From an uncultured Rikenella sp. (lineage in GTDB: Bacteria; Bacteroidota; Bacteroidia; Bacteroidales; VadinHA17): DNA of 64,000 nucleotides. The position numbers and the translations under genes are program-made. The stretch covers positions 4,565 through 68,564 of the forward strand of contig CAZUIF010000016.1 in assembly GCA_964621005.1 (NCBI GenBank), read 5' to 3'. Below, piece after piece: positions 1 to 64,000 of this stretch (position 1 is the first letter of the stretch; every line of letters begins with the position of its first letter). The notes below the pieces were generated by a model. That model was not told the DNA's origin, searched no databases, and saw only the letters and a program-made list of their open reading frames with translations.

Positions 1-482
1 ACGTATTCAAGGGGGACATCATTTACCTGTGGGAAAAACTGAGTTTATGCCGTGATATAAAATCGATGAGAGATGCGTTTGAAAGTTTCTTCTCAGGTCA
101 GGCGAAAGGTTACCATCCGGACAGTTGCCTTATTGATCAGATTGTCAGACGGATGGACAAGGAAGGGGGTATGATAAGGGTATCAGAGCTATGCGATATC
201 TACAATATTACTCCCAGGTCACTCGAAAGGCACTTTCTGGATGAGACAGGAATTACTGCCAGGGAATTTCTGCAGATCTTCAGAATCAACAGGGCTATCA
301 GGATGCTTGCGGAGAAACTTGATGCCAACCTTGCGGCACTCAGTTATTTAAGCGGCTACTTTGATCAGTCACACTTCATAAGGGATATCAGAAAAATTAC
401 CGGAATCTCTCCGGGAGAGTTGCAGGCATCAGAAACAGGGAGGAAAACTGTCCATAACAGGTTATTCATTAAAAATCAGTAG
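1..482 (+). CDS. AraC/XylS-family transcriptional regulator, C-terminal HTH domain (5' end off the window)
   Basis: The frame is open from base 3, with no stop before the listed Met at 66. It shows the typical AraC double HTH (ITPRSLERHFLDETGITAREFLQIFRINRAIRML ... LSGYFDQSHFIRDIRKITGISPGEL). Confidence 0.8.
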   Translation, partial: VFKGDIIYLWEKLSLCRDIKSMRDAFESFFSGQAKGYHPDSCLIDQIVRRMDKEGGMIRVSELCDIYNITPRSLERHFLDETGITAREFLQIFRINRAIRMLAEKLDANLAALSYLSGYFDQSHFIRDIRKITGISPGELQASETGRKTVHNRLFIKNQ

Positions 483-547
483 TCTGCTCATTCAGGGCGG
501 CAAATTCCTTTGTCGCAAATTTACAATACACACGATCAGCCAGGTTA

Positions 548-555
548 TAATTTTG
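548..555 (+). promoter_or_regulatory. Candidate Bacteroidota -7 promoter box TAATTTTG (TAnnTTTG)
   Basis: Exact TAnnTTTG match 33 nt upstream of the ATG at 589. No well-spaced -33 TTTG was seen. Confidence 0.35.
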
Positions 556-588
556 GTATAGTATCTTATTAACCAAATACGTACCATT

Positions 589-1266
589 ATGAAGACATTA
601 AAACAATTTTCAAATGGGTGTGGACTAATGATATTAGTTCTGTCCTCAGTGCTGATTGCCTTGAATGGCTGCATCAAACAGGAGACTGATCTCCTGGTAT
701 CGCAGAATGAGGTGAATCTGAAGACCCTCGTTATGAATGAGGGGACTATCAACATGGAGGGTTACATGCGCTGGTCTGTTTATGCAAAGATGGAGCATCT
801 TCTCATAGCAGACCCGGATCTTATGTTCACAATGTGTAAGGCGGAATTGACATTCACCGATAAGCAGAATTTCACTCTTCACACGAAGGAGATCATCCCT
901 TTTGATCCACCAGTACTTTTCAGGGAAATGACGATTAAGGGCAAGATCACGCCGGGCGGGACAGTGATGTACAGCTGGCCGGAATCGTGGTTGGAAATGA
1001 ACTGGGCAACCGGGCAACTGGAGCCTGTACCTTATGATAATGTTGTTGCGCAGGTAAGGGCCCACACGGGATATGAGCTTTCCGGACCTGGAGTTAACAG
1101 CGGAACGCTATACTTTAAGGGATTTTTTAATGGCACAAGATTCCTTGCAGATTGCCATGCAAATGCATTCCAGGTGGAACCAGGCAATATGGGAGCACCC
1201 TATGATGTCGTGGTTGATGGCCCGATATTATTCAGCATGAGTACCGAGCTTGAAGTGGTCGAGTAA
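589..1266 (+). CDS. Hypothetical lipoprotein
   Basis: N-terminal signal peptide ending in a lipobox-like LIALNGC. I recognised no family motif. Confidence 0.55.
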   Translation: MKTLKQFSNGCGLMILVLSSVLIALNGCIKQETDLLVSQNEVNLKTLVMNEGTINMEGYMRWSVYAKMEHLLIADPDLMFTMCKAELTFTDKQNFTLHTKEIIPFDPPVLFREMTIKGKITPGGTVMYSWPESWLEMNWATGQLEPVPYDNVVAQVRAHTGYELSGPGVNSGTLYFKGFFNGTRFLADCHANAFQVEPGNMGAPYDVVVDGPILFSMSTELEVVE

Positions 1267-1312
1267 TCAGGTAATATTTATGGTAAATATCGTAACTGCC
1301 TGATATGATGAG

Positions 1313-1343
1313 CCCCCGGAAATCAGATCCGGGGGTTGTGTTT
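1313..1343 (+). terminator. Rho-independent terminator hairpin
   Basis: Perfect 8-bp stem cccccgga (1313-1320) / tccggggg (1328-1335) with a 7-nt loop, followed by ttgtgttt. It lies between convergent genes. Confidence 0.6.
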
Positions 1344-1423
1344 AGCCGGCATCACCGGTGCAGCATTATAGCAACAAAATACAGAGATGCCAGTCAGTCA
1401 GTTCCGGGAGTAACAGCAGGTAT

Positions 1424-2203
1424 TTAATTTGCTTTCGGAAACCAGGGAAAAAAAGAACTTGTCTTCTGAATGTATTCCCGGTACTGAGGTTTTGAGGCTA
1501 TTAAAGTCTTCTCCAGCATTGTAACCCCTGACACCCTGATGATCAGCAGTGTCATAACAACGGATCCGGCTACCTGCCAGTAACCCCCGGCCGCAATACT
1601 GATGATGGCATAGGCCCACCACACTGCCGAATCACCAAAATAATTGGGATGGCGCGTATACCTCCAGAACCCGGTATCCAGCACTTTTCCCTTATTTTCC
1701 GGGTTCCGCCTGAACCGCCATAGCTGAAAATCTCCGCCGGCTTCGAAAGTAAAACCGATCAGCCAGACAGTTATTCCCAGGTAATCGAGCAGGTTGAGGC
1801 TTCCCTGGCCGGAGCTGCCACTGATACCCAGCAACGGAAACGACACAATCATAATCAGGAATCCCTGTAACAGGAATGTCTGGAAGTAGCTGATCCACCA
1901 GTACCGGTCATTGCCGTAATTGCTCCTGAACTGCCGGTACCTGAAATCCTCTCCCTTGCCGATATTCCTTATCGCAAGGTGTATGGCAAGCCTTAGTCCC
2001 CATACAGTAACCAGGACCAGGATCAGAACCTTCCTCGGATTCAGGTCACCCGTGCCAAAAACGTAAAGCAGATTTACCGCCACAAAACCGAGTCCCCAGA
2101 AAATGTCCACGATGCTGACATTTTTTATCAGGATGCTCCATATCCACAGCAGGGTGACCAGTATCCAGATCAGCAATGAAGCGTGCAGGAACAGGGAGGT
2201 CAT
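1424..2203 (-). CDS. DUF1295 / steroid 5-alpha-reductase-like (ICMT-like) integral membrane enzyme
   Basis: Multi-TM protein with the RHPNYFGDSAVWWAYAI signature near the C-terminus. I chose the start at internal Met 2203 (MTSLFLH...) because the longer ORF to 2260 overlaps the upstream gene. Confidence 0.7.
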   Translation of the reverse strand: MTSLFLHASLLIWILVTLLWIWSILIKNVSIVDIFWGLGFVAVNLLYVFGTGDLNPRKVLILVLVTVWGLRLAIHLAIRNIGKGEDFRYRQFRSNYGNDRYWWISYFQTFLLQGFLIMIVSFPLLGISGSSGQGSLNLLDYLGITVWLIGFTFEAGGDFQLWRFRRNPENKGKVLDTGFWRYTRHPNYFGDSAVWWAYAIISIAAGGYWQVAGSVVMTLLIIRVSGVTMLEKTLIASKPQYREYIQKTSSFFPWFPKAN

Positions 2204-2213
2204 TGACGAGGTA

Positions 2214-4013
2214 TCAGTTGTTGAACAAAAGAGAGACGGCAACAGCACCGTTACCGGCATGGATGCCGATGGCAGGGGATATATCCACCGTGGATACCGG
2301 TCTCAGGCCGGTCATCTCAAACATCTTCTCCCCGGCCTTTTCCGCACCTTCCGGGTTATGGGCATGCATGATAATGTAGTTCCAGACGCTCTTACCTTCG
2401 CCGGTCTTTTTTATGTGCCTGTAGATTTTATTCAGGCTTGCCTCCTGGCTGAAGGTTTTGCCAAACAGTATCGATTTTCCGTTTTCATCAACTGAAATGA
2501 CAGGATTCAGGCCGAGTACACTTGCAATTATCCCCTTTGGTTTTGACACCCTGCCTCCCCTGATCAGGTACTTCAGATTGCGGACGCTCACGAATATTTT
2601 TGACCGGAGTATATCCTCCCGGACTGAACCGAGGATTGATTCCACCTGTTCCCCGGCCTCAATTCTCTGTGCTGTTTTCAACACCATCAAACCGAGTGCA
2701 CCTGACAGGTTCTTTGAGTCAAATACATGTACCGGCTTGCCGAATTCCTCTGATATCCGCCTGCCGGCCTTTGCGCTGTTTGCATATGTCCCGCTGAACT
2801 GGCTTGAAAGATGAATAGCAATGATTGCATCGTAGTGAGAAGCCAGGTGTGAGAACAGATTGGTAAATGCCTGTTCGTTTACCTGGGATGTTTTTGGAGA
2901 ATCTGCATGTTTATCAAGCAGATCGTAAAACTGGTCGGGCTGGATTGTCACCTTGTCAAGGTAATGGCTGTCGCCGAAATTAAGGTTTATGGGGACCATG
3001 TGGATCTGGTATTGGTCAATAAGTTCCTTCGGCAGGTCGCATGTCGAGTCGGTTACCAGTGCGATATTCCATTTACGCCTGGATGCTGTCTCCTGCTGGC
3101 GTACCATATCGTCAACCTTCTGGAAGGTGATTGTCCCGAGATCATTCAACATGTGGAAAAGGCCGGCAGGATTGTTGGAATGCACATGAATCCTGCACAT
3201 GCTTCCCGATCCGGCCACAACCACCGAATTGCCGTTATCGTTTAATATACCCTGCAGTTCAGGAATGCCGATCTTCAGGTTCCTGATAATTGCTTCGGTG
3301 CAGTACCGGTGTGTGATTTCCTCCGATCCTGCCTCTTCGGTATGAACGAGTGAGATACTTTCTTCCGGAGCCACAACAAGGTTGCGCACATTCCGGTTTA
3401 TGATGAAATTTATTATTCCCTTGATAAATAAGACGAAGCCTTTAGCTCCGGCATCCACAAACCCTGTTTTATTGAGCGCTTTCAGTTTTTCCGTGGTTTC
3501 GGCGAGTGACCTTTCAAGCACTTCGATTGATTCGATGATCACTTTCCTGAAATCATGGATGGCCTCTTTCCTTGCGTTCAGGAAGTCGGACCAGTCCCTT
3601 ATCACCGTCAGCATGGTTCCCTCAACCGGGTTGGCGATGGCCTGGTAGATATAGGGGATTGATCGTTTTACGCTTTCAGCGAACTCAGGGAGAGTGATAA
3701 CCGGTTTGTTCAGGGTTTCCCTGCTCAGGCCGTGCAGGAACTGGGCAAAAATAACGCCTGAATTGCCACGGGCGCCCATCAACGCCGCATCCGCGATATT
3801 GCCAACAGTGGTTTTAAAGGATTTGTGAGGTCTTATGTTGTCAATTACTGACCTTACCGTGGAGGCAAGGTTTGTACCGGTATCATTGTCATTTACCGGG
3901 AAAACATTTATCCTGTTTATCTCCTTCTGGTTCTGAAGTATTTCCTTTCCTCCCGCAATAAATGCATAGTAGAGGAATTTTCCGTTTATATGAGGTGCTT
4001 CTGCTGTATACAT
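2214..4013 (-). CDS. DAK2 (DhaL-like) domain fused to a DegV fatty-acid-binding domain (fatty-acid-kinase-like fusion)
   Basis: The N-terminus has a Dak2-like NDNDTGTNLASTV and GARGNSGVI. The C-terminal half starts with the classic DegV motif IALVTDSTCDLPKELIDQYQIHMVPINLNFGDSHYLD. Confidence 0.8.
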   Translation of the reverse strand: MYTAEAPHINGKFLYYAFIAGGKEILQNQKEINRINVFPVNDNDTGTNLASTVRSVIDNIRPHKSFKTTVGNIADAALMGARGNSGVIFAQFLHGLSRETLNKPVITLPEFAESVKRSIPYIYQAIANPVEGTMLTVIRDWSDFLNARKEAIHDFRKVIIESIEVLERSLAETTEKLKALNKTGFVDAGAKGFVLFIKGIINFIINRNVRNLVVAPEESISLVHTEEAGSEEITHRYCTEAIIRNLKIGIPELQGILNDNGNSVVVAGSGSMCRIHVHSNNPAGLFHMLNDLGTITFQKVDDMVRQQETASRRKWNIALVTDSTCDLPKELIDQYQIHMVPINLNFGDSHYLDKVTIQPDQFYDLLDKHADSPKTSQVNEQAFTNLFSHLASHYDAIIAIHLSSQFSGTYANSAKAGRRISEEFGKPVHVFDSKNLSGALGLMVLKTAQRIEAGEQVESILGSVREDILRSKIFVSVRNLKYLIRGGRVSKPKGIIASVLGLNPVISVDENGKSILFGKTFSQEASLNKIYRHIKKTGEGKSVWNYIIMHAHNPEGAEKAGEKMFEMTGLRPVSTVDISPAIGIHAGNGAVAVSLLFNN

Positions 4014-4109
4014 TTCTTAGCCGTTCAAACAGACTGCAATATTACTTTCCATTTCAATCCGGTTTGCATTTATTGTAAATGTCAGCATTGCTTTAACGCT
4101 GGCAGCGGA

Positions 4110-5012
4110 TTATTCAAGTGCCTTAACCCCGTCATTTCCAATGACGAAAACCCGTATGGCATCTCTCCTGACCGAGACGAGAAGTGCATCACCGGCCCTT
4201 TCACCTCTCTGCGGCGAGCCGGCGATGAACACATCATATCCACGCCAGGTATATGCATCAATCTGGTGATTGTGTCCGTGAAAAATTCCGGAAATCCCTG
4301 AATCCCGGAGGGCATTGTAAAATCTGTCCTGTTCGGCGGGAGTCCACCATAGATTGCTGAAGTCGTCCCATCCGTAATGGAAGAAAAGAAACACCGGCAG
4401 ATTCCTGCCTTCCCTGTTATGTTTCAGCGCGCTTTCCAGAAACGTCAGGCTGCCGTCAGCCTCCCTGAAAGATTCCTTGAAGTAGTGGCACCATTCGCAT
4501 GCCGGATCCCACTCGTCACCCGGATAACTTCCGAGTACGATGAACAGGTATCCCTTCTTCTCCACAGCATAATGCAGCCCGTTTTCAGATATCATTACGA
4601 CATCCTTTCTAAGAGGGTTTCTGCTTCGGATACCTTCACGGACCGCTCCGTTCACTCCTCCGTCATGATTCCCGAAGGTCTCATATACAGGCATTTGAAG
4701 GACGCCCTCACCGTGAAGCCCGAAGACCTCTTCAAATTCCTTCCAGGCTTCAGGTGTTCCGCTGTCGGTCAGATCACCGGTAACAAACAGGGCAATTGGT
4801 TTGCTGACAGACTGGCCGGTGCTGTCACGGATCATCTTGCTGGCATTATTTGCCAGGTAGAACATGGAGTCCCGGATCTCCTTCTGCAAGGGATTTCCTC
4901 CCTGCAGATGGACATCAGACATCACAACGAATGAAAACCGCTGGCTGCTGCATCCTGAAAGGACCGCGACACCGAGTAAACCTGCGAATATTATCCTGAA
5001 TGGGATTTTCAT
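4110..5012 (-). CDS. Calcineurin-like metallophosphoesterase lipoprotein
   Basis: Lipobox LSGCSS. Metallophosphatase motifs VVMSDVHL, GDLTDSG, GNHD and GHNH are present. Confidence 0.8.
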   Translation of the reverse strand: MKIPFRIIFAGLLGVAVLSGCSSQRFSFVVMSDVHLQGGNPLQKEIRDSMFYLANNASKMIRDSTGQSVSKPIALFVTGDLTDSGTPEAWKEFEEVFGLHGEGVLQMPVYETFGNHDGGVNGAVREGIRSRNPLRKDVVMISENGLHYAVEKKGYLFIVLGSYPGDEWDPACEWCHYFKESFREADGSLTFLESALKHNREGRNLPVFLFFHYGWDDFSNLWWTPAEQDRFYNALRDSGISGIFHGHNHQIDAYTWRGYDVFIAGSPQRGERAGDALLVSVRRDAIRVFVIGNDGVKALE

Positions 5013-5019
5013 GGTTGTA

Positions 5020-5178
5020 TCATATTCTTTTTTCCTGCATTATCCTTCGAACCTTGCTGACGCAGGAAGGCAGGAAATTATATTCGGGAGCTTTCCGGTT
5101 ATAAACCTCGAGACCCGGTTCAAGTGTGTCAGCAATGGTGCCGTCAAAATCAAATATGGTATAATCTGCATCTTTCAT
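5020..5178 (-). pseudogene. Truncated HAD-superfamily phosphatase remnant (N-terminal ~52 codons only)
   Basis: Hand translation of the minus strand gives MKDADYTIFDFDGTIADTLEPGLEVYNRKAPEYNFLPSCVSKVRRIMQEKRI*. It carries HAD motif I (DFDGTIADT). Full-length HAD phosphatases are about 200 aa. The stop at 5020 lies 8 nt before the metallophosphoesterase start. Confidence 0.5.
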
Positions 5179-5387
5179 GGGCGCCAAAGTTACAGATTAT
5201 TCAGGTGGGATTTCCCGGCACCTCTTCCGTGCTCAGCCAGTCGACATTACCTTGCTGTTCGTCGACGGAACATAAGCAATCAGTTGCAGTCTGAGGCAAA
5301 CCTGTGCTCTTTCGGGAGCTTCAGGCCCTGCGGGGGAATACCGGCGGAGGACGGGTTATCGACGGAGGATATAATCTTTTTTTATTT

Positions 5388-5395
5388 TATCTTTG
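5388..5395 (+). promoter_or_regulatory. Candidate -7 promoter box TATCTTTG
   Basis: Exact TAnnTTTG, 85 nt upstream of the ATG at 5480, preceded by a T-rich tract. Confidence 0.3.
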
Positions 5396-5479
5396 GTATA
5401 GCCCAAGAGTCTGCACCTTAAATACCGAAAAAATGATCTGAACAGGAGAAAGGAATTTCCCGGGGAAGATGATCCAGAA

Positions 5480-7474
5480 ATGATGCAAATACACAAACTC
5501 ACAATTAGATACATAATCTTCGGATTGGTGATTGTATTCACGACAGCGGGCCTGTTTTCACAGGGATTCACCAGCGCGGATGGATTATGGACCCGTCTGC
5601 CGGGATCACTGGTTCAGCAGATGGATGATGACAGGGACAACATTTCCGGTTTAAGGCCTGCGGCTTCATTACCATATATTCCTGCTGACACGGTGAAGGC
5701 CGATCCGGTGCCCTTCACGGGGAAAATTATTCTTGACTACACCAGCGGGCACCAGGCGGAGTGGGCGGACTTTGACCGAGACGGTGACATGGATATCCTG
5801 ATGGTTTATGAAAAGGAAGTCGGTGGATACGATATAAGGTACACCGGGATCATGGTAAATGAAACCGACACACTCATTGAAATGGAGCTGCCGTTACGGC
5901 CGATATATTCAGGATATCTGAATTTCGGATCCGCAAACTGGTTTGACTATGACGGTGACGGGTTACAGGATATATTCCTGGTAAAATTTGATCAGCTTAA
6001 GCCGAAGATGTGGGTGTATAAAAACAACGGAGACAGGACTTTCCGGAATATCATGTGTGACAGCCTGCTGACAATCGATCCCTTCAGACGGGCTCCTTCA
6101 TTTGCTGACTATGACAATGACGGGGACCTGGACATCCTGATAACAGGGAAGAACCAAACCACAAATGCCACCGAGGCAATTATCTGTGAGAACGCGGGCA
6201 GCGGCAGGTTCACACCCGTACTGATTCAGAACATGACCGGCATTGTCAAGTCGAGGATGCCGTGGTGCGACTTCAACAACGACGGGTACATTGATTTCAT
6301 GGCCAATGTGCCAAAGCCTGACCATACTGCATATCTGTCAGTCTATAAAAACAACGGAGACAGGACTTTCACCCGGATCAGTTATGAAAATCTGGCGGGC
6401 CTGAATGAATATGATGCAAATAACGGTGATATGAGATGGAGCGACTGCAACAGTGACGGTTTTGCAGACATACTGATTTGCGGGGGCAGTTCAGGCTCGA
6501 GCGGGACGGGTATTGCCAGGGTTTACATCAACAACGGTAATGAGACATTCACTGATACAGGTCCGGCCGGCATCTGGTCACTGTACGGGAATGTCTCCCT
6601 GGAGTGGGGTGATTTCAACAATGACGGTATGCCTGACGTTATGCATGCCGGCGTACACAATGTCGACGGCGAGTCTTACAAAACAAGGATTTTCTACAAT
6701 AATAGCGGAACCTTCGTGAAAGGTGAGTATGATTCATTTTTACCGGTAGACCAGCTCAGCATGTCAACAGCTGCTGATTATGACAACGACGGTGATCTGG
6801 ATGTGCTGGTGCAGGGCCAGAATCCCATTTCTCATCCGCAGATTGCCCTGTACCTTAATTTCCAACCGGTAAGCAACAGCAGGCCGGAGGCTCCCTCAGG
6901 TCTCAGTGAAGAGTATGACGGCAACGAGGTTACCCTGCGCTGGAACCGGGCATCCGACAAGGAGACTCCGGCTCCGGGTCTGTCGTACAATGTATGTCTC
7001 ATGAGTGCAACAGATACAATCATCTCTCCGGCTGCCCTCGGGACTGGCAGGCGGACAATTGTGGGTATCGGTAATGCCGGATACAACAATTTCCTGAAAA
7101 TCAAAAATCTCCGGACAGGAACATATACCTGGTGCGTGCAGAGTATAGATAACTGTTATGATGGCTCGTCATTTACGGCCCTGAAAACGTTCAGCCATGT
7201 AAATACCGGAGTGTCACAGATTGAAGAGCCCTGCCTGCCGGGCCTGGAGGTATTTCCGAACCCGGTTTCAGACAGGATGACCGTATCAGTTCAAAGTTCA
7301 GCCGGAAGAAAATGCAGGATTGTGATTTCGGATATTTCAGGCCGACAGCTTAAAAACATACGGGAAGCCGAACTTCCGTACGAAACCGGCACCGGATCCC
7401 TGCGGCCCGGTGTTTATATTGTGACTGTAACTCTGGACGGAATGAATCTTGAGGCCAGGTTTCTGAAGGTCTGA
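5480..7474 (+). CDS. FG-GAP/VCBS repeat protein with FN3-like domain and T9SS type A C-terminal sorting domain
   Basis: Repeated Ca-binding FG-GAP motifs (FADYDNDGDLDIL, AADYDNDGDLDVL, WGDFNNDGMPDV, WFDYDGDGLQDIF). The C-terminus is LEVFPNPVSDRMTVSV...GVYIVTVTLDGMNLEARFLKV. Confidence 0.8.
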   Translation: MMQIHKLTIRYIIFGLVIVFTTAGLFSQGFTSADGLWTRLPGSLVQQMDDDRDNISGLRPAASLPYIPADTVKADPVPFTGKIILDYTSGHQAEWADFDRDGDMDILMVYEKEVGGYDIRYTGIMVNETDTLIEMELPLRPIYSGYLNFGSANWFDYDGDGLQDIFLVKFDQLKPKMWVYKNNGDRTFRNIMCDSLLTIDPFRRAPSFADYDNDGDLDILITGKNQTTNATEAIICENAGSGRFTPVLIQNMTGIVKSRMPWCDFNNDGYIDFMANVPKPDHTAYLSVYKNNGDRTFTRISYENLAGLNEYDANNGDMRWSDCNSDGFADILICGGSSGSSGTGIARVYINNGNETFTDTGPAGIWSLYGNVSLEWGDFNNDGMPDVMHAGVHNVDGESYKTRIFYNNSGTFVKGEYDSFLPVDQLSMSTAADYDNDGDLDVLVQGQNPISHPQIALYLNFQPVSNSRPEAPSGLSEEYDGNEVTLRWNRASDKETPAPGLSYNVCLMSATDTIISPAALGTGRRTIVGIGNAGYNNFLKIKNLRTGTYTWCVQSIDNCYDGSSFTALKTFSHVNTGVSQIEEPCLPGLEVFPNPVSDRMTVSVQSSAGRKCRIVISDISGRQLKNIREAELPYETGTGSLRPGVYIVTVTLDGMNLEARFLKV

Positions 7475-7478
7475 CCGG

Positions 7479-8429
7479 CTATTCAAAGGAGAGCCTGGTA
7501 ACACCGCACCGGGCAGTAGCAAACCATATATTCCCGCCGGGTTCAATTGTGATATCGGTAATCTGGTTTTCAGCCAGGCCGTCTGAATCGGTATAGGTGG
7601 TCCAGGTGGTGCCGTCAAGCAGAGTAACACCGTCAGTGGTTCCAAACCATTTCCTCCCCTGAGAATCGACTGCAATGGCATATACGGCATTGCCGGCAAG
7701 TCCGTCAGAGTCGCGGTATACTGTAAAACCGGAGCCATCATAAAGAACTGCCCCGTAAACGGTTGCTATCCACACATTGCCTTCCCTGTCAGGAGTAATG
7801 TCATTGATTATGTGCTTGACCGGGCCGGCTGGTCTGTCAAAATTATACCAGTTGGTTCCATCAAACATGGACACTGATCCGGACACTGATCCAAACCACA
7901 TATTTCCCACTGAATCTTCTGCGATGGCGGTGACTGTATCACTCAAAAGGCCGTCAGCTCGGGTATAAACGGTCCATTCAGTACCGTCATACATTACTGC
8001 TGCACCGCGGGTGCCAAACCACATGTTGCCGTCCGAATCACCTGTTACAGCTAGTACATCATCCCCGGGAAATCCGCTGGAGGTATTGAAACCTGTCCAT
8101 GTGACGCCGTCAAACTTTACAACTCCCGATCCCAGAGTGCCAATCCACCTGTTATCGTCACTGTCAACCTCAATATCGAAAATGAACCCGCAGTTAAGCT
8201 CCTCCGGAACGGAATAGGTAGTCCATGCCAGGTCGTCATAGCAGGATATCTTCCTGATGCCGCAGGCAATCCACTTTCTCCCTTTTGAATCAATGGCTAT
8301 TCCGGTTACCTGGTTATTTCCGAGTCCGTCTCCGGTCCCGAAGGTCCTCCAGGCCGGCTCGGCAGGGCCCTTGCTGCACTGTGCCACCGTAAGCATGACA
8401 AAAAGAAGGGGAATGACCCGTGAGACCAT
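7479..8429 (-). CDS. Stand-alone two-component-regulator-propeller (Reg_prop) repeat lipoprotein
   Basis: About 6-7 repeats of the pattern GT..G....DG..WT.YT..DGL..N.V..IA.DS.GN.WFGT. Signal and lipobox MVSRVIPLLFVMLTVAQCS if the start is at 8429. The longer ORF to 8474 overlaps the upstream gene by 4 nt. Confidence 0.7.
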   Translation of the reverse strand: MVSRVIPLLFVMLTVAQCSKGPAEPAWRTFGTGDGLGNNQVTGIAIDSKGRKWIACGIRKISCYDDLAWTTYSVPEELNCGFIFDIEVDSDDNRWIGTLGSGVVKFDGVTWTGFNTSSGFPGDDVLAVTGDSDGNMWFGTRGAAVMYDGTEWTVYTRADGLLSDTVTAIAEDSVGNMWFGSVSGSVSMFDGTNWYNFDRPAGPVKHIINDITPDREGNVWIATVYGAVLYDGSGFTVYRDSDGLAGNAVYAIAVDSQGRKWFGTTDGVTLLDGTTWTTYTDSDGLAENQITDITIEPGGNIWFATARCGVTRLSFE

Positions 8430-8470
8430 ACCAGACTTGCCGGTACATTCCCGGCCTGAGAAAGAGCATA

Positions 8471-10171
8471 TCATTTTTCCAGAAGTTTAATCCGTTTTTC
8501 CCCCCTGTAACTCCTGAGGTTTCCCTCCTTTTTCAGGTACCTGATAAGAGCCTCGGCTGTTGTAAAGAAGAGCGACTGGCCCGGGTCCCTGTGGTCATAT
8601 TTGTAAACCTGTGTCATGTAGCTGTTCATGGCAACTGTGTACACCCGGCTCATATCCAGTGGTTTGCCGTCATCAGTGAGTATCTTTATTTCCTCCGGGT
8701 CACCCTGGGAGCTGACACTTATTTCTGCAGTGACCCCTGAAGGATACAGAGGAGATCTGTCGTCAACAGGCCATGCTGCCCGCATGAGGGAATAAATCTC
8801 CTCACCGGTAAGCTTCGTGACAACCAGCTCATTTCCAAAGGGGTCAAGCTGGTAAACATTCTTGATCGTAACAGGTCCTTTTGCCAGCTGGTCAATTCGT
8901 ACACCGCCCGGATTCATCAGTGCGATGTCAGCCCCGGCAGCAGCACGCTGGGCGTCTGCCATAAGGTAACCGAGCTCCTCGTATGAAGAGAAATCGTCTG
9001 AAGCCGTTGCAATAACCTCGTTAAGGACCGGGTTGTCATTGTATTTGTCGACAATGGCACGGATTTCAGGTTTTTCCTTCTTCGAGTTCCTGATATCAAT
9101 CAGCTGCATGCTTTTTTGTACTGTTCCGTCACTGCTGACTGAAAGTCTAATCAGGGTACCGAATTTGAGCTTGTTTTCTGCCTGTGTTATCAGGATTCCG
9201 TTGTGAATCTGTTCCTTTTCAACCCTGGTATGGGAATGGCCCCCGATGATGAGATCCAACCCCGGAGCAAGGGTTTCAGCCAGCTTCACATCCTCCTCAA
9301 AGCCGATGTGTGACAGGGCAATGAAAATATCACTGCTGTCCTTCAGCCAGAGATATTCCCGGGCAGTTTCAAAGGGTGAACGGAATAAAAAACCCTTCAC
9401 ATTGTCAGGGTGAGAATCCGGAATGCCGTTCTGTCCCAATTGCAGGAGTCCGAGGAAGGCAATCCTCAGGCCGTTGGGCAGGGAGATGATCCTGTACGGA
9501 GTGAACTTCACATTCAGGGTGGCGGGGGGAGTGACATTGGCACATATGAAATCAAATCGGGCTTTCCGGGTCAGGCTGGCAAACCCTTCCGGACCTGTAT
9601 CAAATTCATGGTTACCCACGGCGCTGATACTGAACCCGACAGTGTTCATCAGGTCAATCATCGGCCATCCCTTTTCAGGGAACTGGTCGTTAACGGGGTT
9701 TCCTGTCTGGTTGTCACCCACAGCAACAAGCAGTAAATCAGGATAAACGGTCTTCAGGCTGTCAACAATCCATGCAAGTCTGGGGAAGTTATCTATTGCG
9801 GCATGCATGTCATTCACGGCAAAGAGAGTCGCCTGGCGTTCAGGGGAAGGGGTGCCCGGGGACTGCACACGGGAAGCAGTTGAGGAGCCTGCCTGCCTGA
9901 GCCCCGTGCATGAGTAAAGAATCCCCAATGCCAGTGCTGCCGGAATGAGTATGCGTAGTGAGCCTCTCTTCCTGCGTCCCGTTACAAGGATAATTGTATT
10001 TCCTTCACTGAGTTCACCGTCAGGTGCCAGCCTGTTGCCGAAACGGTCTTCGGCTGCAGGCAGCCGCGCTGGTATTTTTTTGTCTGCCTGTGTGTAGTAT
10101 GCATGAATCGCATCCTTTACCCTGGCTCCGCCGTGGAGTTCGAGCACCGTGCTGTTTACAGTAATTTTCAT
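8471..10171 (-). CDS. Bifunctional metallophosphatase / 5'-nucleotidase (UshA-like) with an unusual N-terminal extension
   Basis: Motifs FAVNDMHA, AVGDNQTG, GNHEFD and GGHSH, plus a 5'-nucleotidase C-terminal domain. A lipoprotein-type signal (RRKRGSLRILIPAALALGILYSC) sits about 70 aa after the start. An alternative start is at 10204. Confidence 0.8.
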   Translation of the reverse strand: MKITVNSTVLELHGGARVKDAIHAYYTQADKKIPARLPAAEDRFGNRLAPDGELSEGNTIILVTGRRKRGSLRILIPAALALGILYSCTGLRQAGSSTASRVQSPGTPSPERQATLFAVNDMHAAIDNFPRLAWIVDSLKTVYPDLLLVAVGDNQTGNPVNDQFPEKGWPMIDLMNTVGFSISAVGNHEFDTGPEGFASLTRKARFDFICANVTPPATLNVKFTPYRIISLPNGLRIAFLGLLQLGQNGIPDSHPDNVKGFLFRSPFETAREYLWLKDSSDIFIALSHIGFEEDVKLAETLAPGLDLIIGGHSHTRVEKEQIHNGILITQAENKLKFGTLIRLSVSSDGTVQKSMQLIDIRNSKKEKPEIRAIVDKYNDNPVLNEVIATASDDFSSYEELGYLMADAQRAAAGADIALMNPGGVRIDQLAKGPVTIKNVYQLDPFGNELVVTKLTGEEIYSLMRAAWPVDDRSPLYPSGVTAEISVSSQGDPEEIKILTDDGKPLDMSRVYTVAMNSYMTQVYKYDHRDPGQSLFFTTAEALIRYLKKEGNLRSYRGEKRIKLLEK

Positions 10172-10250
10172 TGCCGAAATATTGAAATAACAGTAAAAAT
10201 CCAAAATTGGATTTTTCTTCCGACAATGAAATATTTTAAGTGAGAAATTT

Positions 10251-11696
10251 TCAGTTTCTCCTGAACGGTTTGGTAAAGACTGTTATGAAAGTAAACAGCT
10301 CAAGACGTCCGGCTATCATCAGGATTATCATCGTGATTTTGGCCACAGGGTTGAAATGTGCATAGTTGCCCATGTTTCCTGAAGGTCCAAGTCCGGGACC
10401 AATTCCCGCCATGCTGGTTGCCGAAGCTCCTGATGCCTCAAGGATTGAAATCCCCGAGATCTGCATTATCATGCTCCCTGCGAGAAAAGTAAGTATATAA
10501 AGAAAGATAAAGACAACAACCTGGTTTACAGTGTCATCAGTTACTCTCTGTCCGTTCAGCTGAACCGGAATTACGGCAGAAGGGTGATGAAGTTTGATAA
10601 ATGAGTTTTTGAGGTTTTTCAGGGCTATCAGATGACGCCCCATTTTTATGCCGCCGGTTGTTGACCCTGTAGACCCGCCGAAGAACATAAGAATGAACAT
10701 GACATACCAGCCGATCGGCGGGAATTTCATGTAATCGGTCGTGGCAAATCCCGTGCAGGAGATCTGGGATGTAACCTGGAAGAATGCATCCCTGAATGAC
10801 AGTTCAAAATTCCGGTCGGTCCCGGAAAAAAGGATCAATGTAACAAAGCAGACGCTCGCCGTTACCATGAAGAGGTAAAACCACAGTTCATCGTTTTTCC
10901 TGATCTTGCTGAAATTGCGTGATATGAGATGATAATAAACAACATAGCTTACTGCAGCAAGCAGCATAAAAATCGCCGTGACATACTGTGTATATGCTGA
11001 ATACCCTGAAATACTTGTATTCCGTGTGGAAAATCCCCCGGTTGCAACCGTACCGAATGCATGGCATATGCTGTCAAACAGGTTCATGTCACCGATAGAA
11101 AGAAATACTACCTCGACAGCCGTCAGGCCCAGGTATATCAGCAAAATCCTGGTGACGACTCCCTTTATCCTGGGGTGGATTTTTTCCTTCACTGAAGATT
11201 CAAGGCTGAAAAGCTGGTACCCCGTGATCTTCAGTGAGGGAAGGATAAGGATAACCAGCACGATGATCCCTATTCCCCCGATCCAGTGGGTCAGGCTTCT
11301 CCAGAACAGGATTGAATGCGGAAGACTTTCGACTTCAGTAAGTATTGATGCCCCTGTGGTTGTAAATCCGGATGAGGACTCAAAAAATGCGTTTATAAAT
11401 CCCGGGATAGTCCTGCTGAAGAGATATGGCAGCGAACCTACAAGTGAGATCAGAACCCACGCCAGTGTTACTATCAGGAATGTGTCCCTGTTGCTGATAT
11501 TTTCCCTGTTGTATTTAAGACTTGCAAGATGCAATATTGCTGCCAGGCTTATTGTCATGAGTGCCGAAAGCAGGAATGGTATGGCAGGTTCGCCGTATAT
11601 GAGCGATACCGGCGAACAAGCCAGGATGAAAGCTGCTTCAATCAGCATGATTTTACTCAGTATCCTGATAATGCTGACCGGGTTGATCAGGTTCAT
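10251..11696 (-). CDS. trkH: TrkH/KtrB-family potassium uptake membrane protein
   Basis: Four pore-loop-like segments (SSGFTTTGAS, TGGFSTRN, SCTGFATT, GGSTGSTTGG) in a ~480-aa polytopic membrane protein. Confidence 0.85.
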   Translation of the reverse strand: MNLINPVSIIRILSKIMLIEAAFILACSPVSLIYGEPAIPFLLSALMTISLAAILHLASLKYNRENISNRDTFLIVTLAWVLISLVGSLPYLFSRTIPGFINAFFESSSGFTTTGASILTEVESLPHSILFWRSLTHWIGGIGIIVLVILILPSLKITGYQLFSLESSVKEKIHPRIKGVVTRILLIYLGLTAVEVVFLSIGDMNLFDSICHAFGTVATGGFSTRNTSISGYSAYTQYVTAIFMLLAAVSYVVYYHLISRNFSKIRKNDELWFYLFMVTASVCFVTLILFSGTDRNFELSFRDAFFQVTSQISCTGFATTDYMKFPPIGWYVMFILMFFGGSTGSTTGGIKMGRHLIALKNLKNSFIKLHHPSAVIPVQLNGQRVTDDTVNQVVVFIFLYILTFLAGSMIMQISGISILEASGASATSMAGIGPGLGPSGNMGNYAHFNPVAKITMIILMIAGRLELFTFITVFTKPFRRN

Positions 11697-11749
11697 TTTC
11701 TGTTCTTAAAAATTGCGGTGCAAATTTGAGATCATTACCATAAGGTTTA

Positions 11750-11788
11750 CGTAAAGATATGATCTTTACATATAAAGATTTTGTAAAG
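11750..11788 (-). promoter_or_regulatory. Cluster of CTTTAYR direct repeats resembling KdpE half-sites, upstream of trkH
   Basis: On the minus strand, CTTTACA (11782-11788) and CTTTATA (11771-11777) are spaced 11 bp apart. A third copy, CTTTACG (11750-11756), lies 21 bp further on, and an inverted CTTTACA sits on the plus strand at 11764-11770. The cluster is 54-92 bp upstream of the trkH ATG, and a near -7 box CAAATTTG sits at 11721-11728. Confidence 0.4.
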
Positions 11789-11850
11789 AACGAACTTCCT
11801 CACGGCTCCGGCGGGTTATGACCTGGCAGAGTCTGGGCCGCAGGTAACAG

Positions 11851-12534
11851 TCAGCTTCCGAACCTGTAGCCAATCCCTGACTCGGTAATCAGGAGGGCGG
11901 GGCTCGACGGATTCTCCTCAATTTTCTTCCGGAGCTGGGCTATGAAAACCCTGAGGTACTGGGTTTGTTCAAGGTAACCATATCCCCAAATCTCTTTGAG
12001 TATGAACTGGTGTGTAAGTACCCGGCCGCTGTTCCTGGCCAGCAGGGTGAGAAGCGAGTATTCGGTGGTTGTGAGCTTCACGATCTCGCCATCGCGGCGG
12101 ACTACATGATTAAGCAGGTCTATTGAGAGCGACCCGAACTCCAGCATAGGGTTATCCTTTTTTTCTTCACCGAGCCTTATTGCTGCCCTTATCCTGGCCA
12201 CCAATTCTCCGCTGCGGAACGGTTTTGTCAGGTAGTCATTTGCGCCTCCGTCCAGAGCGCTGATTATATCATCCTCCGAGTTGCGGACAGACAGTACAAT
12301 CACGGGTTTTGTGTACCACTCCCTCAGTGTATGCAGCAGTTTCATGCCGTCCATGTCAGGCAATCCGAGGTCAAGTATTATCAGTGACGGGCTGTGGGTA
12401 GCGGCCGTTACAAGGCCTTCCCTGCCTGTTGCTGCAAAGAGAGTGCTGAACCCGTAGGTTGACAGTGAAATCTCAAGCAGTCTGCGGATCTGGACCTCAT
12501 CATCAATTATCAGGATAGACTTGTTGTCTGTCAT
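11851..12534 (-). CDS. kdpE: OmpR-family response regulator KdpE
   Basis: Colinear with E. coli KdpE as I remember it: IILDLGLPDMDG, PVIVLSVR, DYLTKPF, YLRVFIAQLRKKIE, TESGIGYRF. Confidence 0.85.
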   Translation of the reverse strand: MTDNKSILIIDDEVQIRRLLEISLSTYGFSTLFAATGREGLVTAATHSPSLIILDLGLPDMDGMKLLHTLREWYTKPVIVLSVRNSEDDIISALDGGANDYLTKPFRSGELVARIRAAIRLGEEKKDNPMLEFGSLSIDLLNHVVRRDGEIVKLTTTEYSLLTLLARNSGRVLTHQFILKEIWGYGYLEQTQYLRVFIAQLRKKIEENPSSPALLITESGIGYRFGS

Positions 12535-14057
12535 TTTGCAAGATCTAAGTGATTCATATCAGGCAGTCCGGAGGGAATCGCAACTGTGAACATTGCACCT
12601 CCGGTCTCAATGTTTTCTGCTGTAACGGTCCCTTTATGGACGTCCACGATACCCTTCACGATTGAAAGTCCAAGTCCCAGGCCGCCGGCAGGGGATCCCT
12701 CCACACGGAAGAACTTGTCAAAAAGATGCGGTAGTGATTTTTCCGGGAAACCGGGTCCGCTGTCAGAGACCCTGATAACCAGGTTCCCGTTTTCGTGCGA
12801 AGCTGCAAGCTTCAGGTCTGATCCCGGCGGGGAGTGCTGTGATGAATTAAGCAGGAGGTTGATCAGGACGTGTTCCATGAGGGCAAAATCAATCCTCACA
12901 AGCGGCATTTCATCCGGAATTGAAGTGATAAGCCTGAATTGCTGGAGCTCCTGTTTCAGGTTTTTGGTGACCCTGTGAAAGAGGTCATTGACATCGTACC
13001 AGTCGAGACGCAAAGAAATCCTGCCGCTCTCAATGCGTGACATATTCAGGAGGTTTTCCGTCATATGGTTCAGCCTGGCTGCGGCCTTGAAGATTTCACC
13101 GGAAAGTGCCTCCCTGTTACCGGATGATGTTTCAGAGAACATAAGGGTGTCTGTCGCTCCCATGATGGTTGCAATAGGTATCCTGAACTCATGTGAGACC
13201 AGGTTGAAAAGAGTTCCGTAAAACCTGTCAGATTCATCCAGAACCCTTGCCTTGATTGCCATTTCATCAAGAAATTCCCGTTCAAGGGCATTGGCAATAT
13301 GGGTGCAGTAGGTGTCCCAGAATTCTTCCTTGTCCCTGTAACTTTCCTCACCGATCGTAAAGACAACGACTCCTGGATTGATCCTTGCCCCTGTAAGGGG
13401 ATAATAGGTCAGCGGGGCATCATTCATGTAGCCGGTGAATTTCCCGGCTTTTTTCCGGTTTGAATAAACCCACTCTGCAATCACGCGATCAGGTTCATCA
13501 GGAAGGACTTCGCCGATCCGGCGGACCTGTCCGGGGTTGTCATTTTCATCATGAATGAGGAAAACTGCCCCGGCCCCGAAATGTTTTCTGAAATGATCTG
13601 TGGCAACCCTGATGACTTCATCCGTACCGCGTGCTTTGGACAGATCTCCTGTCAGCTGGAACAATGCGTTTGTCTGTATCTCCCTGTCTCTTACAGCCCT
13701 TTCCTGCCGCCTGATACGGTTGGTCAGGATGCCGTTGAGAAGAGCAATAATGAAAAACGAGACAAACATCAGCCTGTCTTCTGTCCTTGCAATATGGAAT
13801 GTGTGAAAGGGAGGGATAAAGAACCAGTTCCACGCAACAGCACTCATGGTTGAGGCCAGCAGTACGGGTCCTATTCCGAGGAAGACGGCAAGCAGCGCTA
13901 CCGCGAAGAGGAGTATGAACGAAACTATATGATAGCTCTGCGGAGTGGACAGGGGCAGGCAGACCAGTGTTGCAAGGCCAATGGTCAGTATTACAACAAG
14001 GTATGGATAAATATGCTTAAGCATGCTGTCAGAAGCTGCCGTCACATTTCCGTTCAT
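12531..14057 (-). CDS. KdpD-like sensor histidine kinase lacking the N-terminal KdpD/Usp module (DUF4118 membrane domain + GAF-like + HisKA/HATPase)
   Basis: It starts directly with the four-TM DUF4118-like region. H-box NLVSHEFRIP; N and G boxes LLLNSSQHS, DSGPGFP and GGLGLGLSIV. It overlaps kdpE by 4 nt. Confidence 0.8.
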   Translation of the reverse strand: MNGNVTAASDSMLKHIYPYLVVILTIGLATLVCLPLSTPQSYHIVSFILLFAVALLAVFLGIGPVLLASTMSAVAWNWFFIPPFHTFHIARTEDRLMFVSFFIIALLNGILTNRIRRQERAVRDREIQTNALFQLTGDLSKARGTDEVIRVATDHFRKHFGAGAVFLIHDENDNPGQVRRIGEVLPDEPDRVIAEWVYSNRKKAGKFTGYMNDAPLTYYPLTGARINPGVVVFTIGEESYRDKEEFWDTYCTHIANALEREFLDEMAIKARVLDESDRFYGTLFNLVSHEFRIPIATIMGATDTLMFSETSSGNREALSGEIFKAAARLNHMTENLLNMSRIESGRISLRLDWYDVNDLFHRVTKNLKQELQQFRLITSIPDEMPLVRIDFALMEHVLINLLLNSSQHSPPGSDLKLAASHENGNLVIRVSDSGPGFPEKSLPHLFDKFFRVEGSPAGGLGLGLSIVKGIVDVHKGTVTAENIETGGAMFTVAIPSGLPDMNHLDLAK

Positions 14058-14080
14058 CTGCTCTTACTTTTTCACAGTCA

Positions 14081-14088
14081 CAAAGTTA
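14081..14088 (-). promoter_or_regulatory. Candidate -7 promoter box TAACTTTG for the kdpD-like operon
   Basis: Exact TAnnTTTG on the minus strand, 24 nt upstream of the ATG at 14057. Confidence 0.35.
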
Positions 14089-14117
14089 AGCTTTATGAAG
14101 TGAAATGCCGGCTCAGT

Positions 14118-14137
14118 TTGCGAAGCGAATTTCGCAA
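14118..14137. promoter_or_regulatory. Palindrome TTGCGAA-N6-TTCGCAA in the kdpD-like / T9SS-gene divergent spacer
   Basis: Perfect 7-bp inverted arms, about 30-50 bp upstream of the candidate kdpD-like -7 box. Function unknown. Confidence 0.2.
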
Positions 14138-14294
14138 TCAATTCATAAAAAGATTATCAATTTCAGGTCAGAGGGTGAAAAGATTTTATAAAGGCGGTGG
14201 ATGAAAAAACAGCTTCAAATTGCAACCCCGGGGCCTGAAGCGCCGTTTAACAATTTGCATTACAGACCGGCGAGGGTGTGTAGTCAAATGGTTC

Positions 14295-16826
14295 ATGAAG
14301 AAATGGATCCTATATATCATTTCCCTGTTATTGTCGTTGAGTGCCACCGGGCAGAACTGTTCCATTCTCTCGAAGGCTAACAACATCACTCCTGACAAGC
14401 TCTGTTCACCGGTGACAGCCACCTGGACGGTAAGCTATACGGGGGTGAATGATGACGGCTACCCGGTCAGCATACGCTTTGACTGGAATAACGGCACGGT
14501 TCAGACAGTTCCGGCGGTTGAAACATCACCGGGAGTGTTTGAGGCAACTGCCATTAATACGTATACCTCGGCAGGCAATGTCTGCAACTACCATCCGCAG
14601 GCCACCCTGGTGGTCGACGGTGTCCTGTGCACCTCTTCGTCACAGGAACAGATAGTCACTGTATGGGACGATGATGACCACAACGGGGGGCGTATGCACA
14701 TCAACCCACTGGTTTACCCGATCTGTTTTGGCAACAGTGCCAACGTCCGTTTCCAGGACCTGACACAGTTCAACTGCGTGCCTCCCCAGGAGAATGACAA
14801 CCCCAATGTAAGCACACGCTGGATTCAGTGGATTTACGGAACCGACAATACCATGACCGGTCTGCCTGTGACAGTTGATGGCAGAAGCCGGACCTTCCCG
14901 TACATTGACAATATTATTACCCTTACCGGGCCGGTGACCGGGTCCGGTGTCTGGTCTGACGTTATCTTTGTGGCCAGCGACAAGCTGATAGGCCAGTACT
15001 TTGAAGTGACTCTCCGCAACTGGAACTACTGCAATCCCTACGATGATCCGGCATTACCCGGCGGACCCCGTGACAGGGTCAACGGCGACCATCCCCCGGT
15101 GGTGACAACTGCAAGGATACTTATAGTTCCTTATCCTGACGCCACGATAACCCCGGTTGCCCCTATGTGTGCCAATGCAACGCCCGTCACCCTGACAGCC
15201 CGTGATCCCGGAGGAACATGGTCAGGCAGCGGTGTCAGCGGGAACATTTTTGATCCCTCACTTGCAGGACCGGGAACCCATACAATCAGTTATGAAATAG
15301 TAAATGCTGACGGGTGCAGCGACACGGATCAGACAACAATTACCGTTTATCCTGTGCCTGACGCTACCATCCTTACGACCGGGATTGCATGTTCAACCGA
15401 TCCGGTGATCGTTCTCCAGGCCCGTGACCCGGGCGGGGTATGGTCCGGTCCGGGTGTCTCGGGTAATCTGTTTTATCCTGCCGTTGCGGCTGCGGGCAAC
15501 CACCTCATTACATATTCAATTACTGATGCCAACGGATGCACCGATTCTGACCAGGCTACCCTCACTGTGGCTACTCCCGATGCTACGATCACCCCTGTTG
15601 ACACCCTTTGTGAGGACAGTCCAGCCGTTGTTCTGACGGCACGTGACCTCGGCGGGGTGTGGTCAGGCCCCGGGGTGGTAGGCAATCAGTTCATTCCTGC
15701 CCTTGCAGGGGTGGGGAATCATATTATAAAATATGAAATCCTTAATACTGACTGTGCCGCTTCAGACACCGCACTGGTTACCGTCATGGCATTGCCGTCG
15801 ATTATTCTCGACGGTCCTGATACTCTCTTCCTTAACAGTCTCCCGGTTACACTCACTGCATATCCGACCGGAGGAACCTGGTCGGGGCCGGGTATGGCGG
15901 GGAATGTTTTCGATCCGGCAGAAGCAGGCCTGGGAAGTCATACTCTGACATACTCTGTTCCACCCATGAGCTGGGGATGTGATGCCCGGCAGGATCTGAG
16001 AATTGATGTTATCATGCCACCGATGCCCGTGGCAGCTTTCGAGGGCGTCACGGAGGGTTGTGCTCCTCTCACTGTACAGTTTGTCAATAAGAGCATTTAC
16101 GGTGAAAGCTATACATGGGATTTCGGCGACAAACAATACTCGTCCGACAAGGATCCTGTGCATACATATTACGTTCCGGGGAACTACATTGTAAAACTGA
16201 CTGTTCACAACATTGCGGGGGAATCGGTTGCGAACGGCGTTGTAACAGTGCATCAGAATCCGTCAGCCATCCTTGATGCCTATCCCACGAAAGTGGTCAA
16301 CAATGAACAGATAGTGATCTTCTACAGCTATTCCTACTTTGCTGACTCCTGGCTTTGGAAGTTCGGTGACGGGGAAACCTCCACTGAGGAGAATCCATGG
16401 CATAAATATGAGTCACCGGGAACATATACCGTTTCGCTGCATGTTTCAACCGCCAACGGCTGCGTGGATTCAGCAACGATGGTGACACCGGTGGTGGTTG
16501 AATGGAAGATGGGTACCATTAAATTCCCGAATGCATTCAAATGGAATGAATCAGGTCCGACCGGGGGTGAATGGAGTGAAGGGGTAAACCCTTATATGGA
16601 TGAGGTTTTCAGGCCTTTCTTTGAGAATGTTATTGAATACAGGCTTCAGATCTTCAACCGGTGGGGTACGCTCATATATGAGAGCCATGACCTGAAGAGG
16701 GGATGGGACGGTTATTTCGGTAACGGCAAACTGGCACCTCAGGGTGTATATGTCTGGAAGGCTACGGGAAGGTACGCCGACGGTGAATACTTTGACAAGG
16801 TGGGGGATGTAACCTTCCTGCATTAA
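14295..16826 (+). CDS. Large secreted adhesin-like protein with tandem Ig-like repeats, two PKD domains and a T9SS type B (gliding-motility-associated) C-terminal domain
   Basis: I chose the start at MKKWILYIISLLLSLSATGQ (14295). PKD signature YTWDFGDKQYSSDKDPVHTYYVPGNYIVKLTV. The C-terminus FNRWGTLIYESHDLKRGWDGYFGNGKLAPQGVYVWKATG...GDVTFLH is typical of type B CTDs. Confidence 0.8.
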   Translation: MKKWILYIISLLLSLSATGQNCSILSKANNITPDKLCSPVTATWTVSYTGVNDDGYPVSIRFDWNNGTVQTVPAVETSPGVFEATAINTYTSAGNVCNYHPQATLVVDGVLCTSSSQEQIVTVWDDDDHNGGRMHINPLVYPICFGNSANVRFQDLTQFNCVPPQENDNPNVSTRWIQWIYGTDNTMTGLPVTVDGRSRTFPYIDNIITLTGPVTGSGVWSDVIFVASDKLIGQYFEVTLRNWNYCNPYDDPALPGGPRDRVNGDHPPVVTTARILIVPYPDATITPVAPMCANATPVTLTARDPGGTWSGSGVSGNIFDPSLAGPGTHTISYEIVNADGCSDTDQTTITVYPVPDATILTTGIACSTDPVIVLQARDPGGVWSGPGVSGNLFYPAVAAAGNHLITYSITDANGCTDSDQATLTVATPDATITPVDTLCEDSPAVVLTARDLGGVWSGPGVVGNQFIPALAGVGNHIIKYEILNTDCAASDTALVTVMALPSIILDGPDTLFLNSLPVTLTAYPTGGTWSGPGMAGNVFDPAEAGLGSHTLTYSVPPMSWGCDARQDLRIDVIMPPMPVAAFEGVTEGCAPLTVQFVNKSIYGESYTWDFGDKQYSSDKDPVHTYYVPGNYIVKLTVHNIAGESVANGVVTVHQNPSAILDAYPTKVVNNEQIVIFYSYSYFADSWLWKFGDGETSTEENPWHKYESPGTYTVSLHVSTANGCVDSATMVTPVVVEWKMGTIKFPNAFKWNESGPTGGEWSEGVNPYMDEVFRPFFENVIEYRLQIFNRWGTLIYESHDLKRGWDGYFGNGKLAPQGVYVWKATGRYADGEYFDKVGDVTFLH
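15138..16025 (+). repeat. Four tandem ~73-74-codon coding repeats (Ig-like modules) inside the T9SS type B protein
   Basis: Units start at 15138, 15360, 15579 and about 15798 (periods 222 and 219 nt). Consensus: DATI.P....C....PV.LTARDPGG.WSGPGVSGN.F.P..AG.G.H.I.Y.I....GC.D.D...(L/I)TV. Confidence 0.7.
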
Positions 16827-16829
16827 AGG

Positions 16830-19781
16830 TCACAGTTCTTTTTCTGAAGGTTTCATTATCACACCTATCTTCTTTTTCCCGTCTATCATCACATTAAGCG
16901 GCTCAGGGAATATTACATGCCTGAGCAGGTCATCCTCATATACTGTCTCTGCCGAAGCAAGGAAATCATAGTCGATATGCCCGTCACCGCGGGAGGGATT
17001 AACATTAAAATACCCGACCCTGAAAGCGGTCAGGTTTTGAAAGAAGTGGGTCCCCTGGCTGGGGTCGATCCGGTAATTTTCCAGTCCGGATTCAACAATG
17101 ATCCTTGCACCTGAAATCTGCTGCCATTTTATCGGAATTCCCCTCCAGACGTCAGTTGAACCCCATCTGCCCGGGCCAATCAGGATATAATTTATGTCGA
17201 GGTTGATCAGTCTTTCATTTATCCCCTCGATTCTGCCGGCAATCTCGGTATTCTTTGAGGCATCAAAGTTCTCGGTTCTCACGTATACCACATCGCGCAG
17301 ACCACCTATTGTGCCATTGCCAAGGGCCAGACCTGAATACACTACCGTTTCGCTGTGAGCGATCTGTTCGAGCCTGTATTTTATTGTCTCGTAGTTTTCA
17401 ACTATAGGCCGGATCTGCAGGAGATTAAAAACAACAGGCTTTTTACCGGAAGGATCCATATTTGCCGCAAATTCTATTTCCACCGGATTGTTAAGCTGCT
17501 GCTGCCCGATCTCAAGGACCTTCTTCAGGATACCTGTCAGCGGGAAGAGTTCATACCTGAGGATGTTTGAAAAGGTAATCACCTTACGTCCTCCCCTGAC
17601 CATCTCGTCACGGATGATGTCATCCTGGTAATCGTAAGTTGAGGCGGCAAACTTCAGTGAACCGTCTTCCTCCGCTTCACTTACCTGCAGTTTAAGCAGG
17701 TTGACCGAATCGTCAGTGCTGGGCACGAAGCTTGAGGGATTGAGGTCCAGGGAATAAAACTCCTGCTGGGTCTCCCTCAGGGCCATTCGTGTATCGGAAA
17801 GCTGGATTATCTTGCCGGGGTATTCAGGTGAGAACCTCAGGGAGACGCCGCCATCAACGATGTATTTCCCAAGACCGAAGGCAAGATTGACATAACCCTC
17901 TTCCGGCTTTTCAGGTTCTATCGGATAGAAGTTGACTGACCGGGCAACTCCTGAGAGTGTAGGGTAGAAACGGTTGCCGTACTGCTGACCGCACACTTCC
18001 TGCAGGACTATCCCCATTTTTTCTTCTTCAAGCTGATTTGCGGTAGCCTTCATGTAGTTCCTGCTACCCCTGAAAAAGACAGATGCATAGACGCTCTTGA
18101 TTGCCACGCTGAGGAGTTCGAGCATGACGATGTCATTTTCCGCCTTGGGTATCATGTATGTGGAATATACTCCTGCAAATGGCTGAAAATGTGAGTCTTC
18201 AAGGAGACTGGAGGAGCGTATTGCCACAGGTCCGCTGATGATTGAGATAAACACCAGCAGATCCTTGTGTATCCTGAAAGGGAGTCTTGCCTTCACAAAC
18301 GCATCAAGTATCCCGCTGTCATTTCTTTCCGAAAGACCAATCCCGTACAGGTTATTTTCAGCCATGAATTCATCGAAGACGTCGGTGCTGAGGACAACGG
18401 TCCGGGGTATTGAGACGATAGTATTTTCAAAGCATTCGGAGAGCCCGAACTTCTTGATAATATGGTCAAGAAAAGCGAGGCCGCGGGCTTTGCCCCCCAT
18501 AGAACCTTCTCCTATCCTGGTGAAAGTAAGGTATTCGTCGAAGTGCTCCCGGTAAAAATCGGCGATAATCCCGTGACCTTTGCTTCGCCTGAAACTGGCG
18601 ATAGAATCAAAGATGAACCGCCTGGCCTGGTCAAGGCTGGAAAAATCATCCAGTTGTATCTCCTTCAGGAATTCTGCGAGTGAAAAAAGTGCGCGGGCGT
18701 ACAGCCATTTTGAGAGATGGTTCCTGGAGAGGTGGTATTTCAGGGAGTTATCAGGAATCTCAAAGAGTTTACGCTGAAATGTCTGAAGGTCAGTTATTCG
18801 CGCAATTTCCGCTCCGCTGTCCGGATCAGTAAAAACAAAATCACCGAATGAAAAATTCTTTCTGAGGAGGTTCTCCAGATCTGCGGCCAGTGTCATGGCG
18901 TTGCTGTCGATAAAGGCATTCCCGTATTCAGGGACAAGCTTTTCATTATCGGTTCCGGAAGAGTGTATTATGATCGGGATATTGGCATCATACTCCCTTA
19001 CAAGCCTGAAGAGATCCATGAAAGTGCCTCTTTTCCTTTTCTCGTTATGATACTGGTCAACATCACTGATCACTCCGAGCAGCTGCATTTTGTGCTTTTC
19101 AAAAATGGCAACCGCCTCCTCGTATCCGGTGGCAAGAAGGACCTTGGGTCTGCCTCTCATCTGCATCATTTTCTGATGCTCATTGAGACCCTCGATCATA
19201 TACTGCCGCGACTGTTCAAGGATTATCGTGTAAATATGGCGCAGAAATACCGATGCGAGCCTTACTGAGCTCTCAACAAGCAGTATTGCCTGAACTCCCT
19301 CATGGATGGCATCTTCGTCTACGTTCAGCCTGTCTTCCACAAGACTGATTACCGGCAGAAGGATATTTGTGCTCCCCAGCCAGTTGAAAACGTAGTCAAT
19401 GCATGACATCTCCTTGCTGTCAAGTCTCAGGGCAGTCTCACGGGAGACAGGAGCAAGGATCACAATCGGTATTCCGGGCCACTCTTTTTTTATCTTCAGC
19501 GAGAGGTCGAAAGGGTCCATATCGCTGACACTCAGCATATTTATGACAAGGTCTATTTTGCCTCCCGCAAGTTTTTCCAGGGCTTCAGCCGCAGATGTGG
19601 CGTGGATGAACTGGGGCGGATAGCGGAGGTTGAAAGAGACGTAGTCATTGAAGACCTTCTCGTCAATTTTTCCGTCCTCCTCCATAATGAAGGCATCGTA
19701 CCTGCTGCAGATGAGAAGGACGTATCTGACCCTCTTCTGCATCAGAAGCTCGAAGGAGGTCTCTCTGAAGATATTTTTCAC
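16830..19781 (-). CDS. Pseudo-receiver + receiver-like + PEP/pyruvate-binding (PPDK_N ATP-grasp) domain protein, 983 aa
   Basis: GTG start 3 nt after the gdhA stop. ATP-grasp motifs MGGKARGLAFL, VAIRSSSLLEDSHFQPFAGVYSTY and MGIVLQEVCG...SGVARS. The N-terminus has two CheY-like folds. It is a paralog of the 21277-25950 core. Confidence 0.75.
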   Translation of the reverse strand: MKNIFRETSFELLMQKRVRYVLLICSRYDAFIMEEDGKIDEKVFNDYVSFNLRYPPQFIHATSAAEALEKLAGGKIDLVINMLSVSDMDPFDLSLKIKKEWPGIPIVILAPVSRETALRLDSKEMSCIDYVFNWLGSTNILLPVISLVEDRLNVDEDAIHEGVQAILLVESSVRLASVFLRHIYTIILEQSRQYMIEGLNEHQKMMQMRGRPKVLLATGYEEAVAIFEKHKMQLLGVISDVDQYHNEKRKRGTFMDLFRLVREYDANIPIIIHSSGTDNEKLVPEYGNAFIDSNAMTLAADLENLLRKNFSFGDFVFTDPDSGAEIARITDLQTFQRKLFEIPDNSLKYHLSRNHLSKWLYARALFSLAEFLKEIQLDDFSSLDQARRFIFDSIASFRRSKGHGIIADFYREHFDEYLTFTRIGEGSMGGKARGLAFLDHIIKKFGLSECFENTIVSIPRTVVLSTDVFDEFMAENNLYGIGLSERNDSGILDAFVKARLPFRIHKDLLVFISIISGPVAIRSSSLLEDSHFQPFAGVYSTYMIPKAENDIVMLELLSVAIKSVYASVFFRGSRNYMKATANQLEEEKMGIVLQEVCGQQYGNRFYPTLSGVARSVNFYPIEPEKPEEGYVNLAFGLGKYIVDGGVSLRFSPEYPGKIIQLSDTRMALRETQQEFYSLDLNPSSFVPSTDDSVNLLKLQVSEAEEDGSLKFAASTYDYQDDIIRDEMVRGGRKVITFSNILRYELFPLTGILKKVLEIGQQQLNNPVEIEFAANMDPSGKKPVVFNLLQIRPIVENYETIKYRLEQIAHSETVVYSGLALGNGTIGGLRDVVYVRTENFDASKNTEIAGRIEGINERLINLDINYILIGPGRWGSTDVWRGIPIKWQQISGARIIVESGLENYRIDPSQGTHFFQNLTAFRVGYFNVNPSRGDGHIDYDFLASAETVYEDDLLRHVIFPEPLNVMIDGKKKIGVIMKPSEKEL

Positions 19782-19784
19782 GGT

Positions 19785-21128
19785 CTACACCACTCCCTGG
19801 GCCAGCATGGCCTCGGCCACCTTGACGAAGCCTCCGATATTGGCTCCGTCCACATAGTTTATGAACCCGTCCTTATGGGTTCCGTACTTCACGCATGTGG
19901 CATGTATCTCTTTCATTATCCTGTGAAGGCGGGTGTCAACCTCTTCGCGTGACCAGGACAGGCGCATTGAATTCTGAGTCATCTCCAGGCCTGATGTTGC
20001 CACGCCTCCTGCATTGGCAGCCTTGCCGGGGCCGAACAGGATCTTGTGATGGAGAAAGACGTTGACAGCATCCGGCGTTGACGGCATATTTGCTCCTTCC
20101 GATACCACGAAGCACCCGTTTTTGACAAGTGTTTCAGCATCAGCGCCTGATATCTCATTCTGTGTTGCGGAGGGGAGGGCAACCTGGCACGGGACATCCC
20201 ACGGGGTTGATTTGCCTTCGACATAGGTACAGCCGTATTTATCGGCATATTCCTTTATACGTCCTCTTTTTACGTTCTTCAGGTTTTTAACGAACGCGAG
20301 CTTCTCTTCGTTTATTCCGTCCGGGTCATGGATATAACCGTTTGAGTCAGAAAGTGTAACAACTTTGGCACCCATCTGGATCGCCTTTTCTGTTGCAAAC
20401 TGAGCGACGTTACCGGATCCGGAAACAGCGCAGATCTTACCCCTGAGGCTGTCACCCCTGGTATTCAGCATTTCCTCGGCAAAATAAACCTGGCCATATC
20501 CGGTGGCTTCAAGCCGTATGAGACTGCCGCCCCATTCAAGCCCCTTACCGGTAAGCACACCGGTGAATTCATTGCGGAGTCTTTTGTACTGTCCGAAGAG
20601 GAATCCTATTTCCCTTCCCCCGACGCCTATATCACCTGCAGGAACATCTGTGTCAGCACCTACATGCCTGAAAAGCTCACTCATAAATGACTGGCAGAAG
20701 CGCATGACCTCCTGGTCACTCTTCTCCTTGGGGTCAAAGTCTGATCCCCCTTTTCCACCTCCCATCGGAAGGGTGGTGAGGCTATTCTTCAGAACCTGTT
20801 CAAAGGCAAGGAATTTCAGGATACCAAGGTTCACCGTCGGATGGAATCTCAGGCCACCCTTATAGGGACCGATGGCGCTGTTCATCTCTATCCGGTATCC
20901 CTTGTTGATCTGGATTTCGCCTTTGTCATCAACCCACGGGACTCTGAAAATAATGACCCTTTCAGGTTCGGCCATCCGCTCCAGGATCTTTGCAGATTTG
21001 TATTTCGGATTCTCAAGGATAAAAGGCATAAGAGACTCGGCGACTTCTTTCACTGCCTGGTGAAATTCGACCTCACCGGGGTTTTTGGCAATAATCCTTG
21101 CCATGAATTCATCAACATGATTGGACAT
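19785..21128 (-). CDS. gdhA: NADP-specific glutamate dehydrogenase
   Basis: Full-length GDH with LPMGGGKGGSDFDPKEKS, GADTDVPAGDIGVG and GSGNVAQFA (Rossmann). Confidence 0.95.
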   Translation of the reverse strand: MSNHVDEFMARIIAKNPGEVEFHQAVKEVAESLMPFILENPKYKSAKILERMAEPERVIIFRVPWVDDKGEIQINKGYRIEMNSAIGPYKGGLRFHPTVNLGILKFLAFEQVLKNSLTTLPMGGGKGGSDFDPKEKSDQEVMRFCQSFMSELFRHVGADTDVPAGDIGVGGREIGFLFGQYKRLRNEFTGVLTGKGLEWGGSLIRLEATGYGQVYFAEEMLNTRGDSLRGKICAVSGSGNVAQFATEKAIQMGAKVVTLSDSNGYIHDPDGINEEKLAFVKNLKNVKRGRIKEYADKYGCTYVEGKSTPWDVPCQVALPSATQNEISGADAETLVKNGCFVVSEGANMPSTPDAVNVFLHHKILFGPGKAANAGGVATSGLEMTQNSMRLSWSREEVDTRLHRIMKEIHATCVKYGTHKDGFINYVDGANIGGFVKVAEAMLAQGVV

Positions 21129-21276
21129 AACAATAGGTTTTTAAGGGGTTATGGGTACTTCGATAATTTCATTAAATTTCCATAATTCAAGTCTATCTTC
21201 AAAATATATTCAGCTTTTTTTTAACTTTCATAATAAATTGTTTTGGCTGACCGCAGGGGAGCGGTACTGATCCGGG

Positions 21277-24200
21277 ATGGAGGATATTTCGAGATTGCAA
21301 AAGGAAATGCAGAAACTCCTGGCCGAAAAAATCCAGAGCCAGAAGGGACTTTCCATTGTTTATGCCATAAACAGGATCATAAGCAGGAAGAAATCTGTTG
21401 GTGAGACTCTTTCTGAAATTGCAAGGGAGATACCCAAGGGATGGCAGTACTCTGAATACGCCTATGCCCGCATTAAGTTTGACGGTCATGAGTACCGCCC
21501 CGCAAACTTCCGTGAAACCAGGTGGATACAGAAACAGATCTTTGAGACTTTTGACAAGAAATGGGGAGCTATAGACGTATTTTACACCAAGCAATTTCCC
21601 AGGGCTGATGAGGGTCCCTTCCTTCATGAAGAAAGGCAGCTGCTTGAAAATATTGCTACAATAGTCAGCAACTATCTGAACTCCCTGATAGCATCTGATA
21701 CGCCCATGGGATCTGACCTGGATACGGCAGTCACATTCGAACGGACCCGTAAGATCAGCGAGGAGCGAAATATTGATGATGCCCTTTTCCGGATATGCAG
21801 GAACATGCCCAGGTCGTGGCAGTTCCCGGATTATGCTGTAGCCCGTATAGAATATGACGGACGGGAGTACCTCAGTTCCGACAGGGATTACTCTGACCAT
21901 GAGTGGAGTTTGCGGGAGGATTTTACAACCATTGACCACAAATCCGGAACCATAGAATTCTTTTATCTCAGGGGATTTCCGGCCACCTACAGGGAAACTC
22001 ACAAGGACTCGGAAAAGGAACTTCTCTGGAACATGGCGAACCTGATAACCGGATTTATCAACATTATCAAGGGGAATGAGATAAGGCAGCCCTCTGACAG
22101 GGAGGAGAAACAAAACGAAGATGCAAGGACCGACAACCGGATATTTTCATGCATAAATGAAATCTCAAAAAGCCTCAGAAACGGTCACTCTCTTGAAACC
22201 ACCTTTTCGGAAATCATTGAACTGATTCCGATGGCTTTCAGGTTCCCCGAGCATATAGTATGCCTGATTACTTACGATAATGCCGGGTACAGGTCGCCAG
22301 GATACAGGGAAACCCCCGTCTTCCTGGAAGCAGCCTTTAAGACGATCTCGCTGAAAAGCGGGTCAGTCCGGATCGACTTTACAGGGGATGAACCGGAAGC
22401 CGGGGAGGAACTGTTTCTGGAGGAGGAGAAGCAGTTTTCCGAGACCCTTGCCCTTCTGATCTCCGGATTCATTAACCTGATACACGGCCTTGATTCCGTC
22501 ATCGCCACCCAGGAGGGACTGAAGGAGATACTTTATGAGAAAACAGAACGCCTGAAGGAGCTGTCATGCATTAACCAGACTACCTCGATACTACAGTCAG
22601 AAAAAACCGTTGAAAACGCCCTGAAGCGTATAGTTTACATCCTGCCCGATGCCTGGCAGTACCCTGAACACACCGTTGCAAGGATCAGTTTTGACGGCAA
22701 GGAGTATATGTCGCCCGAATTCATAGTGACAAAATGGAGGCAGAGGCAGCCGTTCCTTACAATAGACGACAGGTTCGGCGAGGTTGAGATTTACTATAAA
22801 AAGGAATTTCCTGACATTGATGAGGGGCCCTTCATGAAGGAGGAGCGTGACCTGATAAACAATATTGCCACACTCATCTGCAATTACCTTAATACGGTGC
22901 AGGGTGAGGTAGCCATAAAAAAATACAGGTCAGATGAGGAACTGAAGCAGAAATATGAGGCTGCACGCGACTTCCTGATAAACAAAAGAAAACTGCTGCA
23001 GAATTTTCTCGAAAAAAACAATTACGACCGTGATATTTTCCATGACCTGATGAAATTCAAGGTCAGGGAAATTCTTATAATCTCCAATCTTTATGATGCC
23101 TACAGCCTGGAACGGGAAGGCAAATTCTCCGATTATATTCTCGGCGTCTATTATCAGCTGAACCTTACATCGATTCCCAGGGTAACAGGAGTTTCTTCAT
23201 TTGAGGAAGCATTCGAGAAACTTTATTCAAGGCACTTCGATCTTATTATCATAATGGTTGGGATTGACAGGAAAACCCCGATGGATATCGCCGGGAGGCT
23301 TAAATCGCTTTACAAGTATATTCCCATCTATCTTCTTTTAAACAACAACCAGTATGTCGGGTTTTTCCAGGGAGAAAAGAGGCGAACCGGACTGATTGAC
23401 AATGTTTTCGTCTGGAACGGGGACTCCAGGATATTCTTTGCAATGGTAAAGCAACTGGAAGACTATGTCAATGCAGATAATGACACGAAAGTTGGATACA
23501 GCAGGATAATCCTCCTGGTAGAGGATTCTCCGAAGTATTATTCAAGGTACATTCCTCTTCTTTATCACTGCGTCATGGAGCAGACCCGGCGCATCATCGA
23601 GGATGTGAGCACAATGGACGAGCTCTACAAGGTTCTCCGCCTGAGGGTTCGGCCCAAAATACTTATGGCTTCGAACTATGAGGAGGCTTTGCAGATATTC
23701 GACAAATACAAGGAGTTCTTCCTTTGCCTTATTACTGATATAAAATTTGAAAAGAATTCGAAGTTCGATGAAAAGGCCGGGTTTGACCTGGTAAGGTATG
23801 TAAAGTCGGAGATACCTGACCTGCCAACAATAATTCAGTCATCAGACCGCAGCAACGAAACCCTGGCAAAGGATCTCAACTGTGTGTTTATTCACAAGAA
23901 TTCCGATACCCTTGCACAGGATATCAGGAATTTCATCAGCTATAACCTCGGTTTCGGGGATTTCATCTACCAGGACGGATCCGGAAGAACGATAGGCACG
24001 GCAAAGAACATGAATGAGTTTGAAATGCAGCTGCAGTCTATCCCTACAGAGACTCTTCTCTATCACGCCAGCAGGAATCATTTTTCACTGTGGCTTACTG
24101 CCAGGGGCGAGATTCAGCTTGCACGGGAAATAGCTCCCAAAAAGATAAGCGATTTCAATGATCCGGAGGGACTTCGTAATTACCTGGTCAGGATCGTGAA

Positions 24201-25950
24201 ACAGCTCAAGTATGAGAAGAACAAGGGCAAGATACTTGACTTTGATGAAACACTTATCACGGAAGAGAGCAATATAATACAACTCTCTCCGGGATCACTC
24301 GGGGGCAAGGGTCGCGGACTGGCCTTCATACATACACTGATATACAACTTCGACATATCCCATTATGTTCCCGGCGTCAATATCAAGGCTCCGAGAACCT
24401 TTATTATCGGCACGAACGAGTTCGAGGAATTTCTTGATAATAACATGCTCAGGACAAGTATTTATTCTGAGACAGACTATGAGAAGATCAAGGAGTTGTT
24501 CATCAGGGGTAGGCTGACTCCTGAGCTTGAGAACAAGCTGAGGATCATCCTGGGCAAGATAAAGAAACCGCTTGCTGTAAGGTCGTCAGGGCTCTTCGAA
24601 GACTCACTGATGCAACCCTTTGCCGGTATCTTTGAAACCTTTCTTGTACCCAACAGCAATGAGGACATTGAGGTTCGCCTGAATCAGCTCTCAGATGCCG
24701 TTAAACTTGTATATGCTTCAATCTATTCTGAGACGGCCCGGGGATATATCAATGCCATAAACTACAAGATTGAAGAAGAAAAAATGGCAGTCATAATCCA
24801 GGAGGTTGTTGGTGAACAGTATGAAAACTACTATTATCCCCATATCAGCGGGGTTAGCCAGTCATATAACTATTATCCTTATGGCCATATGCAGCCCGAA
24901 GACGGATTTGCAGTCATAGCTGTCGGTCTGGGAACATATGTTGTGGAAGGGGAAAAAGCCTTCAGGTTTTCACCGAAATATCCGAACCTTGAAAACAGTA
25001 CTCCGCGCGATCAGTACATGAACTCGCAGGTGGAGTTTTATGCCATTGACCTGAGAAAGAAGGAGCTTAACCTTCTTGAGGGCGATACCGTGGGGCTGGC
25101 TCGTCTCAGTATAGAGGATGCAGAGCGCCACGGGGTTTTAAAGCACTGCGCATCAGTTTATTATGCCGAATCAAAAACCATTTATGCCGGACTTGACAGG
25201 GCCGGACCGAGGGTAGTCAACTTTGCTGACATTCTGAAGTATGATTACATACCTCTGGCCAAATCGCTTGTTGAGATCCTCGATATTGTCAAGGAGGCCC
25301 TTGGTACCCCGGTAGAGATTGAGTTTGCAATAGACCTGGAAAAGGACAGCAACTACAAGGCCTCGTTCTACCTGTTGCAGATCAAGCCTATCATCGGGGC
25401 TGCAATTGATTACGAGGTAAACATGGAAGAGATCGACCGTTCCCGTATAATGCTTTATACCGAAAAGAGCATGGGTAACGGCCTGATAAATGACATCAGG
25501 GATGTGATCTTTGTCGACAGGGAGACGTTTGACAAATCGAAGACGATGGAGATTGCCGCCGAGGTCGATGCCTTCAACCAGCAGATGATCGAAGAAGGGA
25601 AGCAGTATGTACTGCTGGGGCCCGGAAGGTGGGGTACACGTGACAGATGGATCGGGATACCCGTGACATGGCCACAGATATGCAATGCCAGGGTAATCAT
25701 TGAAACGAGCCTGGAGGACTTCCCCCTTGACGCATCGTCGGGCTCACACTTCTTCCACAATGTAACCTCAATGAATGTCGGGTATTTCTCCGTTCAGCAC
25801 CGTGACAAGAGCACAATTCTTGACTGGGATCTTCTCGGCAGGCAGAAGGTTGTTGAGAGGAAGAAGTACGTCACTCATGTCCGGTTCAGCAAGAACCTTA
25901 CCGTCAGGATGGACGGCAAAAAGCGGATCTCGGTAATCACCTGGGAATAG
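21277..25950 (+). CDS. Giant sensor-like protein, 1557 aa: four tandem GAF-like modules + pseudo-receiver + receiver + PPDK_N ATP-grasp + conserved C-terminal module
   Basis: Four N-terminal repeats share WQ[YF][PS][ED][YH]..ARI.[FY]DG.EY ... DEGPF..EE..L..NIA. The receiver has ILLVEDS...LITDIK...IIQSS...FIHK. ATP-grasp motifs LGGKGRGLAF and LAVRSSGLFEDSLMQPFAGIFETF. Confidence 0.75.
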   Translation: MEDISRLQKEMQKLLAEKIQSQKGLSIVYAINRIISRKKSVGETLSEIAREIPKGWQYSEYAYARIKFDGHEYRPANFRETRWIQKQIFETFDKKWGAIDVFYTKQFPRADEGPFLHEERQLLENIATIVSNYLNSLIASDTPMGSDLDTAVTFERTRKISEERNIDDALFRICRNMPRSWQFPDYAVARIEYDGREYLSSDRDYSDHEWSLREDFTTIDHKSGTIEFFYLRGFPATYRETHKDSEKELLWNMANLITGFINIIKGNEIRQPSDREEKQNEDARTDNRIFSCINEISKSLRNGHSLETTFSEIIELIPMAFRFPEHIVCLITYDNAGYRSPGYRETPVFLEAAFKTISLKSGSVRIDFTGDEPEAGEELFLEEEKQFSETLALLISGFINLIHGLDSVIATQEGLKEILYEKTERLKELSCINQTTSILQSEKTVENALKRIVYILPDAWQYPEHTVARISFDGKEYMSPEFIVTKWRQRQPFLTIDDRFGEVEIYYKKEFPDIDEGPFMKEERDLINNIATLICNYLNTVQGEVAIKKYRSDEELKQKYEAARDFLINKRKLLQNFLEKNNYDRDIFHDLMKFKVREILIISNLYDAYSLEREGKFSDYILGVYYQLNLTSIPRVTGVSSFEEAFEKLYSRHFDLIIIMVGIDRKTPMDIAGRLKSLYKYIPIYLLLNNNQYVGFFQGEKRRTGLIDNVFVWNGDSRIFFAMVKQLEDYVNADNDTKVGYSRIILLVEDSPKYYSRYIPLLYHCVMEQTRRIIEDVSTMDELYKVLRLRVRPKILMASNYEEALQIFDKYKEFFLCLITDIKFEKNSKFDEKAGFDLVRYVKSEIPDLPTIIQSSDRSNETLAKDLNCVFIHKNSDTLAQDIRNFISYNLGFGDFIYQDGSGRTIGTAKNMNEFEMQLQSIPTETLLYHASRNHFSLWLTARGEIQLAREIAPKKISDFNDPEGLRNYLVRIVKQLKYEKNKGKILDFDETLITEESNIIQLSPGSLGGKGRGLAFIHTLIYNFDISHYVPGVNIKAPRTFIIGTNEFEEFLDNNMLRTSIYSETDYEKIKELFIRGRLTPELENKLRIILGKIKKPLAVRSSGLFEDSLMQPFAGIFETFLVPNSNEDIEVRLNQLSDAVKLVYASIYSETARGYINAINYKIEEEKMAVIIQEVVGEQYENYYYPHISGVSQSYNYYPYGHMQPEDGFAVIAVGLGTYVVEGEKAFRFSPKYPNLENSTPRDQYMNSQVEFYAIDLRKKELNLLEGDTVGLARLSIEDAERHGVLKHCASVYYAESKTIYAGLDRAGPRVVNFADILKYDYIPLAKSLVEILDIVKEALGTPVEIEFAIDLEKDSNYKASFYLLQIKPIIGAAIDYEVNMEEIDRSRIMLYTEKSMGNGLINDIRDVIFVDRETFDKSKTMEIAAEVDAFNQQMIEEGKQYVLLGPGRWGTRDRWIGIPVTWPQICNARVIIETSLEDFPLDASSGSHFFHNVTSMNVGYFSVQHRDKSTILDWDLLGRQKVVERKKYVTHVRFSKNLTVRMDGKKRISVITWE

Positions 25951-25970
25951 TAAAAGCAGCATTTATAAAA

Positions 25971-25998
25971 AAGTACCCGGCCAGTTGACCGGGTACTT
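25971..25998. terminator. Bidirectional terminator hairpin between convergent genes
   Basis: Perfect 10-bp stem aagtacccgg / ccgggtactt with an 8-nt loop. An A-run lies upstream and a partial T-rich tail downstream. Confidence 0.55.
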
Positions 25999-26032
25999 CG
26001 TTAATTCATTCTGACAAAGCCTTATCTCCGGA

Positions 26033-26863
26033 TCAGGAAGCCGGTTTGAACACCCAGACCCATCCTGATGACCACTCAGCGTCATCAATAAAGAGGACAA
26101 GGCGGTCAGCCGTAAATTCCTTGATCTGGTAAATTCCCTTATTGCCAAGGCTTGCGCCGCCTGAACCGGGATAGGAACCCAGGATGTCAGCAGGCCCCTT
26201 GATGATAAGTTTGGTAAAGTCGGCATTGAAGCCCCAGGTGCTTCCCGTGACGGGAGTAGCGGTTGGAGAGGCATAATAGGTGAAGTTTGCGCCGCCGTCA
26301 AGGTCAAAGACCATTTTGCCGGAAACATCAGAAGGCGGGCAGCATTCGCCACCTGCGTTCCACCAGAATTCCAGCCAGTTATATCCGGCAACCATGTACC
26401 ACCAGCGTCTGTTATCACCGCCAACCCCGTCGAAAACCCATGTCTTGCCTTCAAGGTTTGCCCCGACGAGTTTATAGTAGGCCTCCGGGAGAGCATGGTC
26501 AAGCTGGTTAATAGTTACCTCTACGCTTTTGGTCGGATAGGTTACATTTGATATGTCGCCATTCTCGATGTAAGGAGTTGTGACATGGAATGTAAAAGTG
26601 CTCTTGCCCGGGATGGGAAAAATCACTTCCACCCTATCTGAGGACTTCGTATCAATTATATAGTCCCAATACCCGGCTATGCCTGGTGTATTCATCCTGA
26701 TAGAGAGCTCATTGCCTCCCGGTGTTGACTGGATCACCTCGACCTGGATATCATTGGGGTCGAAGCTGTTTGAGAGAACCTGCCTGTTCTCTATCGGTTC
26801 GCATGCTGCAAGGAAAAGTGACAGCGCTCCGACGAACAAACCTATTGCTTTATATACTTTCAT
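26033..26863 (-). CDS. SusE/F-like surface lipoprotein of the SusC/D locus (hypothetical)
   Basis: Lipobox LFLAACE. It sits immediately downstream of SusD. The product call rests on position only. Confidence 0.5.
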   Translation of the reverse strand: MKVYKAIGLFVGALSLFLAACEPIENRQVLSNSFDPNDIQVEVIQSTPGGNELSIRMNTPGIAGYWDYIIDTKSSDRVEVIFPIPGKSTFTFHVTTPYIENGDISNVTYPTKSVEVTINQLDHALPEAYYKLVGANLEGKTWVFDGVGGDNRRWWYMVAGYNWLEFWWNAGGECCPPSDVSGKMVFDLDGGANFTYYASPTATPVTGSTWGFNADFTKLIIKGPADILGSYPGSGGASLGNKGIYQIKEFTADRLVLFIDDAEWSSGWVWVFKPAS

Positions 26864-26895
26864 TTTTGTAAAGTTTTAATTTGTTAGACTACCTG

Positions 26896-28611
26896 TTACC
26901 ATCCGGGATTCTGTTCATAGACGCCGTTGGAGAGGCGGATTTCTGATTCCGGTATCGGAACAAGCCCTTTTGTTTCTGGGCGGTAAGCGTTGGTGTACAC
27001 AGCTGCCACCCCTGAATTCATTACGTTACATGGAGTGGAGAAAAAGTTCTTGTCAGCTTTCTCAACATCACCCCATCTTACAAGGTCAAACCATCTCAGA
27101 CCCTCAAAGGCGAGTTCATAAAGTCTCTCCTTCTTGAGGTTATCGAGTGACCAGGCAACCGGATCAAGTCCTGCCCTGGCCCTGACAGCGTTCATGCCTG
27201 TGGCTGTTTCAGTGAGCTCGGAATGCATCAGAAGCACCTCTGCATATCTCAGGTAGTAGAAATCCTGGGCATGCCACAGCTGCATATCCTTGTTCGTGGA
27301 ACCGTAGATATAGTAGAACATACCGCCTACTCCGTCAGCTCCGTTATGCTGCAGGCTTATATACTTCTTGTTGAAGAGGCCTGTTTCATGGTCGCCCTTG
27401 TTTGCCTGGTATCCTCCGGTGCCCTGTTCTGCTTTACCCATTTCCAGCACAGAGCCGAGTTTCCTGGGGTCATCATTAGGCCATGAATTGAAGAATGCAG
27501 AGTGAACGGGTCCCCATCCCCAGCCTTCGGCGAAAGGAACAAGTGAATTGCCCCTGATACCAAAGAAGAGAGCTGTGCGGTTATTGTATTTGGGACCTTC
27601 ATCCCATCCCCAGTTGCCGAATGCAAATCTTTTGGCAAACATGACTTCTTTATTACCTGTACCCACTGTTGAGTTGGGGCCATCCTGGCCGACCCATTCA
27701 AGACCTTCTGTCTCAGCCCAGGGCAGGACGGTTGATCCGGCACTGGTATTGACATAGGAGTACGGCCACAGATTCCTGAAATCAGGTGTAAGTTCGTAGT
27801 GGCTGTTTGCCATCACATCCTCGAGCTGGGTTATTACCTGAGCTTTTGTCAGGCTTCCGCCTTCAGGAAGAGGAAGTTCCGTGGTAGCCTGCTTCTCAAT
27901 GTTTGTCATATAACCCGTATAGAACAGGAATGTGCGTGCTATATAGGCTTTTGCCACCCAGCGGTTGGCGTGACCGTATTCGGCAAGCGGAACTGTCATA
28001 GGGTTAATGGCTGGCATAATTTCAGCAGCTTTTATAAAGTCAGCAGCTATCTGGCTGAATGTCTCGGTGAATGTTGAACGAGCCACATCCCTGGGTGAAC
28101 CGGTAGTGGGAATAAGTGGCATGCCACCGAAGAACCTGGCGGCACGGTACATGAAGAATCCCCTCATGAAGTATGCTTCGCCAAGAGCGGTATTCTTGAA
28201 ATTCTCAGCCTCGGCAGCCGTATTGAAGTAGCTTGAATAGTCAGCCTCAGCCACGGCTTCGATGATGGCATTGGTACGATAAACGCCATTGTAAGTCTGC
28301 TTCCAGAGGTCACTGTATGTATCTTCTGTCGGATCAATGAAGTTGTCACAGTTCTTGGCAGTAATATCATCCGGGCCGCCGCCACCGAGCATATAGTCAC
28401 TCATGAGGTTTGCAGAAACATGTTCCTCGCTGAATACTCCATTGACATACAGGGCGTTATAAGCTCCGGCCATGGCTTCTGTAATATCAGCCGGTGTTTG
28501 GTAAAAGTTGGTAAGATCCTTCTTATAAAGGTTCCGTGTATCGAGAAAACTCTCACAGCCACTTACCAGAAGGGCTGTCGCAGCAACTATAATATATATA
28601 AATTTTTTCAT
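26896..28611 (-). CDS. SusD/RagB-family nutrient-binding outer-membrane lipoprotein
   Basis: Lipobox LLVSGCES and a TPR-like SusD N-terminal pattern (FLDTRNLYKKDLTNFYQTPADI...AYNALY). It starts 14 nt after SusC and ends ...GVYEQNPGW. Confidence 0.9.
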   Translation of the reverse strand: MKKFIYIIVAATALLVSGCESFLDTRNLYKKDLTNFYQTPADITEAMAGAYNALYVNGVFSEEHVSANLMSDYMLGGGGPDDITAKNCDNFIDPTEDTYSDLWKQTYNGVYRTNAIIEAVAEADYSSYFNTAAEAENFKNTALGEAYFMRGFFMYRAARFFGGMPLIPTTGSPRDVARSTFTETFSQIAADFIKAAEIMPAINPMTVPLAEYGHANRWVAKAYIARTFLFYTGYMTNIEKQATTELPLPEGGSLTKAQVITQLEDVMANSHYELTPDFRNLWPYSYVNTSAGSTVLPWAETEGLEWVGQDGPNSTVGTGNKEVMFAKRFAFGNWGWDEGPKYNNRTALFFGIRGNSLVPFAEGWGWGPVHSAFFNSWPNDDPRKLGSVLEMGKAEQGTGGYQANKGDHETGLFNKKYISLQHNGADGVGGMFYYIYGSTNKDMQLWHAQDFYYLRYAEVLLMHSELTETATGMNAVRARAGLDPVAWSLDNLKKERLYELAFEGLRWFDLVRWGDVEKADKNFFSTPCNVMNSGVAAVYTNAYRPETKGLVPIPESEIRLSNGVYEQNPGW

Positions 28612-28624
28612 TATCTGGCTTTAT

Positions 28625-31600
28625 TTAAAATGTTACACTGGCACCAAACATAACCGTTCTCGGGAGGGGATAAAGTCCCAGATCAGCACCTGTAGCCCAG
28701 GGAAAGCCGTCGGGTGAATAGCCCACATCAGGATCCATCCCGTCATACTTTGTGAAAGTATGCAGGTTACTAACAGAAGCATAAACTGATGCACCCTTGA
28801 CCCAGTTCAGGTTTTTCAGGAGATTGCCAAGCCTGTATCCAACTACAACGTTGCTGATTCTTAAAAAGTCGGCATCATGCACAAATATGTCGGAAATCAG
28901 GTTTGTATTGCGGGTAGAGGCATATCCCAGTCTCGGAATTCTGTTTGAGGTGCCTTCACCGTGCCAGCGGCCGAATATCTGTGTTGTATAGTTCTGGGTG
29001 AAATTATCGGCGAAGGATCTATACGACTGCATTACCTGCATACCGAATTTTCCAACCAGGGTAGCGTTTGCATAAATGCCTTTGTACTCTACGTTTAGCT
29101 GAAGTCCCATCTCAAAATCAGGAAGCGGGCTGCCAATCATTACTTTGTCCAGATCATCTATTACGCCGTCCTTGTTCTGGTCAACGAATTTTACGTCACC
29201 GGGGCGCTGGTCCTCAAAATAGGGATTGCCTTCAGGTGTGACCCATGCATCAACATCGGTCTGGTTCTGTAGGAGACCGTCAGTTTGCAGGCCGTAGAAG
29301 AAACCGATCGGGAATCCAACTTCAACTCTTGAAATAGAGGCAGTTCCCTGTGAGAGCTGATGCCCCGGGCCGTTTATAATACCTTCAGCATTGGCAAGGC
29401 GGGTTACAATGTTCGTGTTTTTTGTACCACTTAAAGAACCACCGTAGATAAAGTCCCCAATCTGATTCTTATAATTGATTGTAAACTCAATACCTGCGTT
29501 TTTAATGTCACCGCCATTTATAAAGGGAGCTTTCGCACCCGAGGTACCCAGAATAGGGGCTTCTACAAGCCAGTCTTTGGTCATCTTACGATAATAGTCG
29601 AATGACAGCCCAAGGGTTGACTTGAAGAAACGGGCATCAATACCGATGTTCAGCTGTTCTGAAGTTTCCCATGTAACATCAGGGTTAGGGACGTTTTCTG
29701 GTATTGCTGTCGGTGAAGTGACAAGTTTATCCGGACCAAAATAGTATCCCTGGTCGAGATAATCAATGTTTGAATTATAGATGAAGTTATCAATGCTCTG
29801 GTTACCGTTCTGTCCCCAGCTTGCACGAAGCTTGCCAAAACTAAGCCATGGATTGTTCTTCATGAAATCTTCTTCAGTGAATATCCATCCGGCAGAAACT
29901 GACGGGAAGAAGCCCCAGCGGTTTCCTTTTGCGAAGTTTGATGAACCGTCAGCGCGGAAGACAGCATCAAATATGTATTTCTCCCTGAAGTTGTATGATA
30001 CCCGGCCGTAGTAGGAGAGCAATCCGCCCCCCTGTGCAGCATAATCTGCACCCCAGGTCCCTATTCCGGCAAGAGACTCGGCAACCACATTATCCAGGTA
30101 GGCGTAATCCGGCAGACCGAAAATCGATTTTGTCTTGCTTCCACCAACATTGCTGTTCAGAACATTATCGAGGATTTCATTTCCTGCAAGGACACTGAAC
30201 TTATGTTGTCCTATTGCGAAATCATATGAAACAGTATTTGTTAGGGTAAAATTAATACCCTGATACATTGTCTGCTCAACCCTGTCATTCGCATTATTGT
30301 ACTGGGTTGAAAGCCTGTAGGTGGGAGCCCAGATCCTGTTGTGGCCAAACCATGAGTTTATGCCAAATGATGATCTGATACGAAGATTCTTTACAGGTTC
30401 AATATTGACGTATGCATTTCCCGTGACTGTGTTTCCCTTGCCCCACTGGAAGTTGGAGCGGTTGTAGAACAGCATTGCAAGCGGGTTGGTCTGACCAAGG
30501 GAGATACCTTCGAGGGTGGGAGTAAAGCCGTACGGGTCAGGAGACTTATCCCAGTATGCGGGAAGCAGCGGATTTGTAACAAGTGCATTGTGGAGGTCGT
30601 TCCAGTAGATGTCACCGGTTCCCAGCCATTTGTTCTGAGAATTATTGAATGTAAAGTTTTCACCTATCGTTATAATGTCATGGCTGGCACTTTTAACGAG
30701 CACCATTTCAGAGTTAAGGCGTGCAGTGAGCCTTTTGTAGCCGGCATTTATCAGGTCGCCGCCGAGTATACCTCTCTGGTCAAAGTATGATACCCCGAGG
30801 GCGTAGATCACATCCTTGGAAGAGCCGGAGATATTGATTGAGTGGTTCTGAACAGGTGCATTCTTCATTGACATCTCATCAACCCAGTCTGTTCCTTTCC
30901 AACCGGCCTGTAGTTTTGCCCAGACCTCTTCTCCCAGCTGGGTGCCCAGATTGGCGGGGAATTTGTTGGCGGGGTCATTGAGATAGGAGTTGTTTTTAAG
31001 CACTTCTTCCCAATTGTTCGGAGCCATCTTGTCGTTTAAACGCCCTTCATCCATTATGAACATGTACTCCTGGGCATTGAGTGCAGGAAGCTTTTTGTAG
31101 ATGTTCTGCATCCCGTAGTAGTAGTCATATGTAATAACAGGCGCTGATCCCTTTACTCCCTTCTTGGTTGTAACAAGGATAACCCCGTTAGCAGCCCTGG
31201 ATCCGTAGATTGCTGAGGAAGCTGCATCCTTGAGGACATCAATAGACTCGATGTCAGATGCGTTGAGATAGTCAATGTTTCCGACGGATACGCCGTCAAC
31301 AATGTAAAGAGGAGCAGAATTGCCAATTGTACCGAGGCCTCTGATTGAAACCTTTGTTCCTGCAGCAGGTGCACCGCTGTTCCTGGTGATGCTGATACCG
31401 GTGGCGATACCCTGCAATGCTTCCATTGCAGTGGAGGTATTGAGTTCAGCGATCTGGTCACCCTTGACGTTCAGGTTTGCACCGGTTACGAGGGCTTTTT
31501 TCTGGACACCGTACCCGATTACCACAATCTCGTCGAGGTCGGTGGGTGCATCAGCCATTGTAACATCAACTGAGGCGGAATTGACAGTCACCTCAACAGG

Positions 31601-31831
31601 CGTCATGCCGATGAAGGTGAACCTCAGTGTTGATCCCATCCGTGCCTGGATGGAGTAGGTGCCGTCTGCACCTGAGAGGACACCGGTACTGGTACCGGCA
31701 ACCATAATTGTCACCCCGGGAAGAGGGCTCCCGTCGGCCTGGTAGGTTACGCGTCCTTTTACCGTAACCTCTTGTGCAACCAGAACCTGGGTAAACACTG
31801 CAAGGACTAATAGCATTACAGCTTTTTTCAT
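28625..31831 (-). CDS. SusC/RagA-family TonB-dependent outer-membrane transporter
   Basis: N-terminal carboxypeptidase-regulatory-like domain (VKGRVTYQADGSPLPGVTIMV), VVIGYGVQKKALVTGA, a plug, and a terminal ...MFGASVTF. Confidence 0.9.
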   Translation of the reverse strand: MKKAVMLLVLAVFTQVLVAQEVTVKGRVTYQADGSPLPGVTIMVAGTSTGVLSGADGTYSIQARMGSTLRFTFIGMTPVEVTVNSASVDVTMADAPTDLDEIVVIGYGVQKKALVTGANLNVKGDQIAELNTSTAMEALQGIATGISITRNSGAPAAGTKVSIRGLGTIGNSAPLYIVDGVSVGNIDYLNASDIESIDVLKDAASSAIYGSRAANGVILVTTKKGVKGSAPVITYDYYYGMQNIYKKLPALNAQEYMFIMDEGRLNDKMAPNNWEEVLKNNSYLNDPANKFPANLGTQLGEEVWAKLQAGWKGTDWVDEMSMKNAPVQNHSINISGSSKDVIYALGVSYFDQRGILGGDLINAGYKRLTARLNSEMVLVKSASHDIITIGENFTFNNSQNKWLGTGDIYWNDLHNALVTNPLLPAYWDKSPDPYGFTPTLEGISLGQTNPLAMLFYNRSNFQWGKGNTVTGNAYVNIEPVKNLRIRSSFGINSWFGHNRIWAPTYRLSTQYNNANDRVEQTMYQGINFTLTNTVSYDFAIGQHKFSVLAGNEILDNVLNSNVGGSKTKSIFGLPDYAYLDNVVAESLAGIGTWGADYAAQGGGLLSYYGRVSYNFREKYIFDAVFRADGSSNFAKGNRWGFFPSVSAGWIFTEEDFMKNNPWLSFGKLRASWGQNGNQSIDNFIYNSNIDYLDQGYYFGPDKLVTSPTAIPENVPNPDVTWETSEQLNIGIDARFFKSTLGLSFDYYRKMTKDWLVEAPILGTSGAKAPFINGGDIKNAGIEFTINYKNQIGDFIYGGSLSGTKNTNIVTRLANAEGIINGPGHQLSQGTASISRVEVGFPIGFFYGLQTDGLLQNQTDVDAWVTPEGNPYFEDQRPGDVKFVDQNKDGVIDDLDKVMIGSPLPDFEMGLQLNVEYKGIYANATLVGKFGMQVMQSYRSFADNFTQNYTTQIFGRWHGEGTSNRIPRLGYASTRNTNLISDIFVHDADFLRISNVVVGYRLGNLLKNLNWVKGASVYASVSNLHTFTKYDGMDPDVGYSPDGFPWATGADLGLYPLPRTVMFGASVTF

Positions 31832-31982
31832 AGAATCAGGTTTTAGAAAAGGTTAAAATGAATAAAACAGGTTGATTAAGGGTTGATTCCCCTAAGATAA
31901 TAAAAATTAAATACGAAACCCACCTGAAATGATAAATGTAACTTGCCCGTATCAAGCAAGATAAATAACATGGCCGGATGAC

Positions 31983-33104
31983 CTAAAGATCCTTCTGGTA
32001 AATCCTGAATTTCTTGACAACCTTGCAGCCAATGCGCTCATATTCACCTCTCATCCTGAGATTATCCTCAAGTACGAGATGACTGTCGATTGTCTCCATC
32101 CTGCTGTTGATGGCATCCTGGAGTATCTTAACTCCCATGAGTACGTCAATACCCTTTCCCCTGAACTCCTTTTTAACCCCGCCAAGCATCATTATCAGTT
32201 TGCGGGAACGTTTAGATTCACTGAGTACTTTGAAAATGCCGAAGGGAAGGAGTCTTCCGTGGCAGGCTTTGATTCCGGCGCTCAGATCCGGCATCCCTAT
32301 GGCAAAGCCTATCGCCTGGCCGTCTTTCTTCACTGCCTTTATGAACTTGGGATCAAGGATGGGGAGATAGCGTGCTGCGAAGTCCTTTTTCTCCTTGTCA
32401 TTAAGCGGCACGAATCCATATATTTCCGAGAATGTTTCATTCATCAGTTCCAGGATCGGGACAATATATGGCTTTAGCTGCTTTTTGGTTGTGAATTCTA
32501 TTATATCGAACTCCCTGTTGCGTGTTATCCTTTCCAGCACCCTTTCGTAGACAACAGGAAATTCATTCGGGATTTCACCCAGGTAGTTTACGAGGTCGAC
32601 CTTTTTGGTATAGCCCTCAGCTTCAACCAGTGTCACCATGTAGGGGGAGTTGTTGGCACTCGTGATGAACTGCGGGTACTGGAATCCCTCAATCTGGAAC
32701 CCCTGCGGGTCCTTGTCTGAAAATCCGAGCGGGCCAACAAGTTTGCTCATACCGTTCTGCCTGGCCCAGTCTTCTATGCGGCTGAGGAGTGCATGGAATA
32801 CATCGGGGTCATTGTAGCACTCCATAAAGCAGAAACGGCCGTGGTTTTCATGGTTGATCTCGTTGTACCGGCGGTTGATGATCCCCATGATTCTTCCCAC
32901 GGGTCTGCGGTCCCTGTAGGCTATCAGGAGCAGCGCATCGGCATAGCCGTACGATTTGTTTTTCTTTTTGTTATAGAGCTCCCGCTCATCCATATAGATT
33001 GGCGGAAGCCATTCAGGTTCATTTTTGTGAACCTTTTCAGGCAGGTAGATGAAATCACGGAGTTCCTTTCGTGTAATAACCTCTTTTACGGTAATTTCTC
33101 CCAT
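31983..33104 (-). CDS. GNAT-superfamily acyltransferase (~373 aa, two-lobed)
   Basis: Acyl-CoA-binding-like motif KKEFRGKGIDVLMGV in the C-terminal lobe. I chose the start at MGEITVKEV (33104) because the longer ORF to 33215 overlaps the upstream gene. Confidence 0.6.
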   Translation of the reverse strand: MGEITVKEVITRKELRDFIYLPEKVHKNEPEWLPPIYMDERELYNKKKNKSYGYADALLLIAYRDRRPVGRIMGIINRRYNEINHENHGRFCFMECYNDPDVFHALLSRIEDWARQNGMSKLVGPLGFSDKDPQGFQIEGFQYPQFITSANNSPYMVTLVEAEGYTKKVDLVNYLGEIPNEFPVVYERVLERITRNREFDIIEFTTKKQLKPYIVPILELMNETFSEIYGFVPLNDKEKKDFAARYLPILDPKFIKAVKKDGQAIGFAIGMPDLSAGIKACHGRLLPFGIFKVLSESKRSRKLIMMLGGVKKEFRGKGIDVLMGVKILQDAINSRMETIDSHLVLEDNLRMRGEYERIGCKVVKKFRIYQKDL

Positions 33105-33135
33105 GGCGGTCAGGTTGAGTGGCGATAAAGATAGT

Positions 33136-33852
33136 TTAAGTTTTCTCTTTGAGTTCCTTTTTGTCAATATCATCAGCCACACGAAGCATATGTCTCGTGT
33201 CGATGACATTGACAAAAAAGAGGGCTGTCACCACAACAAGGGCAGAATAGTTGAGTGATCCCGGAAGGAGAACTTCGGCAATCATTATCAGGCCGATTAT
33301 TATCCGTACCTCCGTCGGTCCCATTTTCCCGGAGTCGATTGAGTATTTTCCTGTTATATATAATCTTATGAGCGCTATTATCATTTCCCATCCGTAAAGC
33401 ACCACAAATCCGTATCCAAGCATTTTCCAGGGACCTTCGGCATAGATTATATACCCGAATCCTATAAGTATGATGCTTATCCAGTCAATTGTAATATCAA
33501 GGGTGAATCCGTACTTCTTCCTCGGTTTGTTCCTGTAGTAGGCAAGCCTGCCGTCAAGGGAGTCTCCGAACCAGCTGATTGCAAAGCCTGCCAGACCCAG
33601 CAGCAGAAAGCTTTTGCTGAATTGTGACGCGAGGATGAAACTTGCAGAAACTGTCATGTTGCCGAAGAACCCGATGCCGGTAAGCATGTTGGACGTAATG
33701 AAGGAGGGAATTCTCTTCACCAGCCATGATATGGCTATCTCTTCCTGCTTCTTGAGAAGATTTGTCCTTGTCCTGTCACTAAAGACATTCCTGAGAACCT
33801 CGCCGTTGAAAAGCGATTTAAAGTTGGTCCTTTGGGGGTTCTTTACTGCCAT
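33136..33852 (-). CDS. CDP-alcohol phosphatidyltransferase family membrane protein
   Basis: Signature DSLDGRLAYYRNKPRKKYGFTLDITID (DG..A...G...D...D) in a multi-TM protein. Confidence 0.75.
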   Translation of the reverse strand: MAVKNPQRTNFKSLFNGEVLRNVFSDRTRTNLLKKQEEIAISWLVKRIPSFITSNMLTGIGFFGNMTVSASFILASQFSKSFLLLGLAGFAISWFGDSLDGRLAYYRNKPRKKYGFTLDITIDWISIILIGFGYIIYAEGPWKMLGYGFVVLYGWEMIIALIRLYITGKYSIDSGKMGPTEVRIIIGLIMIAEVLLPGSLNYSALVVVTALFFVNVIDTRHMLRVADDIDKKELKEKT

Positions 33853-33873
33853 GGCAGAAATTTGCCTTCTAAG

Positions 33874-34722
33874 TTATATCAATTTACCAGGAACAAACTC
33901 CCCGGGTAAGGGCATTTCATAGACTTTTTTTCTGAGATAGTCACCCAGTGACGCCGGATCATTAAATTGCGACTGTTCCTCAGCTGTGATAAGTTCACCT
34001 ATACCGAGGCGCTGTTGGCGGCTCCGTTTGTTGAATACCTCGGAGGGAAGCCTCAGAAGCCTGACCCTCCAGTTTATAAGCCCCAGGAAATAGAAAAATG
34101 GTGAGTTTTTGTCAAAAAACCTTATTGGAAGCACCGGAACCTTCACCGAATGGATAAGGTGCAGAATGCTCTGCTGCCAGCGGCGGTCCCTGACCTTCAT
34201 ATCCCTGAGACTGAAGTCGGAGACGGCACCCGAAGGGAAGAATCCCAGGGGGTGGCCGGCATGAAGGTGTCCGATGGCTTCACGGATGCCATGAATGCTT
34301 GCCGCCTTGATGCCTGTATTTTTATTACCTGCCGGAACTACCGGGATGAAGTTGCAGTCAAGGGTTTTAATCATTGAGAGGATCCTGTTGACAATGAACT
34401 TGTAGTCCGGCCTGATCCGTGCCATCAGATCAATTGTGATGATCCCGTCAAGTCCGCCGTAAGGATGGTTTGAGACGGTAATGAACGGTCCTGCAGGCAG
34501 CACCTTCAGTCTTTCGGCATTACCCACAAGGTAGCTGACACCTATGTCATCGAGCAGCCTTGAGGTGAAATCAGGTCCTTTCCATGCCCCCGAGTTGTCA
34601 TAAACCATGTTGACCCTGTCAATGGCAAGGAACCTGATAACCTGTTCCGCAAACCGCTGGCCATATATCCCCCTGAAAAGGAATGACAACGGCTCCAGAT
34701 CTTTTGGTTCAACAACTTTCAT
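33874..34722 (-). CDS. PlsC/lysophospholipid-acyltransferase-family protein (GlsA/OlsA-like O-acyltransferase)
   Basis: Acyltransferase block VSNHPYGGLDG, followed by FFPSGAVS. Confidence 0.65.
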   Translation of the reverse strand: MKVVEPKDLEPLSFLFRGIYGQRFAEQVIRFLAIDRVNMVYDNSGAWKGPDFTSRLLDDIGVSYLVGNAERLKVLPAGPFITVSNHPYGGLDGIITIDLMARIRPDYKFIVNRILSMIKTLDCNFIPVVPAGNKNTGIKAASIHGIREAIGHLHAGHPLGFFPSGAVSDFSLRDMKVRDRRWQQSILHLIHSVKVPVLPIRFFDKNSPFFYFLGLINWRVRLLRLPSEVFNKRSRQQRLGIGELITAEEQSQFNDPASLGDYLRKKVYEMPLPGEFVPGKLI

Positions 34723-34733
34723 AACCGCTCATT

Positions 34734-34741
34734 CAAATTTA
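34734..34741 (-). promoter_or_regulatory. Candidate -7 promoter box TAAATTTG for the acyltransferase operon
   Basis: Exact TAnnTTTG on the minus strand, 12 nt upstream of the ATG at 34722. That would give a very short leader. Confidence 0.3.
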
Positions 34742-34833
34742 CAAATTCCCTGAAATATTGTAAGGCGGAGATTATTGCCGCTGTTTCTTCCTGACTGATG
34801 ACCAAAACATTGCAATTCCTGACCTAAAAACAA

Positions 34834-34841
34834 TATATTTG
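34834..34841 (+). promoter_or_regulatory. Candidate -7 promoter box TATATTTG for the GH20 gene
   Basis: Exact TAnnTTTG, 47 nt upstream of the ATG at 34888. Confidence 0.35.
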
Positions 34842-34887
34842 GGACCATGTTCCATTCAACAATCGAGCTGATTAAAACACAGAATCA

Positions 34888-36465
34888 ATGAAGAAACTAA
34901 CCTTTAACCTCGCGGCGATTGCTGCCGGTTTGCTTGCCGGTATTTCCGCCTGTACATCTGCCGAACCAACTGATCTCACAAAAAACAGCATAATACCAAA
35001 GCCTGTTTCTGTGGTTGCTTCCGGGACTTCATTTTCGCTCACCGCGAAAAGTGACATCTTCATTGCCCCGGGCAGCCCGGAGGAGGTTGCCTCAATCGGA
35101 AGCTACCTGGCAGAAAAAATCAATCCCTCCACAGGCTTTGCGATTGAAGTGATAAGCGGAGAAGGGCAACCCGGGAAAGGTGACATTCTCCTCACTCTCG
35201 GAGAAAATGACGCTGAACTCGGTGATGAAGGTTATGAGGTCATAATAACTGAAAAGGTACTTACTGTAAAGGCAAACAAGCCGGCAGGTATCTTTCGCGG
35301 CATACAGACGGTGAGGCAGCTTCTGCCCGCCGGAATTGAGTCAGACACCCTCCAGGAAGGGCCATGGGTCATTCCTACCGGCACTATACGTGACTTTCCT
35401 GCTTACGGTCACCGCGGGGTAATGCTTGATGTGGCGCGTCATTTTTTTGGCCCCGTGGATGTGAAGAGATATATAGATCAGCTGGCGCTTTACAAGATGA
35501 ACATTCTGCACCTGCATCTTTCAGATGACCAGGGCTGGCGAATCGAGATCAAGTCATGGCCCAACCTTGCCGAACACGGCGGGAAAACCGAAGTAGGCGG
35601 CGGCGAAGGGGGCTTCTTTACACAGGAAGAATATTCTGACATAGTTAAGTTTGCATCAGACAGGTACATTACAATTATTCCCGAGATTGACATGCCGGGA
35701 CATACCAATGCTGCGCTTTCATCCTATCCTGAACTGAACACAGGAGGCAAGGCAACTGAACTGTATACCGGGATAAAGGTCGGATTCAGCACTCTCGACA
35801 CCCGTTCCGAGACCACCTACAAATTTGTTGACGATGTGGTTCGTGAACTGGCAGCACTTACCCCGGGGCAATATTTTCATATCGGAGGTGATGAGTCACA
35901 TGTGACCAAGCCGGATGATTACGTCTATTTCATCAACAGGGTTCAGGATATTGTTGAATCACACGGAAAGAGTGTCACAGGATGGGATGAGATTGCCCAC
36001 GCAACTCTTAAGCCCAACACTGCAGTACAGTACTGGGCCAGGGCTGCCAATGCTGTAATGGGACTGAACCAGGGGGCAAAGGTTCTCATGTCACCGGCAA
36101 AGTATGCGTACCTTGACATGAAGTATGACTCAACTACCGTACTGGGATTGAACTGGGCTGGTTTTATAGAGGTTGATGATGCCTATAACTGGGACCCTGC
36201 CACCCTTGTTCCGGAGATAAAGAAAGAAAACATAGCAGGTGTTGAGGCGCCGTTATGGAGTGAGACTGTATCTACCTTCGATGAGGCTGAATATCTTATC
36301 TATCCGCGCCTTCCCGGTTATGCCGAGATAGGCTGGACTCCTTCGGAAATGCGTTCGTGGGACGAATACCGTGTTCGCCTGGCCGCACACGGGAAGCGGA
36401 TGGAGAAACTGGGGATCAATTTCTACCGTTCACCGCTGGTTGACTGGACCCGGCCGGTTGAGTAA
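34888..36465 (+). CDS. Beta-N-acetylhexosaminidase, glycoside hydrolase family 20 (lipoprotein)
   Basis: Motifs HLHLSDDQGWRIEI, IPEIDMPGHTNAA and HIGGDES (catalytic D-E). Lipobox LLAGISAC. Confidence 0.9.
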   Translation: MKKLTFNLAAIAAGLLAGISACTSAEPTDLTKNSIIPKPVSVVASGTSFSLTAKSDIFIAPGSPEEVASIGSYLAEKINPSTGFAIEVISGEGQPGKGDILLTLGENDAELGDEGYEVIITEKVLTVKANKPAGIFRGIQTVRQLLPAGIESDTLQEGPWVIPTGTIRDFPAYGHRGVMLDVARHFFGPVDVKRYIDQLALYKMNILHLHLSDDQGWRIEIKSWPNLAEHGGKTEVGGGEGGFFTQEEYSDIVKFASDRYITIIPEIDMPGHTNAALSSYPELNTGGKATELYTGIKVGFSTLDTRSETTYKFVDDVVRELAALTPGQYFHIGGDESHVTKPDDYVYFINRVQDIVESHGKSVTGWDEIAHATLKPNTAVQYWARAANAVMGLNQGAKVLMSPAKYAYLDMKYDSTTVLGLNWAGFIEVDDAYNWDPATLVPEIKKENIAGVEAPLWSETVSTFDEAEYLIYPRLPGYAEIGWTPSEMRSWDEYRVRLAAHGKRMEKLGINFYRSPLVDWTRPVE

Positions 36466-36518
36466 GTCTTTTCACGTCGGCCACAATACTGACCGTCATC
36501 CAATCATAGCAGACGAAC

Positions 36519-37655
36519 ATGGAATTCTTACTTGATGGTATCACCAATGTTACATGGCAGCAGGCATTGATGTGGGTAATCGGTGGTCTCCTGATTTATC
36601 TTGCCATCGCAAAAAAGCTGGAGCCCCCGTTGCTGCTGCCAATGGGTTTCGGGGCAATTCTGGTCAACCTCCCGCTATCGGGAGTGATTAACCAGACCCT
36701 GCCCGGTATAGGCGAAGTTACCGGGATAGTAGACTGGCTGTTCAAGATCGGGATAGAGGCTTCGGAGGCAATGCCACTGTTGCTTTTCATCGGGATAGGT
36801 GCGATGATCGACTTCGGGCCTCTGCTCTCAAACCCGAGGCTGCTTCTCTTCGGCGCGGCAGCACAGTTCGGGATCTTTGCCACGGTGACTGCCTCGGTTC
36901 TGCTTGGCTTTGACCTCAGGGATGCAGCGGCTATTGGTATAATAGGGGCTGCAGATGGTCCTACATCCATTCTCGTTTCCCAGGTGCTGAAGAGCAATTA
37001 TATAGGCCCGATAGCAATTGCGGCCTACTCCTACATGGCCCTGGTGCCAATCATCCAGCCTTTTGCAATTAAGCTCTGCACCACCGAGAATGAGAGGAAG
37101 ATCAGGATGAAGTATAACCCCAAGAGTGTATCGCAGCTCACCAGGATACTCTTCCCGATATCTGTGACAATAATTGCGGGGCTGGTCGCACCCGCATCAA
37201 TTGCTCTTGTGGGATTCCTTATGTTTGGAAACCTCATCAGGGAGTGCGGTGTCCTCAAGTCCCTTTCTGACAGCGCTCAGAAGGAGCTGGTCAACCTGAT
37301 AACACTTCTGCTTGGAATAACAATCGCGGCAAGCATGCAGGCCGACAGGTTTGTCTCGCTGCCCACGGTAAAGATCATGGGGCTGGGGCTGCTGGCTTTC
37401 ATCTTTGATACTATTGCCGGTGCTTCGTTCGCCAAGCTGCTGAACCTCTTCCTGAAGGAAAAGATTAACCCGATGGTTGGCGCAGCCGGTATATCTGCTT
37501 TCCCGATGTCTTCCAGGGTCATCCAGAAAATGGGCCTGGAGGCTGACCCCCAGAACCACCTGCTTATGCACGCCGCAGGAGCGAACGTCTCGGGTCAGAT
37601 AGCTTCAGTGATCGCCGGAGGCGTGATAATAGGCCTTGTGCCCGGGTTACTTTAA
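36519..37655 (+). CDS. Sodium-ion-translocating decarboxylase beta subunit (OadB/MmdB/GcdB family)
   Basis: Polytopic membrane protein with the characteristic IGIIGAADGPTSI, YSYMALVPIIQP and GAAGISAFPMSSR blocks. Confidence 0.85.
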   Translation: MEFLLDGITNVTWQQALMWVIGGLLIYLAIAKKLEPPLLLPMGFGAILVNLPLSGVINQTLPGIGEVTGIVDWLFKIGIEASEAMPLLLFIGIGAMIDFGPLLSNPRLLLFGAAAQFGIFATVTASVLLGFDLRDAAAIGIIGAADGPTSILVSQVLKSNYIGPIAIAAYSYMALVPIIQPFAIKLCTTENERKIRMKYNPKSVSQLTRILFPISVTIIAGLVAPASIALVGFLMFGNLIRECGVLKSLSDSAQKELVNLITLLLGITIAASMQADRFVSLPTVKIMGLGLLAFIFDTIAGASFAKLLNLFLKEKINPMVGAAGISAFPMSSRVIQKMGLEADPQNHLLMHAAGANVSGQIASVIAGGVIIGLVPGLL

Positions 37656-37664
37656 AGGAGGTTG

Positions 37665-37808
37665 ATGATGAATGGGGATCTTGTGAAATCGCTTGAACTT
37701 ATGGGCCAGGGCATGGCTGCAATATTCGTCGTAATAATCGTCATCTACCTTGCCGTTCACCTGATACTGAGACTGACAGGCGGAAGGAAGAAGGAGCAGG
37801 CCGGCTGA
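37665..37808 (+). CDS. Small OadG-like membrane subunit (47 aa, absent from the ORF track)
   Basis: Hand translation: MMNGDLVKSLELMGQGMAAIFVVIIVIYLAVHLILRLTGGRKKEQAG*. It has a single TM helix with an OadG-like L.LMGxGMxxxFxV pattern. It begins 9 nt after the oadB-like stop and is preceded by aaaggagg. Confidence 0.55.
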   Translation: MMNGDLVKSLELMGQGMAAIFVVIIVIYLAVHLILRLTGGRKKEQAG

Positions 37809-37841
37809 CATGAACTGAGGCTGACCCGCGGCAGGTCCTGT

Positions 37842-40628
37842 CTAGAAATCTCCTTCGGCATTGCCGAACAGCCTGAAATTGTAAGTCAGCATGAAAATCG
37901 GGCGGGCAAAGATTGTCATACGGTAACCCTTTACCATACCGTTTTCATTCTTGAAGAAAATTGAGTAGGGATTCTTTCTTCCCAGCACATTGTAAATTGT
38001 TGCGGTAAATGAGGAATGATTCAGCTTTTTGGCCTGGAGGTTGCCGTTGACCGTCGCTGCCAGGTCAAGCCTCATGTAATAGGGGATCCGGTAGTCATTC
38101 CTGCTGGAGTAATAGACGTGCGCCGAGTTGTAGAAGTTGTAGAAGGCTACCGGGTAAGTTATGGGTCTGCCGGAGCTGTAAACGAAGTTGGATGTAAAGT
38201 TCAGTCTTCTGGATGCTTTTGCATTTACAACCAGTTTCAGGTCATGGGGTTTGTCATAGTTGGCAGGGAACCAGTTGCCCCTGTTTACTTTCTCCTCTTC
38301 AAACTGGCCGTCTACCTTCAGGAATACCCTTGAATATGTATAGCTTACCCAGCCGGTGACGCTGCCCGACTGTTTCTTGACCATCAGTTCAACGCCGTAA
38401 GCCTTTCCGTCACCGTTGATGATGTCGGTCTCGAGGGCGGGGTTCATGAGTAATTCTGCGCCTCCCTTGTAGTCAAGGGTATTTGTGAGCCATTTATAGT
38501 AGCCTTCCACCGATGTTTCCAGGGCCCTCCGGTCAAGGTTCATATAGAACCCGGCTGATACCTGGTCGCCTCTCTGGGGCCTGATGTAGGTATCGCTGAG
38601 CTTCCATATATCAACCGGTGACATGGAGGTGGTGTTTGATATCATGTGGAGATACTGGAAGGCCCTCTGGGCGCCTATCTTTACTGAAGCGCTGCCGGAG
38701 AGCATGAACCGTGATGAAAACCTGAAGTCGAGTCCCGGGTAAAGGCTTTCGGTTTTCCCTGCCCCGATTGTCAGGGTGTCTGTTATGTTTTCCATTCTTC
38801 TGGGCATACCTTCGGCGTAGATGAATTCGCGCCTCGGGCCTAAGCTTGTATAGAGAGTTCCCCTGATCCCGGCAGTTACGGAAAGCCATGGTGTTATTTC
38901 CAGCTCGTCACTGAGATAAAGAGACGGCTCCAGGGCTTTTTCGCCCTGCAGTTCAAGGGGTATTGCCTCGGACCAGTCTCCGAGCGGTTCACGTCTTCCG
39001 GGTTCAAGCGAATAGAGAGTTGCGTCAACACCGAATTCCATCCTGTTTTTGGAAGAGCTGAGGAATGTAAAATCAGCCCTGCCTATCTTCTGGCTCAGGT
39101 TGTAGTAGGTGTTGTTTGCCTCAACGGAATCAGCTGATGAGGTAAGCCGGTAGCTGTAGTTACTTAAGATTGCAAAGTACTGTGCAGTAAGCCTTGGGCC
39201 GAATGAATGTTTCCATTTAAGGGTGGCGGCGGTGTTGCCGTATTTGAAGCCGCTTTCCAGGTAATAGTCGAACCTGTCGTCACTGTGGTACCCTGACAGT
39301 GATACGGAGTTCTTTTTGTCAATGTCAGCGGTCAGTGTACCCTGCAGGTCATAGAATCCTGCAGTACTCTTCTTAAGCCTTTCATCGTTGAGCATTCCCA
39401 GGAGCCAGTCGGAGTAGGTTGTACGTGCGCCGATGATAAAGGAGACCTTGTCCTTTACAAGCGGTCCGTCTATCATAAGGCGGCCGGTAACGGGGCTTAT
39501 TCCTCCGCTGACCTTTGTCTTTTCCCGGTTTCCCTCTGCCGGGACAATCTCCATCACTGATGAGAGCCTTCCGCCGTATTTGGCCGGCATGCCGCTCTTG
39601 AAGAGGGTAACGTCGGTTATCAGGTCTGAGTTGAAGGCGGAGAAGAATCCGAAGAAGTGCGATGAGTTGATTATCGGGGCATAGTTCAGGAGGACAAGGT
39701 TCTGGTCTGTGCTTCCTCCGCGCACGTTGAATCCGCCGGAAGCTTCGCCCACTGTCTGGATGCCGGGGAGCATGAGGGTACTCTTGAGCAGGTCGGCCTC
39801 GCCCAGTCCCAGCGGTATCTGCCTGAGCATCTTGACACTGATTTTTTCGGTGCCCATGCGGGTATTCCTTACATTGTTCTCCCTGTTGGCTGAAATGACC
39901 ACAGCATCTATCTCGCTTGGGCTCTCGGAAAGTGATACATCGAGGGAGCCGTCGGAATAGATCAGCACATTCCTGGTGGCTGATTTCATCCCCATCATCC
40001 TGTACTCGATCCTGTACTGCCCGGGAGGCAGCGAAATTGAATAGAAGCCGGTACTGTTTGTCATGGCCCCGGTCCGTAGCTTGTCGACATAAACAACCAC
40101 GCTTTGCATGCCCGTTCCGTCAGCGGCATCACGTACGACACCGGAAAGGATTACCCTGTCAGGTATTCTGCCGGCTGATGGCCTGCCAATCCTGAAGAGC
40201 CTGTAGTCATCGCTTACGGTTGATTCCTCCTCCTGCATGGCAGGCCTGATGAATTCAGCCGAGGCTGCCTCTGCATACCTCTCCCTCATGTAGGTTTCAT
40301 ATTCCCTGGAGAATCCGGTCTTGATGGCATATCCCTTTGAAAGGATGATCCTGTTGTCAGGGGTGATCATGAAGAGGAGCCCGTCACGCCGGAGAGTCTT
40401 ATCCAGAACTCCTTCAACAGTGGCGTTTTCGGCAGAGACGTCGAGGTAAAGGGAATCGGTCCACCGGGGTGAATAATAAATCCTCACGGGAACCCTTCTC
40501 TCGACAGTGTCAACGAAGTCCTTGAACAGTATGTTTTTGAACTGGAATGTAAGGTTGTTTTCCTGACCTTGAAGAAACGTGGAAACTCCCAGCAAAACCG
40601 TTATAAGCAGGCTCTTTCTCATTATCAT
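37842..40628 (-). CDS. TonB-dependent receptor with STN-like N-terminal and carboxypeptidase-regulatory-like domains
   Basis: Signal MRKSLLITVLLGVSTFLQGQ, an STN-like segment (FQFKNILFKDFVDTVERRVPVRIYY), CarboxypepD_reg (LSGVVRDAADGTGMQSVVVYV), a plug, and a barrel ending ...YNFRLFGNAEGDF. Confidence 0.8.
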   Translation of the reverse strand: MIMRKSLLITVLLGVSTFLQGQENNLTFQFKNILFKDFVDTVERRVPVRIYYSPRWTDSLYLDVSAENATVEGVLDKTLRRDGLLFMITPDNRIILSKGYAIKTGFSREYETYMRERYAEAASAEFIRPAMQEEESTVSDDYRLFRIGRPSAGRIPDRVILSGVVRDAADGTGMQSVVVYVDKLRTGAMTNSTGFYSISLPPGQYRIEYRMMGMKSATRNVLIYSDGSLDVSLSESPSEIDAVVISANRENNVRNTRMGTEKISVKMLRQIPLGLGEADLLKSTLMLPGIQTVGEASGGFNVRGGSTDQNLVLLNYAPIINSSHFFGFFSAFNSDLITDVTLFKSGMPAKYGGRLSSVMEIVPAEGNREKTKVSGGISPVTGRLMIDGPLVKDKVSFIIGARTTYSDWLLGMLNDERLKKSTAGFYDLQGTLTADIDKKNSVSLSGYHSDDRFDYYLESGFKYGNTAATLKWKHSFGPRLTAQYFAILSNYSYRLTSSADSVEANNTYYNLSQKIGRADFTFLSSSKNRMEFGVDATLYSLEPGRREPLGDWSEAIPLELQGEKALEPSLYLSDELEITPWLSVTAGIRGTLYTSLGPRREFIYAEGMPRRMENITDTLTIGAGKTESLYPGLDFRFSSRFMLSGSASVKIGAQRAFQYLHMISNTTSMSPVDIWKLSDTYIRPQRGDQVSAGFYMNLDRRALETSVEGYYKWLTNTLDYKGGAELLMNPALETDIINGDGKAYGVELMVKKQSGSVTGWVSYTYSRVFLKVDGQFEEEKVNRGNWFPANYDKPHDLKLVVNAKASRRLNFTSNFVYSSGRPITYPVAFYNFYNSAHVYYSSRNDYRIPYYMRLDLAATVNGNLQAKKLNHSSFTATIYNVLGRKNPYSIFFKNENGMVKGYRMTIFARPIFMLTYNFRLFGNAEGDF

Positions 40629-41527
40629 TGCACTACACCGGTTCGGTTGTCAAAGGCCCTTAGCAACCTTATCATCTCTCTCTTACCCGCCTTGCGAAGC
40701 TTAATTCCCTGGCGGGCGACAATCTCTTTCATCTCTTCCGAGTCCTTCCCGAACAGCTTTGCGAACTTGCTTCCCGATGTTATTTTGCTGTAGCCGTCAG
40801 GAGTTTTTATGTAACCGACAGGAGAGTAGTAATACTCATCGATGCCATTGCGCTGGTGTACTACAGACCGGTGCCTGATCAAATAGACTGTCGGTCCCTC
40901 ATAAGCCATCTCATAGAATCCGGGAGGGATGGCTCCTCCTGTTTCCTCATTTGTAAGATACCTGAACCGGAGCGTATCTGTCCTGAAAAAGAGGCTGAAT
41001 GTCTCTGTCATATCACGGTTCAGTGATATATAGTACATGTTCTTGCCGAAATCATTGTCCATTTCAGAAAAGAGAACCTCGTCGGTATAGGTATCATACT
41101 GAAGGACCATCCCGTCATATTTTCTGCCGTTGACTACTATCTCTGCAGACCGCTCCTCTCCGTAATTAAGAAGAGGTTTGTGCTTTGCCCTGTAGTGGTA
41201 CGGGAAATATTCGGTACCGTTAATAAAGGCATTTTCCGTACCGGTTCTCACAGCGTAGATGCTGTCGAGGGTCTCCTTACCGGCGGCTTCAGCCCGTGCA
41301 AACCGGTTCATTGTCTCATCCGCGGCAGCCGTTGTCCCCTTCTGCAGATTGCCGGTGGCTCCGGCGGCGGGCGCGGTTCCCTGATACAGATTGCCGGTGG
41401 CTCCGGCGGAGACCGTCGTTCCCTGCTGAGAATTTTCGTCTGCTTCCCGGGAGACCGTCATTACCTGCTGAGAATACCCTGAAAGGGCAAGGCAAAAGAG
41501 AAGTATCAGCAGGGATGGTTTTGTCAT
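40625..41527 (-). CDS. Hypothetical secreted protein, translationally coupled to the TonB-dependent receptor
   Basis: Signal peptide MTKPSLLILLFCLALSGYSQQ. It has an internal 14-aa repeat (GATGNL.(Q/K)GT). Its stop overlaps the receptor start by 4 nt. No family recognised. Confidence 0.5.
   Translation of the reverse strand: MTKPSLLILLFCLALSGYSQQVMTVSREADENSQQGTTVSAGATGNLYQGTAPAAGATGNLQKGTTAAADETMNRFARAEAAGKETLDSIYAVRTGTENAFINGTEYFPYHYRAKHKPLLNYGEERSAEIVVNGRKYDGMVLQYDTYTDEVLFSEMDNDFGKNMYYISLNRDMTETFSLFFRTDTLRFRYLTNEETGGAIPPGFYEMAYEGPTVYLIRHRSVVHQRNGIDEYYYSPVGYIKTPDGYSKITSGSKFAKLFGKDSEEMKEIVARQGIKLRKAGKREMIRLLRAFDNRTGVVQ
41345..41428. repeat. In-frame 42-bp tandem repeat (2 units) inside the 300-aa secreted-protein gene
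   Basis: cagattgccggtggctccggcgg occurs at 41345-41367 and again at 41387-41409, a period of 42 nt (14 codons). Confidence 0.7.
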
Positions 41528-41658
41528 ATCAGGTCAGGAGGCTAAAAGCAATGCCGAAATAACAAATATTATTTCTAATTGAGGGACACTTAACATAATT
41601 TAATGTTTCCGGAGCCTTATTTTTCAGCAGTATCTGATATCAGGCAGCGATTAAGTTC

Positions 41659-41666
41659 TATTTTTG
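41659..41666 (+). promoter_or_regulatory. Candidate -7 promoter box TATTTTTG for the DUF4249 operon
   Basis: Exact TAnnTTTG, 52 nt upstream of the ATG at 41718. Confidence 0.35.
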
Positions 41667-41717
41667 TCAATTCTTCAACCACGAACAAAAAGCTGACTTC
41701 AAAAATCGGGAAGGACC

Positions 41718-42941
41718 ATGATTACCAAATGGCACAGGATCATTTTTATTATTATCATCTCCTTCCTGCTTGTGACATGCATTGATCCGTATACACCCAG
41801 GCTCCGGAGTTTCGAATCCAGGCTGGTTGTGGATGCGCTGGTCACGGACGAGGTTACCTCAAACTACGTACGCCTCACACGGACAACACTTTTGCCTGAT
41901 GACGAACCCGAAAAGGTCACGGGAGCCCACGTTACAATAACAGACGACATGGGCGGCTCATTTGTTCTGGAGGAGAGGTATCCGGGCGATTACCGGACTG
42001 ACAGTCTTTCCTTCAGGGGGGAGGCAGGCCGCAGTTACAGGCTTACAATTGAGACGGCTGACGGGGAGAAGTATGAGTCAGATCAGTGCATGATGCTCCC
42101 GGTTCCCGGAATCGACAGCCTTTATTATGGAAGGGATCAGGTTTATTCTGAGGAGACAGGCAGGTTCCGCGAAGGAATTACCTTTTACATTGATACCAGG
42201 GATGAAACCCCCGGAAGCTACTATCGCTGGACATATGAGGAATGGTGGAAGTTCTCCGTTCCGGATCCGGCCATTTTCAGGTACATCAACGACTCAACAA
42301 TTCTTCCGCTTGAAAAAGTAAACCGTACATGCTATGCACATACCCGTTCGGATGTGATTGACATTGAAAACACGGTTTCAGGACATACCGGGGATTTCGT
42401 CATGAAGCCGGTACTGTTTATTGCATCGGATGAGAGTGACAGGCTTCTTATACAGTATTGTGTCGAGGTGAAGCAGATGTCATTATCTGCAGCAGAGTAC
42501 GAATTCTGGCACCTGATGACCGAGATCAACGATGCCGGTGGAGATATATTTGACAAGCAGCCGTTCCAGGTATTCAGCAACATAAGGAACACTGCAGATG
42601 CTGATGACCAGGTGATAGGCTATTTCCAGGTCTCGGCCGTCAGGAAGAAGAGCGTTTACGTCACCTTCAGGGATGCGGAAGCGCTTGATCTTCCATTGTA
42701 CAATTATGCATGTGACAGGCAGGAGAAGGGTGAGATAGACTACCCGCCAACAGGGCTGGGAGATGGTTTCACATTTGACGAGATTCATGCTGCCTTCCTG
42801 AATTCAGGCTATTCGTTTGTGGGTCCCATTTACGATAAGGACAACCTGCTTTTCAGGTTGATTTTCGTCAGGCCTTACTGTGCGGACTGCACACTCAGGG
42901 GCAGCCTCAGTAAGCCATGGTTCTGGGTTGATCTTGTTTAA
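41718..42941 (+). CDS. DUF4249-family lipoprotein
   Basis: Lipobox LLVTCIDPYTP. Overall pattern LVVDALVTDE...VRLTRT...AHVTITDD.G..F.LEE..PG.Y...SF.GE.GRSY.L.IET.DGEKYES. The family typically partners with TonB-dependent receptors. Confidence 0.65.
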   Translation: MITKWHRIIFIIIISFLLVTCIDPYTPRLRSFESRLVVDALVTDEVTSNYVRLTRTTLLPDDEPEKVTGAHVTITDDMGGSFVLEERYPGDYRTDSLSFRGEAGRSYRLTIETADGEKYESDQCMMLPVPGIDSLYYGRDQVYSEETGRFREGITFYIDTRDETPGSYYRWTYEEWWKFSVPDPAIFRYINDSTILPLEKVNRTCYAHTRSDVIDIENTVSGHTGDFVMKPVLFIASDESDRLLIQYCVEVKQMSLSAAEYEFWHLMTEINDAGGDIFDKQPFQVFSNIRNTADADDQVIGYFQVSAVRKKSVYVTFRDAEALDLPLYNYACDRQEKGEIDYPPTGLGDGFTFDEIHAAFLNSGYSFVGPIYDKDNLLFRLIFVRPYCADCTLRGSLSKPWFWVDLV

Positions 42942-42953
42942 GATGAAAAACGA

Positions 42954-45338
42954 ATGAAACTGCCTGTAAAGCATATCAGCCTGCCCCGTACTCTGAAGGA
43001 ATTGTTCCTCCCGGTGATCATCTTCCTGATGCTGCCGGTTTCGCTTTGCGGTCAGACAGTAAAGATTCCCGGCACGGGCTTCTCTGACAATGCGCTCAAC
43101 ATAGAGGAAATTCACCTGGTTACCGACAGGGATATATATATAGCCGGGGAGCAGGTTTATTTCTCCGTATCCCAGACCGGTCGCCTTACTCATACGCCGG
43201 GCACACTCAGCAAGGTTGTCTATGTTGACCTCCTTGACAGTTATAAGACGCCTGTTATCCAGGTCAAGACAGGCACTGACGGTTTTACCGGATCAGGGGT
43301 TTTCCGGATACCCGATACCCTACGTACCGGGAACTACTTCATCCGGTCATTCACCAACCTGATGAAGAACTACCCGCAGGCACTGTTTGCATACCGGATG
43401 ATAACCGTGGTCAATCCTTTCAGGAGCCTGACCGCTATCAAGGTTCCCCCGTCGGATCACCTGGCTGACAGTGTGGTTTTCTTCCCCGAGACAGGATCAC
43501 TGGTTGCCGGGCTTAAAAGCCGCCTGGGGTTGAAATGCTTCAATGCCGCAGGTGACCCTGTTGTAATCAGCGGAACGGTTCTGACAGCTGCCGGGGATAC
43601 GGTTGCTGCATTCACAACGGACAGGCATGGCACGGCTCTCTTTGAACTGACCCCTCCTGATGCAGGAAAACTTAGCATGGCCGTCACTGACCGGAACGGA
43701 GCGGGAAGACGATTTGACCTGCCGAAGGTCATGGATGCCGGGCTGACATTTCATATCGGGCCGGGAAGCACTCAGGGTGAAGTATCACTCCGCCTGGCGG
43801 TCAACGACCGTCTAAGGGGAACTCCGGTAAAGGTTGTTTATTCCCCTGTCTGTTTTGCGCCGGTTGTGAAGGAGGTCTTTTCTGCGGGCAATCCTGTAGT
43901 CACATTTGAGCCAGGCAGCGTGCCTGCCGGGCTGGCCAGGGTGACAGTGACCGATACGGATGGGCAGGAACTAGCCTCAAGATGGTATTATCATGCTTCC
44001 CTGCCTCCGGCAAAACTTGATGTAAGCATAAGTTCAGCCTTACTCTCTTCACGTGAAAAGGGGAGCGTTGCTTTAAAAATAAGTGACGGGTCAGGGAATC
44101 CCCTCGCAGGAGTCATTTCAGTATCGGTGGTAAAGACAGCACTTGTCAACGAAAGCAGTTATGATGAGCTCGCCGGGAATGTGCAACTGCCTTCGGTCCA
44201 GTCATTCAGGACAGAAATTGAAGAGCCTGATATAAATGATTTCCTCGTATTCTGTGATGAGAACGGCGACCTGCGTGGTTCTTCAGGCCTGAAAGGAGAA
44301 ATTGTATACCTGCCTGAATCAGAAGGCCACCTTATTACGGGGGTTGTAAGGGATATTGAAACCGATGAACCTCTTGCCGGAGAGGAACTGACTCTTTCAG
44401 TTGTCGGGCGGACTGCCCGCTGCAGTTTCACCAGGAGCGACAGTGATGGCAGGTTCAGTTTCCCGGTCATGGAATATGGCAGGAAGGAGATTGTGATCCA
44501 AAGGCTTAACCCGGGTGAAGGAGGTTACTATATTGACCTGAACGATCCCTTCCTCTTCGAGATGAGGCTGAGCCGGTTCCCCGGCCCGTACTATCCGGAC
44601 ACAACGCGGCTCAGGGAGCTGAATGATGCCATCATCAGCATGCAGGTCAGCAGCATCTATGATCCTTTCCTGAAAAAGGGAAGGGTAAGCCTTTCAGGTG
44701 AAACTCTCAGGGGGTTTTTCGGGGAGCCGGACCGTACGGTACAGCTTTCTGACTTCATTCAGCTCACAACGCTCAGGGAGGTGTTCAAGGAGATCGTCCC
44801 GGGGCTTACAACCAGCGGAAGGGATGAGAATCTCACCTTAAACCTGGCAAACCGTTATCCCGGTGTCGTCTTTAATGCACCGCCCCTGGTAATCCTTGAC
44901 GGCATTCCTGTGTATGATCTCGAAAAGATCCTTGACATACCGTCATCGCAGATTGAGAAGGTAGAGGTGCTGAGCGCTAGGTACTTCACCGGCGATATAA
45001 TTCTGAACGGTATCATAAACATCATTTCGCACAAGGGCGACCTGAGCGTACTTGATTTCGACAGATCCATACTGAGGCAGGAGTACGATATGTTACTCGA
45101 CAGCTATGATGTAGCTGCACCTGATTACTCCACAGACTCACTGAAGATAAGCCGGATCCCTGATTACAGGAACACCCTGTACTGGAATCCCGCGGTAAGG
45201 ACCGGCGCAGACGGGTCAGCTTCTGTAGAATTCTGGACCCCGGATGAGGAAGGTGAATACTGCATAATTGCCGATTGTCTTGCTGCCGACGGCCGGCGGG
45301 CCAGGAAGGTGACTCCCTTTAAGGTTGCAAAAAATTAG
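42954..45338 (+). CDS. Large secreted protein with MG2-like N-terminus, carboxypeptidase-regulatory-like domain and a Plug-like segment but no beta-barrel
   Basis: MG2-like HLVTDRDIYIAGEQVYFSVS...VVYVDLLD. CarboxypepD_reg HLITGVVRDIETDEPLAGEELTLSVVG...DSDGRFSF. Plug-like PPLVILDGIPVYDLEKILDIPSSQIEKVEVLSARY. Tail YWNPAVRTGADGSASVEFWTPDEEGEY. Confidence 0.55.
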   Translation: MKLPVKHISLPRTLKELFLPVIIFLMLPVSLCGQTVKIPGTGFSDNALNIEEIHLVTDRDIYIAGEQVYFSVSQTGRLTHTPGTLSKVVYVDLLDSYKTPVIQVKTGTDGFTGSGVFRIPDTLRTGNYFIRSFTNLMKNYPQALFAYRMITVVNPFRSLTAIKVPPSDHLADSVVFFPETGSLVAGLKSRLGLKCFNAAGDPVVISGTVLTAAGDTVAAFTTDRHGTALFELTPPDAGKLSMAVTDRNGAGRRFDLPKVMDAGLTFHIGPGSTQGEVSLRLAVNDRLRGTPVKVVYSPVCFAPVVKEVFSAGNPVVTFEPGSVPAGLARVTVTDTDGQELASRWYYHASLPPAKLDVSISSALLSSREKGSVALKISDGSGNPLAGVISVSVVKTALVNESSYDELAGNVQLPSVQSFRTEIEEPDINDFLVFCDENGDLRGSSGLKGEIVYLPESEGHLITGVVRDIETDEPLAGEELTLSVVGRTARCSFTRSDSDGRFSFPVMEYGRKEIVIQRLNPGEGGYYIDLNDPFLFEMRLSRFPGPYYPDTTRLRELNDAIISMQVSSIYDPFLKKGRVSLSGETLRGFFGEPDRTVQLSDFIQLTTLREVFKEIVPGLTTSGRDENLTLNLANRYPGVVFNAPPLVILDGIPVYDLEKILDIPSSQIEKVEVLSARYFTGDIILNGIINIISHKGDLSVLDFDRSILRQEYDMLLDSYDVAAPDYSTDSLKISRIPDYRNTLYWNPAVRTGADGSASVEFWTPDEEGEYCIIADCLAADGRRARKVTPFKVAKN

Positions 45339-45404
45339 TAACTTTAGCCTGCCGTTCTCTCAATCTGAGATATTGCGGCATATGTCGGACCAACCTGTGA
45401 CCGG

Positions 45405-45803
45405 ATGAAAAGAGCACTTTTACTGATGCTTGTGGCCATGACGGCATCCTGCAGCACTTTGAGGAAGAGCACCCCTGCAATTCCGGAAGATGACCTGATC
45501 ATTACAAGAAAATATGTGGGAGATTTCATAGAGTACCGGCATACCGGGCCTGAGAATTATGAAGGTCCCAATATCATCTGGATAAAGACCACAATGGAAG
45601 ATCAATACGGGAAGATATCTGCCTACGGCCGGAAATGTGACTTCGCCGCAGGCGAAAGGCTCTACATCAGGCAGATATTTTACAGTCCCGGCATAGTCTC
45701 AGGTTACTGGGTTTATGTGATTGAAAACGATTCGGACGTATCATACCGCGCCACTGATCTTCAGCATGACCGCGAGGTTTTCATTAAAACATGGTTTGAA
45801 TAA
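45405..45803 (+). CDS. Hypothetical small lipoprotein
   Basis: Signal and lipobox MKRALLLMLVAMTASCS. No family recognised. Confidence 0.5.
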   Translation: MKRALLLMLVAMTASCSTLRKSTPAIPEDDLIITRKYVGDFIEYRHTGPENYEGPNIIWIKTTMEDQYGKISAYGRKCDFAAGERLYIRQIFYSPGIVSGYWVYVIENDSDVSYRATDLQHDREVFIKTWFE

Positions 45804-45824
45804 CTTCCAGATCAGATTTCGTAA

Positions 45825-47138
45825 ATGAAGAGCATTATTCTGACCGCATTTCAGAAGTTTGACCGGTCCCAGAGCCTGGGAGGTATCCTTCTGTTTGGTG
45901 CTACTGTTGTCGCGCTGGTAATGGCCAACACCCAGCTGGGTGATTTCTATGACACTCTCAGGGAAACTCCACTGGGTTTTGAAGCCGGGAGTTTCAGTCT
46001 TAAGAAGCCTTTGCTCCTGTGGGTCAATGACGGTCTGATGGCCATTTTCTTTTTCATGATCGGTCTTGAGATCAAGAGGGAACTGATGATTGGTGAGCTG
46101 AATTCACCATCAAAGGCAGCCCTGCCCCTCGTTGCTGCAATGGGGGGGATGCTAGTTCCGGTTGCCTTTTATCTCATCCTCAATAATAACCCTCAGGCAT
46201 CGCAGGGCTGGGGCATACCGATGGCAACTGACATAGCCTTCTCCCTGGCTATACTGAAACTGCTGGGCAACAGGGTGCCTGTAGGCCTGAAGGTTTTCCT
46301 GGCCGCCTTTGCAATAATTGATGACATAGGCGCCGTGATGGTCATAGCACTGTTTTACAGTTCCTCCATTGACTGGATGATGCTTGCATGGGCTGCAATT
46401 CCGATGTCAGTTCTGGTATTTCTGAACCTCAGGAACGTTTTTTCCAAATATCTTCACCTGGCCTGCGGCATCCTGATCTGGTATTTTTTCCTTAAATCCG
46501 GAATTCATCCCACTATAGCCGGTGTGCTGCTGGCCTTTACTGTTCCGTTAAGGCAGAAGACTGATGCCCATACCTTTACCCAGGAGATGTGCAGGATTGC
46601 CGATGAATTCAGGGCGCATGATTCTGACCGGACACCGTTGCTTACGCCTGAACAGATAGAGAGGATTGATGACATTGAAGAGTGGACGGGAAAGGTGCAG
46701 TCACCCCTGCAGCATCTGGAACACGTTCTGCACGGCTGGGTAGCCATGTTCATTATGCCTGTCTTTGCGTTTTTCAATACCGGTGTGGCTTTCCGAGCCG
46801 GAATGAACCCGGATGTCCCGCTTATCACCTCTTTGGCTGTCAGCCTCTTCCTTGGAAAGACTGTCGGAGTGACCCTGTTTTCATATGCCGGGATGAAACT
46901 TAAGTTTGCAAGTCTTCCCCAGGGAGTCACTTTTGGTCAGATATTCGGTACCGCGATGCTTGCGGGGGTCGGATTCACGATGTCGATGTTCATTGCCAGC
47001 CTCGCATTTTCAAACGCTGCGGTGCTGATGGATTCGGCAAAGATCGGCATTATGACCGGATCACTTGTATCAGGAGTTGCCGGGTACCTTATGCTCAGGT
47101 ATTGCAGGAGGATGGGCGAACACGGCACCGGCACCTGA
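45825..47138 (+). CDS. nhaA: Na+/H+ antiporter NhaA
   Basis: The NhaA fold signature is present, including AFAIIDDIGAV (the paired Asp equivalent to E. coli D163/D164) and WVNDGLMAIFFF. Confidence 0.9.
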   Translation: MKSIILTAFQKFDRSQSLGGILLFGATVVALVMANTQLGDFYDTLRETPLGFEAGSFSLKKPLLLWVNDGLMAIFFFMIGLEIKRELMIGELNSPSKAALPLVAAMGGMLVPVAFYLILNNNPQASQGWGIPMATDIAFSLAILKLLGNRVPVGLKVFLAAFAIIDDIGAVMVIALFYSSSIDWMMLAWAAIPMSVLVFLNLRNVFSKYLHLACGILIWYFFLKSGIHPTIAGVLLAFTVPLRQKTDAHTFTQEMCRIADEFRAHDSDRTPLLTPEQIERIDDIEEWTGKVQSPLQHLEHVLHGWVAMFIMPVFAFFNTGVAFRAGMNPDVPLITSLAVSLFLGKTVGVTLFSYAGMKLKFASLPQGVTFGQIFGTAMLAGVGFTMSMFIASLAFSNAAVLMDSAKIGIMTGSLVSGVAGYLMLRYCRRMGEHGTGT

Positions 47139-47166
47139 ATGATTTGACATACAGTAATATTGAAAG

Positions 47167-48282
47167 ATGAAAAGAAAATCGAAAACAGAGAACCCGAACC
47201 TGCAGACTGAAATTGATGCCAGCTTTCTCTACGCGAGACTGGCAGATAATGAAGACGATGCCGTAATTGCCGGTGTTTTCAGGGAGATGAGTGAGATTGA
47301 AAAAGGTCATGCAGAGGCTTTTGCAAAATCTGGAGATGAGAATGCCGGAATCCTTTTAATACCGTCCTGGCGCGCGCGTACCATTGATCTCATCGGAAGG
47401 ATTTTCGGCTACAATTATGTCCTGGGTGTTCTGATGGATACGGAGAAGAGCATCTCGGGTGCCCTTATTGCAGGAAGGAAAAACAGGAAGGAGGCTGTTA
47501 AGGGGTCTGACACAAATCACGTAAAAATTCTTCGCTCCATCCTTGAACGACAGTCGGATATTGAAGGCAGGCATCTGGCAAAATTTGAAAGCCGTCACAG
47601 ATCTGTGGGCGGGAATGCAATAAGAGCTGCAGTACTTGGGGGTAATGACGGACTGGTTTCAAACTTCAGCCTGATAATGGGTGTTGCCGGAGCCACTTCA
47701 GGACAGGGAGGAGTATTGCTTGCCGGAATATCAGGGATGCTCGCCGGAGGCCTGTCAATGGCCCTTGGAGAATGGATCTCGGTGAAAAGCTCACAGGAAC
47801 TTTACCAGAATCAGATGAATCTTGAAATGGATGAAATTGAAACAAATCCTGAAGGAGAAAAGAGAGAACTGATGCTGATTTACAAGGCGAAGGGTATTCC
47901 TGAACAACAGGCAAGGCAGCTGACGGATGAGATATTTACTGACAGGAGCAGGGCGCATGAAGTGCTGGTAAGGGAGGAACTGGGAATAAATGCGGAGGAA
48001 TTGAAAGGCTCCGCCATTGAAGCTGCCATATATTCCTTTGTACTTTTTTCGGCCGGCGCGATAATCCCGGTCATACCGTTCCTTTTTACAGCAGGGATGA
48101 AAGCAATAGCCTTATGCGTAGGTTTAAGCGCTGCAGGGTTGTTTCTGATCGGTGCGGCAATTACCCTTTTCACCGGAAGGAATGTCTGGTTTTCAGGCTT
48201 CAGGCAGGTACTGTTCGGCATAGCCGCCGCTGCAGTCACCTTTGGCATCGGGAAACTGATAGGCGTTTCAGTTACAGGATGA
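47167..48282 (+). CDS. VIT1/CCC1-family iron/manganese transporter with N-terminal ferritin-like domain
   Basis: C-terminal VIT core AAVLGGNDGLVSNFSLIMGVAGA with 5 TM helices. N-terminal ferritin/rubrerythrin-like helices (EIDASFLYARLADNE...EIEKGHAEAF). Confidence 0.8.
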   Translation: MKRKSKTENPNLQTEIDASFLYARLADNEDDAVIAGVFREMSEIEKGHAEAFAKSGDENAGILLIPSWRARTIDLIGRIFGYNYVLGVLMDTEKSISGALIAGRKNRKEAVKGSDTNHVKILRSILERQSDIEGRHLAKFESRHRSVGGNAIRAAVLGGNDGLVSNFSLIMGVAGATSGQGGVLLAGISGMLAGGLSMALGEWISVKSSQELYQNQMNLEMDEIETNPEGEKRELMLIYKAKGIPEQQARQLTDEIFTDRSRAHEVLVREELGINAEELKGSAIEAAIYSFVLFSAGAIIPVIPFLFTAGMKAIALCVGLSAAGLFLIGAAITLFTGRNVWFSGFRQVLFGIAAAAVTFGIGKLIGVSVTG

Positions 48283-48297
48283 TTAAAAAGGCATCGT

Positions 48298-49560
48298 ATG
48301 TTCAGGTTCTTGCGTAACATAGACAGCAAGCACCACAAAAGGCAGTTTGGGGCTCTTGACATATTGAAGTTTATTGGTCCCGGACTGCTTGTTACAGTGG
48401 GATTCATTGATCCGGGCAACTGGGCCTCAAACCTTGCCGCCGGGGCAAATTACGGCTATGCTCTCCTGTGGATGGTTACACTGTCTACAATAATGCTGGT
48501 CTTGCTTCAGCATAATGTGGCACACCTGGGTATCGTAACCGGATTGTGTCTTTCCGAGGCCGCCGCCCTTTACGTAAAGAGACGTTATGCAAGAATGCTC
48601 CTCTCCTCAGCCATGCTCGCTTCGGTTTCAACATCGCTGGCTGAGATCCTCGGAGGAGCGATAGCCCTGAACATGTTATTCTCCGTTCCGATAAAGGCAG
48701 GAGCAGTACTGGTTACCATATTTGTAATGGTAATGCTGTATTCAAATTCTTACAGGGCGATCGAGAAATGGATCATTGCCTTCGTTTCTGTCATAGGGCT
48801 CTCTTTCCTGTACGAACTCTCTCTTGTTGATATAGAATGGGGAAGTGCGGTAAAGGGATGGGTTACCCCTTCATTTCCTGACGGCTCAATGATAATCATC
48901 ATGAGTGTGCTGGGAGCCGTGGTGATGCCTCATAACCTCTTCCTGCACTCAGAGATAATTCAGAGCCGGCAATGGAATCTGCAGGACGAAAATGTAATTA
49001 AAAAGCAGCTGAAGTATGAATTTGCTGATACCATGACATCAATGGTCATCGGATGGGCAATAAACAGCGCCATGATACTTCTTGCTGCCGCCACCTTCTT
49101 CCGGGCACGCATACCTGTTACAGAGCTTCAGCAGGCCAACCACCTGCTTGCACCACTCCTGGGCAGTCATGCTTCGGTTGTCTTTGCAGTGGCACTGCTG
49201 TTTTCCGGCGTAGCCTCCACAATAACTTCAGGTATGGCGGCAGGAACAATTTTCGCCGGGATGTTCGGAGAACCCTATGACATAAAAGACAACCATTCAA
49301 GACTCGGTGTTGCAATCTCACTGGTGCTTGCACTGGTGATTATCTTCCTGATCTCAGACCCCTTCAGGGGCCTGATATTATCGCAGATGGTTTTGAGTAT
49401 GCAGCTTGCTTTCACCATTTTCCTGCAGGTTTACCTTACTTCCTCCGAAAGGGTGATGGGGAAATACAGGAATTCACTCATTTCCAAAGTTGTATTATAT
49501 GGCCTTGGCGGAATTGTTACCCTGCTTAACATAGCGCTTGTCATCAGTTTTTTTAAATAA
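48298..49560 (+). CDS. mntH: Nramp-family divalent metal (Mn2+/Fe2+) transporter
   Basis: GPGLLVTVGFIDPGNWASNLAAG (DPGN motif) and VVMPHNLFLHSEI. Confidence 0.9.
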   Translation: MFRFLRNIDSKHHKRQFGALDILKFIGPGLLVTVGFIDPGNWASNLAAGANYGYALLWMVTLSTIMLVLLQHNVAHLGIVTGLCLSEAAALYVKRRYARMLLSSAMLASVSTSLAEILGGAIALNMLFSVPIKAGAVLVTIFVMVMLYSNSYRAIEKWIIAFVSVIGLSFLYELSLVDIEWGSAVKGWVTPSFPDGSMIIIMSVLGAVVMPHNLFLHSEIIQSRQWNLQDENVIKKQLKYEFADTMTSMVIGWAINSAMILLAAATFFRARIPVTELQQANHLLAPLLGSHASVVFAVALLFSGVASTITSGMAAGTIFAGMFGEPYDIKDNHSRLGVAISLVLALVIIFLISDPFRGLILSQMVLSMQLAFTIFLQVYLTSSERVMGKYRNSLISKVVLYGLGGIVTLLNIALVISFFK

Positions 49561-49608
49561 CTTTCAGGATATTTGAAATCAATCCTGCCCGGCAAATATT
49601 GATGAAAC

Positions 49609-50163
49609 ATGGATAAAGGTGAGCTCTATTTTATTGCCCTCATCCCTCATGTTGAACTGAGGAATGAAATACGGGCGGTAAAGGAGAGAATGCGGCTGGA
49701 ATATGGGGCAGGGCACGCGCTCAGGTCGCCGGCCCATATTACGCTGCAGATGCCGTTTAAACGCAGCAGTACGGAAGAGCCTGCAATATCGGCAGCACTG
49801 AGGAGGTTTGCCTTCGGCGAAGAACCGTTCGCAGTTGATCTTGACGGATACGGATGCTTCGCCCCGAGGGTCATATTTATCCGTATCACGAACCCGGAAC
49901 CGGTGAGGGCACTGCACGGGCGTCTGAAGCAGGTTCTTGCCGGGGAGCTTCAATTCCCGAAAGGCGGGATCATGAATGATGTCCAGCCTCATATAACAGT
50001 TGCAACGCGTGATCTGACAAAGGAATCATTTGCTGATGCCTGGCCTGAAATGAAGGATGAGGAATTCAGTGGATCATTTCATGTTCAGAGTCTTTTTCTC
50101 CTGAAGCATAACGGGAAGCACTGGGACATACTGGAAGAATTTCCGTTCGGTAAAAATGGATAG
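49609..50163 (+). CDS. 2H phosphoesterase / 2'-5' RNA ligase (LigT/ThpR-like)
   Basis: Two H-x-T-x motifs, AHITLQMPF and PHITVATRD, in a ~184-aa protein. Confidence 0.75.
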   Translation: MDKGELYFIALIPHVELRNEIRAVKERMRLEYGAGHALRSPAHITLQMPFKRSSTEEPAISAALRRFAFGEEPFAVDLDGYGCFAPRVIFIRITNPEPVRALHGRLKQVLAGELQFPKGGIMNDVQPHITVATRDLTKESFADAWPEMKDEEFSGSFHVQSLFLLKHNGKHWDILEEFPFGKNG

Positions 50164-53038
50164 AAGGAGGTTCATATCAGGAAGTGCAGTTGCTGCTGCC
50201 GGCTGGTTGACGGTGCGCTCTCTGAAGGCTTTTCCCGGTTCGTCTGAGCTGATCCGCACCGCTCCTGGCAAGAGCGGGCTGTGGGAGCTGTTCAGGAATC
50301 CGGAACCCGGTTACCGGCCATTTGTACGGTGGTGGTGGAACGGGAACAAGGTGGAAGCAGGTGAACTGGTTAGGGAGCTGCAGTTGCTCAAAGCTGCCGG
50401 TATCGGAGGGGTGGAGATCAACCCCGTGGCATTTCCCTCACGTTCTGAAGGAGATGACCTTGGAAAGCCTTCACTTGATTGGCTCAGCAGTGAGTGGTGT
50501 GAGATGCTGGCAGTTGTATTCGGGGAGGCAAGGCGGCTCGGCATGACCTGCGACCTGATCGTAGGGTCAGGCTGGCCTTTCGGTACTGAAGACCTTCCGG
50601 AGGAAGAGCGGTCACAGGTGGTGGTCATTGCTGTGAAAAAGGTGACCGGACCGGCTGATCTGTCAGTCTCACGTGAGGAAATCTTCCGTGAGGCAGGTCC
50701 TGCCGTCAGCAATCCGTGGGCGGGAAGAAAATATTCGTTGCTTTCCATGATGCTGGTACCGGACCCGCTCAATTCACCCGACGATATAACAGATTTTTCT
50801 GACAGGATCGGGGAGGAGTACTTCGACCTTTTTGTCCCTGAGGGGAACCATGCCCTGTACGCACTGGTACATGTCAATGGTTTCATGGAGGTAATAAACG
50901 GTGCACCGGGTGCCAGCGGTCCTGTTACAGACCACTTCAACAGGGACGCAGTCAGCAGGTTCCTCGTCAGGATGTCAGAATCCGTTGAGCCGGTGACCGG
51001 GCCTCTTTCAGGCCACCTGCGGGCACTCTTCACCGACAGCATGGAGCTTGAAGGCTCGAACTGGACCGGTGACATGAGGGAGGAGTTCTTCCGCAGGAGA
51101 GGCTATGACATCTTCCCGTACCTGCCGTTTGTCCTTTTCAGGACTGGAGCAATGGGTAATGTCACAGATTTCAGGTACGGTGCGGAGTACGGTCCCGTCT
51201 TCAGTGACATGATCTGCCGCATGCGCCATGATTTTGAAACCACAAAGGCCGAACTGCTTGAGGAGAGATTCCTGGAGACCTTTGCCGGGTGGTGCAGCAG
51301 CATGGGCGTCAGGTCACGGATGCAGGCCTACGGCAGGGGCTTCTTCCCGCTGGAGAGCAGCATGGCCGTCGACATCCCCGAGGGTGAATCATGGACCATG
51401 AACTGGCTGAAACACAGGATAGGCGAGGAGATGCCTGAAAGTGATTATCGCCGGGGGCGGGCCTATACGATGGTAAACAAATATGTCTCATCCGCGGCTC
51501 ATCTGGCCGGCAAGAGACTGGTCAGCTGCGAGGAGATGACTGATACCTACACTGTTTTCAATACTTCCCTTGAGAATCTCAAGGTGGGGAGTGACCAGAG
51601 CATTATCTCCGGGGTAACACATTCGGTATTCCACGGTTTCAATTACTCTCCGCCTGATGCACCGTGGCCCGGCTGGCTCAGGTATGGCGGCTATTTCAAC
51701 GAGAACAACAACTGGTGGCCTCATTTCCACCTGCTGAATGAATACAAGGCGAGGCTGTCTGCCCTGTTGCAGAACTGTGACATGTATGCCGACATAGCCC
51801 TGCTTCCACCAACAGCCGACATGTGGAGCCTCATCGGGATGCAGAATGAGCCGTTTCCGTCAGTCCTCCACGGGGAATATCTTTCGCTGGTATGGGAAGC
51901 GATTGCAAAAAACGGAAGCGGATGCGAATATGTTTCGGAAAGAATCATACGGGATTCGGAGATAAAGGACAGATGCCTTTGCTTTGGCTCCCGGAAATAC
52001 AGTACACTCTTCCTTGCAGGTGTGGAGAGCCTTTCTCCGGAAAGTGCACGGAAGCTCCTTGATTTTGTCCGGGCCGGGGGAAGGATCTTCTGCATCGGCA
52101 AGGTCCCGTCAAAGTCAGCCGGCTGGAAGAATCATGAAACAAATGATGCCGCCGTCAGACTGCTTGTTGAAAAGATGAAAGCGTATCCGCACCGGTTTAT
52201 TTTCCTTGAAAAGCCGGAAAATGACTATATAGGATGGTACAGAGCGGTTCAGGAACGGTACCGGCTTGAACCGTGGATAATCATTGACAGGCCGGATCCC
52301 TTCCTGATGCAGGTCAGGTACACCGGGGAAGACGGATCAGAATACATTTTCATAATAAATTCCCATCTGCATGATTCGCAGCAGACGCGGATAAGTTTTT
52401 CAAAGGCGCTGAACCGAAGGCATGAATGCTCCGTGTGGATGCCGGAGACCGGTGAAAGAAAGAGGGTGATTCCTGACAGTGACGGAGGGTTCACCCTCGA
52501 TCTTGGACCTGCGGAATCACTGCTGTTTGCCTTTGACCGGGAGAGGGCGGAAGAGGTATGGGATCCGTTGCCGGTCAGCGGCGCTGCAACCGTGGAACTC
52601 ACCGATGGCTGGACGGCAGAGTTCAGGCATTGCCGCGACGGTTCAGTCAGGGAGGCGAAGATGAACAGGCTCACCGACCTGAAGGATATGCCTGAGTACG
52701 TCAGTTTCTCGGGTACCGTCATTTACAGGAATAACCTGGAATGCATTGACCAGGATGGCATAATGTTAAATCTCGGTAAGGTTTACGGAACTTCGGAGCT
52801 AAGGATAAACGGAAAAAGCTGCGGTGTAAAATGGTACGGAAGGCGTATCTTCAGCATCGGGAAATACCTGAAGCCGGGAATCAATACTGTTGAGGTCACT
52901 GTCACAACTTCAATGGGTAATTATATGAAATCACTGACTGACAATCCCATAGCGCAGTACTGGACCAATGCCGGAACGAAGAACCAGCCACTGCAGCCGA
53001 TGGGCATGACCGGACCTGTAACCTGTTATAAAAGATGA
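50156..53038 (+). CDS. Large glycoside hydrolase, GH106-like (alpha-L-rhamnosidase-related) with Tat signal
   Basis: Twin-arginine leader MDRRRFISGSAVAAAGWL. N-terminal RPFVRWWWNGNKVEAGELVRELQLLKAAGIGGVEINPV, and a C-terminal galactose-binding-like domain. The family assignment is from memory of this motif, not from a search. Confidence 0.55.
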   Translation: MDRRRFISGSAVAAAGWLTVRSLKAFPGSSELIRTAPGKSGLWELFRNPEPGYRPFVRWWWNGNKVEAGELVRELQLLKAAGIGGVEINPVAFPSRSEGDDLGKPSLDWLSSEWCEMLAVVFGEARRLGMTCDLIVGSGWPFGTEDLPEEERSQVVVIAVKKVTGPADLSVSREEIFREAGPAVSNPWAGRKYSLLSMMLVPDPLNSPDDITDFSDRIGEEYFDLFVPEGNHALYALVHVNGFMEVINGAPGASGPVTDHFNRDAVSRFLVRMSESVEPVTGPLSGHLRALFTDSMELEGSNWTGDMREEFFRRRGYDIFPYLPFVLFRTGAMGNVTDFRYGAEYGPVFSDMICRMRHDFETTKAELLEERFLETFAGWCSSMGVRSRMQAYGRGFFPLESSMAVDIPEGESWTMNWLKHRIGEEMPESDYRRGRAYTMVNKYVSSAAHLAGKRLVSCEEMTDTYTVFNTSLENLKVGSDQSIISGVTHSVFHGFNYSPPDAPWPGWLRYGGYFNENNNWWPHFHLLNEYKARLSALLQNCDMYADIALLPPTADMWSLIGMQNEPFPSVLHGEYLSLVWEAIAKNGSGCEYVSERIIRDSEIKDRCLCFGSRKYSTLFLAGVESLSPESARKLLDFVRAGGRIFCIGKVPSKSAGWKNHETNDAAVRLLVEKMKAYPHRFIFLEKPENDYIGWYRAVQERYRLEPWIIIDRPDPFLMQVRYTGEDGSEYIFIINSHLHDSQQTRISFSKALNRRHECSVWMPETGERKRVIPDSDGGFTLDLGPAESLLFAFDRERAEEVWDPLPVSGAATVELTDGWTAEFRHCRDGSVREAKMNRLTDLKDMPEYVSFSGTVIYRNNLECIDQDGIMLNLGKVYGTSELRINGKSCGVKWYGRRIFSIGKYLKPGINTVEVTVTTSMGNYMKSLTDNPIAQYWTNAGTKNQPLQPMGMTGPVTCYKR

Positions 53039-53039
53039 T

Positions 53040-54512
53040 ATGAAACCAGGCAAGATCTTTTTAAGCGTAATCCTGGCGGCCGCCGCCATTCAGATGCAGG
53101 CGAAGGATTACAACGCATCGATGTTCGGTGCAAAATCAAACGGAACCACCCTGAATACCAGTTCAATCCAGAAGGGGATTGACTATATAAGCGAGAACGG
53201 CGGCGGCCGTTTGGTTTTCTATGTGGGCCGCTACCTGACAGGCACCATCTATCTCAAATCTAATGTGACGATCCATCTTGAGGAGGGTGCCATCCTGGTC
53301 GGGTCAACCAATCCGTTCGATTATGAAAGGAACTTTAACTGGACTGCCCTGATATTTGCGCTCGGTCAGGAGAATATAGGCATTACCGGCAAGGGGGTGA
53401 TTGACGGGCAGGGATTCCTGGTGGCAAACAATCTTGTAGACATGATCCACAAGGGGGTGGTGAAGGATCCGCTGAAATATGACCGTCCCAATGAGACAAT
53501 AAGGCCGCAGAACATTTATTTCAGGGGCTGCAAAAACATCGTCATCAGGGATATCATGCTGAAGGATCCGGGAAGCTGGAACCAGCAGTATGACCAGTGC
53601 CGGAATCTGGTGATAGACAATATCACTGTTGACAGCAAGAGCTACTGGAACAATGACGGGGTTGACATCGTGGACTGTGACAGCGTTGTGGTTTCAAATT
53701 CATATTTCGATGCGGCTGATGACGGCATCTGTCTGAAATCGCACAGCGCGGACTTCGTCTGCCAGAATGTGTTTATTTACAACAACACAGTCAGAACCAG
53801 TGCCAACGGGATAAAGTTCGGCACTGTTGGTCACGGCGGATTTCGTAACATACGGATAATAAATAACCTGGTTTTTGATACCTACAGGTCGGCCATTACC
53901 TTTGCAGCAGTAGACGGAGGTTTTGTGGAAAACATTTTTGTTGACAGCCTGCGGTCTCTCAATACAGGGAATGTCATCTTCCTCAGGATAGGTGAGCGGC
54001 GGGCCGGCAGGAAAGGGAGGATGAACGGAGTTACAATTTCCAACGTATATGCTGAAGTCCCGGCAACCAAGCCGGATGCAGGGTACAATTATGAAGGCCC
54101 TGTTGAGGATCTTCCCAGGAATATTTCACCCTCCTCAATTGTGGGGATGCCTGATGCCCTTATTGAGAACATCACCCTGAAAAATATCGAGATACATTAT
54201 CCCGGCGGAGGCAATCCGCATTATGCAAAAGTGGGGCTTGATGAGCTTGACAAGGTGCCTGAGCTGGGACCGAATTACCCGGAGTTTTCAATGTTCAGGG
54301 AGCTGCCTGCCTGGGGATTCTATATCAGGCATGCAAATGGGATCACTATGGAAAACGTGAAACTCGTATGTGAAAAAAAAGATTACCGTACTGCAGTTGT
54401 GCTTGATGATGTTCACGGAGCAACTTTCCTGAACCTTGTGGTCAATGAGCCGGGAAGCAGGAAAGAAAGTATCTTTTCATGGAAATCGACAGATATCTTC
54501 AACAAGAAATAG
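53040..54512 (+). CDS. Glycoside hydrolase family 28-like (polygalacturonase / rhamnogalacturonase-type parallel beta-helix)
   Basis: Motifs WNNDGVDIVDC and FDAADDGICLKS, with repetitive beta-helix turns. Signal peptide present. Confidence 0.65.
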   Translation: MKPGKIFLSVILAAAAIQMQAKDYNASMFGAKSNGTTLNTSSIQKGIDYISENGGGRLVFYVGRYLTGTIYLKSNVTIHLEEGAILVGSTNPFDYERNFNWTALIFALGQENIGITGKGVIDGQGFLVANNLVDMIHKGVVKDPLKYDRPNETIRPQNIYFRGCKNIVIRDIMLKDPGSWNQQYDQCRNLVIDNITVDSKSYWNNDGVDIVDCDSVVVSNSYFDAADDGICLKSHSADFVCQNVFIYNNTVRTSANGIKFGTVGHGGFRNIRIINNLVFDTYRSAITFAAVDGGFVENIFVDSLRSLNTGNVIFLRIGERRAGRKGRMNGVTISNVYAEVPATKPDAGYNYEGPVEDLPRNISPSSIVGMPDALIENITLKNIEIHYPGGGNPHYAKVGLDELDKVPELGPNYPEFSMFRELPAWGFYIRHANGITMENVKLVCEKKDYRTAVVLDDVHGATFLNLVVNEPGSRKESIFSWKSTDIFNKK

Positions 54513-54532
54513 CCTGGCCTGACACCCACTGT

Positions 54533-55429
54533 ATGAAAAAAATACCGGAAAACCCGGTTGACCGGGATTTTTCGCCTTTCTGTGATAAGGGGGCGGCTTA
54601 CAGGGCGGAATATGTTCCGCTTCCGACAGGGGTGGAGTTGCTGTCAGTTTCGTTCTCACCGCCGGAGCCGTCAGAGTCGCCGGTTATCCTATTCATTCCC
54701 GGATTTGTTTCACTGATAGAAAATTTCAGGGAGACGCTCATTGAGCTGACGCGGAGTCATACCGTGATCTATGTTGAGACACGGGAGAAAAGCACTGCAA
54801 GGATCAACCCGGATCACCGGTTTTCGGTGGATGAAATAACATCCGATATCGTTCATTTTGCAGAGCTCATGATTCCTGAGGGGGTGCGATATGTCATGGC
54901 TGGATATTCACTGGGTGCAACCGTAATTGCAGAGGCTTTTCCACGCCTCGGGCGAAAGCCGGAAGCTGTGATGCTTCTTGAACCAAACAGTTCATTTCCA
55001 TTCAACGGTCTCGCCATGGCCCTTGCACGCCTTGCAAAGTACCTTTACCGTCCCGTTGTCCCGTTTGTCAAATGGTACCTGAGAACGTTCATGATTGACC
55101 TTAAGTCCGATGAGGAGATGTACCTCATAAACTGCCGCAATCTTGACACTGCCGAGCCGGTAAGGCTGGGTTTGGCTGTCAGGGAGCTGAGCCGCTACAG
55201 GATGAATGGTTGCCTTGAGCAGATAACGGTACCTGCAATGGTGGTTGTTACTTCAAAGGACCGTTTTCACAGTCACGGAGGGGGCACGGAGATCGCCGCC
55301 CGCATACCAGGGGCAACATGTCTCGATATGGAAGACAATAAGCGTACCCACAGCACTGAGGCTGGCCGTGTTATCAGCGCTTTTATTTCTTCTCAGGCAC
55401 AAATACCAGTTCGAGCAGATCTGCCTTAG
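54533..55429 (+). CDS. Alpha/beta-hydrolase fold esterase
   Basis: Nucleophile elbow AGYSLGA (G-x-S-x-G) and an oxyanion region ILFIPGF. I chose the start at MKKIPENP (54533), 20 nt after the GH28 stop. Confidence 0.65.
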   Translation: MKKIPENPVDRDFSPFCDKGAAYRAEYVPLPTGVELLSVSFSPPEPSESPVILFIPGFVSLIENFRETLIELTRSHTVIYVETREKSTARINPDHRFSVDEITSDIVHFAELMIPEGVRYVMAGYSLGATVIAEAFPRLGRKPEAVMLLEPNSSFPFNGLAMALARLAKYLYRPVVPFVKWYLRTFMIDLKSDEEMYLINCRNLDTAEPVRLGLAVRELSRYRMNGCLEQITVPAMVVVTSKDRFHSHGGGTEIAARIPGATCLDMEDNKRTHSTEAGRVISAFISSQAQIPVRADLP

Positions 55430-58187
55430 CCAGGAATTTTTTAACTGCCTTTTTCACATCCTTTGCAGTCAGTTTGTTGAGAATCCCGGCGAAGTTGCGG
55501 TAATCATTGTTGTCAATACCTGTCAGATAGTAGGTACGGACAGTGTTTGCCCAATAGCTGTTATGCTGCGAGGCTTCCTCGCGGTCCTTGAGAAGGTTGC
55601 TTACAGTCTTGTCAAGGTCAACCTGCCTTGGACCGTTTTTGGCAATTCCATCCAGCTCACTGTAGATTATCTGCTTGAGTTCCGTCGCTCTTTCCGGATC
55701 ACATTCAAATGCAACAAGAAGTGATGCTTTTTCTTCCGGCCTCTTTTGTGATGTCGCGCTGATGCTTACGCCGTAGGTGCCGCCCTGTTCCTCACGCACC
55801 TTCTCGGTATAGACAAGGTCAAGTATCCCCTTCAGCACATCCATTGTCAGGTTCCCTGCCGGATTATATTCAGCGTCGGCGGAATAGCTTATCACCACTG
55901 TTGCCTTGGGAACTGCAAGTGGTATTGGTATTTCCTTCCTTACCGTTCCTTCCGGTTGATTCATTTTCAGGTCCCTGTAGGTTTCCTTCAGGTACTTTGA
56001 GGGCAGGGAACCGATATACAGCCGGGCCATTTCTCGGGCCACCGCTTCTTCAATGTTGCCTGTTATGAAGAAAGTAAAGGCAGAGGCGTCTTCAAAGGCT
56101 GTTTCATATATATGATTGACACTTTCATATTTAATGAGCTTCATTGACCCGGGAGTCAGCAGGAATGTCCTGGGATGATACCCGGTCATATTCATTGAAA
56201 GGCTGTCAGACATTATCTTGTTGGGATCCTTCTGCATCATGTTTACCACCGCAGTATACCGCCCCATGATTGCATCATATGCCTCCTTATTGTAGTTTGG
56301 CCGGGCGATGCGAAGGAATAGAAGCTGCATCATGGTCTCGAAATCCTTCGGAGTGGAGGAGCCGGTTACTGTCTGCATTGTCTCCTGGAGACCAAGTGAG
56401 ACGGAGGCTTTCTTGCCTGCCAGCATCTTTGTGAGCGCTACATTGTCAAACTCTCCCGCACCGTACATTGATATGATCTGGGGGAAGAGGGTAAGTGAAG
56501 GGACGAGTGAATCAGGAAATAACGAAGCACCGCCGAAGGCATAGCCGCTGATTGTGACATTATCCTTCTCATAGTCAGCGTGTCTGAATACCACCCTGGC
56601 GCCGTTGGCAAGAGTCCATTCCACAGCGCCGAATTGAGGCAGGGGCATGGTTTTCACCACTTCCGAGCCTTTAAGTTCCTCAGAAATCAGGCTTGATCCG
56701 CCGGCAAGGTCTTCATACGGCCTGATATCCGCAGCTTTAACCTTTTCTATTACAGCCGTTGCCTCTGCTTCTGAAAGATGCCCGCTGTCATCAGGTCCCT
56801 GTATTACGATGAACCTGTTGTCATCTGTAACCAGTTCACGGAGCCGGTTTGTGACTTCCTCAGCGGTGATTGAAGGGAGGATATCCCTGTAATAGCCGTA
56901 CTGGGTGTCGAGTGACGGGATGGGTTCTCCGGTAAGGAAGTTGTCAGTTATCTGTGATGCCCAGGAGTCATTGCTGATCTTGTCCTTCTGCTTGTAAAGA
57001 TTCTCAAAATTTGCAAGCATGACAGCCTTGGTTCTTTCGAGTTCCCCTTTTGTAAAACCATGACGAGTTGCCCTTTCAAGCTCGGTGAGTGCTGCTTCGA
57101 ATCCTTTTGCCTCTTCTCCTTCCCTGACGTTGGCTGAAAGGGTAAGGGCATTGTAGTTTCTTGCGATGAAGGAGTCATAATCCAGGGCCCCGCCTATAAA
57201 GGGAGGTGTGCCTTTCTGTACAATTTCATTGAAACGGGTACTCATCATCCCGTTCATCAGGGAAATAACAAATCCGTCTTTGATATAGTCGAGATCCCTC
57301 GCCTTATTGTCCGGCTCGCGGTCTACAATAATCAGGTTTACTGTTGTCTGTGAGGCTTCCGGGTCAGTAATGAGAAGATACCTTGTGCCTGCTTTTGGAA
57401 CAAGGAGGTTCTCCGGTCTTGGAGCCGGATTCTCAACACGGGGAATTGAAGAAAATATCTGTTTGATTTTCTTTTCGGTTTCATCAACATCAATATCACC
57501 CACGACTGCTATTGCCTGCAGGTCAGTGCGATACCAGTCGTGATAGAACTCTCTGATTGTTTCGGGCAAGAAATTCTTCAGGACTGCAGTATCACCTATT
57601 ATGTCACGTTCGGCATACATTGATCCTTCGAAGAGTACCGGCAGCATCTTCGTCATCATCCGCCACTGTGCGCTTCGCCTTGTGCGCCACTCTTCAATTA
57701 TGACGCCACGTTCCTTGTTGATTTCGTTTTCATCAAGCGTGATAAAATCAGACCAGTCAGCCAGGATCATAAGGCAGGTATCGATAAGGCCCGGCTTGTC
57801 AACCGGCACATCGCTGAGGTTGTAGACTGTCTCGTCAAAGCTGGTGCCTGCGTTTATGTCCCGTCCGAAAGCCACCCCATGCTTTTCGAGGGTGCTCAGC
57901 AGGGATTTGCCGGGGAAACGGGTGGTACCGTTGAAAGCCATATGTTCCAGGAAGTGGGCAAGTCCGTTCTGATTGTCCTTTTCGAGGATGGATCCCACAT
58001 TCTGGATGATGTAATAACTGGCCCGGCCGGCCGGCTCGGTGTTATGCCGGATATAATAGGTCAGTCCGTTGTCAAGTTTACCGATCCGGAATGCCGGGTC
58101 AACAGGAACGCTCTTGTCTTGTGTATTCTGTGCAACGCCATGGAGGCATACCGCAATCAGAATAGCGATAACCAGAAATCTTTTCAT
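55383..58187 (-). CDS. M16-family zinc peptidase (pitrilysin/insulinase-like, tandem active + inactive halves)
   Basis: Inverted zinc motif HFLEHMAFNGT (HxxEH), a signal peptide, and ~930 aa typical of two-domain M16 enzymes. Confidence 0.9.
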   Translation of the reverse strand: MKRFLVIAILIAVCLHGVAQNTQDKSVPVDPAFRIGKLDNGLTYYIRHNTEPAGRASYYIIQNVGSILEKDNQNGLAHFLEHMAFNGTTRFPGKSLLSTLEKHGVAFGRDINAGTSFDETVYNLSDVPVDKPGLIDTCLMILADWSDFITLDENEINKERGVIIEEWRTRRSAQWRMMTKMLPVLFEGSMYAERDIIGDTAVLKNFLPETIREFYHDWYRTDLQAIAVVGDIDVDETEKKIKQIFSSIPRVENPAPRPENLLVPKAGTRYLLITDPEASQTTVNLIIVDREPDNKARDLDYIKDGFVISLMNGMMSTRFNEIVQKGTPPFIGGALDYDSFIARNYNALTLSANVREGEEAKGFEAALTELERATRHGFTKGELERTKAVMLANFENLYKQKDKISNDSWASQITDNFLTGEPIPSLDTQYGYYRDILPSITAEEVTNRLRELVTDDNRFIVIQGPDDSGHLSEAEATAVIEKVKAADIRPYEDLAGGSSLISEELKGSEVVKTMPLPQFGAVEWTLANGARVVFRHADYEKDNVTISGYAFGGASLFPDSLVPSLTLFPQIISMYGAGEFDNVALTKMLAGKKASVSLGLQETMQTVTGSSTPKDFETMMQLLFLRIARPNYNKEAYDAIMGRYTAVVNMMQKDPNKIMSDSLSMNMTGYHPRTFLLTPGSMKLIKYESVNHIYETAFEDASAFTFFITGNIEEAVAREMARLYIGSLPSKYLKETYRDLKMNQPEGTVRKEIPIPLAVPKATVVISYSADAEYNPAGNLTMDVLKGILDLVYTEKVREEQGGTYGVSISATSQKRPEEKASLLVAFECDPERATELKQIIYSELDGIAKNGPRQVDLDKTVSNLLKDREEASQHNSYWANTVRTYYLTGIDNNDYRNFAGILNKLTAKDVKKAVKKFLAKADLLELVFVPEKK

Positions 58188-58234
58188 GATTTTTAATTTT
58201 TAGAATTATGAGACATTGCCAACACCTGGTGCAC

Positions 58235-58242
58235 CAAAATTA
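58235..58242 (-). promoter_or_regulatory. Candidate -7 promoter box TAATTTTG for the M16 peptidase gene
   Basis: Exact TAnnTTTG on the minus strand, 48 nt upstream of the ATG at 58187 and just downstream of the dNK terminator. Confidence 0.4.
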
Positions 58243-58245
58243 TAC

Positions 58246-58269
58246 AAAAAAACCATCATGCAGATGGCT
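58246..58269 (-). terminator. Rho-independent terminator after the deoxynucleoside kinase gene
   Basis: On the minus strand: AGCCATC-TGCAT-GATGGTT (7-bp stem including one G-U pair), followed by TTTTT. It lies 26 nt after the stop. Confidence 0.5.
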
Positions 58270-58294
58270 TTTCAGTTCTCTTTCATATGGCTTG

Positions 58295-58909
58295 TCAGAA
58301 AAGCCCGTGGAGCTCGGCGTTGATCCTGTCGATGACCTCGCTGAGATGTTCCTTGTTTTCCGGGAAGTCATAGTAGTCGGCTTCCAGTATCAGCAGTTTG
58401 CCGAGTTTGTACGACTCGATCCACGCCTCGTACCGCTCGTTGAGTCTTTTCAGGTAGTCAAGCCTGATAGAGCTTTCATATTCCCGGCCCCGTTTCTGGA
58501 TCTGGTTTACAAGTGTGGGGACTGAAGCCCTCAGGTACAGCAGGAGATCCGGCGGTTCAACGAGGGAGCTCATCAGTTTGAAGAGGGTGAAGTAGTTTTC
58601 AAAGTCGCGTGTTGACATCAGCCCCATGGCATGAAGGTTGGGTGCGAAAATGTATGCGTCTTCGTATATGGTGCGGTCCTGGACAATGGTATTCTTTGCC
58701 TTTTTGATTTCGAGGACCTGGCTGAACCGTGAATTGAGGAAGTAGATCTGGAGGTTGAACGACCATCTCTGCATGTCTTCATAGAAGTCATTCAGGTAAG
58801 GGTTGTCATCAACATCCTCGTAATGAGCCTGCCAGCCGTAATGTTTTGAGAGCAGCCCGGCCAGCGTTGTCTTGCCTGATCCGATGTTGCCTGCTATGGC
58901 GATATGCAT
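58295..58909 (-). CDS. Deoxynucleoside kinase (dAK/dGK family)
   Basis: P-loop IAIAGNIGSGKTTL, plus DR..YED and LYLRAS blocks typical of dNK. Confidence 0.85.
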   Translation of the reverse strand: MHIAIAGNIGSGKTTLAGLLSKHYGWQAHYEDVDDNPYLNDFYEDMQRWSFNLQIYFLNSRFSQVLEIKKAKNTIVQDRTIYEDAYIFAPNLHAMGLMSTRDFENYFTLFKLMSSLVEPPDLLLYLRASVPTLVNQIQKRGREYESSIRLDYLKRLNERYEAWIESYKLGKLLILEADYYDFPENKEHLSEVIDRINAELHGLF

Positions 58910-58985
58910 ATTAAATGACTGTTAAATTCCGTGTTTAAATATAGGCAAAAGGGAGGGAGATAACCCTTCTGTTGAAAAAAAGATT

Positions 58986-60500
58986 TCAGAGTGCGGCCGT
59001 CTTCAGGACGCTCTCAACGAACTCCCTTCCGTTCGAAAGCCGTGGCATTTTGTTTTGCCCGCCGAGCTTGTCCCTCTCCCTGAACCATTTGTAGAAAGTC
59101 CCTTTGGGAACTATCCTGACAATGGGTCTGGCAAGGGTCAGGTTCTTGTATCTTTTTGCTTCATAATCTGAATTCAGGGCCTTCAGGGTTGTATCGAGGA
59201 TTTCAGTGAAATGTTCCGGGTCATCAGGTTCCCTGTCGAACTCTATCACCCATTCATGTGCTCCGCGGCTTTCATCGCCCATATATACGGGTCCTGCCGT
59301 ATATTCGCTTATATGTGCGTCGGTGCCCAGGCATGCCTTCTCCAAAGCTTTTTCGGCGTTGTCAATAATTACCTCTTCGCCGAAGGCGTTGATGAAGAGT
59401 TTTGTGCGTCCGGTTATCCTGATCTTGTGGGGGAACAGGCTGGTAAACTCCACCGTATCGCCGATTGCATATCTCCAGAGGCCGCCGTCTGTTGAGATGA
59501 CCATGGCATAGTTGACACCCTTTTCAACCTCGCCGATTGTGAGGGTTCGCTGATTACCGGCTCCGTATTCATCAGCAGGGATGAACTCATAGTAGATCCC
59601 GTAGTCAAGCATCAGGAGCATCGAGCTTTCCGAAAGGTCATCCTGAATGGCAAAGAATCCTTCAGATGCATTATATGTCTCCATGTAGTGCATTTCCGGA
59701 TCCGGGAGGAGCTTCCTGTACTGCTCGCGGTACGGGGCGAAGCTGACGCCGCCGTGGAAGAATACCTCAAGGTTGGGCCACACCTCGTGAAGGTTGGATT
59801 TACCTGTGGTTTTCAGGATATGACGGATCAGGACGAGATACCATGAGGGAACCCCCGAAAGGCTGGTGATGTTCATATCCACTGTCTTTTCGGTGATCAT
59901 CCTCATCTTTTCCTCGAAGTCCTCGATAAGGGCTATGCGGGCAGGCGGGGTACGGATCAGGTCAGCATAGGCAGGTGCATTCTCAATCAGGATGGCGGAG
60001 AGATCTCCGAACAGTGAGTTGTTGCTGAAGCTGTTGATCTGGTGGCTCCCTCCGAGGGTGAGCCCTTTGCCCAGGAAGATCCTTGTTTCAGGATTTAGAG
60101 ATGTGTACAGCACGAGACAGTCCTTTGCCCCGCGGTAATGGGTGTCCTCCAGCGATTCACGCGTTATGGGGATGAACTTGCTTTTGGTGCTGGTCGTCCC
60201 TGATGACTTTGCAAACCACTTTACCTCACCTGGCCATAGAATATTCTTTTCACCGGCCCTGAGGCGCCCCACCCAGGGGACCAGGTCCTCGTATGACTGT
60301 AAAGGCACATTGGTGCAGAACTGATCATGCGTGGAGATGGATGCATAACCGTGATTTCTGCCCCATTCTGTATCCCTGCCCATGGAAATGAGGCGCGAAA
60401 GAACCTCCTGCTGGGTCTCTGCCGGATATTTCCTGAAAAGTTCTATCTGTGAGAGGCGCTTGGTGTTGATCCATTTTATGACTGAGGGGATAAAGGGCAT
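58986..60500 (-). CDS. GH3 (auxin-responsive promoter) family adenylating enzyme
   Basis: FAKSSGTTSTKSKFIPIT, and overall colinearity with bacterial GH3-domain proteins. Confidence 0.8.
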   Translation of the reverse strand: MPFIPSVIKWINTKRLSQIELFRKYPAETQQEVLSRLISMGRDTEWGRNHGYASISTHDQFCTNVPLQSYEDLVPWVGRLRAGEKNILWPGEVKWFAKSSGTTSTKSKFIPITRESLEDTHYRGAKDCLVLYTSLNPETRIFLGKGLTLGGSHQINSFSNNSLFGDLSAILIENAPAYADLIRTPPARIALIEDFEEKMRMITEKTVDMNITSLSGVPSWYLVLIRHILKTTGKSNLHEVWPNLEVFFHGGVSFAPYREQYRKLLPDPEMHYMETYNASEGFFAIQDDLSESSMLLMLDYGIYYEFIPADEYGAGNQRTLTIGEVEKGVNYAMVISTDGGLWRYAIGDTVEFTSLFPHKIRITGRTKLFINAFGEEVIIDNAEKALEKACLGTDAHISEYTAGPVYMGDESRGAHEWVIEFDREPDDPEHFTEILDTTLKALNSDYEAKRYKNLTLARPIVRIVPKGTFYKWFRERDKLGGQNKMPRLSNGREFVESVLKTAAL

Positions 60501-60516
60501 CGGCTGAAATTTGCAC

Positions 60517-60524
60517 CAAACTTA
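60517..60524 (-). promoter_or_regulatory. Candidate -7 promoter box TAAGTTTG for the GH3-family gene
   Basis: Exact TAnnTTTG on the minus strand, 17 nt upstream of the ATG at 60500. Confidence 0.3.
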
Positions 60525-60550
60525 CATAAAAACAGCTGAATTCCCGGTCA

Positions 60551-61273
60551 TCACCTGAAAACATCCTTCAGCACCTGCAGCGACTTTAACTGCCTTATTC
60601 CCGGCAGGTGCAGGCTGTAATACTTCAGCAGACGTGTCAGGAGGTCGGTCCGCTCTTCGCCTGTCAGGCGAAGGGAAGCTATTTCAGTTGCAGGCATGTG
60701 AAGCAGCAGGTTAAGCGAGGTTGCGGTCTCAGGTTCCAGGAAATCCGGATGCATAGGCCGGAGCGGGGTGAACTGCCCTGTGAGCATATCGAAAAAGCAG
60801 TTTTCCATCTCTGTTTGTGACGGTCCTATCCCTGCATAGTCAGTGAATGCCACAAGGAACCAGAGATGGAAATTGCTTATCCCGAGGGTCATCTCATCAA
60901 GGCTGATGACGGATGACTCAATGAAATCAAAAAGCATCCTGTTGACATCCTGTTCCCTTATCACGTTATGAAGTAGCTCACTGATAAACATTGCCACGGT
61001 TGTCCGGTGTATGTCACCGTAAATTCTTTGCGGGATATAAGCCAGGCTCATCTCCTTCAGGTTGTGCAACTCCCTGTTTTCGTAATAATAAAGCTCGGTG
61101 TTGAAGATGTTGAGAGGCTGGAAATAGTTGAACCTGGCGCTCCCGCGCTTTGAGGAGATGCCCTTTACCATTACGGAAAGACGGCCGTATTCCTGTGTAT
61201 AGAAATGGGCAATCAGTGAGCTGTCAGAATACCTCACATGGTGAAGCAGTATGGCTTTCGTCCTTGTCAGCAT
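60551..61273 (-). CDS. recO: DNA repair protein RecO
   Basis: N-terminal OB-fold pattern TKAILLHHVRYSDSSLIAHFYTQEYGRLSVMVKG, and ~240 aa. Confidence 0.85.
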   Translation of the reverse strand: MLTRTKAILLHHVRYSDSSLIAHFYTQEYGRLSVMVKGISSKRGSARFNYFQPLNIFNTELYYYENRELHNLKEMSLAYIPQRIYGDIHRTTVAMFISELLHNVIREQDVNRMLFDFIESSVISLDEMTLGISNFHLWFLVAFTDYAGIGPSQTEMENCFFDMLTGQFTPLRPMHPDFLEPETATSLNLLLHMPATEIASLRLTGEERTDLLTRLLKYYSLHLPGIRQLKSLQVLKDVFR

Positions 61274-61337
61274 TGTGTCGCCGTCAGGCTGGATGGTGGG
61301 GGATCTTCATTAAACAATGGTCTCCGGCCTGCAATGT

Positions 61338-61345
61338 CAAAAGTA
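61338..61345 (-). promoter_or_regulatory. Candidate -7 promoter box TACTTTTG for recO
   Basis: Exact TAnnTTTG on the minus strand, 65 nt upstream of the ATG at 61273. Confidence 0.35.
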
Positions 61346-61394
61346 TTAAATCTTCATCATTGCATACTCTGCAGCAGCCCGATGAGTTTATAAT

Positions 61395-62816
61395 ATGTAT
61401 AATTACTTCAGGTATTCACAGATGGAATCAGCATCCAAAGACCAGCTTCTCAAGCGAATAGCCAGGCTTGTGCGACAGAACAAGGAGCTTGAGGAGCAGG
61501 TGAAGAAACTTGAGCGTGAGAGGGAAAGACTGCTTGAGACAACCGAAAAGTACCGGCTTCTTGTTGAAAACAACGAGCTGAAGGGCGTCAGGGTGGCCGA
61601 GGAGGAGAAAAGCCTCAAGTTCAATATGGTGACTGTTCTGTTTGCTGATATACAGGGATTTTCAGGCCTCACTGAGGGGATGGACCCGGCTGTGGTGATG
61701 GACGAGCTGGACGAGATCTTCTTCGAGTTCGACCGGATCATCAAAAAATATCATATTGAGAAGATCAGGACTATCGGTGACACCTACATGTGTGCCGGGG
61801 GGATACCTTCAAAAAATATCACGAACCCGGTGGAAGTGGTGATGGCTGCGGTGGAGCTCAGGCAGTTCCTTCGCGACTTTGAAGCCGGACGACGCGGTGA
61901 GCAAAGGATCTGGAACCTGAAGATAGGGATACATACAGGGCCGGTTTCAGCGACTGTCTCAGGTAAGAGCAAGGTCTCCTATGATATAAAGGGGAGGGCG
62001 GTTAACACCGCAAGCCGTATCCAGGGTGTATCGGACCGGGATACGATCCTGATCTCAGTGATGACCTACGAGCTTGTAAAGGAGTTTTTCAGGTGCGAAT
62101 ATCACGGCAAGCTGCCGGTGAAATACATGGGTAACATCCAGATGTACCAGGTGCAGGGCCTTTTGCCGGAACTTTCGTCAGACCAGAACGGATCTGCCCC
62201 GAACAAGTCGTTCAGGGTCAAGTTCGGACTCATCCAGTTCACTGATATACAGGAAGTCATCCTTGACAAGCTCGAGAGGGAGCTGCCTGACTTCCTGTTC
62301 TACCACAATGTCAAGCATACCGTTGATGTTGTTACCGAGGTGGAGCTGATCGGGTGGGCTGAAGGTTGCACCGATGAGGAGGTGCTGCTGCTGAAGACAG
62401 CGGCATTATTCCATGACGCAGGCCACACCGTATCATATGATGACCATGAGTACCAGGGTACGCTGCTTGTCAGGGAGATGCTGCCGGGTTACGGCTACAG
62501 CGGGGAGCAGATAGATAAAATATGCGCGATAATCATGTCAACCAAATTGCCCCCAAGGCCGGGGGACCTGCTTGAGCAGATCATATGTGACTCCGACCTG
62601 GACTACCTTGGCAGGAGCGACTTCATCCCGGTGTCAAATACCTTGTATGAGGAGCTGAAGGCACAGGACAAGATCACCAGCCTGAACGACTGGAACAAGC
62701 TGCAGGTTAAATTCATCTCGGGGCACCAGTATTTCACATCGACTGCCCGCCGTTTGAGGGAGGTGAACAAAAAACTTCAGATTGAGAGGATCAGGAGCCT
62801 GATCACGGAGAACTGA
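61395..62816 (+). CDS. Coiled-coil + class III adenylate/guanylate cyclase domain fused to a C-terminal HD phosphohydrolase domain
   Basis: Cyclase motifs VTVLFADIQGFSGL, IRTIGDTYMCAGG and YDIKGRAVNTASRIQG. HD domain HNVKHT...LFHDAGH...CDSDLDYLG. An alternative start is at 61422. Confidence 0.8.
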   Translation: MYNYFRYSQMESASKDQLLKRIARLVRQNKELEEQVKKLERERERLLETTEKYRLLVENNELKGVRVAEEEKSLKFNMVTVLFADIQGFSGLTEGMDPAVVMDELDEIFFEFDRIIKKYHIEKIRTIGDTYMCAGGIPSKNITNPVEVVMAAVELRQFLRDFEAGRRGEQRIWNLKIGIHTGPVSATVSGKSKVSYDIKGRAVNTASRIQGVSDRDTILISVMTYELVKEFFRCEYHGKLPVKYMGNIQMYQVQGLLPELSSDQNGSAPNKSFRVKFGLIQFTDIQEVILDKLERELPDFLFYHNVKHTVDVVTEVELIGWAEGCTDEEVLLLKTAALFHDAGHTVSYDDHEYQGTLLVREMLPGYGYSGEQIDKICAIIMSTKLPPRPGDLLEQIICDSDLDYLGRSDFIPVSNTLYEELKAQDKITSLNDWNKLQVKFISGHQYFTSTARRLREVNKKLQIERIRSLITEN

Positions 62817-62850
62817 CTGAGAGGATCAGGAATCTGATCACGGAGAACTG
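62784..62850 (+). repeat. Tandem 32-bp duplication (period 35 bp, 2 mismatches) spanning the cyclase stop codon
   Basis: gagaggatcaggagcctgatcacggagaactg (62784-62815), then act, then gagaggatcaggaatctgatcacggagaactg (62819-62850). Confidence 0.8.
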
Positions 62851-62887
62851 GGAATCCGGACAGATTTGGCCCGGAGCCCCGGCAATC

Positions 62888-64000
62888 CTATCTTATCACA
62901 AGGATTTTTGTCACCCCGGCAAGGGTTCCGTCCTCATTTGAGCAGAATACCAGGTACACTCCGGAAGCAGTCCTCTGCGACCTGTAATTTTGCAGGTCCC
63001 ACACTGCCTGGCCACCAAGCGAGGTGGTCTCATAAACAAGGTTTCCGCTGACGTCAGTTATTTTTACCCGGGAATTTTCCACCAGTCCTGTAACAGTGAC
63101 AACACCCTCATAATCCTCCCTTACCGGGTTGGGGAATGCATATATTCCTGAGAAATCCTCATTTCCTGAAGTTGCTTCACCGCGCCATGAGACTATTCCC
63201 TCGGATGTGCCGAACCAGACATCACCTGTGACCCCGTTGACTGCTATCTTCACGATATTGTCGGACAGGATAGGGCTGTTGGAAGTGTTAAAGTGAACCA
63301 GTTCCTTCCGTGCGTCGTCAGACATGAGGAAGGCACCAGAGCTGAGTGTGCCGAACCATTTGCGGTTGGCGCCGTCTACTGCAATTGAAGTTACGGTCTC
63401 AGTGCCAAGGAGATAATCGGCCAGCCCGGAGCCGTCATTGCGAGGTATCTTGATCCGGGAGGCTTTGATTTCAGATGTGAATGCCTTGGCGGGGTTGTAG
63501 AAAACTGCCGGTCCGGTGTCAGTTCCTACCCAGATATTTCCGTCGTAATCTGTGGCAATTGAATACAGGTTGTTCATTGTGTGCCCTTCGGCATCCTGCA
63601 CCTGGAGCCTTACATACCGGTCGTCAGATGTATTTGCCGGTGTTCCTGCCGGGTCATATACAAGCAGTCCGTTACCACGCGGAAGTACAACCCAGATGTA
63701 CTGATTGCGGTCAATGACCATGTCACCCACGGAAGTAACGTTAAGATTTACCTGGGTTATTATCCAGTTTCCGTCAGGTGTGAGAGCCTTCAGGTTGCCG
63801 GGAACACCTGTCTGTGTCATCCAGAGGTTGCCTTCCCGGTCCCGGGCGAGTCCGCAGATGCGGGAGTAGTTTTCGCCGGGCCGGACGCTGGAAAGGGGGG
63901 AGTTGTACTGGTTGTAGTTTTTGACCGGTTCGCCGTCAAGGAATTCATAAAGTCCGTTTCCCCATGAAGAAACGAAGAAATGGTTTTCATTGTCCGGGTC
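62888..64000 (-). CDS. Reg_prop beta-propeller repeat protein with T9SS type A C-terminal domain (5' end off the window; possibly PorZ-like)
   Basis: The frame stays open from 63820 to the window edge (hand-checked, no in-frame stop). Propeller repeats include NIWVGTDTGPAVF, RKWFGTLSSGAFL and DVWFGTSEGIVSW. CTD YAFPNPVREDYEGVVTV...GVYLVFCSNEDGTLAGVTKILVIR. Confidence 0.7.
   Translation of the reverse strand, partial: DPDNENHFFVSSWGNGLYEFLDGEPVKNYNQYNSPLSSVRPGENYSRICGLARDREGNLWMTQTGVPGNLKALTPDGNWIITQVNLNVTSVGDMVIDRNQYIWVVLPRGNGLLVYDPAGTPANTSDDRYVRLQVQDAEGHTMNNLYSIATDYDGNIWVGTDTGPAVFYNPAKAFTSEIKASRIKIPRNDGSGLADYLLGTETVTSIAVDGANRKWFGTLSSGAFLMSDDARKELVHFNTSNSPILSDNIVKIAVNGVTGDVWFGTSEGIVSWRGEATSGNEDFSGIYAFPNPVREDYEGVVTVTGLVENSRVKITDVSGNLVYETTSLGGQAVWDLQNYRSQRTASGVYLVFCSNEDGTLAGVTKILVIR

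Follow-up and report, generated by a model that had tools for sequence, protein, structure and literature searches.

Paralogous receiver and ATP-grasp proteins encoded on either side of a glutamate dehydrogenase gene in an uncultured Rikenella sp.

What might explain why a glutamate dehydrogenase (GDH) gene in an uncultured Rikenella sp. is enclosed by two genes for large, mutually related proteins that join receiver domains to a PPDK-type ATP-grasp domain? GDH stands where carbon and nitrogen metabolism meet, and to our knowledge its post-translational control in anaerobes is largely unknown outside a few model systems. We analysed the locus within a window of 64,000 nucleotides and refer to the two proteins, by their lengths, as p983 and p1557. 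Because relatives of these proteins are encoded next to a GDH gene in many distant bacteria, the locus probably reflects an undescribed ATP-dependent control of GDH. The linkage of the family to GDH is a new result, and a conserved partnership of this kind gives the family a concrete, testable role.

Layout of the gdhA locus

The gdhA product matches the NADP-specific GDH family NF006929 with 762 bits, against a cut-off of 536, and its coenzyme region contains the motif GSGNVAQ...SDS. The p983 gene follows after a junction that reads TAG ACC GTG, a 3-nt gap that leaves both open reading frames in one frame, and its GTG start is supported by the homology to p1557, which begins already at p983 residue 2. 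The p1557 gene diverges from gdhA, and full-length homologues of its product are known at 74-95% identity. Coordinates and sequence agree with the geometry of the original prediction, which placed the p983 start at 19781, beyond a 3-nt gap, and a 148-bp spacer between the divergent genes (Table 1).

No terminator-like site was seen between gdhA and p983, and counts of promoter and terminator consensus sequences between the genes reach chance level only. The 148-bp spacer contains blocks that are partly conserved among 13 related loci; the spacer lacks the Bacteroidetes -7 motif TAnnTTTG, whose frequency in the window is that expected by chance. An RNA element or terminator between the genes was rejected, since the consensus counts are at chance and an Rfam search of the intergenic DNA returned no match at E 1 or better.

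Table 1. Features of the gdhA locus, in coordinates of the window.
Feature	Position	Strand	Description or basis
p983, 983-aa receiver + PPDK-type ATP-grasp protein	16830-19781	-	ORF list, translation; GTG start at 19781
p983 C-terminal module, about residues 803-983, orphan alpha/beta domain	16833-17375	-	separate structure model
p983 PPDK-type ATP-grasp, about residues 421-802	17376-18521	-	PF01326, Foldseek
p983 linker, about residues 311-420, beta-hairpin + helical bundle, DUF5752-like	18522-18851	-	sub-threshold PF19027
p983 REC2, about residues 163-310	18852-19295	-	Asp240 and Ser274 kept; Ser171 and Ser293 replace Mg-binding Asp and conserved Lys
p983 REC1, about residues 18-160	19302-19730	-	aspartate-less receiver, Met82 at acceptor position
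gdhA, NADP-type hexameric glutamate dehydrogenase, 447 aa	19785-21128	-	PF00208 + PF02812
gdhA/p1557 divergent spacer, 148 bp	21129-21276	.	sequence
p1557, 1557-aa p983 paralogue + extra N-terminal sensor region	21277-25950	+	ORF list, translation
p1557 N-terminal region, four tandem ~140-aa repeats, sensor-like	21277-23010	+	repeat comparison
p1557 REC1 (aspartate-less) + REC2 (E, D, D, S, K complete)	23014-23946	+	p983 alignment, column counts
p1557 DUF5752-like linker + PPDK-type ATP-grasp (residues 1007-1375) + C-terminal His module	23947-25947	+	PF01326, p983 colinearity

Domain architecture of the two paralogues

The paralogy is plain from an alignment of p983 residues 2-975 with p1557 residues 580-1554, which are 36% identical over 978 aa with only 7 gaps. 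Both proteins share one architecture, consisting of REC1, REC2, a DUF5752-like linker, the PPDK-type ATP-grasp domain and a C-terminal domain. The original prediction had proposed a colinear core shared by both proteins, a PPDK-type ATP-grasp domain within it, and the absence of a swivel domain, a TIM barrel and a DNA-binding domain. The first is borne out by the alignment, the second by PF01326 and Foldseek, which concur, and the third by Pfam and NCBIfam searches, neither of which found a PEP-utilizers swivel, a TIM barrel or a DNA-binding domain in either protein; the motif strings quoted in its support are all present in the translations. A second-substrate domain (PF02896 TIM barrel or RIF-binding) likewise gave no Pfam or NCBIfam match, and in the AlphaFold2 model of p983 (pLDDT 87.3, pTM 0.82) the other domains take up all 983 residues; no substrate-binding domain was identified in p983 or p1557.

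The p983 model contains two units with the (beta-alpha)5 CheY-like fold. By Pfam the receivers are recognised only weakly, with Response_reg matches (p983 residues 60-130, p1557 residues 773-865) that remain sub-threshold in both proteins, at 22 bits against a cut-off of 30. With Foldseek, the N-terminal half of p983 matches the tandem receivers of PleD (E 1e-6), and single receivers as well. The methionine that occupies the acceptor position of REC1, M82, never varies within the Bacteroidales clades, and 41 of 59 distant relatives have it as well. In REC2, the residues E170, D171, D240, S274 and K293 vary little or not at all in p1557-like members and in those of other phyla (D171 is kept in 58 of 59 of the latter) and are degenerate in the p983-like clade. 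These column counts agree with the receivers as previously read, namely a REC1 without acceptor aspartate, an intact REC2 in p1557 and a REC2 without the lysine in p983.

Upstream of its receivers, p1557 carries repeats that are mutually 28-42% identical and that vary in copy number from 1 to 4 across its paralogue family. A GAF identity had been suggested for them and remains unconfirmed: Pfam gave no match to the repeats at E 10, and in PDB profile searches with 4-repeat and 22-repeat profiles the GAF domains of Nlh1/Nlh2 were matched only at insignificant E values of 0.24-1.1. Family members of about 720 aa that have no receivers also exist. The occurrence of receiver-less members, together with one to four sensor repeats in others, is the behaviour of an output module with variable inputs.

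The original prediction saw no partner histidine kinase, and none is evident, with the qualification that a histidine kinase is encoded at 12531-14057, 2.8 kb away. This kinase resembles KdpD, and next to its gene come genes for a KdpE-like regulator of its own and for TrkH, which makes a partnership unlikely; as it belongs to a KdpD/KdpE/TrkH-like group, we rejected it as the partner. No cognate histidine kinase is conserved nearby in 80 loci of the family, which does not exclude a partner elsewhere in the genome.

The linker behind the receivers scores 16.1 and 14.6 bits in the two proteins against PF19027 (E 0.007 for p1557), below the cut-off of 23, and PF19027 is among the precomputed domains of many relatives. 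Its residues F312, G313, F315, H350, S357, W359 and R363 are invariant; on DUF5752 nothing was found in the literature searched. The ATP-grasp domain is recognised far more strongly, with PPDK_N (PF01326) E values of 4e-35 in p983 and 5e-41 in p1557, and the p983 domain matches the structures of rifampin phosphotransferase (RPH; 5hv1, E 7e-12), HpeI (9goj, E 7e-10) and PPDK (1dik, E 2e-6) in Foldseek. Across 120 sequences of 35-95% identity there is no variation at K431, R433, R522, E528, D529, E768, E770 or Q789, and from their correspondence with the PPDK motifs we take these residues to bind nucleotide and Mg. From the linker to the C-terminus, p1557 has the same invariant residues as p983.

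The C-terminal module, which when modelled alone gives a pLDDT of 90.8 and a pTM of 0.89, is marked by the motifs GNG, GPGRWG and S-x-G-(S/T)-H912-F-F. It matches no Pfam family, nor any PDB entry by profile or fold. H912 is invariant, as are S908, G910 and F913, and in the p983 model it sits at the start of a helix, with a Gly-containing loop before it. This histidine had escaped the original prediction. A beta-strand, a Gly loop and (S/T)H at a helix start had raised the idea of a divergent swivel phosphohistidine domain, which was rejected after four negative comparisons: Pfam gave no match to PF00391 even at E 10, PDB profiles produced only chance longin-domain matches (E 0.04), Foldseek against the PDB found no matching fold (best E 0.044, TM 0.3 or less), and hhalign against a single PPDK swivel segment from the fetched loci gave 1.6% probability. 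A LOG/SLOG-like reading of GPGRWG was also dropped when Foldseek showed no such fold.

Association with glutamate dehydrogenase across genomes

Conserved synteny with GDH was a check set beforehand, and its outcome supports the linkage. In 35 of 80 species-representative loci the family gene has a GDH gene within 10 kb, and nearly always right next to it. Among the 67 loci with less than 65% identity, 22 still have one nearby. Of 9 relatives at about 35-40% identity, drawn from a diverse subfamily of other phyla in which Peptococcaceae, Myxococcota and Desulfobacterales are among the members with names, 6 have an adjacent GDH gene. Tested against a generous null, every subset gives a binomial P below 1e-9. 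The arrangement of the GDH gene and the family gene varies by lineage and is of at least three kinds. In one distant relative (L086) the two genes overlap each other by 4 nt and a glutamate synthase gene is close by, and in another (L082) the cluster comprises GAF-ANTAR, glutamate synthase, the family gene and GDH. Glutamate synthase and 2-oxoglutarate:ferredoxin oxidoreductase genes are found near the family gene in some loci, and no neighbour other than GDH is conserved among the surveyed loci. There is no GDH gene nearby in 45 of the 80 loci and 3 of the 9 distant relatives; the partnership is frequent, not obligatory.

In other lineages the paralogues pair with two different GDH classes, a feature absent from the original prediction, and in 13 of the 67 distant loci paralogues are adjacent in tandem.

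The family is large. An exhaustive search yielded at least 881 clusters (50% identity) below E 1e-30, and its thousands of members come from Bacteroidota, Desulfobacterota, Myxococcota, Acidobacteriota, Ignavibacteria and Firmicutes. The combination of REC and PPDK domains has been noted in censuses of response regulators, without a function being given (PMC5847659, PMC4395418), and no functional study of the family was found in the literature searched.

Possible roles at the glutamate dehydrogenase node

The reading that we favour, and hold only tentatively, is that p983 and p1557 are signal-gated, ATP-dependent phosphotransfer enzymes that act on GDH or its metabolic node. The original prediction, in which the two proteins were a pair linked to GDH and served ATP-dependent phosphotransfer or sensing, is supported to this extent by synteny and domain content, whereas phosphotransfer itself and its target are still inferred. 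Input would enter through a PleD-like tandem receiver module, made of an aspartate-less adaptor and a phosphorylatable receiver, and in p1557 also through the four N-terminal repeats, which would be of ligand-binding type. This input would gate the ATP-grasp domain, which is expected to bind and cleave ATP, although catalysis and dikinase chemistry are inferred only. The phosphoryl or pyrophosphoryl group could then pass to the invariant His912 of the family-specific C-terminal domain, which would do the work of the absent swivel, and from there reach a target at the GDH node, most likely GDH itself; both the phosphorylation of the histidine and the choice of target are again inferred. GDH activity would in this way be switched by nitrogen and carbon status. 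With its sensor repeats and intact receiver, p1557 looks like the sensing member of the pair, and p983, with its degenerate receiver and its geometric coupling to gdhA, may act constitutively or under the control of p1557. The part given to His912 is only a guess from conservation, because the C-terminal domain is not recognisable as a swivel domain, and its reach to the ATP site is unchecked.

The same domains could serve other ends. As small-molecule dikinases or ligases, the proteins might use the ATP-grasp with the C-terminal domain, the DUF5752-like domain or both to transfer phosphate to a metabolite from the glutamate/2-oxoglutarate node, or to produce a phosphorylated signalling compound, with the receivers merely gating a metabolic step that runs beside GDH. 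RPH and HpeI, the closest structural relatives, are indeed small-molecule dikinases, the genes for glutamate synthase and 2-oxoglutarate:ferredoxin oxidoreductase in some loci are in keeping with such a role, and the invariant polar C-terminal residues could form a small-molecule site. We nevertheless think it unlikely, since the proteins have no recognisable substrate domain and no swivel domain, tandem receivers with multi-repeat sensors typify signalling outputs and not central metabolic enzymes, and no known GDH-adjacent pathway step needs such a reaction. The want of a canonical phospho-carrier and of a second-substrate domain would also fit proteins that do no catalysis, in which the ATP-grasp domain senses nucleotides or energy charge by binding ATP, ADP or AMP and controls GDH or another partner by binding, and the linkage to GDH is equally compatible with regulation of that sort. 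However, the full catalytic and Mg-binding ATP-grasp set and the His motif are invariant across a deep family, more than nucleotide binding alone usually keeps, and a purely binding role appears quite unlikely.

More doubtful still is a self-contained phosphorelay, in which the ATP-grasp domain charges His912 and the phosphate passes to Asp240 of the protein's own REC2 or that of its paralogue, replacing a histidine kinase, with an output that is unknown. It would draw on the lack of a conserved cognate kinase nearby, on the presence of an invariant histidine and an invariant acceptor aspartate in one polypeptide in most family members, and on the tandem paralogues; but it leaves no output domain, and neither the receiver-less members nor p983, which lost receiver residues and yet kept the core, are readily accommodated. 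Finally, the linkage to gdhA might have no functional meaning and reflect co-regulation or chance gene order around proteins of an unrelated process, as the loci and distant relatives without a nearby GDH gene would allow. This too we regard as highly improbable, because the adjacency is seen repeatedly with differing gene order and orientation, involves GDH of two classes and reaches into distant clades, and because no neighbour besides GDH is shared.

Known systems resemble the proposed signal-gated phosphotransfer enzymes in part. RPH, the best structural match to the ATP-grasp domain, belongs to the same PPDK_N family and is a single polypeptide with domains after the ATP-grasp, but it possesses a rifampin-binding domain and a GGxTSH C-terminal swivel, both missing from p983 and p1557, and it has neither receiver nor sensor domains. 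Characterised members of the RPH/HpeI/PPDK-related ATP-grasp clade all relay phosphate via a histidine, and HpeI, from the same clade and an ATP-grasp-only polypeptide of the two-component dikinases (HpeHI, CreHI, PpsAB), shows that this type of ATP-grasp can use a histidine carrier supplied elsewhere (PMC12167813). HpeHI, CreHI and phenylphosphate synthase PpsAB have a separate swivel and substrate subunit, none of which is conserved beside the p983/p1557 family, and they belong to aromatic catabolism with no link to GDH. In PleD, as in p983 and p1557, tandem receivers, one phosphorylatable and one an adaptor, precede an enzymatic output, although in our proteins the order is reversed, with the adaptor first, and the output is ATP-grasp instead of GGDEF.

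The proposed coupling of nitrogen status to phosphotransfer is reminiscent of EI-Ntr (PtsP), a phosphotransfer enzyme of the PEP family that carries a fused sensor domain and reports nitrogen status (glutamine, 2-oxoglutarate). EI-Ntr, however, takes its phosphate from PEP by way of a swivel His domain and a TIM barrel and hands it on to NPr. p983 and p1557 have none of this, and the analogy is one of logic only. A regulatory kinase encoded next to the enzyme that it controls is found in PpsR/PDRP beside ppsA, or in AceK. The families of PpsR/PDRP (DUF299) and AceK (AceK fold) are unrelated to that of p983 and p1557, for which control of GDH is a hypothesis.

A bolder proposal, which seems to us unlikely on present evidence, would make the family protein dikinases or kinases of a new class, which switch GDH by covalent modification with a PPDK-type ATP-grasp and a novel phosphohistidine-carrier fold, under combined two-component and metabolite control. 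If true, this would be the first dedicated bacterial GDH-modifying enzyme. One paralogue would then serve the NADP-type GDH and the other the second isoenzyme (PRK14030, probably NAD-type), and anabolic and catabolic GDH would be kept from simultaneous activity. More generally, the family points to an ATP-grasp module that works without a canonical swivel in phosphotransfer, itself an inference.

The domain content also bears on annotation. PPDK and PEP synthase share with the family the N-terminal nucleotide-binding domain and its GGK.RG, RSS...ED and E.E...Q.R motifs, but their central phosphohistidine domain and PEP/pyruvate TIM barrel are missing from p983 and p1557. Family members carry only the label 'PEP/pyruvate-binding domain-containing protein', or are mislabelled as PEP synthase, PPDK or histidine kinase. 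With those two domains missing, 'phosphoenolpyruvate synthase' and 'pyruvate, phosphate dikinase', the names that NCBI gives some of them, are over-annotations.

Gene arrangement and expression signals

How are the genes of p983 and p1557, two paralogous receiver and PPDK-N (ATP-grasp) proteins of 983 and 1557 aa, placed around gdhA? The ORF list and the junction sequence (...GTG GTG TAG ACC GTG AAA..., window 19779-19787) agree with the original prediction that the GTG start of p983 lies 3 nt past the gdhA stop, and the two ORFs share a reading frame. The GTG start is credible because homology with p1557 begins at residue 2: BLASTP aligns p983 2-975 with p1557 580-1554 (36% identity, 7 gaps), which bears out the colinear core proposed for the two proteins. 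Divergence of p1557 from gdhA across a 148-bp spacer is likewise seen in the ORF list and sequence, and the cited motif strings are all present in the translations. The suggested Pfam check finds PPDK_N in both p983 (E 4e-35) and p1557 (E 5e-41), as expected for a PPDK-type ATP-grasp; Response_reg matches only below threshold. The product of gdhA matches NF006929, an NADP-specific GDH (762 bits).

The 6-nt TAG ACC junction is common to the closest relatives (loci L001-L003 and L011), and L086, a distant relative, has a 4-nt overlap between GDH and the family gene, which suggests translational coupling. Stop-codon read-through giving a GDH-p983 fusion is no more than conceivable. An Rfam search of 16000-26500 gave no family match, and promoter and terminator consensus matches were at chance level, with none at the gdhA/p983 junction. 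The spacer contains partly conserved blocks common to 13 related loci; blocks such as TGAAAGT..TAA and GAAATTTAAT occur in the window and L001-L014. Most related loci carry TAAATTTG, a match to the Bacteroidetes -7 promoter motif, ahead of gdhA; a short deletion has removed it from the window and from the three relatives closest to it. The antisense TTG ORF is most likely spurious, judging by the relatives, which keep the full-length p1557 frame.

Coordinates of the locus, the p983 domains and neighbouring genes
Feature	Position	Strand	Remarks
Dak2/FakA-middle/DegV ORF	window 2214-4013		599 aa
KdpD-like, KdpE-like and TrkH genes	window 10251-14057		one direction
Histidine kinase (KdpD-like)	window 12531-14057		
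PKD-repeat protein	window 14220-16826		868 aa
p983	window 16830-19781	-	ORF list
gdhA	window 19785-21128	-	ORF list
Spacer	window 21129-21276		148 bp
TTG ORF	window 21199-22113	-	304 aa; antisense to p1557 5' part
p1557	window 21277-25950	+	ORF list
SusD/SusC-like pair and 276-aa ORF	window 26033-31831		
GH3-family protein	window 58986-60500		
Cyclase/HD protein	window 61395-62816		473 aa
REC1 (first receiver)	p983 ~18-160		CheY fold; Met82 at phospho-acceptor position
REC2 (second receiver)	p983 ~163-310; window 18852-19295		long alpha-1 insertion
Linker	p983 311-420		beta-hairpin and helical; DUF5752-like
ATP-grasp	p983 421-802		invariant K431, R433, R522, E528, D529, E768, E770, Q789
C-terminal domain	p983 803-983		family-specific, orphan

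Domain structure and family

The full-length AlphaFold2 model of p983, built from an alignment of 120 sequences of 35-95% identity, is confident (pLDDT 87.3, pTM 0.82) and comprises five units, the N-terminal half matching the PleD tandem receivers (Foldseek, E 1e-6). REC1 had been predicted to have no acidic pocket, and it is indeed an aspartate-less receiver, since Met82 occupies the phospho-acceptor position, invariant across both Bacteroidales clades. The prediction that the second receiver is intact in p1557 and has lost its Lys in p983 also stands. Across the p1557-like clade, and likewise among 59 distant relatives of a diverse subfamily with members from other phyla, residues E170, D171, D240, S274 and K293 (p983 numbering) vary little or not at all (D171 is kept in 58 of the 59). 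Erosion is specific to the p983-like clade, which keeps K293 in 15/31, D171 in 11/31 and D240 in 26/31; p983 of the window has S171 and S293. Judged from these sequences, control by phosphorylation seems to be fading in the p983-like clade. DUF5752 is below threshold in p983 and p1557 but is recorded for many relatives. p1557 adds approximately 578 N-terminal residues consisting of four ~140-aa repeats, 28-42% identical to each other, and its orthologues elsewhere have one to four copies.

The folds nearest to the ATP-grasp (Foldseek) are rifampin phosphotransferase (5hv1, E 7e-12), HpeI (9goj, E 7e-10) and PPDK (1dik, E 2e-6). Folded alone in silico, the C-terminal domain is again confident (pLDDT 90.8, pTM 0.89). 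Its invariant residues are G821, N855, G871, R872, G881, P883, E897, S908, G910, H912, F913 and Y924, and in the p983 model His912 starts helix 911-919, past the loop following strand 892-898. A diverged phosphohistidine swivel domain was considered for this module and rejected: Pfam gave no match even at E 10, a 25-sequence profile searched against the PDB retrieved no PEP-utilising enzyme, the isolated-domain model had no significant match among PDB folds (best E 0.044, TM <=0.3), and comparison by hhalign with an authentic PPDK swivel segment (locus L023) gave 1.6% probability. The original statement that the swivel motif, TIM barrel and DNA-binding domain are missing therefore holds; overlooked there was that the shared C-terminal module is an orphan domain, conserved and carrying an invariant His.

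An exhaustive search with p983 residues 301-983 returned 3577 representative clusters at E <=1e-3 and at least 881 at E <=1e-30. Most members are ~990 aa with a REC-REC-core organization, some of ~720 aa have no receivers, and a few have two tandem cores (P0280, P0336 and P0346, 1520-1650 aa), P0346 ending in a nucleotidyltransferase domain (NTP_transf_2). Source records name them only in general terms or incorrectly ("PEP/pyruvate-binding domain-containing protein", "phosphoenolpyruvate synthase", "pyruvate, phosphate dikinase", "histidine kinase", "CheY-like"). The REC and PPDK architecture is already noticed in response-regulator censuses (PMC5847659, PMC4395418), and PPDK is listed among the outputs enriched with aspartate-less receivers (PMC4395418). 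Our literature search found no functional study of the family and no mention of the GDH linkage, a partnership absent from the literature searched.

Linkage to glutamate dehydrogenase genes

Scanning a single genome for each GTDB species yielded 532 confirmed loci, of which the best 80, all Bacteroidota-type with 54-85% identity, were analysed. A GDH gene is present in 35 of these 80 (tblastn with GdhA); the window's arrangement is common to the 13 closest, and GDH is nearby in 22 of the 67 with <65% identity. It lies downstream in 16 of the 51 loci having at least 1.6 kb of downstream sequence, in most cases beginning within ~0.3 kb. When all neighbouring ORFs of the best 80 loci were clustered, no other family was found in more than 13 loci, and those reaching 13 are antisense artefacts.

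At least three arrangements were seen: that of the window, with p1557 divergent from gdhA and p983 after gdhA; a GDH gene placed after a p983-like gene; and a p1557-like gene that diverges from one GDH and has a p983-like gene and then a second GDH behind it. The last, four-gene arrangement occurs in many Bacteroidales (L027, L030, L037 and others, ~4300-14500 each), so that each paralogue neighbours a different GDH class. The class divergent from the p1557-like gene, which is the window type, has GSGNVAQ...SDS and best matches NF006929 (NADP-specific); the class downstream of the p983-like gene has GFGNVAWG...SGPDG, best matches NF010633 (PRK14030) and, by analogy with the enzyme of Clostridium symbiosum, would be NAD-specific. 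In the lineage to which the window belongs, this second GDH gene is lost or has moved.

Nine distant relatives (L081-L089) were drawn from matches to P0377, a protein 35% identical to the p983 core, whose named matches are from Myxococcota, Ignavibacteria, Desulfobacterales, Acidobacteria and Peptococcaceae (the L089 protein). GDH is directly adjacent in six (L082, L084, L085, L086, L087 and L089) and not in L081, L083 or L088. In L085 the two genes are convergent, L086 has a glutamate synthase gene near the pair, and L082 (4850-12587) is a nitrogen-assimilation cluster encoding a GAF-ANTAR regulator, a glutamate synthase domain protein, the REC/PPDK_N protein and an NADP-type GDH. Synteny with gdhA beyond chance, proposed as a test in the original prediction, is found in both sets: under a null that generously allows two GDH genes per 3 Mb, P < 1e-9 for every subset, the loci not being phylogenetically independent. 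Because arrangements and clades vary, the comparison argues that the linkage is under selection; there remains a slim chance that it is non-functional.

Possible function and neighbouring genes

What might these proteins do? All characterised enzymes with an ATP-grasp of this clade (PPDK, PEP synthase, RPH, HpeHI and PpsAB) are dikinases relaying phosphate via a His (PMC12167813). HpeHI carries its ATP-grasp on a polypeptide of its own (PMC12167813). In the family of p983 and p1557 the module is joined to signalling inputs that vary, and GDH is the conserved partner. Since the catalytic set and a His in the adjoining family-specific domain are also invariant, we tentatively favour a signal-gated, ATP-dependent phosphotransfer enzyme that would act on GDH or the GDH node, with catalysis, His phosphorylation and target all inferred. 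Synteny likewise supports the cautious form of the original prediction, a phosphotransfer or sensor pair tied to GDH, in which catalysis and target are still inferences. The proteins could also be dikinases of a small molecule at the glutamate/2-oxoglutarate node, which is unlikely but deserves consideration. A non-catalytic nucleotide sensor binding GDH would retain the GDH partnership and is rather improbable, and an internal relay from ATP-grasp to His to Asp, which would draw on the invariant His and the receivers, is less likely still. Among PPDK-type ATP-grasp and response-regulator proteins, the family sets a known catalytic module in a new architectural context, adds an orphan domain with a His and has GDH as its conserved partner. 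GDH of Bacteroides fragilis is reportedly inactivated reversibly in vivo, in an old account without a mechanism.

Unrelated surface genes bracket the locus: a PKD-repeat protein, encoded convergently with p983 and bearing a type IX secretion signal (CHU_C), and a SusD/SusC-like pair with an ORF without a Pfam match. The histidine kinase (DUF4118, HisKA and HATPase, without the N-terminal KdpD domains) groups with a KdpE-like response regulator and a TrkH-family potassium transporter, a grouping that resembles a potassium-sensing unit connected to Trk, not Kdp. Elsewhere in the window, one ORF fuses Dak2 and FakA-middle domains with a DegV domain, and therefore combines fatty-acid kinase subunit A and fatty-acid-binding subunit B in a single polypeptide; another joins an HD domain and a cyclase domain (class III adenylate/guanylate type) in one protein, and a third a bacterial GH3-family protein of the acyl-acid amido synthetase type with GH3 N, M and C domains.
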